A stretch of 64,000 nt of DNA from Rubripirellula sp. (GCA_965216875.1 OZ244207.1:4160001-4224000), one strand, 5' to 3'. Counted from the stretch's first letter, positions 1 through 64,000 are shown. The notes: generated by a model not told the origin, from the sequence alone. Program-made: numbers and translations.

Positions 1-1696
1 TCGTTCCTTCGACCTCGAACGTTTCGTCCGTTGAGGTGTTCTGGAACGTCCCGGCGATGATGCCATCTTTCGTAATCGCCAATTGCAAGAAGAGCGTCGC
101 GTTCTCGGCCGATTCATCTTGCGAAAGTGCGAAAACGCCAAGCGGCAACCATTCCACTTCTTCCGGAACGTCTTCGGGAACTTGCGACGCAATCTCCTGG
201 GCCTGCAGAGCATACTCTTCGGCCGTTGCAATCACTTCGTTGTTGTAGACCACATTGTCGCCTTCGTAGTAACAGTTGTCGCCGTAGCTGATGTACGTCG
301 GACTACTGTCCCACGCTAACCAACCGGTGATCGCGACGGGCGTTGCCCAGATCCACCAATTGCGACGATAGCGTCCCCATCCCCAACGCCACGGACGATT
401 GTGCCAACCGTAGTGGGGCAAGTGGACCGGCGGGCGGTATCCAGGTGGACGCCAGCCTGGCGGACGTGTTCCGGGTGGACGCCAGCCCGGAGGACGTGTT
501 CCGGGTGGACGAAGGCCGGGGTAATGTCCCGGTGGTCGAGTGCCCGGTGGGCGAGTGCCGGGAGGTCGCGTTCCAGGTGGGCGAGTGCCGGGAGGTCGTG
601 TTCCTGGCGGCCTCGTTCCGGGTCGATCACCAGGACCGGTTCCGGGTGGGCGATTGCCAGGACGATCACCTGGGAGAGTACCAGGTCGATCGCCGGGCCC
701 TGTGCCAGGACGGTCGCCAGGTCCTGTGCCGGGACGGTCCCCAGGTCCTGTGCCGGGTGGGCGAGTACCGGGTCGGTCGCCAGGTCCTTGGCCGGGTCGT
801 TCGGGCAATGTGCCGGGTCGATCGCCGATGCCAGGCCGATCCCCAGGACCCGTGCCAGGTGGACGTGTACCCGGCCGATCACCAATACCGGGCCGATCAC
901 CAATTCCGGGCCGAGTGCCTGGGCCGCTTGGCAACGTTGAAGGCCGGTCACCGATACCGGGAGCCGGTGCGGGACGAGTCGAGGGTCGGTTCTGCAAAAA
1001 GTCTCCAGCGGCTCCACCGCCAGGTCGAACACCGGTCGAAGGACGGTCGAGACCGAGGAAGTCGTTGAGCTGACCTTGCGAAGGCCCCTTGAATCCACCC
1101 GAAGGCAAGTTGGCGCCGCCACCTGGGCGTTGTCCCAATCCACCACCGGGTCGCTGGCCGAGTCCAGGCGAACCACCTGGGCGTCCAATGCTCGGGTTAC
1201 TCGGGCGACTGCCTAATCCTGGATTGCTCGGTCGCGAGATTCCTGGGTTACTTGGTCGCGAAAGGCCGGGGTTACTCGGGCGACTGATTCCGGGGCTGCC
1301 GGGTCGCGAGAGACCTGGATTGCTGGGACGTGAAATGCCAGGGTTGCTCGGACGCGAGAGACCGGGGTTACTCGGCCGCGAAATGCCTGGCTGCGATGGA
1401 CGACTGAAGCTCGGTTGCGATGGACGCGAAAAACTCGGCTGCGACGGACGGCTAAAGCTCGGCTGTGACGGTCGACTGTAGCTTGGCCGGCTCACCGAAG
1501 GACGACTCATCGACGGTGAACGCCCCATCGAAGGACGACTCATCCCACCACCGCGACTCATGCCGCCGCCACCTCGGCTGATCCCGCCGCCGCGACCGCC
1601 ACCACCACGACCGCGGGCAAAGGTTGGCTCGCAAATCCAAAGTGTGGTTGCCAAAACGCAAGCCACACCCAAACACCATTTTGTGAACATCTTCAT
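1..1696 (-). CDS. Secreted Pro/Arg/Gly-repeat protein (planctomycete protocadherin-like cell-surface family), 3' end beyond window
   Basis: Manual translation from ATG at 1696: MKMFTKWCLGVACVLATTLWICEPTFA signal peptide, RGGG repeats, SRPSQPSF / SRPSNPG(I/L) / GDRPG / GTRPP repeats, then a W/Y-rich segment and globular region (EWLPLGVFAL...FLQLAITKDGIIAGT). No stop inside the window, so it is absent from the ORF track. Confidence 0.85.
   Translation of the reverse strand, partial: MKMFTKWCLGVACVLATTLWICEPTFARGRGGGGRGGGISRGGGGMSRGGGMSRPSMGRSPSMSRPSVSRPSYSRPSQPSFSRPSQPSFSRPSQPSFSRPSQPGISRPSNPGLSRPSNPGISRPSNPGLSRPGSPGISRPSNPGLSRPSNPGISRPSNPGLGSRPSNPSIGRPGGSPGLGQRPGGGLGQRPGGGANLPSGGFKGPSQGQLNDFLGLDRPSTGVRPGGGAAGDFLQNRPSTRPAPAPGIGDRPSTLPSGPGTRPGIGDRPGIGDRPGTRPPGTGPGDRPGIGDRPGTLPERPGQGPGDRPGTRPPGTGPGDRPGTGPGDRPGTGPGDRPGTLPGDRPGNRPPGTGPGDRPGTRPPGTRPPGTRPPGTRPPGTRPPGTRPPGHYPGLRPPGTRPPGWRPPGTRPPGWRPPGYRPPVHLPHYGWHNRPWRWGWGRYRRNWWIWATPVAITGWLAWDSSPTYISYGDNCYYEGDNVVYNNEVIATAEEYALQAQEIASQVPEDVPEEVEWLPLGVFALSQDESAENATLFLQLAITKDGIIAGTFQNTSTDETFEVEGT
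430..1500 (-). repeat. Intragenic 15-24 bp coding tandem repeats
   Basis: Imperfect units encoding GTRPP, (T/G)GPGDRPG, SRPSNPG(I/L) and SRPSQPSF. Confidence 0.85.
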
Positions 1697-1728
1697 TTCA
1701 TACACTCGTTGGCAGAGGGCGACTTCGT

Positions 1729-2667
1729 TTACTGGCGAACCACAACCACTTCGTCGAGATTGGGCAACAGGTTGCCGTCCAAGACGCGATTGATCTTTTT
1801 CCAGGTGTAGTTGCCGTCATCTTGGGGGCTAAAGATGCTCGTGAACGAACCACTCGCACCATCCGCAAGCGTCACCACCGACTGCACCACCCAATCATCA
1901 CCGTTTTGATTCCAAGTGCCTTGGACCACACCACCATTGGAATCAAACAGCCAAGAGCGAACCGTCTTTTCCTTGGCATCCCATCCGATGATTTGCAAAC
2001 CCGACGAATCGATCCCGTCTGGCGTGGACACCGAATAAGTCCGGCTCAAAAAATTCTCGTTCTCGGTGTAGCGACAAGTGATTTCGATTCGCACCCCTTC
2101 GGTGTCATCCACCCAACTTCCGACAAGCCAATCGAGGCCCTGCAAGTGATTCTGCTTGCTCTGTTCAACGACGATGTCGTCTTCGGTCACGCGATCGACC
2201 AACCACTTGCCGTCCTGTTTGACGTAGACGGCGCTATAGTTTGATTGGCTCGCGCTATCACCGCGAACCACAGTCGCCGTTCCGCGTTCAAGTGCGACAC
2301 TTGGTGAAATCAATTCGACCGATTCGGTCGCAACACTCAACTTTGGCGGGTTGTCGCCAGCAAGGATTTCGCCAAAGTCCTTTTCCATCGCCTGGCGACC
2401 GACGATGCGTTGGCCGCTGGTGCGACTGGTGTATACACCGCCTGGCGACCAAAGAGCGGCGACCGCCTTGGCGTCGGCCTTGTTAAACGCCGCGACATAG
2501 GCCTCAACGGCCGACTCGACCTCGCCAACCGCTTTCGCGATCGCAGCCGCCGTGGGATCGGCATCCGAGGCATCCGTGGTCGCCTTGGCGGCGTCTTGTG
2601 CGTACGAAATTGACGCCACGGCCATCGCCATCAGGGTCAACGAGAGGACAAGGTAGCGGTACATCAT
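1729..2667 (-). CDS. Secreted NTF2-like (SgcJ/EcaC/DUF4440, YybH-type) two-domain protein
   Basis: Signal peptide after MMYRY; YVAAFNKADAKAVAALW...YVKQDGKWLV NTF2 pattern; second domain LDWLVGSW...IIGWD. Start chosen at 2667 rather than 2754. Confidence 0.75.
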   Translation of the reverse strand: MMYRYLVLSLTLMAMAVASISYAQDAAKATTDASDADPTAAAIAKAVGEVESAVEAYVAAFNKADAKAVAALWSPGGVYTSRTSGQRIVGRQAMEKDFGEILAGDNPPKLSVATESVELISPSVALERGTATVVRGDSASQSNYSAVYVKQDGKWLVDRVTEDDIVVEQSKQNHLQGLDWLVGSWVDDTEGVRIEITCRYTENENFLSRTYSVSTPDGIDSSGLQIIGWDAKEKTVRSWLFDSNGGVVQGTWNQNGDDWVVQSVVTLADGASGSFTSIFSPQDDGNYTWKKINRVLDGNLLPNLDEVVVVRQ

Positions 2668-3007
2668 CAGGGAGGCTCCGGCTCTGAAAATTCGCTTGGA
2701 CGTTGAAAGCATGCTTCGGCGATTGACGATCGTTCCGGTGACACGTTTACGCACCGGCGTTTTGGTCGAGAAGTTCCTGGATTATAGAACCGCTCCGTTA
2801 CGAAAACACCGTCCAAGCATGCTCTTTTTTCATGGGTCGCTCTGAGAACCCGTCGCTACGCTCGCAAAAAGGAGATTGGACGACGAACCCAAAGTCCGTC
2901 GCGTCATTTTGCGAAAGAGCCCGCAGAATTCGGCGAAGTTTTCAGCGATTGAGATCAATGCCGGATTCGCGTCGGTGGCGTTTCTTGATCCGGCCTACGT
3001 ACAGATC

Positions 3008-3751
3008 TTAGAGTCCTGCCAACTCTTCGTCGCGGTGGCGCAGTGCCTCAAAGGCCTCGTCAAAATCGGTGGTGTCACAGACCACCAGCCCGTCCCGCAG
3101 AACGATTTGACGGTTAGCCACTCGAGCGACATCGGGATCATGCGTCACCAGAATCACCGTGATCTGATCCCGTTGGTTTAGCTCCATGAACAATTGGATC
3201 ATTTCGCGACTCGTACGTGAGTCGAGATTCCCCGTCGGCTCATCCCCCATCAAGATATTCGGGCAATTGACCAGCGCACGCGCCACTGCAACGCGTTGTT
3301 GCTGGCCACCACTGAGTTGCCCGGGATGATGGTCGAGCCGATCGCCGAGCCCAACGCGCTGAAGCATCTCGACCGCCCGTTGATGCCGTTTCGATGCGCT
3401 GATTCCTGACCGATACAAAAGAGGCAGCTCAACGTTTTCGATCGCCGACGTCCTGTTGAGCAGATTGAAGTTCTGGAAGACGAACCCAATCTGTTCGTTG
3501 CGAATCCGAGCCCGCTGATCGCGATTCATTTTCACGATCTCGTGCCCGTCCAATTGATACGAACCTGACGTCGGCCGATCGAGACAGCCGAGGGTGTTCA
3601 TCAAAGTCGACTTGCCGCTCCCCGATTGGCCGACCAACGCAACGAACTCTCCGCGTTGTATCGACAACGACACGCCGCGCAGCGCATCGACGCGGACTTC
3701 CTCGAGCTGGTAGGACTTGCAAACTTCGCGAACTTCGATCAGCGGCATCAA
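3008..3751 (-). CDS. ABC transporter ATP-binding protein (MacB/LolD-like)
   Basis: Walker A GQSGSGKST, signature LSGGQQQRVA, Walker B-like ILMGDEPTGNLD, VTHD. Confidence 0.92.
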   Translation of the reverse strand: MMPLIEVREVCKSYQLEEVRVDALRGVSLSIQRGEFVALVGQSGSGKSTLMNTLGCLDRPTSGSYQLDGHEIVKMNRDQRARIRNEQIGFVFQNFNLLNRTSAIENVELPLLYRSGISASKRHQRAVEMLQRVGLGDRLDHHPGQLSGGQQQRVAVARALVNCPNILMGDEPTGNLDSRTSREMIQLFMELNQRDQITVILVTHDPDVARVANRQIVLRDGLVVCDTTDFDEAFEALRHRDEELAGL

Positions 3752-3757
3752 TTCTCT

Positions 3758-5134
3758 TTACAGGTACTCGCGTTTCTTGATCAATCCAGGCATCGGCACG
3801 CTGTAGGTACCGTCCTTTTTCGCTTTCAGCGGTGCTTCCGAATCGAGCGCAAGGTTCTCGATGTCCGGCGCGAACTCATGCCCGTTGTTGAGGAACTTAT
3901 CGAGCGTCCACTCTTGCCCGGTGTGAGCCGCCATGCGTCCCATCGAGGTCACGGCACTGGCCATCACACCACGTTCAACTTCATTGTACGGCAGATCCTC
4001 GCGCACAGCAGCGACGAGGTCATTCCATTCCACCTGATAGGGATTAGGTTCCTTTTCGCCAAAGGCCCAAATCAGATTCTTTTTGTCGATGTTGTGTCCG
4101 CGGTAGGTTCGACAGCGTGCCGGCGTATGCGTTGCAGTCGAGATGACCCCGATTCCCTTTGTGCCGTGAGCATAGCTGGCAAACTCTCGCTTGCAGCCCG
4201 GAATGGTGCGTCCTTCGACAAACAGCTTCGCACCATCGGCGAACGTGTATTCGATCGAGTAGGTGTCAAAGTTTTGATCAACGCAATCATCACGATAATG
4301 TCGTCCGCCACTGGCAATCGCTTTGACCGGCCAATCGTTTTTCATCCAACACGATTCATCGATGTTGTGGATGAGAAAATCGGAAACGGCACCACCGCTG
4401 AGCCACAAGAACCCATGAAAGTTCTTGATCTGAAACTGCAGCTCGCTCATGTCGGTGGTGTTCGGTTGCGTCGCCGCCGAACCGGTTGGCCCGGTCATTC
4501 GATACGCTCGCAACATGTTGATCTCGCCAATCTCTCCGCTCTGAATGCGATCGAAAAGCTCTTTTCGCGCGTGACAATGGCGACACATCAAGCCGACACC
4601 GACTTTCAAGTCCTTTTCGAGTGCGAGCTTATTTAGCTCGAGCATCCGCAACGATGTCGGGCCATCCACCGTCACTGGCTTTTCCATGAAGACGTTCAAA
4701 CCACGCTCGATCGCATACTTGTAATGCACCCAGCGAAACGCGGGCGGCGTTGCCAAGATCACGATGTCGCCTGGGCGAAGCGTGTCCATCGCGCTCTTGT
4801 AGGCATCAAAACCAATGAACTTGTGATCTTCCGAGACTTCGACCCGCGAGCCAACACCCTCGTCTTCTGACAGTGATGTGTAAGTGCCTTTCAGGTTGTT
4901 TTCGAAAACATCACCCAGCGCAACCAACTTGATCGGGCCACCGGAGACCGACAGGGCCTGCCGAGCCGCACCCGTACCACGGCCGCCACACCCCACAAGC
5001 GCTACGCGCAACGTGTTGTCTTCGGCCGCATGCACACTGGGCATCGCACTGACAAGCGTCGAGGCAGCCGCCACCGCTCCGGTACTCTTCAAAAACTGGC
5101 GTCGAGGATTCGATCGATTTGCACCGTCGGACAT
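3758..5134 (-). CDS. Tat-exported Gfo/Idh/MocA family oxidoreductase
   Basis: RRQFLK Tat motif, VGCGGRG, EKPV, IHNID. Confidence 0.9.
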   Translation of the reverse strand: MSDGANRSNPRRQFLKSTGAVAAASTLVSAMPSVHAAEDNTLRVALVGCGGRGTGAARQALSVSGGPIKLVALGDVFENNLKGTYTSLSEDEGVGSRVEVSEDHKFIGFDAYKSAMDTLRPGDIVILATPPAFRWVHYKYAIERGLNVFMEKPVTVDGPTSLRMLELNKLALEKDLKVGVGLMCRHCHARKELFDRIQSGEIGEINMLRAYRMTGPTGSAATQPNTTDMSELQFQIKNFHGFLWLSGGAVSDFLIHNIDESCWMKNDWPVKAIASGGRHYRDDCVDQNFDTYSIEYTFADGAKLFVEGRTIPGCKREFASYAHGTKGIGVISTATHTPARCRTYRGHNIDKKNLIWAFGEKEPNPYQVEWNDLVAAVREDLPYNEVERGVMASAVTSMGRMAAHTGQEWTLDKFLNNGHEFAPDIENLALDSEAPLKAKKDGTYSVPMPGLIKKREYL

Positions 5135-5247
5135 GAGTAGAAACTCCAGGGGTGGGATGATTCGGAGAGCGGGTGGGAGGTGTGCAGTTTAGTTCGCCGA
5201 GAAAGGACGTGCGCGGCAGTCCATTGCGCGACGATACTTCCGGGGCT

Positions 5248-6294
<1,047 letters not shown>

Positions 6295-6570
6295 GCGGTT
6301 TCCTAGGCAGGTTCGAGAGGCGGGAGGGAGGGCCTATTGTAATCGACATTCTTTGCTCTTGGCGTGAGCAGCGATGGCGTTAGCTGCCGATCGTAAACAG
6401 TCAATGAAAAGAGCACTGGCTCGAAAAAGGAACCACGGATAACACTGATTGCACGGATAAGAAACGTTTCAGATTGAGCGGCTTTGGCGCTGGCCGCCGG
6501 TCCTTTGAATCAGCAACGAAAGAAACGCGGAGCGAGGAAGAACGAACCAGGGGTCGGCCCCTACATCCGA

Positions 6571-6954
6571 TCAAGAACGATGAAAATGGACGTGTTGCCA
6601 TTTACCGTCCACACGATGCCAAACGCGCGTCTCTTCGGTGCACGACGTGCGACTTTGACCATCATCGCCGACACGCTGCGACAGCCGAACATAGGCAATC
6701 AGTGCTGCGTCGCCCATGATTCGCACGTGCGGGCTACTGATCGTTGTTGTCACGTTTGCGTAAGGCGACCCTTTGCCCATTTCGAAATAGTGCTTATGAA
6801 ACTCCATCCCTTGGACCAAGTGCCCCTCCGCTTCAGGTTCGATCGCGGTGAGATCGTTGGCACAGAGTTCGGTGTACGTTTCCCAATCGGCGTTTGTAAT
6901 CGCGTCGACCAGCCGCTTGGTCAACTCAACAATCTCGATTTGTTCCGCATTCAT
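6571..6954 (-). CDS. Stand-alone CaMKII association (hub) domain-like protein, NTF2 fold
   Basis: EPEAEGHLVQGMEFHKHYF, AYVRLSQ and EETRVWHRVDGKWQHVHFHRS closely match animal CaMKII hub motifs. Confidence 0.85.
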   Translation of the reverse strand: MNAEQIEIVELTKRLVDAITNADWETYTELCANDLTAIEPEAEGHLVQGMEFHKHYFEMGKGSPYANVTTTISSPHVRIMGDAALIAYVRLSQRVGDDGQSRTSCTEETRVWHRVDGKWQHVHFHRS

Positions 6955-6969
6955 TTTTTTGCGTTGCCG

Positions 6970-7908
6970 TTATTTGTGGACATAACCTTGCGGCGAAAGG
7001 CGTTCGAGTTTGCCTTTCTGACGCTTCCAGAGTCCCGTTCGTCCGACGACATTTCCGATTTGAGTCAAGTAAACGCCGGGGGTTTGAGCACAGATTCGAT
7101 CTGCGTCCTCCTGACTCATTGTCATGATCAACTCAAAGTCTTCTCCGTCGCTCCACGCATGCTCCATCGGCGTGCGTCCCGAATCGGCCGACATCTGAAT
7201 CGCATCGTCGTGAATGGGGATGTCCATCATGTCCAACTCAGCCCCCACGCCGCTTGAGGCGCACAACCGATCCAGATCGAGGGACAACCCATCGCTTATA
7301 TCAATCGCGGCGTGCACGTCGACCATCGTGCGCAGGTAAAGGGCAAGGGCGACGCGCGGTTCGGGCCGAAGATGACGCCCCAGCAGACTGCCGCCAACGG
7401 CGCCCGAGACGACGATCGCATCGCCTTCCTGTGCTTCACTGCGCAGCCACGGACGACACGGCGTCCCATCAGATGCTTCAGGCACGCTGCCCAACAGCGT
7501 CACGGAAATTGCGAGAGGCCCGTCATAAGTTGTGATGTCGCCACCGGCAATCGCAATCTCGAATTCTTCGGCAGCTTCCAAAATCCCGTCGTAGACTTCG
7601 CCAGCGATGCGAGTCGCACTTTGCTTTGGCAGCGTAAGGGTCACGAGCGCCGAGGAGGGGCGACATCCCATCGCCGCAACATCGCTCAAGTTGATCGCCA
7701 TCGCTTTGTAACCAACATCGGCAAGCGAATGGGTATCGCTGTCAAAGTCCACTTTGTCAACGATTTGGTCGGTGCATGCGATGGTTTGCGCCGGTGTGCC
7801 ATTGATCACATTGGCATCGATCACTGCCGCATCGTCGCCAATTCCGAGTGCAACCTGGGGCAACTTGCGACAACGACCGCGCAGGTAGGCTAGAAAAGAT
7901 TGTTCCAC
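6970..7908 (-). CDS. thiL: Thiamine-monophosphate kinase
   Basis: GIGDDAA, NLSDVAAMG, GGD, IDISDGL, GEDFEL. Confidence 0.93.
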   Translation of the reverse strand: MEQSFLAYLRGRCRKLPQVALGIGDDAAVIDANVINGTPAQTIACTDQIVDKVDFDSDTHSLADVGYKAMAINLSDVAAMGCRPSSALVTLTLPKQSATRIAGEVYDGILEAAEEFEIAIAGGDITTYDGPLAISVTLLGSVPEASDGTPCRPWLRSEAQEGDAIVVSGAVGGSLLGRHLRPEPRVALALYLRTMVDVHAAIDISDGLSLDLDRLCASSGVGAELDMMDIPIHDDAIQMSADSGRTPMEHAWSDGEDFELIMTMSQEDADRICAQTPGVYLTQIGNVVGRTGLWKRQKGKLERLSPQGYVHK

Positions 7909-8194
7909 GTCAGCGTTCGTTCAAAAAAGTGATTGAATTCAAGCGAGAATCGTATCGAATCTCCGCCCGATCGAAAACGGTCGACCTGATTGAATTCACC
8001 TCGGCAAAGGCCGTTGTCGGCCACACCGCCGGTGCTTTCAACTCGCTACAATGAGGATCGATGTTGCCGGGGCATCTCTGCTGCTCAATCACGCAGTACG
8101 CAGCCCCAGCAAAATTCTGCGGTCCACACGACTGCCGCGTTCATGGTCGGCAGCTCGAAACCGCGCCACCCCCCGCATTTGTTGAGGCTGAAAA

Positions 8195-9664
8195 ATGTCT
8201 GCCACAATCTCATCGCCCCCCGACATTGAAATCCGCGAAACCGAATGCTTCATCGATGGCAAATGGGTGCCAGCGGCGAGCGGAAAAACCTTCGCAACGA
8301 TCAATCCGGCGACCGAACAAGAAATCGCACAAGTCGCCGAAGGCGATGCCGCCGATGTGGATGCCGCTGCCAAAGCAGCCCGTCACGCTTTCGAAGAAGG
8401 CGAATGGTCTCGGATGGACGCCCGTGACCGCGGTCGCCTGATGTACAAACTTGCCGACGCAATGGAAGCCGAGATCGATGAACTCGCGCGACTCGAAACG
8501 CTCGACAACGGCAAACCGTTCAACGACAGTCGCAACGGCGACCTTCCGCTTTCGATCGATTGCCTGAGGTACTACGCCGGGTACGCCGACAAGATTCATG
8601 GCAGCACGATTCCGATTCGCGGCAACCACCTCTGCTACACACGCCGAGAACCGATTGGCGTTGCCGGCCAAATCATTCCGTGGAATTTTCCAATTCTGAT
8701 GACCGCCTGGAAGTGGGGTCCCGCACTCGCTGCCGGCTGCACGATCGTGATGAAGCCGGCCGAACAGACACCACTGACCTGTTTGCGTTTGGCGCAAATG
8801 GCACAAGACGTTGGCATCCCTGACGGTGTCATCAATGTCGTGCCCGGGTTTGGCCCCACCGCTGGCTCAGCCGTTGTCAAACACCCGCTCATCGACAAGA
8901 TCGCATTCACCGGCGAACACCGCACCGCTCAAACCATCACGCGTGAATCGGCCGACACGCTCAAACGCCTTACGTTTGAACTTGGTGGCAAGAGTCCGAA
9001 CGTGATTTTCGCCGATGCCGACTTGGACGCCGCCGCAATGGGCGCCTACATCGGCTTGTTCCTTAACCAAGGACAATGCTGCTGTGCCGGCAGCCGCGTG
9101 TTTGTCGAATCAAGCAAGCACGATGCGTTCCTTGAAAAACTGCAAGCCTTGACCGTAAAACGAAAAGTGGGCGACCCGTTTGCCGCCGACACCGAACAGG
9201 GCCCGCAAGTCGACAAGGCTCAGTTCGACAAGATCATGTCGTACATCGACAAAGGAAAGAATGAAGGTGCCAACTGCGTTGCCGGTGGCAATCGCGTCGG
9301 TGACCAAGGTTACTTCATCGAACCAACCATCTTTGACGGCGTAAACGACAGCATGTCGATCGCGACCGATGAGATCTTTGGCCCGGTGCTGAGCGTGCTG
9401 ACGTTCGACGACAAAGAAGACATGATCCGGCGCGCCAACAACACGTTTTACGGATTGGCGGCTGCCGTCTGGACTCGCGATATCTCGACCGCTCACGAGT
9501 TTGCCAAACGCGTTCGAGCGGGAACAGTTTGGGTCAATTGCTATGACGTGTTCGACGCAGCGGCACCGTTCGGCGGCTTCAAGATGAGTGGCTACGGACG
9601 TGAGCTGGGCGAAGAAGGCCTCAAGGCCTACACCGAAAGCAAGACGGTCACCATCGCGCTGTAA
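8195..9664 (+). CDS. NAD-dependent aldehyde dehydrogenase (ALDH1/2-like)
   Basis: [43 protein letters not shown]. Confidence 0.95.
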
Positions 9665-9673
9665 GCGAGATTT

Positions 9674-11104
9674 ATGAACGAAACGATCACGCAAGTCGCG
9701 GAACAACAATTCCAGTTCATGACAGCCCTGCCGTGGCTGTTGTTGGTGACGCTGACCCTGCCATTGTTGGTCGCGGCAAAGATGAAGATCTTTCCGACGC
9801 TGATTTGGTGCGGGTTGTTGGGGCTGTCGATGTTCGCCAGCTTCATCACCATCTTCCAACCTGTTGGCCTGGTCTTTGTCCTCTCTCTCGACTTGCTGAT
9901 CGTGACGGTGGTTGCGATCGATTTCTTGCTCGTCTTCTTGACGACCAACCGAGGGATCGAAGTCCATCGCGAGATGCCACGAACCTGTTCGCTCGGCGTT
10001 CCGCTCGAAAGTGAACTCACAGTCGAAAACCGGACGCCGCTGACGCTGCGTGGTTCGGTTCGTGATGACTTACCGCAAAACTTTAGAACATCGCCCGAGG
10101 AGCACCGCCTTTCGCTTCCACCAATGGGGCGAATGACAGCTGTTCGAAAGTTGACCCCCGGTCGCCGCGGCGCGTTTCAACTCGAGCATGTCTACTTGCA
10201 GTTCTACAGTCCGTTGCGACTGTGGACGCGTCACCGACGGCTCGACTTGCCACACAAGTTGAACGTCTATCCCGACATGAAGCAGCTTTCCGACTACGCG
10301 TTGCTTGCACGCACGAATCGACTCAGTCTGATCGGTGTGCGTCGGACACGACGCGTTGGCCAGGACAGTGAATTCGAACGCTTGCGTGACTACACGCGAG
10401 ATGACAACTACCGGCACATCGATTGGCGAAGCACCGCGCGGCGCCGAAAGCTGACCGTCCGCCAATTCCAAAACGACCAAAGCCAGCGCGTCATCTTTCT
10501 GCTTGATTGCGGTCGCATGATGACCAACGAAGCGGGTGGTTATTCGCTGCTTGATCACGCACTCAATTCAACGCTGATGATGGCGTACGTTGCGTTATCG
10601 CAGGGTGACTCGGTCGGAATGCTCTGTTTTTCGGACACGATCCATTCGTACATCCCGCCGCGCGGTGGTGCGAGCCAAATGAATCGGTTGATCCAAGCGG
10701 GCTTTGACCAATTCCCACGCTTGGTTGAATCACGCTATGACCAAGCGTTCCTTTATCTGTCATCCAATTGTAAACGACGTTCACTCGTCGTCCTGGCAAC
10801 CAACGTGATCGACGAAGTCAACGCGGCGTCGGTGGTTGACTACCTTGGCAACATCAACGGACAACATTTGCCACTTGGCGTGCTGCTTCGCGACCGAGTG
10901 ATGTTCGAGGCGGCCGATTCACCCGATGGCGATCCCTTTCAGATGTACCGCGCCGCCGCCGCGGCTGACATTCTGTTGTGGCGTGACCAGATCGTCAAAG
11001 ACCTGCAACACCGCGGCGTTCTCGTCGTCGACGCTTTCCCCGACGAATTGACAGCGCCCCTGGTCAACCAATATCTCGAAGTCAAAGCCAAACACCTGCT
11101 TTGA
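9674..11104 (+). CDS. DUF58/vWA-domain membrane protein
   Basis: N-terminal TM helices; EFERLRDY..DDNYRHIDWRSTAR; LLDCGRMM. Confidence 0.88.
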   Translation: MNETITQVAEQQFQFMTALPWLLLVTLTLPLLVAAKMKIFPTLIWCGLLGLSMFASFITIFQPVGLVFVLSLDLLIVTVVAIDFLLVFLTTNRGIEVHREMPRTCSLGVPLESELTVENRTPLTLRGSVRDDLPQNFRTSPEEHRLSLPPMGRMTAVRKLTPGRRGAFQLEHVYLQFYSPLRLWTRHRRLDLPHKLNVYPDMKQLSDYALLARTNRLSLIGVRRTRRVGQDSEFERLRDYTRDDNYRHIDWRSTARRRKLTVRQFQNDQSQRVIFLLDCGRMMTNEAGGYSLLDHALNSTLMMAYVALSQGDSVGMLCFSDTIHSYIPPRGGASQMNRLIQAGFDQFPRLVESRYDQAFLYLSSNCKRRSLVVLATNVIDEVNAASVVDYLGNINGQHLPLGVLLRDRVMFEAADSPDGDPFQMYRAAAAADILLWRDQIVKDLQHRGVLVVDAFPDELTAPLVNQYLEVKAKHLL

Positions 11105-11116
11105 GCATCCACGCCA

Positions 11117-11283
11117 CGTGAGCCGAAGGCGCTAGCCTCGGGCCACAGATACAAAGACGAAAGGCCCCTGACAAGCACGGCCACGCAAGGCCCGACGCTA
11201 GCGCGTTCGGCTCACGATTCGTTCGTAGTACCGCCTTTAGGCGGAAGAGCATGCAGATTCCGGCAAAAGCCGGTACGACGAAC
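11117..11283. repeat. REP-like palindrome cluster between convergent genes
   Basis: Inverted pair GTGAGCCGAAGGCGCTAGC..GGGCC / GGCCCGACGCTAGCGCGTTCGGCTCAC plus GTTCGTAGTACCG..CGGTACGACGAAC double hairpin; recurs at ~36.8, 50.6 and 56.7 kb. Confidence 0.85.
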
Positions 11284-11285
11284 GG

Positions 11286-11990
11286 TTAATTGGAATTCGG
11301 TCTCAATCCGGCCGTGGTGGCTCGGCGGACGGGTTGGCGGTTGAGGTAGCCGCGGACCACTTCGTCATGACGAATCCCGAGCTGCGATCGCGAAGACTCC
11401 GTTTTCCCCTCGGGCGCGACCACCAGCACTGCGTTCTGTTGCCAAGTTTGCTGGAAATGCGATGCCGAAATCCGCAGGTTTCCTCGCAGCGGGTCCGCAA
11501 GGAAGACGCATCCCGCCGCAACACCTCGATAGACGACAAAATGGTTCGTCCCGCCGATATCGACAACGACAATCAAAGGCACTTTGCTGCCGGTAAGATC
11601 CGCAAACGAAACCTCGCCGACGCTTGCCAAGAACCCCATCTCCTTTGCCGCATCCGAAACATCAGCCATCGTCAGGCCTTCGCGTTCGCGGTCACGTAGC
11701 TGTGCGCTACTCAACATGTTTTCGACAACGCCAAGCACCATCGGCTCGTTGACATCGTACCCCCAGTAGTACCTTAACAGCGTTGCCAGCGCCGCTGCGC
11801 CACACGAGTAGTCGCGTTGCTGCATCACAATGTTGCGGTTTTTGATTTCGCGCCAACTAAAGACCGGCTTGGCCGCTTGAAAGGCTGAATCACGAACCAC
11901 AGCTCGCGAGCTGACTTGCGCGTGGGCCGAAGTCGATGTGACAAAACCTGCAACGCAAAACGCGATCACCGCAACGGTGGTTTGCCGCAT
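11286..11990 (-). CDS. Secreted stand-alone C39 family cysteine peptidase (FapD-like)
   Basis: Signal peptide ending AHA; QQRDYSCGAAALATLL (Cys), NHFVV (His), LADP (Asp); no ABC domain. Confidence 0.88.
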   Translation of the reverse strand: MRQTTVAVIAFCVAGFVTSTSAHAQVSSRAVVRDSAFQAAKPVFSWREIKNRNIVMQQRDYSCGAAALATLLRYYWGYDVNEPMVLGVVENMLSSAQLRDREREGLTMADVSDAAKEMGFLASVGEVSFADLTGSKVPLIVVVDIGGTNHFVVYRGVAAGCVFLADPLRGNLRISASHFQQTWQQNAVLVVAPEGKTESSRSQLGIRHDEVVRGYLNRQPVRRATTAGLRPNSN

Positions 11991-12010
11991 GCGTTTACTC
12001 GACGGGCTAC

Positions 12011-13270
12011 TCAGTAGGTCCATATCACTCCAGCCTCCATTCCAGGTGCTGAATCAGTCACGCCGAAGTTGACAAACGGCTCCACCAAGCGGCAGTTGTG
12101 TGCAATCGTCGCCGCTAATCGAATTCGTGACGGCTCGATGTCCGATCCAGGCAGATAGACTCCATCGACCTTGGTTTCGGTGACATAGGACCCAAGAAAC
12201 GCCGTGCTCAGCGTGATACGCTCATTGGCCGCAAAACCGACTCCGAGGTTGTAAAAGACCTGGTGCCCGAGATCGACGTTTCGATTCGCAAAACGTTCTC
12301 CGAAGTTGTACGTGTATCCAGCGCCGTAAAAGAGAACCAGCGGGTCCCAAGATCGGATCACCAACAAATCGGCACCCACGTTCCAAACTCCATTTCCCAA
12401 TCCGCTGCTGTTGATCACCAGCGGATTGACGTTGGTGTTTGTTGGTGCCGCGCCTCGCAGCGTCAAAACCGTCGACTTGCTGCGGCAGGAGTCCTGGCAC
12501 AGCAGAAACGTGCCGCCGAAAGTGATGTCGCCAAAACCAAAGTCGCCACCACTGATGTCATCGAACGAATCCGAAATCTCGGTATCTGAAAACCCAACCG
12601 GTGCGTTGATGAACAACTGAGCCCGATCGGTCAGTCCATACCGCACGGCCAAGGGCACGAACCAGTTTCGCTGACGAATTTCCAATCGATCAAGCACCGG
12701 ACCTGGACCACCGAGTGTTGGCCCGTGGTTTTCTTGCAGGCCATAAACCAGTCCCATGTCAAATTGCCATTGGCCCTGACGCAACAGCGGAGAAACACTG
12801 CGCAAAAATTGCGGCGTTCGATCGACTGGGGCTTCCCCATAGTTTTGGATCTGCCGTGCCGTCCGTTGGGCTGCGACGGTGTCGACGGGAACCGCGTTCT
12901 GTACTCCACCTTCCACACTTGCCGGCAATTCGCCAGCTGTTTCGACCGATTCGGAAACACCCTGCGTCAGAACCACGGACGCAACCTGCGCGGCCACGAA
13001 CGTGTCCGTTTGTGGCGAGTTGTTTGCGTCAGACGGAGTGGTTGCTAGAAGTGTCGCTCGAGCTTCGAGTGTCTCGAGCTGAGTCGTTTCCAACTGCGCG
13101 ACACGACCATACGTCAGTCCTAACGTGTGATCGAGTTCTTCAACGTTGTCCGCCTCGGTTGGTAGATGCTCTACCAATTGGGCTTTCGCAGTCACTGGAA
13201 CGGACGAGCAAATCCCGCCCGCCAGCACCACCAATGCGGTCCTCAACCGCCTAACCATTCGACCATCCAT
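12011..13270 (-). CDS. Outer-membrane transporter beta-barrel (FapF / Phenol_MetA_deg-like)
   Basis: Signal peptide, low-complexity N-terminal region, RYGLTDRAQL, GFGDITFG, GLGNG, amphipathic strands, aromatic C-terminus (IWTY). Confidence 0.72.
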   Translation of the reverse strand: MDGRMVRRLRTALVVLAGGICSSVPVTAKAQLVEHLPTEADNVEELDHTLGLTYGRVAQLETTQLETLEARATLLATTPSDANNSPQTDTFVAAQVASVVLTQGVSESVETAGELPASVEGGVQNAVPVDTVAAQRTARQIQNYGEAPVDRTPQFLRSVSPLLRQGQWQFDMGLVYGLQENHGPTLGGPGPVLDRLEIRQRNWFVPLAVRYGLTDRAQLFINAPVGFSDTEISDSFDDISGGDFGFGDITFGGTFLLCQDSCRSKSTVLTLRGAAPTNTNVNPLVINSSGLGNGVWNVGADLLVIRSWDPLVLFYGAGYTYNFGERFANRNVDLGHQVFYNLGVGFAANERITLSTAFLGSYVTETKVDGVYLPGSDIEPSRIRLAATIAHNCRLVEPFVNFGVTDSAPGMEAGVIWTY

Positions 13271-13415
13271 GATCCACCGGCCTGCTTGTGAGAATGTTTA
13301 ATGTGGGAACAGTTCTCGCCCGGGGTGACGAGAGCGACCATCGGAACATCGCATCCGTGTAAGTTCCGAAAACAGTCTGCCGACGCAATGGTCGGCAGTG
13401 AAACCACGGGATGGC

Positions 13416-14456
13416 TTACCAGGCGAAACCGGTCGCCAACGTCAATCCGACCAGATGGCTATTCTGTTCGCCACCAACCGCACTTGCCGTTGCAAGACTG
13501 AAACCGGGGCTACCTGAGGCCGAAACGGCAATGGCATTGCCGTCGCTACCGCCCCAATACTGGTACTCGCCACCGATGCGGGCAAACATGCGGCCGTTGA
13601 AGCTGCGAACGTAGCGCGACCACTGCAAACCGAGTCCAACTTCGCCGATGAACATGGTGGTGTCATCCTCATCGACCGCGCCATTGGTGCTTCCCGCTGC
13701 ACCACCTGGTCCAGAAAAGGACGAGTGCGTGATTGCACTGGTGTTTGCTTCGCCAAAGACGGTTGATCCGCGTCCGTTGACGTAAAGCGACAAACAACGA
13801 CAACGATTGATCGTCTTGAGACCTGACAGACTAAAGGTCAAACCGGTCCCGCTGAAGTGCTCGCGTTGGTACGACGCCAAATTGAATACGTCACCGTTGA
13901 TCGCACCATACATGTTGTTGACGCGGTTGCGGCTTGTCTTTGCATGACGAACGCCAAACGTTCCGACCATCGACCAATTGCGGCGGCAAAAGTCTTTGGT
14001 CAATTCCAAGTCGATCGTGTAGGCGTTGAATCGATCGTCACCGCCGAGCGCTTGGACCTGGTTGCCAAGAATCGGAGCAGGAATGCCATTGACCGATTCC
14101 TGTGCGGTCAGTTCCCAGTAGCGAGCTTGCCAGCCCAGTCCGCTTTGGCCGACGTAGCCCAAGTTGATTCGAGGAGCGCCCTCAAGACGTTCCGATGCGG
14201 AACCAAAGGTTGAGTTGAGCGTGATGGTTGCTGGACCGAGTGGGTCAGTAAACGTGAACGCTGCCGCGCCCGAGTCGTAGATCGGGGCGAGGTAGGTTGC
14301 TTCGACGCCAGCGTAAAGCGTGCCACAGTCATCCGGACAACATGCCGATGCAAGCGCATCGCATTGATCTTCATCGCAGCACTGGTCGGCATTGAGATGT
14401 GGGGTGACACATACAAAGGCGACTGACAGCGCCCATTTGCAGAACCGTTTCATCAT
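13416..14456 (-). CDS. Outer-membrane beta-barrel protein (BBP7/Lpg1974-like)
   Basis: Signal peptide, Cys-rich spacer, PRINLGY..GLGWQARYW, YTIDLE, ARIGGEYQYW, C-terminal GFAW. Confidence 0.7.
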   Translation of the reverse strand: MMKRFCKWALSVAFVCVTPHLNADQCCDEDQCDALASACCPDDCGTLYAGVEATYLAPIYDSGAAAFTFTDPLGPATITLNSTFGSASERLEGAPRINLGYVGQSGLGWQARYWELTAQESVNGIPAPILGNQVQALGGDDRFNAYTIDLELTKDFCRRNWSMVGTFGVRHAKTSRNRVNNMYGAINGDVFNLASYQREHFSGTGLTFSLSGLKTINRCRCLSLYVNGRGSTVFGEANTSAITHSSFSGPGGAAGSTNGAVDEDDTTMFIGEVGLGLQWSRYVRSFNGRMFARIGGEYQYWGGSDGNAIAVSASGSPGFSLATASAVGGEQNSHLVGLTLATGFAW

Positions 14457-14881
14457 GTTTCTCGTCCGTGAGTAAGAGATCAAATTCGCCAGGCGGTCGT
14501 TCCTTCGACCAACCTCTTTCTTAGCTACGGCGGGGACTGCTGCCGCAATCCGGGGGTAGCGAGAACTGTTCGTCGGTGTTGATCGGGTTACTCCGCCTAC
14601 CCTGGCCAAGGATTGACAACACCCCCGAGTAACCCTGCCAGCGATCAAGAGAGGTAGAACGAGCAGCAACGACACAGACCGCACCACCCGAACGGTTGCC
14701 ACGACGCAACCCACAACAAGTCGCGGTTCGGCAAAACGCAACCTTCTGAATCGAAAGTCAAAGACCTCAAAACCCGAACCAATCCGTCGGGCGCAATCGT
14801 TGCGAACAGGCAAGTTTGCCAGTCAGAGAGGCTTCAGAATTCAGCTGCGGGTGCCCGGTGCAAATCCGTTCAGGCACGAAC

Positions 14882-14915
14882 AAAAAAAACGGGCCGAGTC
14901 GTATGACTCAGCCCG
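14882..14915 (-). terminator. Rho-independent terminator downstream of the small secreted-protein gene
   Basis: Minus strand CGGGCTGAGTC-ATAC-GACTCGGCCCG followed by T8. Confidence 0.8.
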
Positions 14916-14976
14916 CTTTGCGTAAACGAGGGTGATTTATGGATGCTCGCCCAAAGCATGAAATGCCTGAGATGGG

Positions 14977-15339
14977 CTAGAAGCCACCAGCAATGGAGAA
15001 ACCACCAGCTGCCGAAACGTTGAACCCGGATCGGGCACGCGAGAAGTTTGCTCCCGCTGCAAAGCTGCGTCCGCGGAAACGGTAGCCATTGGCCGACTCG
15101 GAGTAACCATTGCGACTGGTCGCGTAGGCGTAGGAACGTCCCCAAACCACGCCACCTTGTCCTCGGATCTGCGAGCTTTCATTGCGGTCCATCGAACGCA
15201 TACCGCTCAATCCCATCGCGCTCAGGGCGTTACTACTGATTCCCGAGTCGCTCGTTGTACGGAACGGATCGGCAGCATCTGCCTGGGTAGTAATCGTCAA
15301 CGCCAAAGCAACCGCCAAAACACCTAACAGTCGATTCAT
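14977..15339 (-). CDS. Small secreted Gly/Ser/Ala-rich protein, putative C39 substrate
   Basis: GAGG RBS, Sec signal ending ADA, pro-segment LSAMGLSGMRSMDRNESSQIRGQGG, then G/S/A/aromatic core; own terminator. Confidence 0.75.
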   Translation of the reverse strand: MNRLLGVLAVALALTITTQADAADPFRTTSDSGISSNALSAMGLSGMRSMDRNESSQIRGQGGVVWGRSYAYATSRNGYSESANGYRFRGRSFAAGANFSRARSGFNVSAAGGFSIAGGF

Positions 15340-15641
15340 CAAAGCACCTCGTCTTGTCTCAAGCAGGGTCTCCCGATGGTTGTCACCACCAAGGTGAGCA
15401 ACTCCTCAGAGAGGGGGAGCCGAATACCTGCCCCATTAAAAGCACCGCCCCAATCATCGTCAATCATTTATTCTCAATAACCGTCAAAAACCACGCCGTC
15501 CCTAAATGCTTTTCAATCGATCTAAATGTACATCTGTCGGCTGGCCGTAAGTGGGCAACAAAGAACGGCTTGCTGTACGGCATTTGATTAGGGGATTCAC
15601 GGAGATCGTTTGCAGCCCACAACGGTTCCTGACCGGTCACT

Positions 15642-17924
15642 TCATTGAGGCTCGGCTGGGATTCCGAGACTTTCAAGCTCTTCGTTGCCACGGGCAAACA
15701 GCCGCAAGAAGGTCGTGCGATGATGACGAAATTCGTCGGCAAACATCTCACGATCGGACGCGTACTTGCTCTCCTGGATATCGACGATGATTTTGCGCAG
15801 GCAATCGACCAGCAGCTCTTTTGCTTCTTTCTGTTGTCCGCGCTGGCACCAGATCTCCGCAAGGATGCTCATCTCCTCACATCGGTGCGCACTATCAAGT
15901 CCGTCACGAAGCTTGAGACAAAAACGTTCTGCATCATCGCTCAAGCCAACCTTGTAAGCGGCCGTCCCGAGCTTGCCGTAGCCAAGGTTGTGATCCCAAT
16001 GAGGCGAGAATGTTTCAATCAGTTCGGTGACATGCGCTGTCGACTTGCCCGATCGCTCACCCGCAGCATCGATCGCAACCAGCGCGTCGACGTATTCATC
16101 AAATCGATGTCCGACAACGCTAAAACTATCGAGCGTCGCTTCTCGGACCGACTCATCTGCATCGCCAACAAGCTCAAGGAAACGTTGATAGACACGGACG
16201 ATCGTTTCTTCCTTATTCGTGCCGTTGACTTCGACGCAAGCATCGACGTAACGATCAAAATGTCGTGCCAACAAACTATGACTGCCAAGTAGCTCTTCTT
16301 GTCGCTGAGGGTTTGCATCGCCCGCTTCGGACATAAACCGTTCGTAGGCTTCGATGATCGCCGCCGACGTGGGAACCGACTCTTGCAACTCGAGATGCTT
16401 CCGTCGGTCGAGCTCATTCTCGAATCCCAACAGCTGGCGTCCAATGTGGATCATGAGAAGCGCCCGTGCGTGCGTGCCTTCCGGCTGCTCAGTCGCCGGA
16501 TACCATCGACTGCGAGGCCCATCGAGCACGACCCAACCCTCTTCCCCGCCGCATTGAGCCGTTGCCAAGGCAACGAAATGGGAGGCGATGCCCAACTTTG
16601 GTGAGACTTCGGCGACGGTCGTCAGGTTTGCCGCTTCAAGCGTTTCGCCCTGCCACTGACTGAGCATTCCCGCGTATTCGTCGGCATCGTCCACATCGTT
16701 TTCATCGATCAGCGAAGCGTATTGCATCTCCCAGTAACAGTGGATTGCGTACACGTCTTCAGGAGGCCGCTGATGCATCTTGTAAGTGAAGAAACACCAA
16801 GTGGCACTTCCCACCAACCCTGCATCGACATCATCAGCCTCGAGTCCCGTTTGGTCTCGCATTCGATATCGAATCACCCAGAACGGTCGCAACTCGCGGT
16901 CTGGGGGCCAAGCGAGTTGCCGGTGGTCAACAATTTCCAACTCATCGGGTGCTTGCCCCAATTCATTCGGGTGCGCCAACCATTGCGAAAAGGCGGCCTT
17001 GGCCCGAAACGTGTCGTCTTGTGAATCGTTCGGAATCAAATCCTCGCGATCCAGTTCGGCCAGATAACGCGTCGCGACATCGCTATGGTTCACATCAAGA
17101 CAGTATCTCGCGAGGACCTTCAATCCTGATTCGCGTCCAAGTTTTCCCGCCGCCCAAGCCGCTTCCAATTGCACCGACGTATCGGCATGATCCATCGCCA
17201 GTGCCAGCAACTGGTCACGCGCAGGATTACTGATGAAGGGCAGTGCTGCGGTGGCACTGTGCGCGTAACTTGACTCACTCTCGTCAGGATTCTCCAACCA
17301 CTCGCGCAGCATCTGCCACCCCGCGGGCGAATCAAACGGATGGTCATCAAGTTCGCCTGCGATGGCTGGACCGTTGGCCGCATCAAGCAACGCGATCGCG
17401 AGGAAACCCTCGGGCAGCGGGTCACTCAGTGCCTGAAAAAGGTCATCACGATGCGGATGGCCGTCTGAGTAGATGCCTAAGATGACGTGCCAAAGGTATC
17501 CATCGGGCGCAAGCGGCAACTTTGCGGATGCGATGACTTTCTCGGTACCCGCGGGCGCACCGTACATCGCCAAAATCTTCAACACGTAAAGTAAGTCGCT
17601 CGGGTCGTCTTGATCAACCGTTTGCATCAGTTCATCAAACATGCGAACAAGTTCTGGCAGTCCCTCGAGGTAGAGCACTTCATACGCGGGAACGTCCGTA
17701 CCGTCGACATCCTGAAACAAGCCCGCAAGCGCATAGAGTGGTGACTGGAGAACACTCTTGCTCGAGCAGTCGGCAATCGAGAGGCTTTGCAGCGCTTCGC
17801 AGATTGCCTTGGCGTCTTTTTTTGAACTGATCGCGTAGTCATCCAAACCCTGCAACTCTTTGACCAAGTCACCGCCTGGTTTCATGCCGCGCGCGATCGC
17901 TCGGCGAAGAGGACTGCTAAACAC
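15642..17924 (-). CDS. Large alpha-helical hypothetical protein with HEAT-like and TPR-like segments
   Basis: 760-aa ORF; DHADTSVQLEAAWAAGKLG HEAT-like motif; YGKLGTAAYKVG TPR-like C-terminus. Confidence 0.6.
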   Translation of the reverse strand: MFSSPLRRAIARGMKPGGDLVKELQGLDDYAISSKKDAKAICEALQSLSIADCSSKSVLQSPLYALAGLFQDVDGTDVPAYEVLYLEGLPELVRMFDELMQTVDQDDPSDLLYVLKILAMYGAPAGTEKVIASAKLPLAPDGYLWHVILGIYSDGHPHRDDLFQALSDPLPEGFLAIALLDAANGPAIAGELDDHPFDSPAGWQMLREWLENPDESESSYAHSATAALPFISNPARDQLLALAMDHADTSVQLEAAWAAGKLGRESGLKVLARYCLDVNHSDVATRYLAELDREDLIPNDSQDDTFRAKAAFSQWLAHPNELGQAPDELEIVDHRQLAWPPDRELRPFWVIRYRMRDQTGLEADDVDAGLVGSATWCFFTYKMHQRPPEDVYAIHCYWEMQYASLIDENDVDDADEYAGMLSQWQGETLEAANLTTVAEVSPKLGIASHFVALATAQCGGEEGWVVLDGPRSRWYPATEQPEGTHARALLMIHIGRQLLGFENELDRRKHLELQESVPTSAAIIEAYERFMSEAGDANPQRQEELLGSHSLLARHFDRYVDACVEVNGTNKEETIVRVYQRFLELVGDADESVREATLDSFSVVGHRFDEYVDALVAIDAAGERSGKSTAHVTELIETFSPHWDHNLGYGKLGTAAYKVGLSDDAERFCLKLRDGLDSAHRCEEMSILAEIWCQRGQQKEAKELLVDCLRKIIVDIQESKYASDREMFADEFRHHRTTFLRLFARGNEELESLGIPAEPQ

Positions 17925-18135
17925 GCCATTCTCCTATCGAACTCCCAAATCCCGAGTTCCCATTGACGACCAACAACCCGGTAGCTGAAACCATATCAGA
18001 TACTGCACGCCAAGTGAGCGGCGAGCCACGCTGCATTCGCAGAGCGAAACGCGGCTTTCTTGAGAGCGCGTCCGTAGTGGATGAGGCCACGAATCCCTCA
18101 AACGCACCCAGCCCAAGGACTCGTTGCCTCGTCCA

Positions 18136-19359
18136 CTACTTTTTTAGCGCCGCGACATCAGCCAAATTCTTTAGGTTGCTGAGAACATGATCGGTATCAG
18201 GACCAAAATCGAGCAAACAGGCGATCTCGGTCACTCCGATCGCCTGCAGTTCTCGGCATGTCGCGGCGCATGATTGCACCGTCCCCATCAACGACCGGCC
18301 ACCAATGAACTTGTTCAACATCCACTCGAGCATTTGATCGAGTTCTGCTTTTGGCAAAGTTTCCAAATCCATTGTCTGCCCTTGGCTCACCGCCAATTGC
18401 TTGAGCAGTCCCAGGTTGTCGCGCAGGTATTCGCAGTAGGCTGCACCGGCTTCTTCCCGAACTTGGTCAAACGTTTCGCCCACAAACGTGTGCAGTGTGA
18501 CTGCGATTTCGCCCGGTCCTTGGTGCCCGGCACGGCCTCGTGCTTGCCGGTAGATGTCAACCTTGACCTTCAGTTCACCGATGTCCTGATTGAAAAGGTG
18601 CGTCAGAACGCCAACACCCATTTCGCCGGCGCGGCGAAAGGTCTCGGGATTGCCCGCGGCAGTCAACCAAACTGGCAATTCGGGTTGCACCGGCGTTGGG
18701 TAGGTTCGGACTGAAATCGAATCACCCGTCCCACTTGCGCGTTGCACCTCTTCGCCTCGCCAAAGCCGGCGCACCTGATCGATTCCGTCGTACATGTTGT
18801 CCGATCGATCTTGATACGCCTCAGGAGCGAGCACGAAGTCATCGGGATGCCAACCAGAAGCAAAGGCAAGCTCCACTCGCCCACCTGACAAATTGTCGAC
18901 CACGGCCCATTGCTCAGCGACGCGAAGTGGATCGTTCAGCGGCATCACAACACTGCCCGCTTTGAGTTTCAAGCTCTTGGTTCGACTTGCAATCGCTGCA
19001 TGTAAAACCGCGGGACTGGGATAAAGGCAACCAAACTTTGTGAAATGGCGCTCAGGCAACCAAATCCCATCGAAGCCGTGGCGGTCGGCAAACAAGGCCG
19101 CTTCGGTCAGCAATCGATACTTGTCCCCCTTGGCGTCCGTTTCCTGGTCTCCAAAAAACATCAACGACATTCTTAGGTCGGACGCATCACCATCAGCAAC
19201 CACGTCGGCTTTCGAAGCGTCGCGGATCGCCTGCAAACACTCCTGCTTGGTTCCCGCGATCGTTGTACGCGTCCATCCGCTGGGCACATCGCGATCGATG
19301 GGCCAACACGACGAACGGCCTGTTCCATTTTGAACGACGATGTAACGTTCCGTCTTCAC
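18136..19359 (-). CDS. MbtH-like domain fused to luciferase-like FMN monooxygenase (MupA/Atu3671 type)
   Basis: N-terminal YIVVQN...SCWP...PSGW...KQECL; then IWLPERHF, LYPSPAV, VDNLSGGRV, SGWHPDDF; GTGA overlap with the megasynthase stop. Confidence 0.88.
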   Translation of the reverse strand: MKTERYIVVQNGTGRSSCWPIDRDVPSGWTRTTIAGTKQECLQAIRDASKADVVADGDASDLRMSLMFFGDQETDAKGDKYRLLTEAALFADRHGFDGIWLPERHFTKFGCLYPSPAVLHAAIASRTKSLKLKAGSVVMPLNDPLRVAEQWAVVDNLSGGRVELAFASGWHPDDFVLAPEAYQDRSDNMYDGIDQVRRLWRGEEVQRASGTGDSISVRTYPTPVQPELPVWLTAAGNPETFRRAGEMGVGVLTHLFNQDIGELKVKVDIYRQARGRAGHQGPGEIAVTLHTFVGETFDQVREEAGAAYCEYLRDNLGLLKQLAVSQGQTMDLETLPKAELDQMLEWMLNKFIGGRSLMGTVQSCAATCRELQAIGVTEIACLLDFGPDTDHVLSNLKNLADVAALKK

Positions 19360-22300
19360 GATTCACCCCTCGCGGACTTTGGCAAAGCCTTGGGGTCATG
19401 AAGATGCCCGTACGCCACACAACCGACTTCGATTCCGGCGCCGACCGAGACGAGCAGCCACGTTTCGGATTTCGTTGTCTTGAGAGTCTTACCCAACGCG
19501 ATCGCAATCGTTGACGTAAAGGCATCGCTACCCTGCGAATCGGCTGCGACCACGGCATCAACATCAATGCCAAGGGCTTGCGCAACCACAATCGGGGCAA
19601 TGCGAGTTGGGGTCGTCACCAAGACGCGATTGAATTGTGCAATCGACGTTCCTTCGCGCCCTAGGAAGTCATCAACGGCGTCGATCAAACAAGCGACAAC
19701 GGTCTCCTCGAGATCATCCGACCGTTCGATCTCCAACCTCGCCACGCGCTGGACCAGACGCGTTCGCGTTACGAGTTTGCCTGCGTGCTCTGGATAGGAT
19801 TTAAAGAAGAACTCACCGAAACCCTCGCTCGCGTTGTCGGTCCGTTCAATTGCAATTGCTGACCCACCAATCACAAGCCCGTACTGAGCAAACGACCGAT
19901 CATTGTTCTCAGTTTCCGAGGCGGTGATCAAAGCACGCTTGCCCGCTCCTGTTCTCAGCGACCCGGCAACCAGACTGCACGCAACAAGTGGCCCGCGAGA
20001 GCTGTCGGTCAAGTCGTAGGCAAGCCCTCGGCTATCGCCCTCGGCAACCTCGGCCATCCCCAGCTCTCCCGACACGATCGCCGCAACGGCTGGCTCACTA
20101 AGAAACTCGTCCCGATACACGCCTGCATGAATCAACATGTCTACATCACTGGCTTGCCAGTCGACAGAAGCCAACGACTTGGAAGCCGCGGCGAGGCTGG
20201 TTCGGACAACGGACATTTCAACCGCACTCTCGATGCTGCCATTAAGATTCGGTTCCTGCGTTTCCTTGACCCAAGAGGTCGCCACAATACGAGTCCCGAA
20301 CAATTGATTCGGTAGGGTGATCGGGGCAACCGAACTCGACTTGGTTCCATCAGCAATACGCTCGGGGAGCGAATCGAAGGTATAGAGTGCTGTCCCGATC
20401 GTTTGCCCCGAACCACTGATGGCGAAAACAGCGCGATCCTCTTTCTGTATTCGTCCGCCAAGAATCATGTCCATCACCGCGACCCAGTGGGTCGTGCTGG
20501 CGGTGTTGCCACGATGCGTCAAGTTGTTGACGGTATTCTTGTGATCACACACGGTTGCATCGAAGTGTCGATTGAGTTCCTCAATCGCTCCATCGAGCGT
20601 TGTCGTCGACGTTTGATGCATGATGACGTGTTGAATCTCGTCGGGCCGCCACTTTCGTTGAACCAACGATCGATGCGCGTGGTTGACCGAAAGGTCGAGT
20701 GTCACGGCCGACGCTTTCACAGCATCGGTGTACATGATCGCGCCACCGTGCGGGCGGTCCGTCACTTTCGCAACGCACAAATCATGGTGCCGTCCATCGG
20801 TGTAGAGATCGAGGGACTCAAATCCATAGCCACTGTCGGTCAGTTCTACGATCACCGCCGCACCGGCATCGCCGAGCGTCAAACAAGCCAGACGAGGATC
20901 AAGAAACCCTTCGATTTCCTTTTGGGCCGTTTTGGTTAGGTGCGTGATGTACTCGCCACTGACAATCATCACGCGCGCCGCCTGACCACTGCGCAATTGG
21001 TCTTCTGCAATGGAAAGGGCTGTAAAGAACCCAGCGCAGGCGTTGCATACATCAAACGCCAATGCCGAAGTCGCACCAAGTCGCTGCTTCAGTTTGGAAG
21101 CCGTTGAGGGTTCATAGGAAACTTCGAAGTCCGGCCCGTCGTAGCGAGAGATATTGCATGCGATAAGCGAATCAATCTCGCCCGCTTCGAATCGTGAGTT
21201 TTCGAGACAGCTGATCGCGGCCTTGAATGCGAGATCGATCGCGAACTCCGTTTCCCCGGCAACGTGTCGACTTTGGATTCCCGTCATTCGCTCAAGCGGG
21301 AACTCAAGTTTTTTCTGGCAACCTTCGATGACCTCATCGGTCGTCTCGGTCGCAGGGGGCAGATAAGTGCCTAAACTTTCGACCGTCATCTTCAACGAAG
21401 TCGATCGCGACGGTTCCTGCGCAACAGAATCGATCGTTTGTTGCCCGATCGGCTGGCCCAAGACATCTGGCTCGGCCGCAGCCTGCGTTTCAGCTGCGGG
21501 CCCGTCGGCATCGATCGCGGCAGCCAGCTCGGCGACGGTCTGGAACTGAAACATGCGTTCGGCCGACACTGAAAAGCCTTCACGCATCGCCAGCTCGGCG
21601 GCTTGAAGTGCCTGCAGTGATGCGCCACCCAACTCGAAAAAGTTGTCGTGAATGCCTACCGAAGGGACATTCAAGACCTTGCACCAAATCGCTGCGATCA
21701 CCTTTTCCGTTGGTGTCGATGGCGGAACGGCCTCGGTGGCTTCAACTGCATCACTGGGATCTGGCAAGCGGGTTGCATCCAGTTTGCCGCTCACGGTCAA
21801 CGGAAATGCGTCCACACCGACAAACGCTTTGGGGACCATGTAGCAAGGCAAATGACTTGCGACATGCTTGCGAAGATCGGCTTGGAAGGAAGCGTCATCG
21901 GCATCGCTGCTGCGAGGCCGATCGGCGAGGTAGTAACCGACTAAGCCGATTCCCGAGTGATACAACACGTGAGCGTCTTTGATTGACTTGCCCGCGCGCA
22001 TCACGGCCGCGATCTCACCCGGCTCGATTCGATTTCCGTCCACCTTGACTTGGTCATCGATGCGGCCGAGGAATTCAACCTCACCCGTTGTCGTCCAACG
22101 CGCGCGATCGCCCGATCGATACATCGAGGCATCAAAAGCATCGCTAAAGGGGTTGGGCACAAAGACGTCCGCGGTCAACTCGGGTCGCCCGAAGTATTCA
22201 AGCGCCAATCCGGGACCTGAAATACAAAGTTCACCTGGAACGCCGATGGGCATCGGTTCAAGATGCCCGTCCACAATCTCGATTCGTACGTTGGACACCG

Positions 22301-25300
22301 GTTGTCCCAACGAAGGCTCTGTTCCGTCACCCGAGCATTGGTGAGTCGACGCCCAGACGGTCGTTTCAGTTGGGCCGTAGGCGTTGAACATTCGCCGAGG
22401 GTTTCCGGCACGTTCGATCCATTTGTCGACCAGCTGCGCCGAACAGGCTTCGCCCGCAGAAATGACGGTATGCAAAGCGGGCAAGTCGTCACTCGAAAGC
22501 GCCGACAAAACCGACGGAGGCAACGTCGCGACGTTGACATTTGAACGGCGCAATTGGTCTGTGATTTCACCAGTTGACGACCGAACGACCCCCGGGTCGA
22601 TCACATAAAGCGTCGCTCCGGCATGAAGTGCCAGAATGATTTCGAAAACGGACGCGTCAAAGTGCAACGAACTGAACTGCAGACATTTGTCGCTCGCCTG
22701 AATACCAAATGTCTTGCGTTGGGCCACGGCCATGTTGGCGATTCCGCGGTGCGTCAGGACGGTTCCCTTGGGTTTCCCAGTCGATCCAGAGGTGTAGATC
22801 AGGTAGGCCAAGTCATCGTGCGTGACCTTCGGCAAAGCAACGCGTTCGGAGTTCCCGAAACGAGCTTCGTCACCACCAATCGACACCACGACGCGATACC
22901 CACCGAGCGCAAGTTCATCGATCTTGTTTTGATCTTGGTCGGTCAAAACCACGTCAGGCGAAGCGTCGGCAAAGATCGCCTGCAATCGCGATCGAGGGTG
23001 TGCCGGGTCAAGCGGAACGTATGCAGCGCCCGCTCGCCAAGCAGCCATGATTCCGATGATCGATTCAACGCCTCGACCAGCCAACAACCCGACGATGTCC
23101 CCCTTGCGGGTTCCGGCCGAGAGAAGCCGAGCCGCAACGCTGTCGACACGTTGATCGAGTTGGCGATAAGAGATTGCCGCCGATTCCGATTCGAGTGCGA
23201 TTGCATCTGGCGTTTGCTTTGCCCATTGCCGAAGCAATGCGTCACCCGCATGATCGGGATCAAAATCGACGTGCGTATCGTTCCACCGCGTGATGCACTC
23301 CTGCTGTTCCAACGAAAGCAGCGGCGCGGTGCGAATCGGAACATCGGGATTGATGGCGATCGCATCAATCAACGTATTGAAGCTCTGCGAAAGACTCTCG
23401 ATCGCTTCGTCGCTAAACAAATCGGTGTTGTAGCGAAATGTCAGCTTCAATTCGTCTTCGAGTTCGAATACGATCAAGGTCAAATCAAAGGGAGCGCCGC
23501 GCTGTTCCATCAACAACGGCTTGAGCCTCAAACGGTCGCTCGACTTACCCGGCGCGAAGTGCGATTCTTTGAGGTGCCGCGGCTTGTCCCAAATGAACAT
23601 CGTCTGGATCAGCGGCGATCGACTCGTATCGCGGAGCGGCCGGACCTTCTCGACCAGTTTGGCAAACGGCAACGCTTGGTGCTGCAACGCGTCGAGTACT
23701 TCGCGTTGACTGTCACGAAGCACATCACGGAACGTCGGCGAACCGTTGATCCGGGTTCGCAAAACAAGCTGGTTCAGGAAATAGCCGACGATCCCTTCCC
23801 ATTCCGAACGTCCGCGACTCGCCGAAACCGTTCCAACGAGCAGATCATCCTGGCCACAGATGCGTGACAAAAACGTTTGGTACGCGGCAAGCACAATCGT
23901 GAACAGTGTCGTTCGTTCTTCAACCGCAACATCGCGAAGCGATTCGACAACCTCCGTCGGGACCGTCCACTCCAACGATTTTCCGTTGAACGTCTGCTCG
24001 GCAGGACGCTGGTAGGTCGTCGGCAACTCCAATACATGCGGTGCACCTTCGAGTTTGCGTTGCCAAAACCGCCAAAGCTGCTCGCCCTCTTCACTAGTGT
24101 CGAGCCCGCGCTCCCAATCGACGTAGGCGTCGTAGGTCGTTGGCAGTGTCCCCAAATCGATCGTCCCGCCACCAACGATCATTGCGTAAAGGTCAAGCAA
24201 CTCCTGGATCAACACGTCCATCGACCACAGGTCGGCCGCAATATGGTGCATCGCGATCGACAAGACGTCTCCCTTGCGACATCGCAAGAGCGTGAAACGA
24301 ATGACCGGACCGTCCTGGAGATCAAAGGGGGCGTCGGCTTGATCGCGAATCCAATCGACCATGCGGCTCCGCTTCCAATCCTGGCAGTCCTTTTCGGCAA
24401 TCTCGACATCGATCGAATCGGACAAAACGCGAACCGCGGCATCACCATCGAGTCGATAGCGAGTTCGCAAGACGGGATGGCGTTTGACGAGCGAGCGACA
24501 TGCCTTGGTCATCGCGTCGCGGTCGATCGTGCGCGACGTTTGTGCTGCAAAGGCAAAGTTGTACGCGGGGCCCTCAGGAGCACGCTGGTGAATCAACCAC
24601 AAAGCTGTCTGACCGACCGACATCGGACCAAGCACACGCTCGCCCGTCGACGGTGACCGGCGAGTGGCGATGTCGGTGGTTTGCGGTTGCCGTTGCGACG
24701 AGGGGTCGGTTGCCAAATCCGACGCTACCCGGTCGGCAACACTCACTTCCTGACGGTCTCCGCGAGGAACAATCGAGCGAGGGTCGACTTCTTGGGAATC
24801 GAGCGCAATGCTCATCAATTGCGTGAGCGACTTGCCCTCAAGGAACGCGACCATCGGCACCGACAACTCAAGCTCCGACGAAAGTCGGTTCTTCAATTGA
24901 ATCGCCATCAACGAATCGATACCGAGATTGGACACCGGCTGGTCGATGTCGATCTCAGCCGGATCATGCTCAAGCACTGCGGCAACGGCGTGACGAAAGT
25001 AGTCTTCGAGCGCTGCTCGGCGACCGTCAACGTTGCTGCTTTGTTGAAACGCTTCAACCCACTTGGACAGGTCGACTCGCGTTTTCCCGGCTCTCTGAGC
25101 TGAACGGTTCCCCAATGATCGTGATGCGGATTGCGAACTCGTTGCTTTCTGAGGCCTCGAATCATCGCCTACACCGGTCGCAACCAAGACCGCTTGGCCT
25201 TGTTGGACGCGCGCCAACGAAGCATCAGGAGCGAGGATGGCGGGGTCGCGATACCCGCATCCATTCAACAGTTGCAGCCAAGCTTTTGAATCAATCAGAG

Positions 25301-28300
25301 GATAGTTCGGCCTCAACTCCGAATCTTCGAATCGCCACCACCCTTCGGTCAGTCCAAAGATCAAATCGAGCATCGGCTCGGGGCGGACGCCTTCGAGTGC
25401 CACCAACAAACCGCCCGACCTGAGCAATCGATTTGCGTTGGACAAGGTCCGTTTCAAGTCACTCGTCGCGTGAAAAACGTTTGCGGCGATCACGATGTCA
25501 AAAGCGTCTTCTTCGAATCCTTGCGACTCGATGGTCGATTCGATATCGAGCACTTGAAACTCGAGCGAGCCCGAGGCTTCTTGAGAAGATTCGAAGCGTC
25601 CCGACGCTTCCGCCACGAGCAGCGGCGAGACATCGGTGAACACATAGGATTCAACCTTATCTTTGATCGCGGGCCAAACGAAACTTGTCGTTCCGCCCGT
25701 GCCGCCTCCGATTTCAAGCACGCGTATTGGGCGCGATGGATCGTGCGCCAATTGCGTGTCGATCGCCGCGACCACCGCGTCGGCAACCGTCTGATTGCAA
25801 ACCTGGGCGACCGGTGAGGCGCGGTAAAGCGATTCCAAATCGGACGCATCTCCGCCAGGGAAAAGGACCTCCAGAGGATCGGTCTGGCCAGCGAGAACGG
25901 ATGCAAGTTTGCTGCCGCAACGAGCCACCAGTTTGAGTTCCCGAGTCACGGAGGGATGCTTTTGCCTCAGTGGTGCAACTGCGCCACACAACTGGGACGC
26001 CTCAATTCGCTGGTGCCCCACAACGCGCCAAGACCTTGTGGATTGATGCTCGATGGGCTCCAGCCATCGTTGGTCAGCCAAAATCTCGCATATGCGCTCG
26101 GCCAAACGCAAATGTTTCGCAGCGATTCGTCCCACTGCCACTTCGTTTGCAAGATCCACAACTTGGCCGTCGCGATCCGCAAGTCCGAGCGTCTCGAACG
26201 CCTTGTACATGTAACGCGCAACCAATTGATCGACTTCTGGCTTTGCAGCAGCGTAAGACTCGAGTTCCTCGGCCAAACCGTGACAGTCTCGATCGCGTTG
26301 CCTATCGGTCACCGACGAGGCAATGGTGTCGGTATCGATGCTCGGCGCGGCATCGTTCTTCGCGTCATCCAACCAGTAGCTTCGCGGTTGGAAGGGGTAC
26401 CCTGGAAGCCGGAAATTCGAAGGTTCCGACCGGTCGCGACTTCCGTTGACTTCATCCCAATCGAGTTCGACACCTCGGCAGAAAAGCTCTCCAACCGCAG
26501 TCAACACACAACGCAAATCGTCTTGACCGCGAACGAGTGTTTGTAAGTAGTCGATAGGGATGTTGCTATTGAGTTGCCCCAAGGTGCAAAGTGTCGGATG
26601 CGGTCCGATCTCGATGGCAACATCACACTTTGACTTGGCCAATGACTCGAGGGCGCGGACATATTGAACTGGCTCGCGACTGTGGCGTGTCCAGTAATTC
26701 GGCGAACAGACTTCCGAAGTCACCTGCTGGCCGGTGAGTGACGAGATATACGTCTTCTCTGGCAACGACAACTTGGCTGACTCGATCACACCTTTGATAG
26801 GCTCGAGCACCGGGTCCATCAGCGAGGAATGAAACGCTTGATTGATTCGCAAAGGCCGTGTTGTGGTTCCCGCTGCCGCCAACGTGTCTTGCAACATGGC
26901 GATTCCCGACGAGGCACCCGAAACCACGATGTGCTCGGGAGCATCGATCGCTGCGATCGACAGGTCCTGTCCAAGTTCATTGATTCGATGCTGCACCGAC
27001 TCGGCCGAATCAAAGACAACGGTCATCGCACCTGCTTGGCTAAGCAGCGAGACGTGACGGGCACGCACTGCCGTCAATCGCAATGCATCCTCCCAGGTCA
27101 TCACACCCGAGATCGCCGCCGCCGCGAACTCGCCCATGCTATGGCCCAGCACGGTCGTCGCACCAGCGCCGAATTGCTCGAACGTCTTGGCGAGCGCAAG
27201 TTGCAACGAAAACAAACTCGTTTGTGCAGCCGGTCCGTTTAGCAATTCGGCCACGGCCCCATTGGTCTCGGGCGACGAAGCGATCAGATCGGTGATCGAA
27301 TGATCGAACTCGTCCCTCAGAAGTTCATCACAGCAATCGATCCACTTCCGAAACGTTGGGAGATGGCGATACAGCATCTGTCCCATGCCGACGTGCTGTC
27401 CACCTTGACCGGTAAACAGCATCGCGATCGAAACCGCTCGGTCAGAGAGGGCCGTTGCGGCGCAAACATGTTCGCTTGCCTTGCCCTCGGCAAACTGCGT
27501 CAACCGCTCCGCAACGGTTTCTTTCGAACTTCCGACAACGGCGACACGATGACGTAGACTCGACCGTTGATATTGGGTCGCCTGTGCGATCACGTCGAGC
27601 TCGCCCGCACTTTGCCGCAATACGTCACCATGCTGGCGAGCCAAATCTGCTAGGCCCTCGACGTGGCCCGACGACAACGTGATTAGACTTGGAAGTGTGC
27701 CGGTTGGACTCGCTTTCGGTGCTCGCTTTGGTCTTTCGCCTTGGCCAACAATCACATGAGCGTTGGTGCCTCCGAATCCAAACGAACTCACTGCCGCCCG
27801 GCGACGCGTTGAGTCGTCCCATCTCGCATTGGTTGTCGAAATCGACAGACGCGATTCATCGAGATCGATGTGTGGATTCAATACGGCAAGGTTCGGCTGC
27901 GAAACCACCTCGCCATGTTCCAGCTCCAACACAACTTTCAAAAGACTGGCCAATCCTGCCGCCGACTCGAGATGACCGAGGTTTGCTTTGACTGCACCTA
28001 AGAAACAGTCGTTGGCCTGCTGTCCGCGTCGGCCATAGACTTGGTTCAGGCTGCGAAATTCGATCGGATCGCCAAGGATCGTTCCCGTGCCGTGCGCTTC
28101 GATTCTGGAAACGGCAGACGGTTCTAGCGCGGCATCAGCAAGTGCGTTTCGATACAGCTGCTGCTGAGCATCACCACTCGGGGCGGTGATACCATTGGTC
28201 AAGCCATCCTGATTAATCGCCGTTCCTTCGATGACGGCACGAATGAGGTCGCCGTCACGCCGTGCCGCCTCAAGCGGCTTCAACACAACCGCAATGCACC

Positions 28301-31118
28301 CTTCGCCGCGACCATATCCGTTGGCACTCGCATCAAAGGTCTTACACAAACCATCGGGCGAGAGCATTTCGCCATCGGTCAGCGTTTCCGAAACTTCGGG
28401 GCTCAGGATTAAGTTGACGCCGGCCACAACGGCCGACTCGCAATCGCCGGACTGAATGGCACGAACGGCTTGATGCAGCGCAACCAACGACGAGGAACAA
28501 GCGGTGTCGATCGACAAACTTGGCCCGCGCAGATCGAAGTGATACGAAAGACGGTGCGCCGCCATGCTTGCCGCGTTGCCGGTCATCGAATAGGTCGTGT
28601 GCCGAGCACCCGAGGCGAGGATCAGCCGCTCGTAGTCGCGATTGGCAATGCCAACGAACACTCCCATGTTGCGGCCACCAACCGAGTTGGGGTCGAGCGT
28701 CGCATCCTCCAGCGATCGCCAACAAGTTTCCAACAGCAATCGATGCTGTGGGTCCATTTGTTTGGCTTCACGAGGCGAGATCGAAAAGAGCGCTGCGTCA
28801 AACGTTGAGACGTCTTCCATCCAACCGGCACGTTGGATGTTGGATTGGCCATTGATCGCCTCGCGACGAGCCGCGGGAGGATCCGCAATGACGTTGCGCC
28901 CTTGCACAAGCAGCTGCCAAAAGTCGTCGAGCGATTCGCATCGGGGCAAGCGACACGCCGCGCCAACAATTGCGATGGCTCCGCTTCGTCGCTGTGCATC
29001 CGCGTTAGACGCCCCAACCACTTCAGGCTGACGTTCGCCATGATCGATTTGTTGATCGCTTGCTTCGGCACTGAGCATCTGCGCGACGGCCGTGATCGTT
29101 GGCGCTTCGTACATCAACGTCGCAGGTATGGGACGCCCGAGATGACTCTCAAGTTCAGCGACCATCTGCACGGCACTGACCGAATCGATTCCGTAACCGG
29201 TGAACGGGCGCGTGACATCGATCTCGTCAGTCGAAAGCCCAAGATGTTTGGCGATCCGCTCGACCAACCACGCTGAGACGTCGGCGGCGGCGACCTTGCG
29301 GGGAGCGTCCAGAGCCGGCCCAAAAGTCAGCGCGTCCTCTTCCTTCTCAGCAGGCCCACGGGATGCAACGCCGTCAAAGGTTTTCGCGAGGTACAAATCG
29401 CGTGTTGCGAGTCGTTTGACCTTTCCGCTTGATGTCTTGGGAAGGGCTCGTTTCGCAATGAGTACCACCCGGTAGGGCTGAACGTCAAACGCCTCGACGA
29501 CTCTCTCGCGGATCGCCGTGATGATTTGCTCGCGTTCCTTCTGGGAACACCGTTCGATCTCCTGCACGATCACTAACTGCGAAGCGTCTTCAACTTCGAT
29601 CTCGAACGCGACGGAAGCGTTGGGGACAAGTTTCGGATGCACGTCGGCGAAACTGGCTTCCACGTCCGACGGCTGAAGGTTGCGCCCGCGAACAATGATC
29701 AATTCTTTCAATCGCCCCGTCACATACAGCTGACCATCGCGCAGGTAGCCGAGGTCGCCCGTTCGCAAGAAACGCTCCCTGCGTCCTTGGATCTCGACTG
29801 CAAAGGTTTCTTCTGAATCGGCTCGTTGCCAGTAACCTTGGCTCACGTGCGCGCCGCTAACGCAAACTTCCCCGACTTCGCCATCAGGTAGCTCACGAAG
29901 CGTTTCGGGATCGGCGCAGACCACCACCTGGTCGCCCGCAGGAGCGCCGCAACTGACCACTTCACCCGTCGCCACAACTCCCGAGGGTGCCGTCGAGTCG
30001 GTGCGATGTTCCCCGCGCGGTCCGCCGGTCACCAACAACGTTGCTTCAGCAAGTCCGTAGCAGGGAAAGAACGCTGAGGACTGAAAACCTATCGACGAAA
30101 ACCGATCCGCAAACCGCTGCAACGAATTCTCACGAACCGGTTCGGCGCCCGTGAACGCAAGCGTCCAATGACTCAGATCCAAACCTTCAAGGTCGGCATC
30201 CCGGATTCGATCCACACAGGTATCGAATGCAAAGTTAGGACCACCACTAACGCTCGCCTTGTACTTGCTGATCGCTTGCAACCAGCGAACCGGCTTCTGA
30301 ATGAAGGATGCAGGCGGCATCACGTGTGTACAGCGTCCCGCGTACAGCACTTGCAACAAGCCACCAATCAATCCCATGTCATGATAAGGTGGCAACCAAG
30401 TCACACTCCAATGATCACGATAGCGTTCGATTTCAAACGCCTCGTAGATCATTTGCAAGTTGGCAAGAAGATTGCCATGCGATAGACAAACGCCCTTGGG
30501 ATCGCTGGTGGAACCGGACGTGTACTGCAACACCGCCAACGAGTCGGGTGACAGGTTGGGTGGCGTCCAATTGGCGGTGTTGCCCGCAAGCGTGTTGCTG
30601 CCTCTCGCCTGGTCAACGGTCGGTGCGTTGGCGAGATCGTCAACGTTGAACCACTTCAATCGGCCAAGCTGTGGTGATGTCTTCAGTATCTGATCGCGAC
30701 GCTCAAAGATCGATTGATCGACCAGAGCCACCGTCGCCCCGGAGTCGCTGACGATGTGATCAAGGCGTTCGTCAGCGCGGCGTGGACGAGGCGGGTAGGC
30801 GGTCACCACTGTCATACCGCTGTAGAGCGTGCCGAACAGCGCTCGCAGGTAGGCTTCGCCAGGCGGGCATAGAATGACGGCGCGCGGCAGCAGGTCGTCG
30901 TCGAGATTCAGCGGATTCGTTCGCAGCTGTTTCGAGATGTTGACCGCCGCGCGATCAAGGTCGCCATACCGCAACCATTTGTCTTCGACCCCATCGCCCT
31001 GAAAGAACGTGTATCCTTTTTCGGCGCAGGACCCTCGGCCGCGATCGATCAGCAGATCGACCACCGTCGAAACGGCGGCAATCGATGGGGGGGGACGGTC
31101 GTTCACAGACTTCGACAT
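19356..31118 (-). CDS. Hybrid FAAL-PKS-NRPS megasynthase: FAAL-ACP-KS-AT-MT-ACP-C-A-PCP-KASIII/OleA-KASIII/OleA*
   Basis: FAAL QYTSGSTSDPKG and WLPPYHDMGLIG; ACP GIDSV; KS DTACSSS/HGTGT/GHLE; AT GHSMG, AFHS; MT LEIGGGTG; ACP GIDSL; C HHIAAD; A YTSGSTGKPKG, YGPTE; PCP GGASL; thiolase-fold EPSTAS..DVCNAC, HQ, GN. Start placed at ATG 31118. Confidence 0.93.
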   Translation of the reverse strand: MSKSVNDRPPPSIAAVSTVVDLLIDRGRGSCAEKGYTFFQGDGVEDKWLRYGDLDRAAVNISKQLRTNPLNLDDDLLPRAVILCPPGEAYLRALFGTLYSGMTVVTAYPPRPRRADERLDHIVSDSGATVALVDQSIFERRDQILKTSPQLGRLKWFNVDDLANAPTVDQARGSNTLAGNTANWTPPNLSPDSLAVLQYTSGSTSDPKGVCLSHGNLLANLQMIYEAFEIERYRDHWSVTWLPPYHDMGLIGGLLQVLYAGRCTHVMPPASFIQKPVRWLQAISKYKASVSGGPNFAFDTCVDRIRDADLEGLDLSHWTLAFTGAEPVRENSLQRFADRFSSIGFQSSAFFPCYGLAEATLLVTGGPRGEHRTDSTAPSGVVATGEVVSCGAPAGDQVVVCADPETLRELPDGEVGEVCVSGAHVSQGYWQRADSEETFAVEIQGRRERFLRTGDLGYLRDGQLYVTGRLKELIIVRGRNLQPSDVEASFADVHPKLVPNASVAFEIEVEDASQLVIVQEIERCSQKEREQIITAIRERVVEAFDVQPYRVVLIAKRALPKTSSGKVKRLATRDLYLAKTFDGVASRGPAEKEEDALTFGPALDAPRKVAAADVSAWLVERIAKHLGLSTDEIDVTRPFTGYGIDSVSAVQMVAELESHLGRPIPATLMYEAPTITAVAQMLSAEASDQQIDHGERQPEVVGASNADAQRRSGAIAIVGAACRLPRCESLDDFWQLLVQGRNVIADPPAARREAINGQSNIQRAGWMEDVSTFDAALFSISPREAKQMDPQHRLLLETCWRSLEDATLDPNSVGGRNMGVFVGIANRDYERLILASGARHTTYSMTGNAASMAAHRLSYHFDLRGPSLSIDTACSSSLVALHQAVRAIQSGDCESAVVAGVNLILSPEVSETLTDGEMLSPDGLCKTFDASANGYGRGEGCIAVVLKPLEAARRDGDLIRAVIEGTAINQDGLTNGITAPSGDAQQQLYRNALADAALEPSAVSRIEAHGTGTILGDPIEFRSLNQVYGRRGQQANDCFLGAVKANLGHLESAAGLASLLKVVLELEHGEVVSQPNLAVLNPHIDLDESRLSISTTNARWDDSTRRRAAVSSFGFGGTNAHVIVGQGERPKRAPKASPTGTLPSLITLSSGHVEGLADLARQHGDVLRQSAGELDVIAQATQYQRSSLRHRVAVVGSSKETVAERLTQFAEGKASEHVCAATALSDRAVSIAMLFTGQGGQHVGMGQMLYRHLPTFRKWIDCCDELLRDEFDHSITDLIASSPETNGAVAELLNGPAAQTSLFSLQLALAKTFEQFGAGATTVLGHSMGEFAAAAISGVMTWEDALRLTAVRARHVSLLSQAGAMTVVFDSAESVQHRINELGQDLSIAAIDAPEHIVVSGASSGIAMLQDTLAAAGTTTRPLRINQAFHSSLMDPVLEPIKGVIESAKLSLPEKTYISSLTGQQVTSEVCSPNYWTRHSREPVQYVRALESLAKSKCDVAIEIGPHPTLCTLGQLNSNIPIDYLQTLVRGQDDLRCVLTAVGELFCRGVELDWDEVNGSRDRSEPSNFRLPGYPFQPRSYWLDDAKNDAAPSIDTDTIASSVTDRQRDRDCHGLAEELESYAAAKPEVDQLVARYMYKAFETLGLADRDGQVVDLANEVAVGRIAAKHLRLAERICEILADQRWLEPIEHQSTRSWRVVGHQRIEASQLCGAVAPLRQKHPSVTRELKLVARCGSKLASVLAGQTDPLEVLFPGGDASDLESLYRASPVAQVCNQTVADAVVAAIDTQLAHDPSRPIRVLEIGGGTGGTTSFVWPAIKDKVESYVFTDVSPLLVAEASGRFESSQEASGSLEFQVLDIESTIESQGFEEDAFDIVIAANVFHATSDLKRTLSNANRLLRSGGLLVALEGVRPEPMLDLIFGLTEGWWRFEDSELRPNYPLIDSKAWLQLLNGCGYRDPAILAPDASLARVQQGQAVLVATGVGDDSRPQKATSSQSASRSLGNRSAQRAGKTRVDLSKWVEAFQQSSNVDGRRAALEDYFRHAVAAVLEHDPAEIDIDQPVSNLGIDSLMAIQLKNRLSSELELSVPMVAFLEGKSLTQLMSIALDSQEVDPRSIVPRGDRQEVSVADRVASDLATDPSSQRQPQTTDIATRRSPSTGERVLGPMSVGQTALWLIHQRAPEGPAYNFAFAAQTSRTIDRDAMTKACRSLVKRHPVLRTRYRLDGDAAVRVLSDSIDVEIAEKDCQDWKRSRMVDWIRDQADAPFDLQDGPVIRFTLLRCRKGDVLSIAMHHIAADLWSMDVLIQELLDLYAMIVGGGTIDLGTLPTTYDAYVDWERGLDTSEEGEQLWRFWQRKLEGAPHVLELPTTYQRPAEQTFNGKSLEWTVPTEVVESLRDVAVEERTTLFTIVLAAYQTFLSRICGQDDLLVGTVSASRGRSEWEGIVGYFLNQLVLRTRINGSPTFRDVLRDSQREVLDALQHQALPFAKLVEKVRPLRDTSRSPLIQTMFIWDKPRHLKESHFAPGKSSDRLRLKPLLMEQRGAPFDLTLIVFELEDELKLTFRYNTDLFSDEAIESLSQSFNTLIDAIAINPDVPIRTAPLLSLEQQECITRWNDTHVDFDPDHAGDALLRQWAKQTPDAIALESESAAISYRQLDQRVDSVAARLLSAGTRKGDIVGLLAGRGVESIIGIMAAWRAGAAYVPLDPAHPRSRLQAIFADASPDVVLTDQDQNKIDELALGGYRVVVSIGGDEARFGNSERVALPKVTHDDLAYLIYTSGSTGKPKGTVLTHRGIANMAVAQRKTFGIQASDKCLQFSSLHFDASVFEIILALHAGATLYVIDPGVVRSSTGEITDQLRRSNVNVATLPPSVLSALSSDDLPALHTVISAGEACSAQLVDKWIERAGNPRRMFNAYGPTETTVWASTHQCSGDGTEPSLGQPVSNVRIEIVDGHLEPMPIGVPGELCISGPGLALEYFGRPELTADVFVPNPFSDAFDASMYRSGDRARWTTTGEVEFLGRIDDQVKVDGNRIEPGEIAAVMRAGKSIKDAHVLYHSGIGLVGYYLADRPRSSDADDASFQADLRKHVASHLPCYMVPKAFVGVDAFPLTVSGKLDATRLPDPSDAVEATEAVPPSTPTEKVIAAIWCKVLNVPSVGIHDNFFELGGASLQALQAAELAMREGFSVSAERMFQFQTVAELAAAIDADGPAAETQAAAEPDVLGQPIGQQTIDSVAQEPSRSTSLKMTVESLGTYLPPATETTDEVIEGCQKKLEFPLERMTGIQSRHVAGETEFAIDLAFKAAISCLENSRFEAGEIDSLIACNISRYDGPDFEVSYEPSTASKLKQRLGATSALAFDVCNACAGFFTALSIAEDQLRSGQAARVMIVSGEYITHLTKTAQKEIEGFLDPRLACLTLGDAGAAVIVELTDSGYGFESLDLYTDGRHHDLCVAKVTDRPHGGAIMYTDAVKASAVTLDLSVNHAHRSLVQRKWRPDEIQHVIMHQTSTTTLDGAIEELNRHFDATVCDHKNTVNNLTHRGNTASTTHWVAVMDMILGGRIQKEDRAVFAISGSGQTIGTALYTFDSLPERIADGTKSSSVAPITLPNQLFGTRIVATSWVKETQEPNLNGSIESAVEMSVVRTSLAAASKSLASVDWQASDVDMLIHAGVYRDEFLSEPAVAAIVSGELGMAEVAEGDSRGLAYDLTDSSRGPLVACSLVAGSLRTGAGKRALITASETENNDRSFAQYGLVIGGSAIAIERTDNASEGFGEFFFKSYPEHAGKLVTRTRLVQRVARLEIERSDDLEETVVACLIDAVDDFLGREGTSIAQFNRVLVTTPTRIAPIVVAQALGIDVDAVVAADSQGSDAFTSTIAIALGKTLKTTKSETWLLVSVGAGIEVGCVAYGHLHDPKALPKSARGES

Positions 31119-31216
31119 CGTCCCATTTTGGGGGACGCAATTTTCGGGCAAGAACCAGTTGAACCGACAAGAATAATTCAATTCTTGAGGCTTTTCCAAA
31201 GAAGGTAAATCGCCGC

Positions 31217-32338
31217 ATGCCGCCGACACCAAAGCCACGCTTCGCAGTCACCGGTGCAGCGGGGTTTATTGGCCGTCAACTCGTCCAATCCCTCGTCGCC
31301 GACAACCACGAAGTGACCGCTATCGTGCGCTCAGAGAAACCGTCAAGCAAGGCTTGGGGGGAACAAGTGCGCGTTGTCGAAGCCGACGTTGAAAACCCCG
31401 GTTCGCTGCGAGGTCTTTTCGACGACGCCGAGGTGGTCGTACACCTTGCCGGCCGTACGCTGGCAAAAAACCGCAAACAATTTGACCGGGTGAACGTCGA
31501 GGGCACGCGGAACGTCGCTGAAAGTTGTGCTCGATCCGATTCGCCTCCGCGACTTGTGTTGGTTTCTTCCCTCGCCGCAGGCGGCCCCAAAAAACTCACC
31601 GCAGGCGGTCCCAAAGAGCTCGCCCCGGCAGGTCGGAAGGCTGCGTCGGGCGGTCGGAAGGCTGCGTCGGGCGGTCGGAAGGCTGCGCTGGGCGGTCGGA
31701 AGGCTGCGCCGGGCGGTCGGAAGGCTACGCCGGGCGAACCCGTCTCACACTACGGCAGCAGCAAACGATTGGCCGAGGAGACGCTCGAACGATTCTCCGG
31801 GAAACTACCGATGCGAATCCTGAGACCGCCGACCGTTTTCGGAGAAAACGATCCCTACATGTTGGGCTTGTACAAAACGGCCAAACGCGGCTTTGTCGTT
31901 TTACCCGGCCGCCATGACTTTCGCTATTCGTTGATTCACGTCGACGATTTGGCCGACGCAATCATTCACCTGTCGAACTTCGAGGGTGCCGCCACAAAAG
32001 CGATTGGGATCGAGACCATCGATGTTGCCCAACCCGACCCGATGACCTTTTGCGAAATCGGCACGATCATCGCCAACCATTTTGATCGACACGGCGTTCG
32101 CCCGTTTCACATCCCGAGTTCAGTCTGCTGGTCGATCGCTGGCGTCAACTCGTTGCTTGCCAAACTCTTTCCGTACCGGCCACTGTTGAATGTCGACAAG
32201 ATACGCGAAGGTCTCGCCGGCAACTGGATCTGCAACACGCATCTCTTGACCAGCGAACTCGGATTTCTGTTCCCCCACTCGCTGCAACAACGAATCGAAC
32301 AAACAGCCGACGGCTACAAACGCAAGGGTTGGCTGTAA
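31217..32338 (+). CDS. NAD-dependent epimerase/dehydratase (extended SDR, 3beta-HSD/OleD-like)
   Basis: TGAAGFIG, HLAG, VSSLAA, YGSSK, LRPPTVFG, IHVDDLA. Confidence 0.88.
   Translation: MPPTPKPRFAVTGAAGFIGRQLVQSLVADNHEVTAIVRSEKPSSKAWGEQVRVVEADVENPGSLRGLFDDAEVVVHLAGRTLAKNRKQFDRVNVEGTRNVAESCARSDSPPRLVLVSSLAAGGPKKLTAGGPKELAPAGRKAASGGRKAASGGRKAALGGRKAAPGGRKATPGEPVSHYGSSKRLAEETLERFSGKLPMRILRPPTVFGENDPYMLGLYKTAKRGFVVLPGRHDFRYSLIHVDDLADAIIHLSNFEGAATKAIGIETIDVAQPDPMTFCEIGTIIANHFDRHGVRPFHIPSSVCWSIAGVNSLLAKLFPYRPLLNVDKIREGLAGNWICNTHLLTSELGFLFPHSLQQRIEQTADGYKRKGWL
31631..31735 (+). repeat. In-frame 21-bp VNTR, 5 copies
   Basis: Unit GGTCGGAAGGCTGCGTCGGGC (minor variants) encoding GRKA(A/T)xG. Confidence 0.92.
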
Positions 32339-32343
32339 CCGGT

Positions 32344-33590
32344 GTAGGCCGGATCAAGGAGCGACAGCGACGCGGATCCGGCATGGTCAATAGCCTCATC
32401 ATGCCGCACCCCATAATTTGCAAGACAACGTCGTGGTGAATGGCACTGCGAAACCACGGACAAAGCACTTGGGATAACACGAAGGAACACTAATCGACTC
32501 TGATCGACACTAATTCAAGAGACGGCTGAGGAAATAATCCCAGACGACAAGGACAGAGCACTACGGAACGACGTTTCATAGCGCAGGAATCGGACGCCTA
32601 GAATTCCTGCCAAATGGGACAGAAGAGCGTTCCCGTGGATAGAGAGCCCGAGTACACGTACCGCAGATAAACACGAATGAACGCAGATTCCGTCGGTTGT
32701 ATCTGCGTTCATTCGTGTTCATCCGAGGTTCTCATACCAGACGCTCCAATAAAGCTGATCAGGAAGTGCAGACGTAGGCCGGATCAAGGAGCGACAGCGA
32801 CGCGGATCCGGCATGGTCAATGACCTCAGCATGCCGCACCCGATAGTTTGCAAGACAACGGCATGGTGAATGGCAATCGACAACCGCAGACAAAGCACTT
32901 GGGACAACACGAAGGAACACTAATCGACTCTGATCGACACTAGTTCAAGAGACGGCTGAGGAAATGATCCCAGACGACATGGACAGAGCACTACAGAACG
33001 ACGTTGCAAAGTGCAAGAATCGGACGCCTAGAATTCCGGCCAAATGGGACAGAAGAGCGCTCCCGTGGATGGAGAGTCCGAGTACACGTACCGCAGATAA
33101 ACACGAATGAACGCAGATTCCGTCTGTTGTATCTGCGTTCATTTGCGTTCATCGGCGGTTCTCACACCAGACACTCCAAAGAGCTTGGTCAGGAAGTGCA
33201 GACGTAGGCCGGATCAAGGAGCGACAGCGACGCGGATCCGGCACGATCAATGCCCCTGGCATGCCGCACCCCATAGTTTGCAAGACAACGTGGTGAATGG
33301 CACTGCGACACCGCGGACAAAGAACTGGGGATAGCACAAAGGAACACTAATCGACGCTGATCGACACTAATCAAAGAGACGCTTGAAGAGATAGCAACCC
33401 AGAAGCGGGTCCAGGCAGTCGATTTCCGGTGATCGCAATTCGTGTGGGACGACTCGGGGAAAGCTGCCCCATACGCGAACCGCGGACAGACACAAACAAA
33501 AACAAACACACAGACGGAATCTGCGTTCATTCGTGTTCATCCGCGGTTCTCATTCCGGGCACTCCAATAAGGTTGACGAGGAAGTACAGC
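32344..33590. repeat. Non-coding ~430-bp tandem repeat, 3 copies (third diverged)
   Basis: GTAGGCCGGATCAAGGAGCGACAGCGACGCGGATCCGGC starts at 32344, 32774 and 33204; copies 1 and 2 align throughout. Confidence 0.93.
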
Positions 33591-33729
33591 GGCTCCATTC
33601 TTGAGCGAATTGTCTAGAAGCGAGTTTGTTGTTGCCATGACGAGGCTTGTCCCTCGAACCCGCCTCGCTCCGCCGTGCTAAAATTCACACCGTATCGGCA
33701 AACCTCAATACCGTTCCGCAAACAATGAG

Positions 33730-34206
33730 ATGGACATGACGTGGGAAGAGCTCGATATCGCGTGGGAAAACTATCACCCGCGGGCTCGTGAAGTTGTCTC
33801 CGACCCAAAGTTATGGGACACAGCTCACGACTTCTCACCCAACGGAAACGACAGCGGCTTTGATATTCTCGCATTGTTCACAGAGGGCGACGTAAAAAGC
33901 TCAGCGGACGAGGGCAAGTCTTTCTGTAAATCTCTCTTCAAAGGCTGGGGAGTTAAGCGAAGAGCGAAACCAGGTGACGATGACTACAAGTATAAGCGGC
34001 TTATGATCTTTGGAATGGCATTCGCATACATGAAGTGCGCTGCGTACTGCCCAGAATGGCTTGCTGCTGAGGCACTGACACAAGTCGACGAATTCAAGCA
34101 ATACATCGAACAGGTTGATCCGTCGTGGGACCTGAAAAATGAATGTTACACGTACTACGATTCGATGCAGTCCTGCTTGAACGATTGCCCACGGATCTCA
34201 ACATGA
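33730..34206 (+). CDS. Hypothetical protein, weak resemblance to YfeS/MolR-like domain
   Basis: 158-aa ORF; HPRA...FSPNGNDSGFD motif; appears less GC-rich than flanks. Confidence 0.55.
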   Translation: MDMTWEELDIAWENYHPRAREVVSDPKLWDTAHDFSPNGNDSGFDILALFTEGDVKSSADEGKSFCKSLFKGWGVKRRAKPGDDDYKYKRLMIFGMAFAYMKCAAYCPEWLAAEALTQVDEFKQYIEQVDPSWDLKNECYTYYDSMQSCLNDCPRIST

Positions 34207-34401
34207 TTCGAAAAGCACCACACGCCTCATTGTCTACGCCAGCAGCAAATCAAGTCCCTGACAGTTCCTTCCTGCGATCGTGTTCCGTGCAATGCAATGC
34301 GATCACACACCCGGCAGACCAGGTGTTTCTGCGAAGGGTACTGCACCGGTTGAGGCTGACAGACTGAAGCCTTCCGTTCTGCGAACTGAAATGACCGTAA
34401 C

Positions 34402-35013
34402 GTGAAGTTCTCACTCCGCAACGCTCTATTGGCTGTGACGCTACTTTCACTGCTAATGGCTTGGGTGTCCTACAGGATGCCAACTTGGCGAACGTTGCAG
34501 CGCATTGACGCTGCCTTCTACTCGTTGGACATCAACAACGACGATGTCTTTCGTGCTGGTTCCGAGATCTTGTATGACATTTCGCAAGCAACGCCGGAGT
34601 CGTTAAAACAGACGCGAATCGTCGGCGCATGGCTCAATGAACAGGATCGGACGCTCAATCTGGCCTGCATCGGCGATCAGTTCGCTGCGACCGCGATCGA
34701 GATCGCAACACTCGACGACGAACAACTCGTGCTTCAAATCTCGGAGACGCAGATAGCGGAGAACCGAAAGCGTCAGGAACGAACGATTGATTACCGATTG
34801 TCGTTGGTACTCCCCGAAAACAAGAACCCCAACGACCTGTATGACAACGCGGCTGTTCGATTGCTTGACCGCGAGAAAGTGAATGCGGGATTCTTCCCCG
34901 TGACGGTAATCTTCAAACGGTCAGGCAGAACCGAGCGTGCGACGGGCAATCGCGAGCGGGCATTGCTCAACAAAATCGAATCACTATCGAAGAATCATCG
35001 GAAAACGAAGTGA
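34402..35013 (+). CDS. Hypothetical membrane-anchored protein
   Basis: N-terminus [20 protein letters not shown], typical of planctomycete orphan genes; stop overlaps next start. Confidence 0.6.
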
Positions 35014-35360
35014 CAATCTCTTCAAGGACTCCGGAAGGTAGACCCGTTAGGTGCCCTTTGTGCGCTGCGATTGTTGTCATCGAGCCGTCGGTATTCTTCG
35101 GCGACGCAACGTGCCCGAATTGCGGGCAGTGGCTCTGGTTTCTTCAATCCCCCGCCGAAATTCGAGTGTTCCGCCGGGCCGGAAACGAAGCACTTCGTGA
35201 GCGCATGCTTCACTCGCTTTCGGAACAGCTCAATGTCCCTCGTGATCGCATACCAAACAATCCATCGTTTCTCGATGACATAGGCGCTGATTCATTGGAT
35301 ACCGTCGAACTCATGATGGAACTCGAAGAAGAAGGGCTGCCCACCGAGGGGAATGATTGA
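35010..35360 (+). CDS. Zn-ribbon / acyl carrier protein fusion
   Basis: CPLC...CPNC followed by [20 protein letters not shown] (phosphopantetheine-site DSL motif). Confidence 0.75.
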
Positions 35361-35934
35361 GATGCTGCGGCTTGAACATCGTGAACTCGACATTCTCATC
35401 GAAAACGTGCCGACCTTCGGAACGGCCGAAGGAGAGTCCGCACGACAATTCGATCGCGAAATTCAGGTCGACGCATCGACGGGCTGCTACACAACCTCAA
35501 GACACTCGGTGACGACATCGCATATTGGTGAGCGCATCGCATCCGTCATCCTTCTCTGCGGCGGCGGCGCGTCAGGCGTACACCAACATTCTGCAATCGT
35601 GATCGGCGATGACCTAGTGCTTGCCGTCGGCGACCATCTCACTCGGCTTGCGCTCCCCACACTCGAAATCCGGTGGACGGCAAAAGCTGACGAAGCAACC
35701 TGCTTTGGTGTCTACTACTCGCCAGCACATCGCCTGATCCTCTCTCACGGTGAACTTGAGATCGCTGCACTACGGGATGATGGGACGATTGCCTGGTCAA
35801 GCGGCGGCGCCGATATCTTTACAAACGGATTCAGCTTCGACGACAATTCTGTCTACGCCCGCGATTTTTATGAACGCGACTACACATTCGACATCGCTAC
35901 CGGAGCTCCCCGGAGCGGTAATGACAATCAATAG
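35353..35934 (+). CDS. Hypothetical protein with beta-propeller-like C-terminus
   Basis: 193-aa ORF overlapping upstream stop; [25 protein letters not shown]. Confidence 0.6.
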
Positions 35935-36090
35935 ACTGCAAGCTAGTTTCCGTTGCTTCGGCGCAGCCGTATTGGCTTGCCAACGATGATCACACCATCC
36001 CTCCGCTGCGTTGGAATTCCCGAACGTTGACGTCGGGCGTTGCAAAATAGCATCGGAGATCGCATAACAACCCTCTCGTTGAATAACAAC

Positions 36091-36771
36091 ATGTCGAATG
36101 CTGATGAGCTGATTCCGGTCTTCGTCCCTGCTCTGGGAACGATCCTCTTGTCAGCCGAAGACGAAAAGGGGGCGCCGCTAACCAACGAGGAAGTGATCGG
36201 AATTCGCGACAACGCGGCGTGCATGATGATGACCATTGCCGACGCGAACCAGTTGGCTGAGTCCCGAGGTTACCGGGACCTCGACCCCGAAAACTGTTGG
36301 TACGACTGGCAGATGCTGCGACGCGAACTCGGCCGCAAACCTGACCTTGATCCGGGTGCTCGAGTCAACTTGCTGCGTAGTGATGACCCTGCCTACCTTG
36401 CTACGATCGCACGGGCCCAAGAAACACTCGACTCGTTTCGCGAAATGCTCCCCCGCTTTGACGCCAGCGCTGCCCTGGTCAAAACAGAACTTGAGGACGG
36501 AACTGGTCGTGGGTTCGTTTGGCTATTCAACACCCAAATCGACGGCCCCGACTTCACCGCGGAATTGTTCGAAGTGCCACCTTCCGTCGCCGCCTTGCGG
36601 GTCGGCCAATCATTCCGGATCCGCGCCGAGGATGTACTCGACTGGATGGTTAATGATGATGGATCGCTGCATGGCGGATTCTCGCTTCGGTATCATCGCG
36701 AGACGCTCGAACCGCACGAACGGGACGCGTTTGATGCCCACATCGGCGTCACCAATTACGTTGGGCAGTGA
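36091..36771 (+). CDS. DUF2314 (YegJ-like) domain protein with extra N-terminal domain
   Basis: AQETLDSF...VK...VLDWMVNDDGSLHGGFS; N-terminal EDEKGAPLTNEEV..IRD..GYRDLDPENCW. Confidence 0.65.
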   Translation: MSNADELIPVFVPALGTILLSAEDEKGAPLTNEEVIGIRDNAACMMMTIADANQLAESRGYRDLDPENCWYDWQMLRRELGRKPDLDPGARVNLLRSDDPAYLATIARAQETLDSFREMLPRFDASAALVKTELEDGTGRGFVWLFNTQIDGPDFTAELFEVPPSVAALRVGQSFRIRAEDVLDWMVNDDGSLHGGFSLRYHRETLEPHERDAFDAHIGVTNYVGQ

Positions 36772-36775
36772 GTTT

Positions 36776-36960
36776 TGTGAGCCGAACGCGCTAGGACTCG
36801 GAGCGGGGTAGCGAGGTGTGGATCGTTCGTAGTACCGGCTTTAGCCGGAATCTGTTGGCTCTTCCGCCTGAAGGCGGTACTACAAACTACGAGGCATGAC
36901 CTACGAAGACGCGGAGCGTCCGAAGAGTGCGTTACCACGCGGAGCGGGGTAACGAGGTTG
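36776..36960. repeat. REP-like palindrome cluster between convergent genes
   Basis: GTGAGCCGAACGCGCTAG; GTTCGTAGTACCGGCTTTAGCCGG...CCGCCTGAAGGCGGTACTAC; flanking direct repeat CGGAGCGGGGTA.CGAGGT. Confidence 0.8.
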
Positions 36961-36970
36961 GAGGCGGGCG

Positions 36971-38608
36971 TTACTCGGACAAACCACGTCGTGATTTGAG
37001 CCGCAGGATCATTGCACAGGCAGAACCGGCCAGCAGCAAAGCACTGAAGGCAAAGTAGCCCGCCACGATCTTGAGGTTCCCTACATTGGCCGGCGTCTCG
37101 TCGTACTCGCGTTTGAGTTGCTCGTCCAACGGGATTGAGAACACTGCCGAAAACGGACTCGTTATCCCCGCGAGCCGACTCATCTCAATCTGCTCTGCCT
37201 GGAACTCGAGAATCGTCAACAGCGACACCAAGGCTGGCGGCGCGACGTAGAGCAATAGCAGAACGACGTAGGTGCTAAGCAGTGCGATCGATGTCTTTCT
37301 TTGGAACAAAGAACAAACAAGCGCGACGACCGCGTTGACCAGACAGACCATCAACACCACGGCAAAAAACAGCAGGACGGCGTCCCAGTTTGTCCAAAAA
37401 CGATTGTTCAGTGCCGTGCCTAACAGGAGCGGCCACAACAAAAACGAGGTCAAGACGGCTGAGATACGAAACCCGACGATGAACTTGCCCCACAAGATCT
37501 GCCATGGCGTCAACGTCGTGGTCAACAACAGATCGAGCGTTTGGCGTTCGCGCTCACTCGTCATACTGCCAGCCAAGAAGACCGGACCGACGAGCATGTT
37601 GAACACAATCACGTAAACGCAGAACCAAGCGGCACGCTCAATCTGCCAAAACAGGAACACTCCCATCAGTGGAATCGCGAGCAGCATGCTGATCTGAATC
37701 ACCAGCCGCAACATCAGCGTTCCCTGACTAAAGATCTCGCTGTGGATTTCTTTGTCATAGACCGGATTGGCTCCGTCCGGCATCAACTCCTGCTTTTTTG
37801 GCGGTGCGAACAAGCGATCGGGGAATTGATCGGGTTGGATCACAAGCCCCACGGCTTCTTCAGCCTCTTTTTCGAGGTCGATCACCTCTTTCCCTTCACT
37901 GCCAACGTCAGGTGGGTACAGCATGCGCCCGGCTGCGGCGGCACACATCAAGATGACGGCTGAAAGGACAAAAGCCGGGATCACCAACAACGCTACTTTC
38001 AATCGCAACTCGCCATCGCCCGACAGCGACTGCCAAAACATGACCGCAAGAATCACGAGCGGAAGAATCACCAAGTAGCTCACCACCAACGAGCTGCTTG
38101 TGCGCGAAAAATAACTGCTGCTAAAGACACCAATCGCGCCGAACAGAATCACCGAGACGATCAGCCCCAAGTAGGCAGCCAGCACTTCGTAAACACTGAT
38201 CCCGCCAAGCGGCAGGCAAAGCACGATGATCGGCAGTGATGCCAAGATCAACATTCCGAGGTGCGTCAGCGAGGCAACCATCTTGCCAAGCACAATCGCG
38301 CCTGGACGCAACGGACTGGCAAGCAGCATCTCGTAGGTCTTGCGTTCTTTTTCGCCCGTGATCGCGCCCGCAGCAAAGCTGGGCGCCATCAAGGATGCGA
38401 TCACGTATTGCCCGAGGAAAAACAAGTTGACCAGCTTCTGTGCTGATTGCGGGTTGGTCGATAGGTCGAGACGCTCGTCACCGGGCCACGCCATCAACAC
38501 CACTGCGGCCAACAGCAGCTGATAAACCGCCAACAACAAGAACGCGCGATTGGTTCTGAGGTTGACGACAAGTTCGCGTTGGAGAACGGGATTCTCAAGG
38601 ACGTACAT
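36971..38608 (-). CDS. ABC-2-type permease-like membrane protein with internally duplicated domain
   Basis: Two NPV...E / G..T.E.ER.T..LL..P modules and many TM helices. Confidence 0.8.
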   Translation of the reverse strand: MYVLENPVLQRELVVNLRTNRAFLLLAVYQLLLAAVVLMAWPGDERLDLSTNPQSAQKLVNLFFLGQYVIASLMAPSFAAGAITGEKERKTYEMLLASPLRPGAIVLGKMVASLTHLGMLILASLPIIVLCLPLGGISVYEVLAAYLGLIVSVILFGAIGVFSSSYFSRTSSSLVVSYLVILPLVILAVMFWQSLSGDGELRLKVALLVIPAFVLSAVILMCAAAAGRMLYPPDVGSEGKEVIDLEKEAEEAVGLVIQPDQFPDRLFAPPKKQELMPDGANPVYDKEIHSEIFSQGTLMLRLVIQISMLLAIPLMGVFLFWQIERAAWFCVYVIVFNMLVGPVFLAGSMTSERERQTLDLLLTTTLTPWQILWGKFIVGFRISAVLTSFLLWPLLLGTALNNRFWTNWDAVLLFFAVVLMVCLVNAVVALVCSLFQRKTSIALLSTYVVLLLLYVAPPALVSLLTILEFQAEQIEMSRLAGITSPFSAVFSIPLDEQLKREYDETPANVGNLKIVAGYFAFSALLLAGSACAMILRLKSRRGLSE

Positions 38609-38653
38609 AGCTGCCTTGTCGTGTGCGTCAAATCAAAAGTCGGGCCGAGAAAC

Positions 38654-39739
38654 TTAAACGAGAGGAGTCTTGGACGGCTCGCCCGCCTGCTCGACGACAT
38701 ACTTGGGTACGGCGTAACCAGGCAAAGAAGTTCGTAGAGTTTCCATGAGTTGGCGTCCCTGCTGGACAGGCACTTCGAAGTGAGCAGCTCCACGAACACG
38801 ATCGAGTTGATGCAAGTAGTAGGGCATCAATTGATGATTCACCAACGTCTCGCACAATTCGATCAAAGTCTCGGCATCATCGTTGACGCCGCGCAACAGC
38901 ACGGCCTGATTGAGCACGGGAATGCCACTTCGCACTAACAAACTTAACCGGTCAAGGACGGCGTCGTCCAATTCTCGCGGGTGATTCGCATGAATCACCA
39001 TCCAAACCGCCAACCGGCTCCCGCGGAGTCGGCTGACCAAGGCCTCGGTGATTCGTTGCGGGATCACGACGGGCATTCGCGAATGAAACCGCAGCCTTTG
39101 CAGGTGTGGGATCGATTCCAGACGATCGAGCATGGGAAAGAGCTTCTCGTCGGTCAGGGTCAGCGGATCGCCGCCACTCAGCAACACTTCACTGATATCG
39201 GTTTGGTTGGCCAAATAATCGACAGCCGGTTGCCACTGGTCTCGCTGGCCCCCTGAACCCTGATAGGGGAACTCGCGTCGAAAGCAGTAGCGGCAGTGGA
39301 TCCCGCAGGCTCCGGTCGTGATGACGAGCGCTCGCCCGTCGTACTTGTGCAGCAGGCCGCCAGCGGCCAACGATTGATTGTCGCCAACGGGATCTGCGAC
39401 AAATCCGTGTTTCTCGACATTTTCTTGCGGCGATTCGATGACCTGCCGAAGCAACGGGTCGGACGGGTCCCCCTGGCGGATTCGGCGCAGGTACTCCAGT
39501 GGCACGAATGTGGGAAACGCCCCCGCTGGCATGCCGTTGGGTTCCTCAGCCAAACCTAACATGGCTCGCAATTGCTGCGAGCAGCGAATGGCTCGCTTCA
39601 TCGCGGCCTGCCAATCAACCTGATCAACAGATCGCCAATGGTCGCCACCTGAGTTGGGTCCCGGTGGGGCCGATGACTCCGGCGGCAACCCGCACGAACT
39701 GGCCTGACCAAAACCGGATGGGGGCGTTAGAATCTGCAC
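38654..39739 (-). CDS. epmB: EF-P beta-lysylation protein, lysine 2,3-aminomutase (KamA family radical SAM)
   Basis: LHKY, CGIHCRYCFRR, LSGGDPL, NQAVLLRGVND, PYYLHQLD; divergent from efp. Start uncertain (39739 or 39802). Confidence 0.9.
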   Translation of the reverse strand: MQILTPPSGFGQASSCGLPPESSAPPGPNSGGDHWRSVDQVDWQAAMKRAIRCSQQLRAMLGLAEEPNGMPAGAFPTFVPLEYLRRIRQGDPSDPLLRQVIESPQENVEKHGFVADPVGDNQSLAAGGLLHKYDGRALVITTGACGIHCRYCFRREFPYQGSGGQRDQWQPAVDYLANQTDISEVLLSGGDPLTLTDEKLFPMLDRLESIPHLQRLRFHSRMPVVIPQRITEALVSRLRGSRLAVWMVIHANHPRELDDAVLDRLSLLVRSGIPVLNQAVLLRGVNDDAETLIELCETLVNHQLMPYYLHQLDRVRGAAHFEVPVQQGRQLMETLRTSLPGYAVPKYVVEQAGEPSKTPLV

Positions 39740-39883
39740 CGGTTCCTGAGCAGCAGTCTCGACCGACTCCTTCACCGAACCGTCCTCAAACGTCTGTATC
39801 AACGATCACCCCCTGGTCCAACTACAGACATGTGTTTTCTAATCTCCCGCGACAATTGACTCGAATTACGGAGCCATTCCCAC

Positions 39884-40453
39884 ATGGCTACTTATAACAC
39901 AAGCGACTTCCGAAAAGGCCTGAAGGTCGAAATTGACGGCGATCCTTACTTGATGGTTGACATGCAATTCGTCAAACCAGGCAAGGGAAACGCTCTCTAT
40001 AAGTGTAAGTTGAAGAACCTGGTTCGTGGCACCACACTGGACCGAACCTACAAGGGTGGTGATTCGCTGCAATCGGCCGACGTTGAAACAACCGACGTGT
40101 CATTCCTTTACCGCAGCGGTGTCGATTACGTCTTCATGCACCAAACTTCGTTCGAACAATACGAAGTCGCGGAAGCGGTTGGCGGCGACGTCTGGAAATA
40201 CCTCAAAGATGGCATGGTCTGCACCATGACGCTGTACAACGGCAACGCCATCATCGTCGAAGCTCCCAATCAAGTTGAATTGGAAGTCATCGAATGTGCT
40301 CCCGGCGCCAAAGGCGATACCGCGACCAACGTCACCAAACCCGCCAAAGTGGAAACGGGCGCCGAATTCATCGTGCCTGGATTCATCAAAGAAGGCAACG
40401 TGATTAAAGTAGACACGCGAACCGGCGAATACGTCGAGCGTGTCAGCAACTAG
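39884..40453 (+). CDS. efp: Elongation factor P
   Basis: VKPGKG loop, KGDTA, VPGFIKEG..IKVDTRTGEYVER. Confidence 0.96.
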   Translation: MATYNTSDFRKGLKVEIDGDPYLMVDMQFVKPGKGNALYKCKLKNLVRGTTLDRTYKGGDSLQSADVETTDVSFLYRSGVDYVFMHQTSFEQYEVAEAVGGDVWKYLKDGMVCTMTLYNGNAIIVEAPNQVELEVIECAPGAKGDTATNVTKPAKVETGAEFIVPGFIKEGNVIKVDTRTGEYVERVSN

Positions 40454-40554
40454 GACGGAGCGTCTGCTCGCTACGTCGAACCAAGATTGCTACTGCAACA
40501 AAGAACTGATTGCTACCGCGACCCACCAATCATCCGGTAGCGTTGGTACCCAAT

Positions 40555-40581
40555 GAGCCCGAAGGGTCGGGCTCTCTTTTT
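40555..40581 (+). terminator. Rho-independent terminator or attenuator between efp and mgtE
   Basis: GAGCCCGA-AGGG-TCGGGCTC followed by TCTTTTT. Confidence 0.75.
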
Positions 40582-40664
40582 CCACCCCACGGTGGTCTCT
40601 CTAACAGGACAGCATTGCGCCGAGCCTATGAATTGATTTTCAGCTTCGCATCGAGGTAAGCATC

Positions 40665-42014
40665 ATGGTCAACACTCTCTTTCTTCCTGAACTGCGCGAG
40701 ATGTTGGCTACCTCGAATGAGCCGGAACTGAAAGAGTTCTGCATCGCGCTCAACCCAGGCCGCACCGCCGAATTCATGGAAGGCCTGACCGACGCCGAAG
40801 CTTGGCAGGTCCTGCAGTACGCCGACCCAGATCGTCGCGCCGAGATCTTCAGTTACTTTGAAGAAGAACGTCAGGTCGCGATGCTCGAATTGCACGAGCC
40901 GACCGAAGTCGCAGAGCTTGTCGAAGAACTTGCCTCGGACGACCGCGTCGACCTGTTGCAAGACATGACCGACCAACGCGTGCAGCAAATCCTGCCGCTG
41001 TTGCCGATCGAAGATCGCCGCGACATTCAACGCCTGCAATCGTATGCCGAGGAAACGGCCGGCGCGCTGATGACGTCGGAAGTGGCGAAGCTGGGCGAGA
41101 AATTGACCGCGCGCGATGCACTCGAGGAACTCGGACGCCAAGCAAGCGAACTCGAAACGATCTACTACCTGTATGTCGTTGATGACGACGACATTTTGCG
41201 CGGCATCGTGTCGACGCGACAACTCGTTTCGTCGCTGACCACGCCCAACCGAACACTGGGCGAAATGATGGAAAGCGACGTCGTTGTCGCTTTGGTGACT
41301 GAGGACCAGGAGTCGGTCGCCGAAAAGGTGGAGCGTTACAACTTGCTTGCCATTCCGGTTGTCGACTCAGGTCGAAAGCTACTCGGCATCATCACACACG
41401 ACGATGTGATCGATGTGGTGCGTGAAGAACTGGCCGAAGACGCCCAACGAATCGCTGCGGTCGCTCCTCTGGAAGACGACTTTCTTCGAATCGGTTTGCT
41501 GACCCTGTCATGGAAACGGGGGCTTTGGTTGACGATCCTGTTCTTTGCCGCACTGCTGACCGCGTTTGCACTGCGCCACTACGAAACCGAGCTCGAACAA
41601 TTCACTTGGCTGGTCTGGTTCATCCCGCTGATCATTTCGGCCGGTGGCAATTCGGGCAGCCAATCGGCGACGCTCGTGATCACGGCGATGACCAGTGGCG
41701 AGGTGAATCTGCGAGACTGGCCCAAGGTGCTTCAACGCGAAGCTTATGTCTCACTGATGCTCGGCGGGTTCCTCGCGTTGATTGGATTGTCGGTCGCGAT
41801 CTTCGTTGCCCCCACACCCAGCGATGCCATCGTCATCCCGCTCACGCTGATTTCGGTCATCCTGGTTGGGTGCTTGTGCGGCGCGACGCTGCCGCTGCTG
41901 TTTAAGCGAATCGGGCTCGACCCGGCAATGATGAGCAACCCGTTCGTCGCCGGCATCGTCGACATCCTCGGAATTGTGATCTACATCAATATCGCCAGAG
42001 CCCTGCTCGGATAA
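40665..42014 (+). CDS. mgtE: Magnesium transporter
   Basis: N-domain, CBS pair (TAGALM, YLYVVD, LLGIITHDDV), GGNSGSQ, DPAMMSNPF..IVD. Confidence 0.94.
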   Translation: MVNTLFLPELREMLATSNEPELKEFCIALNPGRTAEFMEGLTDAEAWQVLQYADPDRRAEIFSYFEEERQVAMLELHEPTEVAELVEELASDDRVDLLQDMTDQRVQQILPLLPIEDRRDIQRLQSYAEETAGALMTSEVAKLGEKLTARDALEELGRQASELETIYYLYVVDDDDILRGIVSTRQLVSSLTTPNRTLGEMMESDVVVALVTEDQESVAEKVERYNLLAIPVVDSGRKLLGIITHDDVIDVVREELAEDAQRIAAVAPLEDDFLRIGLLTLSWKRGLWLTILFFAALLTAFALRHYETELEQFTWLVWFIPLIISAGGNSGSQSATLVITAMTSGEVNLRDWPKVLQREAYVSLMLGGFLALIGLSVAIFVAPTPSDAIVIPLTLISVILVGCLCGATLPLLFKRIGLDPAMMSNPFVAGIVDILGIVIYINIARALLG

Positions 42015-42025
42015 CGGATCAACGC

Positions 42026-42167
42026 GTAGGCCGGATCAAGAAGCGACAGCGAGGCAGATCCGGCTTTGATCCTGACGTCGGAATCTCACGTAGCTACCTT
42101 CGCCAGAAGGTGGAAGGCATCAACAAGCCGCTCTCCATCATCCCCAAGCTCTGGCGAGCGTAGCTAC
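42026..42167. repeat. REP-like elements between convergent genes
   Basis: GTAGGCCGGATCAAG..GATCCGGC (same family as the head of the 430-bp unit) and inverted GTAGCTAC..CGCCAGA / TCTGGCG..GTAGCTAC. Confidence 0.8.
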
Positions 42168-42252
42168 AACGGCTCACGCTCGGCGACAGCAGCGCCTGCA
42201 ACCGCAACTTTTACGGAGCAAAAGGCGACAATGACGAAACTCAACCGCGTCG

Positions 42253-43194
42253 CTACCGCAGTTCGCCACGCATCGGATAGCTCGTGGGCGCCGACGCCCG
42301 ATAGGCTGACGGAGCGGCCGCTTGATTGTTCAGTGGCAGTGTCGCCGAGGCAGAGGCCAAATCGATCGCCTTCTTCGCGGTTTGAGGCATCACGAATACG
42401 GTGGGATCGGATGTCAGTAGCTGATTGACCGAGTACATCCCAATATCGATGCGCATCGAGAGCGGTTGACCTGTTGCCGGCGTGAGTGTGATGTCGACTT
42501 GATGGGGCAGGGCACATTGAACCTGGTCATAGTAGACATGGTTGCTCGCATTGCACTGAGCGATCAACGCACCACTTGGCGAATAGAGTTGTTGGTTCAT
42601 CACGTAACCGGCCTGAGGCTCGATGAAGCACACTCGCTGGTAAACGCCATCAGGCATGGTGAGCGTGTCACGTATTTCGAGTTTTCCGTCGGCGCGCCGC
42701 ACCGGCCCTGCAACGACCGCTTGTGGGTTGATATGCACCAATCCGAGCGCATCGATCAACCAGGTCGGATCGACTGGCAAGACGGCGCGATTGAGTTGCT
42801 GTTGGTATTGGTCATGCCGAGCGAAGTAGAGGGTGCGTCCGAGTCCCTCAGGTACTTCGAACCAAAAGACTTGATCGTTGCTACCGAGATCAACGCCGAC
42901 GCCGGGAACGAGACTGAGCCCCGCTTTCAACCGAAAGTTCTTGTTGCGTTGAAGGTGCAACGTCGAACTGGACAGGTTCGGCGCCCCTTCCATATCGACG
43001 GAGACGGAGTTGCTCGAAAGCTGCTGGATCTGATCGGCCCGATTGATCACGGCAACGACCTCATCCAACGTCGGCGTCGTCGTCAACACGGCCGGTGGCG
43101 GCGGAAAGGTAAGCGGCACATCACGTCGCGCGCAAGTCGCCCCACCAGAAACAAAGCAAACCAGCAGAATCCCAATCCATGAAAGCCATCGCAT
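42253..43194 (-). CDS. Hypothetical exported protein, possibly lipoprotein with LolA-like fold
   Basis: Signal ending GGATC; DLGSNDQVFWF; PVDPTWLIDALG. Confidence 0.65.
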   Translation of the reverse strand: MRWLSWIGILLVCFVSGGATCARRDVPLTFPPPPAVLTTTPTLDEVVAVINRADQIQQLSSNSVSVDMEGAPNLSSSTLHLQRNKNFRLKAGLSLVPGVGVDLGSNDQVFWFEVPEGLGRTLYFARHDQYQQQLNRAVLPVDPTWLIDALGLVHINPQAVVAGPVRRADGKLEIRDTLTMPDGVYQRVCFIEPQAGYVMNQQLYSPSGALIAQCNASNHVYYDQVQCALPHQVDITLTPATGQPLSMRIDIGMYSVNQLLTSDPTVFVMPQTAKKAIDLASASATLPLNNQAAAPSAYRASAPTSYPMRGELR

Positions 43195-43228
43195 CCGTGC
43201 GTTTCTCCATTGAGCGAACTCGTCGCCG

Positions 43229-43801
43229 TTACTCTTCTTCCGCTTCACAGTAGAGCAACTCGTTCAACTCGTCCTTGAGTTTTTCCGATTCGCTTCGCGT
43301 GACCGTGCAACTGGGGATGCCGATCACACTGCCATCGGCAACCACTTCGACCCACAGCACATCCTGCTCTGGCCCGTTTTCACCGCCATCGGTCTCGTCT
43401 GTTTCTTGATTTGTCTGTTCTTCGACGCCCGATTCCGATTCTGATTCCGGAATCGCGCCGGCTGCGGCGGGACGAACAATTCGTCGCCTCATCAACATCA
43501 GCGCCAACAGGTACCGACTCTTGGCGCGATCAGGAAAGCCTTCCATCTGACGAAGCAGGTCAACAAGCACCTCAGGCGGCGCGAGCACCATTTTCTTTTC
43601 GTCCGATTTGGGCATTCGACATTTCCACCATCCAATGGCGCCCTCTGGTGGTCCCTCCCAAGCGCCGGCGGAGTAATCTTGGCGAGCGAAATCATCGCCC
43701 GATTCCAAAACGACCGAGTAATACCATTCACCGTCGCGCAGCGGTCGCTGTTCGGCATGGCACTGGCGAGTGCAACGGCTGACTTTGTATTCACCCAACA
43801 T
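43229..43801 (-). CDS. Hypothetical protein
   Basis: C..C N-terminus, RQDYSAGAWEGPP..GWWK, RYLLALMLMRRR, acidic linker. Confidence 0.7.
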   Translation of the reverse strand: MLGEYKVSRCTRQCHAEQRPLRDGEWYYSVVLESGDDFARQDYSAGAWEGPPEGAIGWWKCRMPKSDEKKMVLAPPEVLVDLLRQMEGFPDRAKSRYLLALMLMRRRIVRPAAAGAIPESESESGVEEQTNQETDETDGGENGPEQDVLWVEVVADGSVIGIPSCTVTRSESEKLKDELNELLYCEAEEE

Positions 43802-43926
43802 GAAACTTCGACGTGAAACGCGGCAAAACGGGACCTTCGAACGGACGTTAACAAATGCCAACCCCCGCAGGAAAGATCGAGTCTAACCAAAGCCCTACGA
43901 AAAAGGTGCCAAGACGCGATTTTAGG

Positions 43927-43994
43927 TAGGGTGTGTGCTTGCACGCACCAAATCTGTGATCGTTGGGTTCAGGTGCGTGCAAGCACACACCCTA
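43927..43994. repeat. 23-bp perfect inverted repeat (REP doublet)
   Basis: TAGGGTGTGTGCTTGCACGCACC ... GGTGCGTGCAAGCACACACCCTA. Confidence 0.85.
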
Positions 43995-43998
43995 GCGT

Positions 43999-44274
43999 CT
44001 ATTCGGCGTTGAAGAAGCGAGCGGCACTGCCGCCTTGGCCAACGGGAACTTTGACGGCCGCCATACATTTGGGGCACCGACCGGAATAGGCGGTCCCGGC
44101 ATCGTTGCGGTAGATGCGGCCGTAGGTCCGGCAACATTTGAATCGAATCCCCAAGAACGGGCGCACCGTCCGATCGTCAGCTGATGCATCGCCCGACTGC
44201 GGCCCACCCGACAAAGGCAGCGGTTGCCCAGAGGGGTCGCTGGAGGCATCGAATTGGGATCCAGAATTCGTCAT
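43999..44274 (-). CDS. Small Cys-motif (probably Zn-binding) hypothetical protein
   Basis: FLGIRFKCCRTYGRIYRN...GRCPKC...RFF; C-terminal part of the 275-aa track ORF. Confidence 0.7.
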   Translation of the reverse strand: MTNSGSQFDASSDPSGQPLPLSGGPQSGDASADDRTVRPFLGIRFKCCRTYGRIYRNDAGTAYSGRCPKCMAAVKVPVGQGGSAARFFNAE

Positions 44275-44359
44275 CGCGATCGATCTATAACAAATCGGTC
44301 GACGGGCCACGCAAGACCATTCGAGAGTTGGCCAACCGCGGAAGCGGCCGCTTGTGAAA

Positions 44360-45517
44360 CTACCGAAACGAAAACTCGTCAGCCGAGAGCTGGCCGTTTC
44401 GGTCCCGGTCGAAGCGGTGAAAGTAGAGCCGACGCTGCAATTGGAACAAATCCAAGCTGCCAAAATCGAACTCTTCAAAGGTGAGCACGCCGTCCTGGTC
44501 GATGTCTTCAGGCTGCAGATACCACGGGTAATTCGGATTTCCGAACATCGATAAACGAAACTCTTGCAGTGAGAGTGAGCCATCGCCGTCGTCATCAAAC
44601 GCGACCACGTTGTGGCTAGCCAGCTCTTTGCTCCATTTGCCCTCGCCCCGATCGAGCGTCTGTAGTTCCGATGCGGAAACGCGTGCGTCGAGGTCGCCAT
44701 CCAACTCGCGAAACTCGGCGATAACATCACGTAAAAAACCGTGCTCGGGATCGGCGATCTCGGCAACCGTAAGCGTGTCGCTGCGATCGCGATCAGCGCC
44801 GCGAAAGGCCAGCGGATCCAAATCAAGATCCTCGCTTTTGCGATGGTGATACTCGCGATACGAAATCATGCGGTCGCGATTACGATCGAGCTTCAACATC
44901 AATTGAAAATCAATCACCTTGCCGTCGACGTGCCGCAGACGGTGCTCGTTCCAACGAATGCCAAGCTGCTCTTCGACAAAGGCGATGGCCTCGGTCCGAT
45001 TGACGAAATTGTCGCCATCCGAATCAAGCTGATCCAAGAAGCGACCGCTGATCACGTACCGCCCATCGGGTGAAATGGATGTCAAGAAATTGATCGCGAA
45101 CCGACGTGCCGCCACCGTCTCGCCAGGCCGCATGTTCCAGTTGTCATAAGATTCGTCAATTGCGTCGCGAGCATTGGTGCTGATGCTCGTGAACGGGTCT
45201 TGAATCTTGGCACTGAAACTTGGGTCAAGGAATCGAACGGCCCCAACGAACTCGACGTAGGAGTGCAATCCATCGCCGTTGATATCGAACATTCGAAAAT
45301 CACGCCGGACCTCCGCGGTGTCCTGACTCAATTCGGCGAACTCCGATTGGCTGAGTGACGAATCCCGATTGAGATCCGCTTGTTCGAACTGCTGGCGCAG
45401 TTTCGAGCGAGATTGACTCACCGGTGTCTCGGCCGCTGCGATTGTTGCGATCATCAACGCGGCTGCAATCATGATGCAGCATCTCGTCGCGACAAGTTGG
45501 CCGAGCGAAGTTGGCAT
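44360..45517 (-). CDS. Secreted multi-EF-hand protein
   Basis: Hydrophobic N-terminus; about nine DxDxD-type loops (e.g. DINGDGLHSYVEF, DDDGDGSLSLQEF, DIDQDGVLTFEEF). Confidence 0.8.
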   Translation of the reverse strand: MPTSLGQLVATRCCIMIAAALMIATIAAAETPVSQSRSKLRQQFEQADLNRDSSLSQSEFAELSQDTAEVRRDFRMFDINGDGLHSYVEFVGAVRFLDPSFSAKIQDPFTSISTNARDAIDESYDNWNMRPGETVAARRFAINFLTSISPDGRYVISGRFLDQLDSDGDNFVNRTEAIAFVEEQLGIRWNEHRLRHVDGKVIDFQLMLKLDRNRDRMISYREYHHRKSEDLDLDPLAFRGADRDRSDTLTVAEIADPEHGFLRDVIAEFRELDGDLDARVSASELQTLDRGEGKWSKELASHNVVAFDDDGDGSLSLQEFRLSMFGNPNYPWYLQPEDIDQDGVLTFEEFDFGSLDLFQLQRRLYFHRFDRDRNGQLSADEFSFR

Positions 45518-45527
45518 GACAGGTTTT

Positions 45528-46139
45528 CTAGGAGCTTGGCTCTTCTTCTCGCTGCATCGCCTCGAGCGCGAGTTTGAGTTGCCGGCGGGCTCGGCTGAGT
45601 CGACTGCGTACGGTACCGATCGAGATTTCAAGAATCTCTGCGATGTCTTCGTAGGAGTTTTCTTCCATCTCGCGAAGAATCAAAATCGAACGATGCTCGT
45701 CGGTGAGCGTCTTCATCGCTTCGCGCACCATCGAGACGCGTTCTTGGCGAAGCATCGGTTCATCAACGCCATCAGTCTCGTCGGGCACTTCCAAGCCGTT
45801 GTTGTCACGACAATAGTCGAGCGAAACGCGGGCGCGTTTGCGGCGACGGCGTGTCAAAGCACTATTGAACGCGATTCGGTACAGCCACGTGAAGAATTGG
45901 CTGTTGCGTTGAAACGTATGAAGCTTGACGAAGACGCGGATGAACGCTTCTTGCACCACCTCTTCAGCTTCGTCGGGCGAACCGGTCACCTGCAACATCG
46001 AAGCAAAGAGCCGTTCCTGGTTCATCTCGATCAATCGACTGAACGCGGCGCGGTCGCCTTCGATGGCTCGATCAATCAGTTGAGACTCTTCGTCCACGCC
46101 ACGGTCTTTCGGATACGTTCCAGCCCTTTTGTCAGCCAC
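45528..46139 (-). CDS. ECF sigma-70 factor
   Basis: GDRAAF, AEEVVQEAF, FFTWLYRIAFN, SYEDIAEILEISIGTVRSRLSRAR. Confidence 0.92.
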   Translation of the reverse strand: MADKRAGTYPKDRGVDEESQLIDRAIEGDRAAFSRLIEMNQERLFASMLQVTGSPDEAEEVVQEAFIRVFVKLHTFQRNSQFFTWLYRIAFNSALTRRRRKRARVSLDYCRDNNGLEVPDETDGVDEPMLRQERVSMVREAMKTLTDEHRSILILREMEENSYEDIAEILEISIGTVRSRLSRARRQLKLALEAMQREEEPSS

Positions 46140-46318
46140 CAGTTTATCATCGACGCCACAAAAAAACCGCGACCCTCAGGACAATCGAATCGCGTTGTGG
46201 CGAATCGGTTCCCTGCGGATCGCGGATTATTGGGAAATTTGCCGTTCCAATGCGGCTTGGTAGCCCCACCCCCGCGTTTTAGACAGATTTTGCCCACGCG
46301 TTTGCGGCGCGTTGCAGT

Positions 46319-46777
46319 CTACGCCTCCTCAGCCGGTTTTGCCTGATTGATTTCGATGCGACGCGAACCCGCCTTGGCCGCTTTCGGCAGCAGAATCGTC
46401 AACACACCGTGTTCATAGTTGGCGACAATCCCGTCACGATCGACCGTCTTGGGTAATTCGACCGCACGGCGAAACTCACCGAACACACGTTCGACACGTC
46501 GCTTGCCGCCTTCGGTGTCTTCTTTTGTATCCCGCCGTACACCATGAATGGTCAAACGGTTGTCCTCGATGTCGACGTTGACATCTTCGGGCTTCACACC
46601 AGGAAGGTCCAAAGCAAACTCGTAACCAGTGTCGGTTTCTTCGATGTCCATTCGAGGTGCGAAACGGACCGATTGGTCCGAACACTCTTCATTGAAAAAC
46701 GACTCGACCAACGTGTTCATGTCAGTTGCCAAGTCGTTGATCAAACGCCCGGTCGAATGTGGAAATACCATTCTCAT
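46319..46777 (-). CDS. Hsp20/alpha-crystallin small heat-shock protein
   Basis: PRMDIEET, DLPGV, ERVFGEFRR, ANYEHGVLTI. Confidence 0.92.
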   Translation of the reverse strand: MRMVFPHSTGRLINDLATDMNTLVESFFNEECSDQSVRFAPRMDIEETDTGYEFALDLPGVKPEDVNVDIEDNRLTIHGVRRDTKEDTEGGKRRVERVFGEFRRAVELPKTVDRDGIVANYEHGVLTILLPKAAKAGSRRIEINQAKPAEEA

Positions 46778-47114
46778 TGTTTTTCTCCTCACACTTTTAA
46801 GCGAACAAACAGACCAGTCGGTTTGCTGCGTTTCATTCCACTCGATCCGACGTCACTCTGGACGCCGAGCCAGTTACGGAAAACAACGAGCAAACTTACG
46901 GGTACTGTGCCCGCAAACGGATGCTGTTAATCAAAAGGGAAGGAGCTACCGCGGATGGCTCCGACTCAAAGCCGCTGTCAATTTGGCAGACAACTCTCAG
47001 TCGAAAGAATGAATAACGCGAACGGCGTGCCAAACGTTTCCCGTTCGCTCCGCGGGCAGCTTGAGGGCCGGTGCAACGTCGCGTTCTCGAGGACGCCCGC
47101 ACGGGTCAAGCAAG

Positions 47115-48203
47115 CTAGTTCAGTTCGCCTTCGCCGAAGCTACCGCTGAGATGACGCTGCAGGTAACTGGCGCGTTCAACGTTTCGATCAGAGGACCCAA
47201 GCAAGCGGCCGTGCAACTTTTGCAAGTGTGCCGGTTGCGTATGGATGAAGAGCTTGTTGATCGTTCCAACGGGAACATCATCAATCAAACCAAGGTTCAC
47301 GCCCATGCGAACCTTCGACAGATAGTGCATCGTCTCTTCACTGCTGATCTTCTTGGCCGTGCTTAAGATGCCAAGAGCGCGGCTGACGTCATCATGCAGA
47401 TCTTTCTGGCTTTGTGAGATCAGAAAGTCACGTGCCTTGCGTTCGTATTCGATGATACGCGGCACCACTTCATCACCGACCAATGCGACCAGTTCTTCTT
47501 CGCTGTGCCCGAGCGTGATTTGGTTGCTGACTTGGTAGAAGTCACCGGTGTATTGAGATCCCTCGCCGTAGAGACCACGAACGGTGACGTTGATTCGCTG
47601 CATGCTGCGAAACACCTTTTCGATCTGGCGCGTGATCACAAGTGCGGGTAGATGCAACATCACACTGACGCGAAGACCGGTCCCAACGTTGGTGGGACAA
47701 GCGGTCAAGTATCCGTATGCCGGATGGAAGGCGTACCAAATCTCTTTTTCAAGTTTGTCATCGAGCGCGTCGATCCGTTGCCAAGCCGACCTCAAATCGA
47801 GACCGCTGTGCATGACTTGAATGCGAAGATGATCCTCTTCGTTGATCATCACGCTGTATTGTTCGCCTGGATCGACGGCGACGGCGCGAGAGCCATCGGC
47901 TTCGGCAATCTCGCGGCTAATCAGCTGGCGTTCGACGAGGAACTGGCGATCAATTTCGGAGAGTTGTTCGATGTCGATGTAGGAAATTTCTTTCCAATCT
48001 TCGATCGCGTCCATGCGTGCGCGAACGGTTCGCTCGATGCTGATTCGATCCTCGTCCGAACAACGACGGATGAATGGAAAGTCAGCAAGATTGCGAGCGA
48101 GCCGGATCCGGCTGCTGATCACGATATCCGATTCAGGGCCGGTACCGCGCAACCACTCACCCGAGGTTTTTGCTAACTGCTTGAAGTCCGATTCACGTTT
48201 CAC
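47115..48203 (-). CDS. mcsB: Protein arginine kinase
   Basis: SSRIRLARN, NEEDHLR, CPTNVGTGLR, RGLYGEGS, QVSNQITLG. Confidence 0.93.
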   Translation of the reverse strand: MKRESDFKQLAKTSGEWLRGTGPESDIVISSRIRLARNLADFPFIRRCSDEDRISIERTVRARMDAIEDWKEISYIDIEQLSEIDRQFLVERQLISREIAEADGSRAVAVDPGEQYSVMINEEDHLRIQVMHSGLDLRSAWQRIDALDDKLEKEIWYAFHPAYGYLTACPTNVGTGLRVSVMLHLPALVITRQIEKVFRSMQRINVTVRGLYGEGSQYTGDFYQVSNQITLGHSEEELVALVGDEVVPRIIEYERKARDFLISQSQKDLHDDVSRALGILSTAKKISSEETMHYLSKVRMGVNLGLIDDVPVGTINKLFIHTQPAHLQKLHGRLLGSSDRNVERASYLQRHLSGSFGEGELN

Positions 48204-48205
48204 GC

Positions 48206-48739
48206 CTACTCGTCTCCCTCGCTGGGCGCCGGTTCGTTCTTGCCCTCCGATTCGATGCGTTTGAGTTCGTCACGAATTTCGGATGCCCGTTCGTAATCTT
48301 CGCGATCGATCGCCTCTTCCATTTCGCGACGAAGCCCAATCATCTGCGCTTGTGAATCGGCCGAGGCGGCAGCGCGGCGCGGACGTTTTCCGCAATGTTC
48401 TGTCGCATCGTGAATGTTGGTCAACAAGGGAACCAAATCGGAGTCGAAGTGGGTGTAGTCGTAGGGACAACCGAGCCGACCGGTGTTTCGAAACTCGAAA
48501 AAGCTGATCCCACAAACGGGACACTCCTTTTGGTCCAGTTCGGCGAGTTCTTGTTTCGATTGGCCAAGATGAAGCTGTTTGGCGAGTGCACCGGTGATCG
48601 ATGCAGCCGGCGACGACGCTTCCTTTTGCAAGTGGACGCGCGCGTGTTCTTCGCACAAATGCATCACCTGCGGGCCGTTTGGTTCAGTCAATTCGGTGAT
48701 ATGAAAAGTGGCGGGCTTTTCACAATATTGGCATTTCAT
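48206..48739 (-). CDS. mcsA: McsB activator, CxxC + UVR domain
   Basis: MKCQYC, LCEEHA, CPVCG, GRLGCPYDY, EDYERASEIRD. Confidence 0.88.
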   Translation of the reverse strand: MKCQYCEKPATFHITELTEPNGPQVMHLCEEHARVHLQKEASSPAASITGALAKQLHLGQSKQELAELDQKECPVCGISFFEFRNTGRLGCPYDYTHFDSDLVPLLTNIHDATEHCGKRPRRAAASADSQAQMIGLRREMEEAIDREDYERASEIRDELKRIESEGKNEPAPSEGDE

Positions 48740-49046
48740 GTCTCGTTCCTGGCCATCTGCGACGCACGAGAACGATGACTGACGGCTTCCAAATTGCCGT
48801 AAATCTTTTCGCCTCAATGGTATAGCGAACCCAAGCAAATGGATTCTATCGCTGTTGGGGGTAGTGTCAACGCGACGAGAAATGGGCAAACGCGCGAACA
48901 CGGCGGCGTTTTCGGGGCTCAACACTGTCACTACCGGCGCCACAGAGGGGCCTACACGCAACGGGCATTTCCGCAGAAACTAGCGGACACAAGACGATCT
49001 GTACCCAATGATCTTGCCGCGCTGATCACGACTCAAAGCAATCTCG

Positions 49047-50570
49047 ATGCATACGCCTGCCGCCACAACGTTCGCCCAGTTGGCTGTCGAACACGATTTC
49101 GTCCCCGTTTGCCGTCGGCTTTTGAGCGACACGTTGACGCCTGTGACGGCATTTCGACTGCTTGAAGATGGCGGACCAGCCTGTCTGTTTGAGAGTGTGA
49201 TCGGCGGCGAAAAGGTGGGGCGTTACAGCTTCCTTGCATCGGGACCGGTTCGCCGATTTGCCGCCCGCCGACAAGAAATCGAAGTGACCGAAACGGGCGA
49301 CGGTTCGGTCGAAACGTCCCAGGCCGACGATCCACTCGATGCTTTTCGCGAACATTTCCATTATCGCGTCGCTCAAATCGACGACCTGCCGCCCTTTGTC
49401 GGGGGTGCCATTGGATACGCCAGCTACGACGTGGTCCGATACGTCGAGAACCTTCCCAATTCGCCCGAAGACGATCGCAACCTTCCCGACCTCGACTTTT
49501 CTTTCTATCACACGCTTTGTGTTTTTGATCACGTCGCCAAAACCATCACCGTGATCTCACTGGCCGACTGCCGCGAAACAGATTCCGCCGACCAAGCCGC
49601 CGCAGCCTACAACGAAGCAAAATCACGGGTCGACGAAGCGGTCGAAAAGCTGACCGCCCCCGTCGCTGCGAGTGCTGACGAATGGAACCCCGATCAATGG
49701 AAGGAACAATCGGACGGTTCGCCGCTTGAAATCGAAGCCAACTTCACGCGTGAATCGTTTGGCAAGGCGGTCACCGATTGCGTTGAGTACATTCGCGCCG
49801 GCGATATCTTTCAAGTCGTCCCCAGCCAACGGATGACCGTTACCACGGATGTCGATCCCTTTGAGATCTATCGCTCGCTCCGCGTCGTCAATCCAAGCCC
49901 CTTCATGTTCTACGTTCGCACGCCCGAATGTGAACTCGTAGGATGCTCACCCGAAATCATGTGCCGCGTTGCCGACAGCGTCGTGACCGTTCGCCCGCTC
50001 GCAGGCACTCGCCGCCGCGGACAGGATTCGAAAGAGGACAAGGCACTCGAAAAAGAACTGCTTGCCGACCCCAAAGAACGTGCCGAGCACGTGATGTTGG
50101 TCGACCTCGGACGCAACGATGTTGGACGCGTTGCCAAGTACGGCACCATCGAATTGACCGAAGTCATGGTGGTGGAACGTTACAGTCACGTGATGCACAT
50201 CAGCAGTGAAGTGCAGGGCACACTGCGCGACGGACTCGATGCGTTTGATGCCTTGAAAGCCTGCTTGCCGGCCGGAACGGTTTCGGGGGCGCCGAAAGTG
50301 CGAGCGATGGAAATCATCGACTCGATCGAACCGCATCGCCGCGGCCCCTACGCGGGCGCCGTCGGCTACATCGACTACCGCGGCAATATGGATACCTGCA
50401 TCGCACTGCGAACGATGGTCGCCAAAGAGGGCAAAGTCTATGTGCAAGCGGGTTGTGGTGTCGTTGCCGACAGCGACCCCGATGCCGAGTACGACGAGAC
50501 GATCAACAAAGCGAAAGCGCTCATTTCCGCCATCGAGCTAACGGCGCTGCGCGAAAAGGCCAAGTCGTAA
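49047..50570 (+). CDS. trpE: Anthranilate synthase component I
   Basis: LFESV, GDIFQVV, NPSPFM, PLAGT, AEHVMLVDLGRND, PAGTVSGAPK. Confidence 0.93.
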   Translation: MHTPAATTFAQLAVEHDFVPVCRRLLSDTLTPVTAFRLLEDGGPACLFESVIGGEKVGRYSFLASGPVRRFAARRQEIEVTETGDGSVETSQADDPLDAFREHFHYRVAQIDDLPPFVGGAIGYASYDVVRYVENLPNSPEDDRNLPDLDFSFYHTLCVFDHVAKTITVISLADCRETDSADQAAAAYNEAKSRVDEAVEKLTAPVAASADEWNPDQWKEQSDGSPLEIEANFTRESFGKAVTDCVEYIRAGDIFQVVPSQRMTVTTDVDPFEIYRSLRVVNPSPFMFYVRTPECELVGCSPEIMCRVADSVVTVRPLAGTRRRGQDSKEDKALEKELLADPKERAEHVMLVDLGRNDVGRVAKYGTIELTEVMVVERYSHVMHISSEVQGTLRDGLDAFDALKACLPAGTVSGAPKVRAMEIIDSIEPHRRGPYAGAVGYIDYRGNMDTCIALRTMVAKEGKVYVQAGCGVVADSDPDAEYDETINKAKALISAIELTALREKAKS

Positions 50571-50574
50571 AGTA

Positions 50575-50763
50575 AGGCCCGACGCTAGTAGCGCGTTCGG
50601 CTCACACCGTTCGTCGTCCCGCCTTCAGGCGGAATGAGAGAAGATTCCGGCTAAAGCTCGGTACTACGAACTCGTAGCGGGAGAAGGCCAGGTCGTGGTC
50701 GTGGAGTGTGGCCCGACGCTAGCGCGTTCGGCTCACTTTGTGTCATGCACAGCATGACCTACG
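50575..50763. repeat. REP-like palindrome cluster between convergent genes
   Basis: Two GGCCCGACGCTAG..GCGTTCGGCTCAC copies around a GTTCGT..CCGCCTTCAGGCGG..GGTACTACGAAC element. Confidence 0.82.
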
Positions 50764-50778
50764 CTCACCAAAAGCCAC

Positions 50779-53772
50779 TCAACGCGTCCAGGGTTGGTCG
50801 TCACCTTCGACAAGGAGATAGCGGCGGTTGGGCTCGGGTGCCGTGATGATCGCCTCGGCACCGGACGGCCATTTGATTTCGATGTGATCAATCTTTTCGG
50901 CATCGCCGATTCCGAAACCTGTCACCGCCTCGTTGCTGCACAGGAATCCGTCTCCACCGGTCACGAAGCCGGTCAACCGCTTTCCGTCAACAACGGCGAC
51001 GACCTCGGCACCAACAGCGCCACGTTCCGACTCGGTCCCGACCAACTCGACCTGTACCCAATTGAGTGAATCAGTTTGATTCTCAAGTAGAAGTGTCGGC
51101 GAGTGGAGGTGACCTGCGATCAAGTCCTGACGACCATCTCCATTCCAGTCGATCACCGCAAGCGTTCGCCCGTGACGCGTGATCTCCCAAAAGGTCGACG
51201 TGGCTTCGGATGCCGCATCGGTCACGAATCGACCAGCGATGCCACGAAAGAGTTGCGGACGCATTCGAAAAGGGGTCCCCGACCGCTCGATCACGTGCCC
51301 ATTGAGGACGGCGAGATCAAGCCAACCGTCACAGTCAAAGTCGACCGCCTGCGTTCCCCAGGCAACGGTTTTGCGAGTTTCGGAATAGAGACCGTAAGGC
51401 AAGGTTTTGTTGATGAACGTGCCACCTTTCTGTTGCAAATACAGATCCGACGGCTGGGTCCAGAAATTGGTTACGTGCAGATCGATCATGCCGTTGCGAT
51501 CAAAGTCCCCTGCGGCTGTGCCCATGCAGCCATGCTCGGTATCGGCAAAACCGTTTGCGAGTCCAGAGACCTGTGCGGATTCAACCAGCGCTGACGGATT
51601 GGCTTCCGCTGCGTCCGGCACGCTGCGCCAGTAATGGTTGCTGACAACGTCGTTTGCAACAAAGACGTCGTTTCCATCGCGTCGATCAAAGTTGGCGATG
51701 ATGGCGGCAAAACCTGGGCCCGGCGCCGCTTGGAGCTCATCGCGTTTTACACCGAAGCTGCCGTCACCCGTGTTCCAAAGAATCTGGTCGACCGCGTGTT
51801 TGTAGCCGCTGGGAACACAGGCGGTCTCGGTCGCCGTGCAGGGCGTGCTCAGCGCTCTGGGGTCGTCCACATAGTTCACTTCAAAGACATCCGGCAAACC
51901 ATTGCCGCTCAGGTCGCCACAAGCGACCACGGTGGTCCAATCGCCGCGCTGAGTTCCCGGTGTCTGTTGGCGACGAAAAGTGCCGTCACCACAGTTGATG
52001 TAGGTAGCGTTGGGACCGATGTTCGCGATCACCAAATCGGGAAAACCGTCCTGATTCAGGTCGGCGACCGCAACGCCTTGTCCGTACCCTCGGTCGTCGA
52101 TACCAGCCAAGGCCGCAACATCGACAAACGCTTTTCCAGCAAGATTGCGTTGCAATCCGTTGGGCTCGGAACCAGCGGCGTCGTATGCTTCGCCGCCAGC
52201 TTGAGACAATGCGACGTCAGGCCGTCCATCCAAGTCATAATCAATCACACCGATGCCGCCGCCGGTGAGTTGGTGCAAAAAGACCGTCGTGTCGTCCGGA
52301 TCATCGCCATTGTTGTATTGAAACTCGAATCCGACTTGCTTGGAAATGTCCTGCAGCGAAATTGCTCGGGGCGTCCCTTGGTACAACGGCTGCTGGGGCA
52401 ATGGCTTGGTGGTGGGAACTCCGACAAGCTTGGCTGCCGGCAGCGGGAACTTGTCGACATCGATTCCACACGTCCGCCAATCGTCCGCTGTATTGTCGAG
52501 CTCTTCAGCCGCGGCAAGTTCCTCGCGAGCCGTCACGATCTCAGCCTTTTCGGCGTCAGTGTATCCATGCAATCGGCTCGACACTTCGCGCCAGCCAACC
52601 GCTTCCCAAGGTCGCTTCAGTTCGACCATCCGCTCGGCCACCGCCTCGAGATCCTCTTTCGAACCAGGCTCCACCCCAATCCCCGCCATGACTTCAGCGA
52701 TGTCGGCCAGCAATTGGAATCGCTGTTGTGCCTCATTGGCCGCTTCGCTGTAACCGAGCGACTGCAAACACTGACCAAGACGGGCATAGGCAAACCGATC
52801 GGTTTCATCGATCAGCACCGCTTCGCAAAAGCAACGAACCGCTTCTTCGACGTGTCCGTTGCGTTGCAACCAGATTCCCAACGCGCGCCAATACTCGGGC
52901 TCGGCCGCAATGCCTTCGGGAACTTTGGTGATCCATAATTGCATCGCCCGATCGTCATCCGCCTCAGCGAACACGACGCCAAGGAAAGCAAAGACGGCCG
53001 GCGAGGGTTCTTCTTGATTGATCGCCAGTCTTTCGATCAGGCTGCGTGCCTGACGCAGTTCACCCACATGCCAATGCTCCTTGGCTTTCCCCAACACCGT
53101 CATCGTCCACTGCTGCTCCGAATCAGCCGGCAAATCAACTCCCGCATCGGTGAACGCGTCGGCATAACAACTCATCGAGAACATGTCTTTCTCGGTCGCA
53201 TCGCCATCCCGCAACAGATAGTCGAGGTGTGGTTTTGTGGCGATCCGTCGTCCCTGGTTGTTCAGCAATGACGCCACGCGATGGCGAATTCGATTCGACT
53301 CGGGAAACATCTCGAGGATGCGTTCGAGTTTTGCAGCAGCAAGGTCGAGTCGATCGATGTCTGCCAACAGGTTGCTGGCGCGTTCAAGGGCAGCCGCCAT
53401 GACATTGTCCGCCCCCTTGACCGATTCAAGCGTGGCGACCGCCTCCATCACTTGTCCCTTCGCCGCTTGGCATTCCGCAGCAAGGATGATGTATTCAGGT
53501 TTCTCAGGATCGGCGATCAACAACTTCTGGACGATCGCTTCGGCTTCTTCGGTGTTACCGAACTCAAGACGCTGGCCCGCCAACTCGTACAATTCTTCCG
53601 GCGAGCGAGTCTCGTTTTTTGCCGTTTGCTGACGCTGGCGGCTGCGAAGAAGTTGTTCGTTGCTATTGCCTTTGCCGCACCCCCAAGCGAGGGCAAGGGT
53701 CATCAAGGCAATCGAAAGCATCCCAAATCGTCGAATCAAACGCATATCAAAAAACCACGCCGAAAAATCCAC
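50779..53772 (-). CDS. TPR + FG-GAP/VCBS + ASPIC/UnbV (CRTAC1-like) protein, probable lipoprotein
   Basis: LAWGC lipobox-like motif, TPR-like N-terminal half, DYDLDGRPD / DLNQDGFPD repeats, GGDGFLCSN..FGIG..WPSG. Confidence 0.88.
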   Translation of the reverse strand: MDFSAWFFDMRLIRRFGMLSIALMTLALAWGCGKGNSNEQLLRSRQRQQTAKNETRSPEELYELAGQRLEFGNTEEAEAIVQKLLIADPEKPEYIILAAECQAAKGQVMEAVATLESVKGADNVMAAALERASNLLADIDRLDLAAAKLERILEMFPESNRIRHRVASLLNNQGRRIATKPHLDYLLRDGDATEKDMFSMSCYADAFTDAGVDLPADSEQQWTMTVLGKAKEHWHVGELRQARSLIERLAINQEEPSPAVFAFLGVVFAEADDDRAMQLWITKVPEGIAAEPEYWRALGIWLQRNGHVEEAVRCFCEAVLIDETDRFAYARLGQCLQSLGYSEAANEAQQRFQLLADIAEVMAGIGVEPGSKEDLEAVAERMVELKRPWEAVGWREVSSRLHGYTDAEKAEIVTAREELAAAEELDNTADDWRTCGIDVDKFPLPAAKLVGVPTTKPLPQQPLYQGTPRAISLQDISKQVGFEFQYNNGDDPDDTTVFLHQLTGGGIGVIDYDLDGRPDVALSQAGGEAYDAAGSEPNGLQRNLAGKAFVDVAALAGIDDRGYGQGVAVADLNQDGFPDLVIANIGPNATYINCGDGTFRRQQTPGTQRGDWTTVVACGDLSGNGLPDVFEVNYVDDPRALSTPCTATETACVPSGYKHAVDQILWNTGDGSFGVKRDELQAAPGPGFAAIIANFDRRDGNDVFVANDVVSNHYWRSVPDAAEANPSALVESAQVSGLANGFADTEHGCMGTAAGDFDRNGMIDLHVTNFWTQPSDLYLQQKGGTFINKTLPYGLYSETRKTVAWGTQAVDFDCDGWLDLAVLNGHVIERSGTPFRMRPQLFRGIAGRFVTDAASEATSTFWEITRHGRTLAVIDWNGDGRQDLIAGHLHSPTLLLENQTDSLNWVQVELVGTESERGAVGAEVVAVVDGKRLTGFVTGGDGFLCSNEAVTGFGIGDAEKIDHIEIKWPSGAEAIITAPEPNRRYLLVEGDDQPWTR

Positions 53773-53856
53773 TGGCAGCTACCGATGCGGCCGCCAAAGG
53801 CTCCATTCTAGCGTGGTTGTGTACGTTTTCAGTGGGACATTGCGAATCCGTCGCAC

Positions 53857-55611
53857 TTAGCGAAGTGGCCCGCGAATGGCCGAGCGAAGTCGTCCCAGAT
53901 AGACGTCCGCATCGCCGACTTCTTTCAAGACCTTTTGGCTCATCTCTTCGATCGACTTGTTGGCCGTCGCCAAGAGAGCGTTGGCCTGGTTCTGGTTGGT
54001 CCCGATGAGTGCATTCAACTCGGCCGCCTGCTGGTTGTAGGCCTTGTTGATCGCCTCGGTGCGTTGACGTCGGAAGACCGCGATTTGTTCGACAGCAGCC
54101 TGGCGAGCAGCATCTTGGAAAATGGAACCCAGGTTAGTGCTGATCTTCATGTCCAGATCGTCCCAGGTGCCGTCAAATCGAGCATCGATCTTCAAGCGAT
54201 CCACGCCTGCCAGGCTCGATTGGATTGCCCGAGCCGCAGGGGTCGTCGCATACTTGGGATGCGTCGCCAACGTCATCTTCAAACCGGTCTGCTTGCTGAT
54301 CAATTGACCGTTGACTTGGTCACCGTCAATCTTCAGTTGAACCCAAAGTTCACGCTGGCCACCTTCGATCTTGATTCCAGCATCGTGTGCGTTGCCCAAC
54401 ATCAACGGCTTGACGTCGGTGGTGGGCCACAGCAGAGTCACATGGTCGACGTCTTCACCCCGACGACGATCTCGCACGTAGTCGATCTCCAGGACTTCGG
54501 GGCCTTCAAGGCGAGCGCGAAACCGGGTTGGTTCTTCCAACAACTCGGGGGTCGGAGCAAGGTTGTAGAGTCGTCCCGATAACGCATAGGTCGTTCCACC
54601 CGATCGCATCAAACCGGACACAGTGCAGCGACGAATCAACAACTCAGGGCGTTGAACCACGTCAAGGTCGTGTGTGACTCCGCGAATGCGATCGCTCTCG
54701 GGTGACACCACGGTGTAGTCAGCGATCTTCTTGCCGCCGTCGAGGTAACCGCGAACACGGTCAACTTGTTGACGAACGGCTTCGGCCAAAATATCGAGGT
54801 CAACACTGTTGTTGTTGATCACCCCTTCCGGCACATATTGGCTTGCTCGTTGCAAGTCGATTTGGCGAGCCGTGTCCAACTCAGCCATTTGCAACTGCAG
54901 TTGGCTGGGAAGTGAATTGAGTTCTTCGCCGACGGTCAACCATTCGCTTCGCAGTTGTCGTGCTTCGGCAAGCGTCGATTCGAGCTGTTGCCAATCGCGA
55001 AGTGGGTTTTCGATCCCTTTGGCTTGATCGCGAACGGTGCGAATCTGACGCTCGAGGCTTTCGGCGCGATCGGTCAAATCCTTGTAGCGTTTTTGCCAGT
55101 CGCCTTTGAGGCGTTTACTAACACGCACCGTTTCGAGGTCTTTGTACAGTTCTTCGGATTGATCCGAGAGCGAGCCCGCAGCACCGCGCAAGATTCGCCC
55201 CAGCATTGACGGTTGATCGGAAACACTCGCTGGTTCCTCTTCAACCTCGCCGAGGTGCCCTGATGTTTCGCGAGCGGTATCGATTTCCAATCCGGTAATC
55301 GATCCATCACTGACGACCCAACGACGTCGCAACAGAGCGTCACCATCGATGGTCAAACTGACACTATCGGCTGTGATGGCGTTGCGCATCGCTTTGCCGT
55401 CGCGTGGATCGGCGATCGCAATGTCATCGTAATGAATGCGTGGTGGAAAAAGCCCGACGCGTGTTTGAGCCACTTCCACTTTGGCCCCCGTCACCGTTTC
55501 GATTGCAGCAACCGAAACGTAACCGACGACGCGTCCCAACCCTGCAACCAACAGCGTGATTGCGGCGATCACGACGATCAGCCGCGTCAATACAAAACGC
55601 CAGCGAATCAT
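53857..55611 (-). CDS. TIGR03545 family protein
   Basis: MIRWRF N-terminal TM, TGAKVEV, RETSG, coiled-coil; translationally coupled to TIGR03546-like gene. Confidence 0.75.
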   Translation of the reverse strand: MIRWRFVLTRLIVVIAAITLLVAGLGRVVGYVSVAAIETVTGAKVEVAQTRVGLFPPRIHYDDIAIADPRDGKAMRNAITADSVSLTIDGDALLRRRWVVSDGSITGLEIDTARETSGHLGEVEEEPASVSDQPSMLGRILRGAAGSLSDQSEELYKDLETVRVSKRLKGDWQKRYKDLTDRAESLERQIRTVRDQAKGIENPLRDWQQLESTLAEARQLRSEWLTVGEELNSLPSQLQLQMAELDTARQIDLQRASQYVPEGVINNNSVDLDILAEAVRQQVDRVRGYLDGGKKIADYTVVSPESDRIRGVTHDLDVVQRPELLIRRCTVSGLMRSGGTTYALSGRLYNLAPTPELLEEPTRFRARLEGPEVLEIDYVRDRRRGEDVDHVTLLWPTTDVKPLMLGNAHDAGIKIEGGQRELWVQLKIDGDQVNGQLISKQTGLKMTLATHPKYATTPAARAIQSSLAGVDRLKIDARFDGTWDDLDMKISTNLGSIFQDAARQAAVEQIAVFRRQRTEAINKAYNQQAAELNALIGTNQNQANALLATANKSIEEMSQKVLKEVGDADVYLGRLRSAIRGPLR

Positions 55612-56549
55612 GCCACTTTCCTTTGTTGAGAGTCGCGAAGTTGGCGAAGCAAGTAGTTCAATGCCTCGTCCATGGGCTGCTGATTGCCATCGGCGGTCTC
55701 TTCGGGTGCCGCCGGTGCTTCGCTGCCCTGATCGGTCGCGCGAGCTGCTTTGGTCTCGCGATAATCTTTCATGCGGATCACATCGATCCGTGTTTCGACG
55801 GCAACGTCCTTCGATTGCTGATCGAAATCGTCGTCGTCCTGTTCGGCCAACGCGTTTTCCAGTCGCGCGTCGAAGCCTTCGATATCAGCGTTCGCCGCCG
55901 ACGTGTCCGTCGCGGCGGCCGGTTGATGGTCAACGTGTTGCGTTGCCGACGCTTCGGACGCTACAGCCGTTTGCGAGTCGACAGCCGGCTCAGGCGCCTG
56001 TCGGTGCGGAGCCACAACGGTCGAGTGGCTTTGATCCACCAAAATGATCTGATGACTCGATCGCTCGGGTTCTTGCTTGTTTTCAGCCGCGTCCTTCGGT
56101 TCAGGTTCCATCTCAACCGGCGGTGCGAACAGACGAAATAGCGGGTAGGTCACAACAAAGATCGGGACAAGCAATCCTACGCCCAGCAGGAAGCTGCCCA
56201 TCACAACAGTGTTGTTGAGGTCGGTCCACGGAACGAGCGGCAATTGCCAGGCCCGAACCGCGACGTCGGTGACGCGTTGATCAGACAAGACGCGTTCGCC
56301 AAGCTGATGCGAGAAGGGATCAAACCAAGTCGCCGCAAACGTGGTCGCCACCGCGGTCAAACCGGCCATCGCATGATTGAGCTTGAGCGACAGCACGACC
56401 AACAGAATGCCGAGTGCGAGCAGATTGCCATGGGGCACGACGCCCAAAAGGAAGCCGAACGCAACGCCCCAAGCAAGTTGATGGGGGTATTTGCGACCAG
56501 CCACCGCGCGGCGTGCCGTTTTCACAAGTTTGATCGTCCAAATGATCAT
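55608..56549 (-). CDS. TIGR03546 (DUF2062) family membrane protein
   Basis: PHQLAWGVAFGFLLGVVP, PLVPWTDLNNTVVMGS; acidic tail. Confidence 0.8.
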   Translation of the reverse strand: MIIWTIKLVKTARRAVAGRKYPHQLAWGVAFGFLLGVVPHGNLLALGILLVVLSLKLNHAMAGLTAVATTFAATWFDPFSHQLGERVLSDQRVTDVAVRAWQLPLVPWTDLNNTVVMGSFLLGVGLLVPIFVVTYPLFRLFAPPVEMEPEPKDAAENKQEPERSSHQIILVDQSHSTVVAPHRQAPEPAVDSQTAVASEASATQHVDHQPAAATDTSAANADIEGFDARLENALAEQDDDDFDQQSKDVAVETRIDVIRMKDYRETKAARATDQGSEAPAAPEETADGNQQPMDEALNYLLRQLRDSQQRKVA

Positions 56550-56692
56550 TGCGGTGCGCCTCCATGCGCGTGCAATGGGTAAAGGGATACCTTCACTCGC
56601 TTTATCGGCCCTCTCGAGCCTGAATATTCAATACAGCCCGCAGAATTTCCCAATCCAGACCATTTTTCGGTCGCCCGGTTTCACGAGGCTTT

Positions 56693-56757
56693 CGTTCGTA
56701 GTACCGAGCATGGGCCGGAATCTCCGACACTTCCGCCTCAGGGCGGGACCACGAACA
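56693..56757. repeat. Degenerate GTAGTACC-family REP-like element
   Basis: GTTCGTAGTACCGAGC...CCGCCTCAGGGCGGGACCACGAAC. Confidence 0.7.
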
Positions 56758-56923
56758 GGACTCCAGCCGTCCCAGTATTGGCTTGGCGCCAGAATCTGCG
56801 AGAATTGTGGGGCTGATCCCATTTTGTTGTGACCAGACGTGTCAAAACCGGGGTCGAAGCTATGGAAGCTGAATCATTTTTCCGAGTGATTGCACCAATC
56901 ACCTGTGGCCGCGACGTTAACCT

Positions 56924-59794
56924 GTGAAACTCTTTTCAACTTCATGTGAAACTCTCTTTCTCGGCTGGGACGGGCCGCTGTTGCCCCAAAGTGTCGATCT
57001 GTTAAGGGATCGATTTGCCCAAAAAGGGAAATGGAACCTCGCCTCGCTCCTGTGCGTGCTGCCAGCCCAACGTGCGGCCGAGCGACTGGCTGAACTTCTC
57101 GAGTGGTCGGCCGAAGAGCACGACCTGCAGTACACGCCGCCAACGATCATCACGGTCGGACAACTTCCCGAGTTCCTCTACAAGCCACGTCGACCACTGG
57201 CGTTGGAATTCGAACAAACCCTCGCTTGGGTGCAGGTCTTGCGAGCCTGCTCGGCGACCAAACTCAGCCCACTCGTTTCCAATGTGCCACGCTTGGAATT
57301 GATCACGCCATGGATGGAGCTGGCAGGAACGTTGCGTCGCTTACAGGAACAGTTGGCCGCGGCCGGCTTGAGCTTCCGCGATGTGGCCGAGGTCTCCGAA
57401 ACCGATGCCGAAAAGCGCCGCTGGAAACTGCTGAGCAAACTTTACGACGACTACCTTGGCGTGATGCAGTCGGCCGGTTTGGCGGACCCACATTGGTCGC
57501 GCCGCGAAGCGATCGAGTCGGGAAGGTGTCGTTCCGATCAAACCGTGGTCATGATCGGCACGATCGATTTGAGTAGTGCGGTGGTGAACATGCTTCGCGC
57601 ACTGGAAACCGATTTGATTGCGTTGGTCGCGGCCCCACCAAGCCAAGCATTCCAGTTTGATGAATTCGGTTGCCTTGATACCGCCGCTTGGTTGCAGCAT
57701 GAAGTGCCCGTCCAAGATCATCAATTGATTGCTGCCGGTGATATCTCCGATCAATCGTCCGCCGTCGCCGAAACCATTGCCGACTATGGACAACGTTTCT
57801 CGGCAGACCAAATCACGATCGGTGTGACCGACGAGTCTCATGTCGCGCCGGTCGAAGTCGAATTGTCAGGTTGCGGCGTCGATACGTTTCGGCACCTCGG
57901 TTGGACTGTTTCAGAAACGTCGGTTGGACGTTTATTGCAAACCACCGCGTCCTTCTTGCAACGACGCACTTGGTCGTCGCTTGCCGCACTGGTGCGTCAT
58001 GCCGACGTTCACCGCGCGATCGACGCGCACTTGCGATCGCTTCCCGATGATCAAGCGATCGGTGAAACCGTCGATTGGCTCGCCGAAATCGATAGTTTGT
58101 TAGCCAACCACTATCCGATCCGCGTGACGACTCCGTTGGCCAAGGCGGCCTTCCAAGCCCATCCGGTCGCAAAGCAGGTTGCCGATCTGGTTCAAACTTG
58201 GCTGGATCCCTTTATCGGAAACGAAAAAACGATCGCCGGCTGGTGCGAACAACTCGACAAGTGGCTTTCGAAAGTCTTTCAATCGCGCGTCCAACCCGAA
58301 TCGGAACCTGTTGATGTGTTGCAACATGACCGTGTTGCGCTGGCATTGTCGGCCGTGCGTCGCAGGTTCGAACGATTCTCTTCACTGAACGACTCGCTCG
58401 ATTTTCACATGTCCGGCGGCGCCGCGATCGAACTTCTCTCGGGACGTTTGGCGGACGTACGATTGGTCCCCCCCGCGACGCCACAGCAAATTGAAATCCT
58501 CGGTTGGCTCGACCTCGCCCTTGATGATGCGCCGGCGATGGTCGTGCTTGGTTTGAACCATCCCTTCGTGCCGGCTGCGACAACGAGCGACCCCTTCTTG
58601 CCGGGTGCCCTGCGATCAAAACTGCGCGTTGGCGACAACGAACGTCGGTACGCGCGTGATGTTTACGCAATGCAGTTGATGTTGTCGACGCGTTCGGCAA
58701 CTCGATTCATCGTGGGCAAATCGGCTGCCGACCGCTCACCCACACCGCCCAGTCGACTGCTCGCAGCAGCGCCGAAAGCGGACGTGGCTCGTCGAATGCG
58801 CAACCTACTCGACGGGACACGTGACCGCGTGATTGTTCACCATCGTTGGGATGTCGGATCGACAACGAACCTGCCCGTCCCGAATTTGCCTAAGGTCAAC
58901 GGCGACGACCAACCCTACGTGATTGAAAGTCTTAGCGTCACGGCGTTCCGCGATTACCTCGCCTGTCCCTACCGTTTCTTCCTAAGGCATGTCCTGAAAC
59001 TCAAGCCGATCGACGACTCGGCAAGTGAACTTGCCGCCAATCAATTTGGTGACCTGGTTCATGCGTCGCTCGAACGATTCGGCTTGTCCGATGATCGCGA
59101 CGAATCGAACCCCGACAAGATCAAGGACCTGCTGGACGAACATTTGAAGGCCTACGCCGACGAGATGTATGGCGACTCGGCTTCGACGGCTGTGGCAATT
59201 CAAGTGGAACAGGCACAACGGCGACTCGATGTTGTTGCCCACCAACAGGCGCTTCGTTATGCCGACGGTTGGCGTATCCATGCAACCGAAGCTTCGGTTG
59301 GTAAAAAGGAAAACGCAGGAGTCAAGGTTGACGACGTCTTCATGGGGCTCAAGGGACGCTTCGACCGGATCGACAAACACATCGACGGTCGCTGGGCGAT
59401 CCTGGACTACAAGACCCACGGCCACAAGCCCGAGAAGAAACACCTTCGCAAGACTGATGATGGCGACCAGTGGATCGACCTTCAGTTGCCCCTTTATCGC
59501 ATGATGATTCCCTTCTTGGGCATCGATGCTGATCCCGAATCGGTCGAATTGGGCTACTTCAATGTCGCCGAAAAGGCCGAAGATACGCGAATCAACATCG
59601 CCGGGTTCACACCACCGCAAATGCAGCAAGCGGAAACACTCATTCACGATTGCATTCGCGGCATTCGCCGTGGTGATTTCGAGCCGACGAACGACCGCGT
59701 GCAGTTTGACGACTACGGCATGATCCTGCAGACCGGCGTGGCAAGTCGGTTGATGGACCTTGCTGACCTCGTGATCGAGGAGCCGGTGGTATGA
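56924..59794 (+). CDS. AddB/RexB-like PD-(D/E)XK nuclease subunit
   Basis: LSVTAFRDYLACPYRFF, FGDLVH, KGRFDRID..ILDYKT, LQLPLY. Confidence 0.82.
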   Translation: MKLFSTSCETLFLGWDGPLLPQSVDLLRDRFAQKGKWNLASLLCVLPAQRAAERLAELLEWSAEEHDLQYTPPTIITVGQLPEFLYKPRRPLALEFEQTLAWVQVLRACSATKLSPLVSNVPRLELITPWMELAGTLRRLQEQLAAAGLSFRDVAEVSETDAEKRRWKLLSKLYDDYLGVMQSAGLADPHWSRREAIESGRCRSDQTVVMIGTIDLSSAVVNMLRALETDLIALVAAPPSQAFQFDEFGCLDTAAWLQHEVPVQDHQLIAAGDISDQSSAVAETIADYGQRFSADQITIGVTDESHVAPVEVELSGCGVDTFRHLGWTVSETSVGRLLQTTASFLQRRTWSSLAALVRHADVHRAIDAHLRSLPDDQAIGETVDWLAEIDSLLANHYPIRVTTPLAKAAFQAHPVAKQVADLVQTWLDPFIGNEKTIAGWCEQLDKWLSKVFQSRVQPESEPVDVLQHDRVALALSAVRRRFERFSSLNDSLDFHMSGGAAIELLSGRLADVRLVPPATPQQIEILGWLDLALDDAPAMVVLGLNHPFVPAATTSDPFLPGALRSKLRVGDNERRYARDVYAMQLMLSTRSATRFIVGKSAADRSPTPPSRLLAAAPKADVARRMRNLLDGTRDRVIVHHRWDVGSTTNLPVPNLPKVNGDDQPYVIESLSVTAFRDYLACPYRFFLRHVLKLKPIDDSASELAANQFGDLVHASLERFGLSDDRDESNPDKIKDLLDEHLKAYADEMYGDSASTAVAIQVEQAQRRLDVVAHQQALRYADGWRIHATEASVGKKENAGVKVDDVFMGLKGRFDRIDKHIDGRWAILDYKTHGHKPEKKHLRKTDDGDQWIDLQLPLYRMMIPFLGIDADPESVELGYFNVAEKAEDTRINIAGFTPPQMQQAETLIHDCIRGIRRGDFEPTNDRVQFDDYGMILQTGVASRLMDLADLVIEEPVV

Positions 59795-62556
59795 GCAAAG
59801 CAGACGAGCGAACCGCCGCAACCTCGCGCCCCTCACGTCTCCTTTCCTCTGACGCGTCGCGTGTTGAAATGGAAACGAGCGACCTCGACGACGAACTTCA
59901 TTTCGCCGACGCGGCAACCGCGATCGCAGAGAAGCCATCAAAGCGTTCCATGGAAGATCGTGATTTACGACCGACACTCGTTCGCGCCTCGGCCGGGACG
60001 GGAAAGACGTATCGCCTAACCGCACGGTTGTTGAAGATCTTGTTGCAGGGTGCAGCGCCCGAGTCGATCTTGGCGACCACATTCACACGCAAAGCGGCTG
60101 GAGAAATCCTTGATCGCGTCCTGCTTTCGCTTGCCCGTGCCGCCGACGAAAACGACGACGAAGCGCTCGAAGCACTTCGCGCCCAGGTCGAGATTCCGAC
60201 GCTGCCGCGATCGGTGTGCCTGCAACTTCTCGACACGCTACTGCGCAATGTTCACCGTCTGAGAGTCTGCACACTCGACAGTCTATTCGCACAACTTGCT
60301 CGCTCGTTTCCGTTTGAGCTCGGATTGCCACCGGCATGGCGATTGACCGACGAGATCGAAGAGATGTGGATGCGTGAACGGGCCGTCGACGCCGTCATCG
60401 CAATGCTCGACCGAAGCGAAATGGGATCGGTCCTGTCGATGCTCGGTAAAGGCGAAATCAAGCGTTCCATCGCGAGAGAGCTGCTGCAAGTCGTCGATGC
60501 CGCCTATTCAAGTCAACGTGGGTGTGGGGAAGACGTTTGGCATCAACTGGCAGTCCCCAAACAACCCGAGGCCGAAGACCTCGCGACTGCTGCTGGCAAC
60601 ATGCGATTGGTCAAACCGAAGCAAAAACGCTTGCAAACCAAACTGAAGAGCCTGTCCGAGACGATCGACTTGAACCAGTTTGCTGCGTTGGTCGGCGACA
60701 CCGTGATTGGCAACATTGCCAAAGCCAGACGGTCCCGGCAACCTGTTCAATACTACAGTTCGAACTTCCCGCCAGAACTCGATCCGTCATTCGACGTTCT
60801 TTACAAGGCGGTGCAATCCCACGTGCTGTCGCTGCTTCAGCACCAGAACGAAGCCACCGGCGCCGTGCTCAAGGCCTATCAAGAGCACATCGAAGCGATC
60901 AAGACGTCGTCGCGTGCACTTGGCTTTGAAGATGTCTCGGTCAAACTTGCGTCCGAGTTCGCCGTGATTGATCATCGCCACATTCAATCACGCATGGACG
61001 GTGCGATCGACCATGTGTTGCTCGACGAATTCCAAGACACCTCGCCCGCTCAATGGCAAGTTCTGCGGCCGATCGTTGCGCGTGTCGCTGCCGCCGAAGC
61101 CGATGACCAACGCTCCGACAGCGATCAATGGCAAGTCGACCGATCGTTCTTTTGTGTCGGTGATACCAAACAGGCTATTTACGGTTGGCGTGGTGGCGTT
61201 GCCGAGATCTTTGACGCAGTCGCCGATCAAATCGACGGCGTCGACGAAGTCGAACAGAACACGAGTTACCGCAGCAGCCCCGTTGTGATTGGTGCAGTGA
61301 ACGACACCTTTCGCAACCTGCATCGCCACCCTACTGCCGAACACGCTTCATCGGGTGACCCGACCGATAAAGCAATGTACGAGTCGTCGGCGATGGTACG
61401 TTTCGCACGTCGCTTTCCGTTGCACGACGCGAACAAGTCGGAATTGCCAGGGCATGTCCGCCTGATGACCGCACGTCGCATCGATGATGGCGACAACGAA
61501 GCCCGCCGGTTGGCCTGCTATGAAGATGCTGCCGCGATCGCAGCCGAACTGACCAATCAGAATCCATCCAAGTCGGTCGGCGTGCTGATGCGAACCAATC
61601 ATGGTGTCGCTCAAATGATCTTCTTGCTGGAACGACTCGGCGTCGAAGTCAGCCAAGAAGGCGGCAACCCGTTAACCGATTCGGCCTCGGTCGAAATGAT
61701 TCTCTCGGCCCTGATGATGGCCGATCACCCCGGTGATGGACGTTGGGAATTCCACGTCATGGGTTCGCCACTGGCTCAAATCGAAAACATGTCGCCCGAC
61801 TGGGTTCGCACGCTTGCCGAAGACCGCGGGATCGCCGAGACCGTGCAAGTGCTTGCCGATGCACTCGCACCGCACTGCGACGCGCGCGAAACACTGCGAT
61901 TAAAACAGCTGACCCAACTGGCGATCGATTACCAACGCAACCCCTCGCCTCGGCTTCGCGACTTTGTTCGGCTCGTTCGCGAGAAACGTGTCGAACGTCC
62001 TCAGGCGGCGCCGGTTCGCGTGATGACGATTCACCAATCGAAGGGCCTCGAGTTCGATTCGGTCATCTTGGCCGAGATTGATGGGCAATTGACAAGGCAA
62101 AGCGGCCACTGCGTTGCAGATGTCAAGGATCTGGGCAGTCCGCCGCAAGCGATGACGCGATACCTGAACCAAAAGTCGTGGCACTTCCTTCCCGAACGAT
62201 GGCAACGTGCCTTCGGCAAACAAGCCGACGCCTCCACGACCGAGGCGCTGTGTTTGCTCTACGTCGCCATGACGCGAGCACGCCAAGGCCTTTACATGGT
62301 GATGCAACCCGCCAAGAAAGCGAAGTTTGATAACCGCACTGCGGCTTCGTTGATTTACCACGCACTCGCATGCGAAGACGACCCAACACAAGGCGAAATC
62401 ACGCTCTACGAATCGGGTGACCCCAATTGGTGTCTTGATGGATCCGAGGCGTCGGAGGTGACTTCGAAGCCGATTCCAGAGGAAATCAAACGGGTTCAGA
62501 TTCAACTCCAACCGCTGCCGCCGGTCCCGCGTCGGAACCGAACACCACGGAGGTAA
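59791..62556 (+). CDS. AddA/RecB-like UvrD-family helicase
   Basis: ASAGTGKT, TFTRKAA, LDEFQDT, VGDTKQAIYGWRG, MTIHQSKGLEF, LYVAMTRA. Confidence 0.88.
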   Translation: MSKADERTAATSRPSRLLSSDASRVEMETSDLDDELHFADAATAIAEKPSKRSMEDRDLRPTLVRASAGTGKTYRLTARLLKILLQGAAPESILATTFTRKAAGEILDRVLLSLARAADENDDEALEALRAQVEIPTLPRSVCLQLLDTLLRNVHRLRVCTLDSLFAQLARSFPFELGLPPAWRLTDEIEEMWMRERAVDAVIAMLDRSEMGSVLSMLGKGEIKRSIARELLQVVDAAYSSQRGCGEDVWHQLAVPKQPEAEDLATAAGNMRLVKPKQKRLQTKLKSLSETIDLNQFAALVGDTVIGNIAKARRSRQPVQYYSSNFPPELDPSFDVLYKAVQSHVLSLLQHQNEATGAVLKAYQEHIEAIKTSSRALGFEDVSVKLASEFAVIDHRHIQSRMDGAIDHVLLDEFQDTSPAQWQVLRPIVARVAAAEADDQRSDSDQWQVDRSFFCVGDTKQAIYGWRGGVAEIFDAVADQIDGVDEVEQNTSYRSSPVVIGAVNDTFRNLHRHPTAEHASSGDPTDKAMYESSAMVRFARRFPLHDANKSELPGHVRLMTARRIDDGDNEARRLACYEDAAAIAAELTNQNPSKSVGVLMRTNHGVAQMIFLLERLGVEVSQEGGNPLTDSASVEMILSALMMADHPGDGRWEFHVMGSPLAQIENMSPDWVRTLAEDRGIAETVQVLADALAPHCDARETLRLKQLTQLAIDYQRNPSPRLRDFVRLVREKRVERPQAAPVRVMTIHQSKGLEFDSVILAEIDGQLTRQSGHCVADVKDLGSPPQAMTRYLNQKSWHFLPERWQRAFGKQADASTTEALCLLYVAMTRARQGLYMVMQPAKKAKFDNRTAASLIYHALACEDDPTQGEITLYESGDPNWCLDGSEASEVTSKPIPEEIKRVQIQLQPLPPVPRRNRTPRR

Positions 62557-62559
62557 ACG

Positions 62560-63849
62560 TTGTCGGTTCGCAAGATTCTTCATGCCGCAGACATTCATCT
62601 TGATAGTCCGCTGCAAAAACTTGACGCCTACGAGCACGCGCCGGTCGACCAGATCCGCGGTGCGTCCCGGCGCGCCCTCGAAAACATGGTGCAACTCGCG
62701 ATTGACCAATCGGTCGATTTGGTCGTGATCGCAGGTGATTTGTATGACGGTGACTGGCCTGACCAGAACACCGGCCTCTTTTTCGTCGCACAAGCCAGTC
62801 GCCTGACACAAGCCGGCATCCCCCTCGTCGTCATCCGGGGCAACCACGACGCGGCCAACGTCATGACCTCCTCGCTGCCACTGCCGAACAATCCGGATGG
62901 CAGCGAAATCATGCTTCGCAGCGACCAGGTCGACCTGCGCACTTTCGACGACATCGGCATCGCCGTTCACGGTCGTTCCTTTCGAACGCGTGCGGAAACC
63001 GAAAACCTTGCGATGCAGTACCCCAATCCGATCTCGGGAATGTTCAACGTCGGATTGTTGCACACCAGCTTGACCGGCGCCGAAGGTCACGATCCCTACG
63101 CCCCCAGTAGCCCGCGACAACTCGCCGACAAACAATACGACTACTGGGCATTGGGCCACATTCACGCCCGCGGCGATCACGCCGTCGACGGCTCGGCGCC
63201 AGTGGTCTTCAGCGGCAACATTCAAGGCCGACACATCCGCGAAACCGGCGCCAAAGGCTGCGTCTTGGTCAGCGTCGACCCGCGTGGCAATTGCCAGCAC
63301 GAGTTTCATCCACTTGATGTCGTTCGGTGGCACCTGTGCTCCATCGACGTTTCGTCGATGAGCCATCCCGACGAAGTGATCGACTACTACCAAAGTGAAT
63401 TGGCGAACGCGATCAACCAGGCTGGGCATCGATTGTTGGTCGTCCGCGTCGAACTCAAAGGCACGACGTCGCTTCATCCGCAACTGCACCGCGGGCAAGC
63501 CAATCTAAAAGCGGCCCTTCAGGCGACAACCGTCAGCCATGGTGGCCAGCGAGTGTGGCTCGAAGCGATGAAGATTCGCACTTCGCCGACGGGCAACGAG
63601 GTTGCCCCCATCGATCTCGAAGGTCCATTGGAAAGCCTGACGTCGGTCGTCAAGGAACTACAAAACGCAAACGACGCAAATGCACAGATCGAGCATGAAC
63701 TGCGCAGCTTGATCAAAAAGCTGCCCGCCGAATTGAGCAGTGATTCCGACGTCCTTCCCGTCGACGACGACAAATGGATTAAGGAGTTGATCGACTCGGC
63801 GGCCGCTAATGTGATCGACCGTCTCCAACAATCGGAGGTGGCATCTTGA
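62560..63849 (+). CDS. Mre11/SbcD-like metallophosphoesterase (YhaO-like)
   Basis: ADIHLD, AGDLYD, GNHD, YWALGHIH. Confidence 0.9.
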   Translation: MSVRKILHAADIHLDSPLQKLDAYEHAPVDQIRGASRRALENMVQLAIDQSVDLVVIAGDLYDGDWPDQNTGLFFVAQASRLTQAGIPLVVIRGNHDAANVMTSSLPLPNNPDGSEIMLRSDQVDLRTFDDIGIAVHGRSFRTRAETENLAMQYPNPISGMFNVGLLHTSLTGAEGHDPYAPSSPRQLADKQYDYWALGHIHARGDHAVDGSAPVVFSGNIQGRHIRETGAKGCVLVSVDPRGNCQHEFHPLDVVRWHLCSIDVSSMSHPDEVIDYYQSELANAINQAGHRLLVVRVELKGTTSLHPQLHRGQANLKAALQATTVSHGGQRVWLEAMKIRTSPTGNEVAPIDLEGPLESLTSVVKELQNANDANAQIEHELRSLIKKLPAELSSDSDVLPVDDDKWIKELIDSAAANVIDRLQQSEVAS

Positions 63850-64000
63850 TCATTCAGCAATTGGACTTGATCGCCTTTGGTTTGTTCACCGGCAAAACGC
63901 TCGACTTTGAAGTTACCGACGACAAGCGACCGTTCCACCTGATTTATGGCCCCAACGAATCGGGAAAATCAACGAGTTTGCGCGCGATCACCGCACTCCT
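63846..64000 (+). CDS. YhaN/Rad50-like AAA ATPase, 5' fragment
   Basis: TTG overlapping upstream stop; MIIQQLDLIAFGLFT...IYGPNESGKST Walker A; runs off the window. Confidence 0.82.
   Translation, partial: MIIQQLDLIAFGLFTGKTLDFEVTDDKRPFHLIYGPNESGKSTSLRAITAL

Follow-up and report, generated by a model that had tools for sequence, protein, structure and literature searches.

The window analysed here, a stretch of 64,000 nucleotides from the genome of a planctomycete, Rubripirellula sp., that consists of a single contig of 8,264,643 bases, contains a long gene for a hybrid PKS-NRPS megasynthase of the lipopeptide-making kind (Table 1). The frame is open throughout when counted from its GTG; the 3920 residues of the database copy (P0005) make Met41, at about 31118, the probable true start. 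The domains follow the order FAAL-ACP-KS-AT-cMT-ACP-C-A-PCP, the attachment serine of the PCP lying in a GGAS motif (residues 3204-3207), and the protein ends with two KAS-III domains, denoted D1 and D2. Neither KR, DH nor ER was detected by Pfam in the KS-AT module, and the 23 Pfam families reported for the megasynthase include neither a thioesterase nor a reductase. The domain scan thus bears out the first-pass annotation, which had described a PCP followed by two thiolase-fold domains in place of a thioesterase. It had also regarded the pair as part of one polypeptide fused to an NRPS, in agreement with the uninterrupted 3960-aa reading frame and the short linker between the two domains.

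Table 1. Genes, domains and motifs of the megasynthase locus (positions counted from the first nucleotide of the window)
Feature	Position	Strand	Residues	Remarks
MbtH-like domain and FMN-dependent luciferase-like monooxygenase (MupA/Atu3671 family)	18136..19359	-		407 aa
Hybrid PKS-NRPS megasynthase ORF	19356..31238	-		3960 aa from GTG
FAAL loading domain	29376..31118	-		PF00501, two stretches; N-terminal boundary approximate
FAAL C-terminal subdomain, DIP2-like		-	512-621	PF23024
ACP1	29073..29270	-	657-722	PF00550
KS, linker and AT	26574..28979	-	KS 754-1117, AT 1274-1555	Pfam
C-methyltransferase domain	25377..25751	-	about 1830-1954	PF08242 and related methyltransferase models
ACP2	24795..25019	-	2074-2148	PF23297, PF00550
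Condensation domain	23292..24626	-	2205-2649	PF00668, 3.2e-92
Adenylation domain	21783..23234	-	2669-3152	PF00501, PF13193
PCP	21504..21701	-		third PP-binding stretch; boundaries approximate
D1, catalytic LstA/NltA-type KAS-III domain (predicted)	20364..21389	-	3284-3625	Pfam, motifs, alignment, tree
D1 motif YEPSTAS	21116-21096	-	Glu3376	Glu codon 21113-21111
D1 motif AFDVCNACAG	21059-21030	-	Cys3401	Cys codon 21038-21036
D1 motif LTLGDAG	20882-20862	-
D1 motif MHQTS	20624-20607	-	His3541	His codon 20618-20616
D1 motif HRGNTAS	20516-20496	-	Asn3578	Asn codon 20507-20505
D1-D2 linker	20298..20363	-		about 22 residues; model confidence lower here
D2, non-catalytic LstB/NltB-type KAS-III domain (predicted)	19359..20297	-	3648-3960	motifs, profiles, alignment, tree
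D2 motif LSEPAVAA	20102-20079	-	Glu3715-Pro3716	Glu-Pro codons 20096-20091
D2 motif YDLTDSSRG	20018-19992	-	Ser3747	Ser codon 20000-19998, at Cys position
Extended SDR reductase (NAD epimerase / 3-beta-HSD type)	31217..32338	+		373 aa; divergent from megasynthase

The GTG start of the downstream monooxygenase overlaps the TGA stop of the megasynthase (GTGA), indicating translational coupling of the two genes. This protein scores 464.6 bits with TIGR04020 (cut-off 244.45), and a homologue lies immediately 3´ of D2 in ten loci of the planctomycete group. The divergent SDR gene may belong to the cluster, and in one related locus (L005) an SDR occupies the same divergent position. Membership of the OleD family was rejected for this SDR, OleD models giving 52-65 bits against a cut-off of 580, and it has the Rossmann part alone in common with NltD-type proteins. 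No OleC/NltC- or OleB-like gene is present within the window; the OleC-like, OleD-like and PRK09258 genes of the genome are located megabases from the megasynthase.

D1 follows the third PP-binding domain and is recognized by ACP_syn_III (1.7e-19, residues 3395-3482) and ACP_syn_III_C (4e-11, residues 3527-3620). It possesses a complete Glu-Cys-His-Asn set, as do the enzymes of non-decarboxylative Claisen condensation OleA, PpyS and NocG. The full Cys-His-Asn set and EP motif previously claimed for this domain are indeed there, with every quoted motif in its place. In an alignment of 148 didomains (that of the window and 147 relatives, some near-duplicates included), the Cys, His and Asn are each present in all sequences and the Glu in 145.

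D2 alone falls under the Pfam cut-offs (E 0.007 and 0.041). It matches KAS-III models of NCBIfam (NF006720, 3.6e-10), and a profile built from 24 D2 sequences finds FabH chains over nearly its whole length (2ebd, E 9.5e-25, profile positions 15-299 of 302). Taken with the Pfam matches of D1, these results place both domains in the thiolase fold far beyond chance. As the first-pass annotation had noticed, D2 keeps SEPAVAA and reads YDLTDSSRG where a Cys is expected; aligned to D1, the Cys, His and Asn positions are occupied by Ser3747, Thr3875 and Phe3907. The same pattern holds among the 148 didomains. Glu and Pro of the D2 motif are invariant, the Cys position is filled by Ala (67), Gly (40), Ser (23) or other residues and never by Cys, and the His and Asn positions are mostly Pro (132) and Phe (96), respectively. 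Across relatives, D1 shares 51-74% identity with its counterpart in the window and D2 26-46%, a difference which fits the expectation for a catalytic and an auxiliary half. Residue conservation therefore matches what would be predicted for a catalytic A-like half joined to a putatively Glu-donating B-like half.

Next, we examined the affiliation of both domains. In a maximum-likelihood tree of 56 rows, with 16 of 80 locus pairs picked for diversity, D1 is sister to NltA/LstA-type proteins (98/97), D2 falls in one clade with NltB/LstB-type and solo proteins (100/100), and FabH forms a clade separate from both (100/99). The Nlt-type references in this comparison are proteins defined by nltABCD-like synteny (operons of KASIII, truncated KASIII, AMP-binding protein and 3-beta-HSD SDR) and not characterised NltA/B or LstA/B. 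D1 aligns with a synteny-defined NltA-type protein at 31% identity (353 aa, E 4e-46, 150 bits, versus 77.8 bits for the best FabH chain) and D2 with a synteny-defined NltB-type protein at 29% identity (261 aa, E 8e-23). The D2 profile likewise ranks a 286-aa Nocardia protein (E 2e-21) above FabH.

Against NF006720, the OleA-type model (PRK09258) with a cut-off of 285 bits, D1 reaches 114.8 and D2 39.7 bits. A true member of this family is encoded elsewhere in the same genome (451 bits) and branches elsewhere in the tree. Of the original designation as OleA/LstAB-like, the Lst/Nlt part is upheld by the tree. Judged by sequence, the relationship is of the Lst/Nlt type and not with OleA proper. 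The domain scan and the phylogeny, two checks proposed in the first-pass annotation, both agreed with a fused pair of this general kind, neither domain clustering with FabH.

An AlphaFold2 (AF2) model of the didomain (mean pLDDT 89.6, pTM 0.93) indicates a defined arrangement of D1 and D2, confidence dropping near model residues 360-400 in the linker region. When D1 is superposed on OleA, PqsD and FabH, Z is about 40 in each case, and structural Z-scores fail to tell these three apart as its relatives.

Didomain relatives comprise 271 representative clusters at E<=1e-30 and 492 genomic stretches among species-representative genomes. The D1-D2 architecture is uncharacterised but not rare. Carriers belong to Planctomycetota, Chloroflexota, Mycobacteriaceae, Bacteroidota and other phyla and include cultured bacteria such as Ktedonobacter racemifer DSM 44963, Roseimaritima ulvae, Mycolicibacter engbaekii and Ferruginibacter paludis. 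The didomain extends the upstream reading frame in 67 of the 80 best-matching related loci, which come from at least five phyla; in most relatives it directly follows C-A-PCP. The C-A-PCP-D1D2 core is constant, while the upstream part varies from fully reducing or non-reducing PKS modules to two NRPS modules or no PKS at all; one relative (P0030), FAAL-ACP-KS-AT-ACP-C-A-PCP-D1D2, has the same non-reducing layout as the protein in the window. We found no paper in the literature on an NRPS ending in a fused LstAB-like didomain.

Genes surrounding the didomain also recur. An extended SDR is encoded immediately 3´ of D2 in 11 of the 80 loci and a classical SDR in at least three more; in 12 loci (Chloroflexota and one other) the gene after the didomain encodes a type II thioesterase. 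Two Bacteroidota loci (L065 and L068) carry a standalone didomain beside OleB/C/D-like genes, namely genes for an alpha/beta-hydrolase, for an AMP ligase of the NltC type (35% identity, E 1e-103) and for an SDR of the NltD type. These are the only two of the 80 loci with NltC-type genes close to the didomain.

On these grounds we consider it fairly probable that the megasynthase ends in a fused LstAB-type pseudo-heterodimer, in which non-decarboxylative Claisen condensation would set the chain free. D1 and D2 would pack like a KAS-III dimer, with Glu3715 of D2 reaching the active site of D1 in the manner of Glu117 from the partner chain of OleA, and as is proposed for the essential E60 of LstB and E57 of NltB. 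An acyl thioester would be loaded on Cys3401 and its alpha-carbon deprotonated by the D2 Glu; the carbanion would then attack the PCP-bound N-(2-methyl-3-oxoacyl)-aminoacyl chain at its thioester. Formation of a C-C bond would thus free this chain as a 2-alkyl-3-oxo-4-amido acid. The near-invariant D1 Glu (145 of 148) is not accounted for by the fused-pair mechanism. Later tailoring might be performed by SDRs in many relatives, by the MbtH-tethered luciferase-like monooxygenase in the window and by OleC/OleB-like enzymes in some Bacteroidota. A more general proposal is put forward tentatively: the didomains would represent a new and widespread class of NRPS/PKS termination domain, in which a second fatty acyl thioester would undergo intermolecular head-to-head Claisen condensation with the carrier-bound N-acyl-aminoacyl chain, off-loading it as a 2-alkyl-3-oxo-4-amido acid.

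A different release reaction, intramolecular Dieckmann cyclisation, would do without a second substrate. Once the chain had moved to Cys3401, the Glu would deprotonate C2 of its 2-methyl-3-oxoacyl part, and attack of this carbon on the thioester would set free a tetramic acid, a 3-acyl-3-methyl-pyrrolidine-2,4-dione. The PKS module of the window (KS-AT-cMT-ACP) is without KR, DH and ER, hence the chain expected on the PCP is a beta-ketoacyl-aminoacyl thioester, from which tetramates classically form. The non-reducing layout is common to several relatives, P0030 among them, and the window has no OleC/OleB-type gene or obvious second acyl-activating gene. There is also a precedent in the fungal tenuazonic acid synthetase, whose terminal ketosynthase performs Dieckmann-type release. 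However, didomains of about 40-50% identity also follow modules that yield no acidic C2: in Mycobacterium (P0029) the preceding module is fully reducing (DH-ER-KR), two proteins (P0021 and P0048) have no PKS at all, and another (P0109) has a second NRPS module. Double methylation by the cMT would, moreover, leave C2 without a proton. The reductases right after D2 suit a beta-keto acid product more than a tetramate, and the standalone didomain of L065 and L068 adjoins OleB/C/D-like genes. Taken together, cyclisation seems rather unlikely.

Decarboxylative extension in the manner of FabH is improbable. Here D1 would receive the N-acyl-aminoacyl chain from the PCP and condense it with malonyl-CoA or malonyl-ACP to a gamma-amido-beta-keto thioester, D2 being merely structural. 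The Cys-His-Asn triad is identical to that of FabH, and FabH chains and models give the top raw profile scores: the best NCBIfam match of D1 is a FabH subfamily, and in profile searches of the PDB, FabH surpasses Xanthomonas campestris OleA for both D1 (117.6 versus 77 bits) and D2 (90.5 versus 71.9 bits). Nevertheless, both domains stay under the FabH cut-offs and outside the FabH clade with strong support. FabH membership of D1 was rejected at 144.6 bits with NF006829 (cut-off 249) and 125.6 bits with TIGR00747 (cut-off 292). The Glu-Pro of D2, found in 148 of 148 sequences where non-decarboxylative enzymes have their defining base, argues against a purely structural D2, in which such conservation would be unexpected.

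Acyl transfer without C-C bond formation, from the PCP to an alcohol, an amine or water, is more doubtful still. Thiolase-fold enzymes with acyltransferase activity exist, and the type II thioesterase genes in 12 of the 80 loci show that such clusters do use hydrolytic editing. Known KAS-III-like acyltransferases, however, carry an altered triad, whereas Asn and His of D1 are invariant and the closest relatives are the Claisen-condensing Lst/Nlt-type proteins. An artefact of assembly, which the first-pass annotation had named as a refuting condition, has nothing in its favour and a negligible probability, as have an artefact of annotation and a gene in decay, all three being refuted by 3960 open codons in a single 8.26 Mb contig, recurrence of the fusion in 67 of 80 loci and invariant catalytic residues.

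Product release from assembly lines is known to occur through hydrolysis, macrocyclisation, reduction or Dieckmann cyclisation. If the proposed Claisen condensation is true, it would add an exit that forms a C-C bond, joining the released chain head-to-head to a second acyl chain, and the didomain would be a portable chain-fusing unit for engineering. Expected products would be undescribed branched lipo-amino metabolites and, where OleC/OleD-like partners occur, amino-acid-derived beta-lactones. The D1-D2 signature offers a handle for genome mining, and the large family with cultured carriers makes the question directly testable. The single-chain didomain could also serve as a soluble model of fixed stoichiometry for the LstAB/NltAB heterodimer, for which the two accounts consulted (PMC12141560, bioRxiv 10.1101/856955) report no experimental structure and describe the subunits as difficult to purify singly.

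These accounts also confirm the precedent invoked in the first-pass annotation, a Glu contributed by the partner chain in OleA and separate protein pairs in LstA/LstB and NltA/NltB (PMC12141560, bioRxiv 10.1101/856955). LstA/LstB of Streptomyces toxytricini resemble the didomain in combining a Cys-His-Asn half (C128/H271/N305 essential) with a triad-less half whose Glu (E60) is essential, according to the review, and they catalyse the non-decarboxylative head-to-head Claisen condensation that is proposed for the didomain (PMC12141560). LstA and LstB are made as separate proteins and use two acyl-CoAs, whereas D1-D2 is one chain placed after a PCP, so that one substrate should be carrier-bound. 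In the operon described for them, genes for a beta-lactone synthetase and a 3-ketoacid reductase accompany the pair; the former is missing from the window, where the neighbouring SDR is generic.

NltA/NltB of Nocardia brasiliensis, as presented in the preprint, are active only as a pair, NltB being truncated, triad-less and dependent on Glu57 (E57A/Q abolish activity; bioRxiv 10.1101/856955). Outside the didomain family, the D2 profile matches no named standalone protein better than an NltB-type one, that of 286 aa from Nocardia. The differences are separate genes in an nltABCD operon, acyl-CoA substrates, the lack of an NRPS and an identity to D1 and D2 of about 30%, as measured on synteny-defined relatives. 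OleA of X. campestris shares with D1 the Glu-Cys-His-Asn set and the fold (Z of about 40), and the preprint describes its Glu as inserted into the active site of the partner chain (bioRxiv 10.1101/856955). In the OleA homodimer there are two active sites, whereas D1-D2 has one catalytic and one degenerate half.

The latter asymmetry is found in PqsB/PqsC of Pseudomonas aeruginosa, a KAS-III-fold heterodimer in which a catalytic subunit is paired with a dead one. Chains of PqsC match D1 at E 1.6e-8 and Z of about 38, the sequence match being far weaker than that to Nlt-type proteins. PqsC reportedly lacks the Asn, and its reaction, on 2-aminobenzoylacetate, is decarboxylative.

The pyrone-forming KAS-III enzymes CorB and MxnB, like other termination enzymes that fuse chains, are described as joining two thioester-bound chains at the end of an assembly line (PMC12304814). 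They differ from the fused pair in being stand-alone homodimers, in taking a beta-ketoacyl partner and in forming lactones, and CorB and MxnB are only distant matches to the D2 profile (E about 1e-7). NocG and PpyS are non-decarboxylative ketosynthases that act as unfused single-domain homodimers with no dead partner, and are compared with D1 here by their catalytic residues. In the Glu/Cys/His/Asn sets tabulated for these two enzymes and OleA, NocG has E100/C125/H275/N304, with a Glu-to-Cys spacing of 25 residues as in D1, and it condenses thioesters bound to carrier proteins, a precedent for a carrier-tethered substrate (PMC9486936).

The megasynthase lacks any recognisable release domain of the usual kind. 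Its Pfam domains follow in the order FAAL (AMP-binding with a DIP2-like subdomain), ACP, KS, AT, C-methyltransferase, ACP, condensation, adenylation and PCP. Behind the PCP, matches to ACP_syn_III (1.7e-19) and ACP_syn_III_C (4e-11) cover residues 3395-3620, and neither a thioesterase nor a reductase domain is present among the 23 Pfam families found on the protein. The database copy of the megasynthase, P0005, has 3920 aa and starts 40 residues further in. The first-pass annotation had read two thiolase-fold domains here instead of a thioesterase; all the terminal motifs that it listed were found in place, and the domain scan agrees with it. The first of the two KAS-III domains (D1), with a Glu-to-Cys spacing of 25, possesses the four residues (Glu, Cys, His and Asn) tabulated for NocG, PpyS and OleA (PMC9486936). 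The second (D2) is too divergent for Pfam thresholds. Its KAS-III fold is still clear by sequence: it matches NCBIfam NF006720 at 3.6e-10, and a profile of 24 D2 sequences covers FabH chains end to end (E 9.5e-25).

Positions of the megasynthase, its terminal domains and other genes mentioned in the text (G000:C1, contig of the window's own genome; L065 and L099, loci in other genomes)
Feature	Position	Strand	Description
Megasynthase	window 19356..31238	-	single uninterrupted ORF, 3960 codons
D1	megasynthase residues 3284-3625		Glu3376, Cys3401, His3541, Asn3578
D2	megasynthase residues 3648-3960		Glu3715-Pro3716 kept; Ser, Thr, Phe at the Cys, His, Asn positions
Luciferase-like monooxygenase with N-terminal MbtH-like domain	window 18136-19359	-	TIGR04020
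Peptidase C39 domain protein	window 11286-12023	-	outside the megasynthase unit, without evident link
ABC-2 type transporter	window 36971-38608	-	outside the megasynthase unit, without evident link
Radical SAM protein	window 38654-39802	-	outside the megasynthase unit, without evident link
True NF006720 (OleA-type) protein	G000:C1:2748139-2749173		451 bits
OleC-like ligase	G000:C1:2588226-2589866		42% identical to the L065 ligase
Best OleD-model match	G000:C1:1729232-1730224		331 bits, under the cut-off of 580
Gene row with standalone didomain, Ferruginibacter paludis CECT 8366	L065:4109-14787; didomain at 9950-11995		
Protein after the nlt/lst-type operon	L099:12019-15129	+	1036 aa, adenylation and PCP domains

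A region-restricted search returned 40 megasynthases ending in D1 and D2 (together, the didomain). When 1.84 billion representatives were searched exhaustively with HMMER, 271 proteins matched at E<=1e-30. Among 196 matching proteins retrieved, 148 contain a complete didomain, the window's own copy counted. It lies at the very C-terminus in all of them except P0018; by length, 65 of the 148 are standalone didomain proteins (~670 aa) and the remainder are fused to larger proteins. In the alignment of these 148 didomains, which include some near-duplicates (e.g. members of one Mycobacterium cluster), Cys, His and Asn of D1 are invariant, and so are Glu and Pro of D2. At the D2 Cys position Ala, Gly, Ser or another residue is found, Cys in no case. 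Across 80 loci, identity to the window is 51-74% for D1 and only 26-46% for D2, as is characteristic of a catalytic half paired with an auxiliary one.

The AlphaFold2 model of the didomain (686 residues, 35-sequence alignment) reached a mean pLDDT of 89.6 and a pTM of 0.93, with low confidence only at the termini and in the linker joining the domains; the two halves are thus predicted to hold a fixed arrangement relative to each other. When Foldseek and VIA-align were applied, only the D1 half was matched. FabH, PqsD and OleA came out equal (TM ~0.9, Z ~40), a tie which makes structural comparison uninformative on the subfamily. Against solved structures, raw profile scores place FabH slightly above Xanthomonas campestris OleA for both halves. 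The best NCBIfam match of D1 is a FabH subfamily, under that model's cut-off, and the OleA-type model NF006720 gives 114.8 bits where its cut-off is 285, so these models assign D1 to neither FabH nor OleA.

Searching the D2 profile among proteins of similar length revealed a set of standalone proteins of ~293 aa with E ~1e-60 (P0223, P0226, P0232, P0235 and P0238). The same profile finds P0244, a 286-aa 'hypothetical protein' of Nocardia, with E 2e-21, ahead of any FabH. Of 301 genomes sampled from the GTDB family containing Mycolicibacter, 61 encode P0244-like proteins. At two of three places examined (L098 and L099), such a protein belongs to a four-gene operon encoding a KAS-III (411-417 aa), a truncated KAS-III (297-300 aa), an AMP-binding enzyme (553-567 aa) and a 3-beta-HSD-type SDR, the gene order of the nltABCD/lstABCD arrangement presented in the nocardiolactone preprint (10.1101/856955). 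At the third place, L100, the proteins recognised were limited to the two KAS-III and a longer AMP-binding one. The A-PCP protein that follows the operon at L099 is reminiscent of the NRPS by which lipstatin receives its amino acid side chain. With NltA- and NltB-type proteins defined by this synteny, D1 is 31% identical to the NltA type over 353 aa (E 4e-46, 150 bits), against 77.8 bits for the best FabH chain, and D2 is 29% identical to the NltB type over 261 aa (E 8e-23).

Phylogeny was inferred with IQ-TREE from 56 rows: D1 and D2 of the window, 16 more D1/D2 pairs chosen for diversity from 80 loci, three NltA-type, four NltB-type and five solo proteins, seven FabH matches and three KAS-III of the window's genome. 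The NltA- and NltB-type references are synteny-defined proteins rather than the characterised LstA/B and NltA/B; L044 and L046 were left out before alignment because of frame problems. D1 sequences form one clade (95/99), sister to the NltA type (98/97). D2 sequences form another (100/99) within a clade of NltB-type and solo proteins (100/100), and FabH is separate (100/99). The kinship with OleA/LstAB-like pairs proposed by the first-pass annotation is thereby upheld against these synteny-defined references, D1 going with the NltA type and D2 with the NltB type, apart from FabH. We are confident that the megasynthase terminus represents a fused, NRPS-terminal pseudo-heterodimer of LstAB/NltAB type. 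The five ~293-aa D2-like proteins group with the NltB type, outside the fused D2 clade. D1's own Glu (Glu3376, window 21113-21111) is kept with its Pro in 145 of the 148 family members and also in the aligned NltA-type protein, yet the D1-D2 pseudo-dimer should point it into the dead D2 pocket.

The further remark of the first-pass annotation, that no characterised assembly line is known with this terminus, is in accord with the full-text literature covered, which includes few subscription journals: an LstAB-like form that is fused or ends an assembly line was not found described there. No homologue has a name that points to a particular product. The available parts of PMC10262491 and PMC11837247 are unrelated to such a form, as is, in the part available, the LstB of PMC13192835, a DarB-type enzyme; the accessible text of PMC7064751 mentions only oleBC fusions.

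Standalone didomains were found in one gene row in Ferruginibacter paludis CECT 8366 (L065) and a related MAG (L068). The row consists of genes for an alpha/beta-hydrolase, an NltC/OleC-like AMP ligase, a 3-beta-HSD SDR, a DUF6629 protein, a 491-aa protein without Pfam match and the didomain, and also for a P450, a PPTase and an APS kinase; the genes for FAAL, a luciferase-like monooxygenase and ACP-KS are divergent. The ligase is 35% identical to an NltC-type protein over 96-99% (E ~1e-103) and the SDR shares 33% identity with one of NltD type. This looks like an OleB/C/D-like set of an ole/beta-lactone-type cluster with the fused didomain in OleA's place. Among the best 80 loci, only these two have such a set beside the didomain.

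The window contains no OleB/C/D-like set of this kind, and the OleC-like, OleD-like and NF006720-type genes of its genome are scattered, megabases away. The OleA-type gene has a glutamine amidotransferase gene on one side and flagellar genes on the other. An SDR at window 31217-32338 was considered as OleD and rejected, as its match is limited to the N-terminal Rossmann part (38% over 121 aa) and it scores 52-65 bits where the cut-off is 580; it is left as a generic reductase. The start of the monooxygenase gene overlaps the megasynthase stop (GTGA). Fusion of this enzyme to an MbtH-like domain suggests docking to the adenylation domain, with the carrier-bound intermediate as its substrate. 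Relatives from Chloroflexota have a monooxygenase of this kind inside the megasynthase itself.

Species-representative genomes contain 492 confirmed didomain stretches, the best 80 of which were used for context counts. Roseimaritima ulvae and Ktedonobacter racemifer are among the relatives in culture. These 80 loci come from Actinomycetota (27), Chloroflexota (19), Planctomycetota (16), Bacteroidota (9), Lentisphaerota (2), and Verrucomicrobiota, Gemmatimonadota and Pseudomonadota (one each); four are unplaced. In 67 of them the upstream frame runs on into the didomain, and in 13, including all nine from Bacteroidota, the didomain is standalone. Gene-context clustering suffered from antisense ORFs where GC content was high, and only clusters outside megasynthases were followed up. 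After D2, an extended SDR is found in 11 of the 80 loci, a classical SDR in at least three, a type II thioesterase in 12 (mostly Chloroflexota) and, in the planctomycete group, a luciferase-like monooxygenase in 10.

Ahead of the didomain, a condensation domain is present in 66 and an adenylation domain in 73 of the best 80 loci. Further upstream, the proteins vary: P0021 has only FAAL-ACP, P0048 nothing, P0030 a non-reducing KS-AT-ACP module, P0029 (Mycobacterium) a fully reducing DH-ER-KR module, P0109 a second NRPS module, and P0020 and P0022 embedded luciferase-like monooxygenase domains. The constant substrate is therefore an N-acylated aminoacyl thioester, whose acyl part need not carry a 3-oxo group. 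This bears on the Dieckmann alternative, cyclisation within the chain to give a tetramic acid, which is less likely but still a serious rival for the window's protein. From its PKS module a 2-methyl-3-oxoacyl group is expected, as such a cyclisation would need; the dispensability of the 3-oxo group among relatives argues against it as the general reaction. Family members probably differ in their terminal amino acid as well, a weak hint given by the adenylation pockets. The ten 'code' positions of 72 adenylation domains, taken by approximate GrsA numbering with the fourth off by one residue, vary by sub-group: DILxLGxIWK, presumably Gly-like, DVWxxSLIDK, presumably Ser-like, and another in the window, which we take to be aromatic-like.

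In E. coli FabH, Phe87, directly before the conserved Pro of its loop, protrudes into the pocket of the partner subunit, and for this reason D2 is expected to supply its Glu to D1. By analogy with known enzymes, we rather favour chain release by non-decarboxylative Claisen condensation, in which the D2 Glu would act as base. In the OleA homodimer, the Glu of the other chain enters the active site and deprotonates the alpha-carbon (10.1101/856955). LstA and LstB are soluble only together; activity needs C128 and H271 of LstA, the soluble complex needs N305, and the LstB mutant E60A is inactive (PMC12141560). NltB is truncated and without the triad, and its E57A/Q changes abolish condensation (10.1101/856955). 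Carrier-bound thioesters are condensed without decarboxylation by NocG (PMC9486936).
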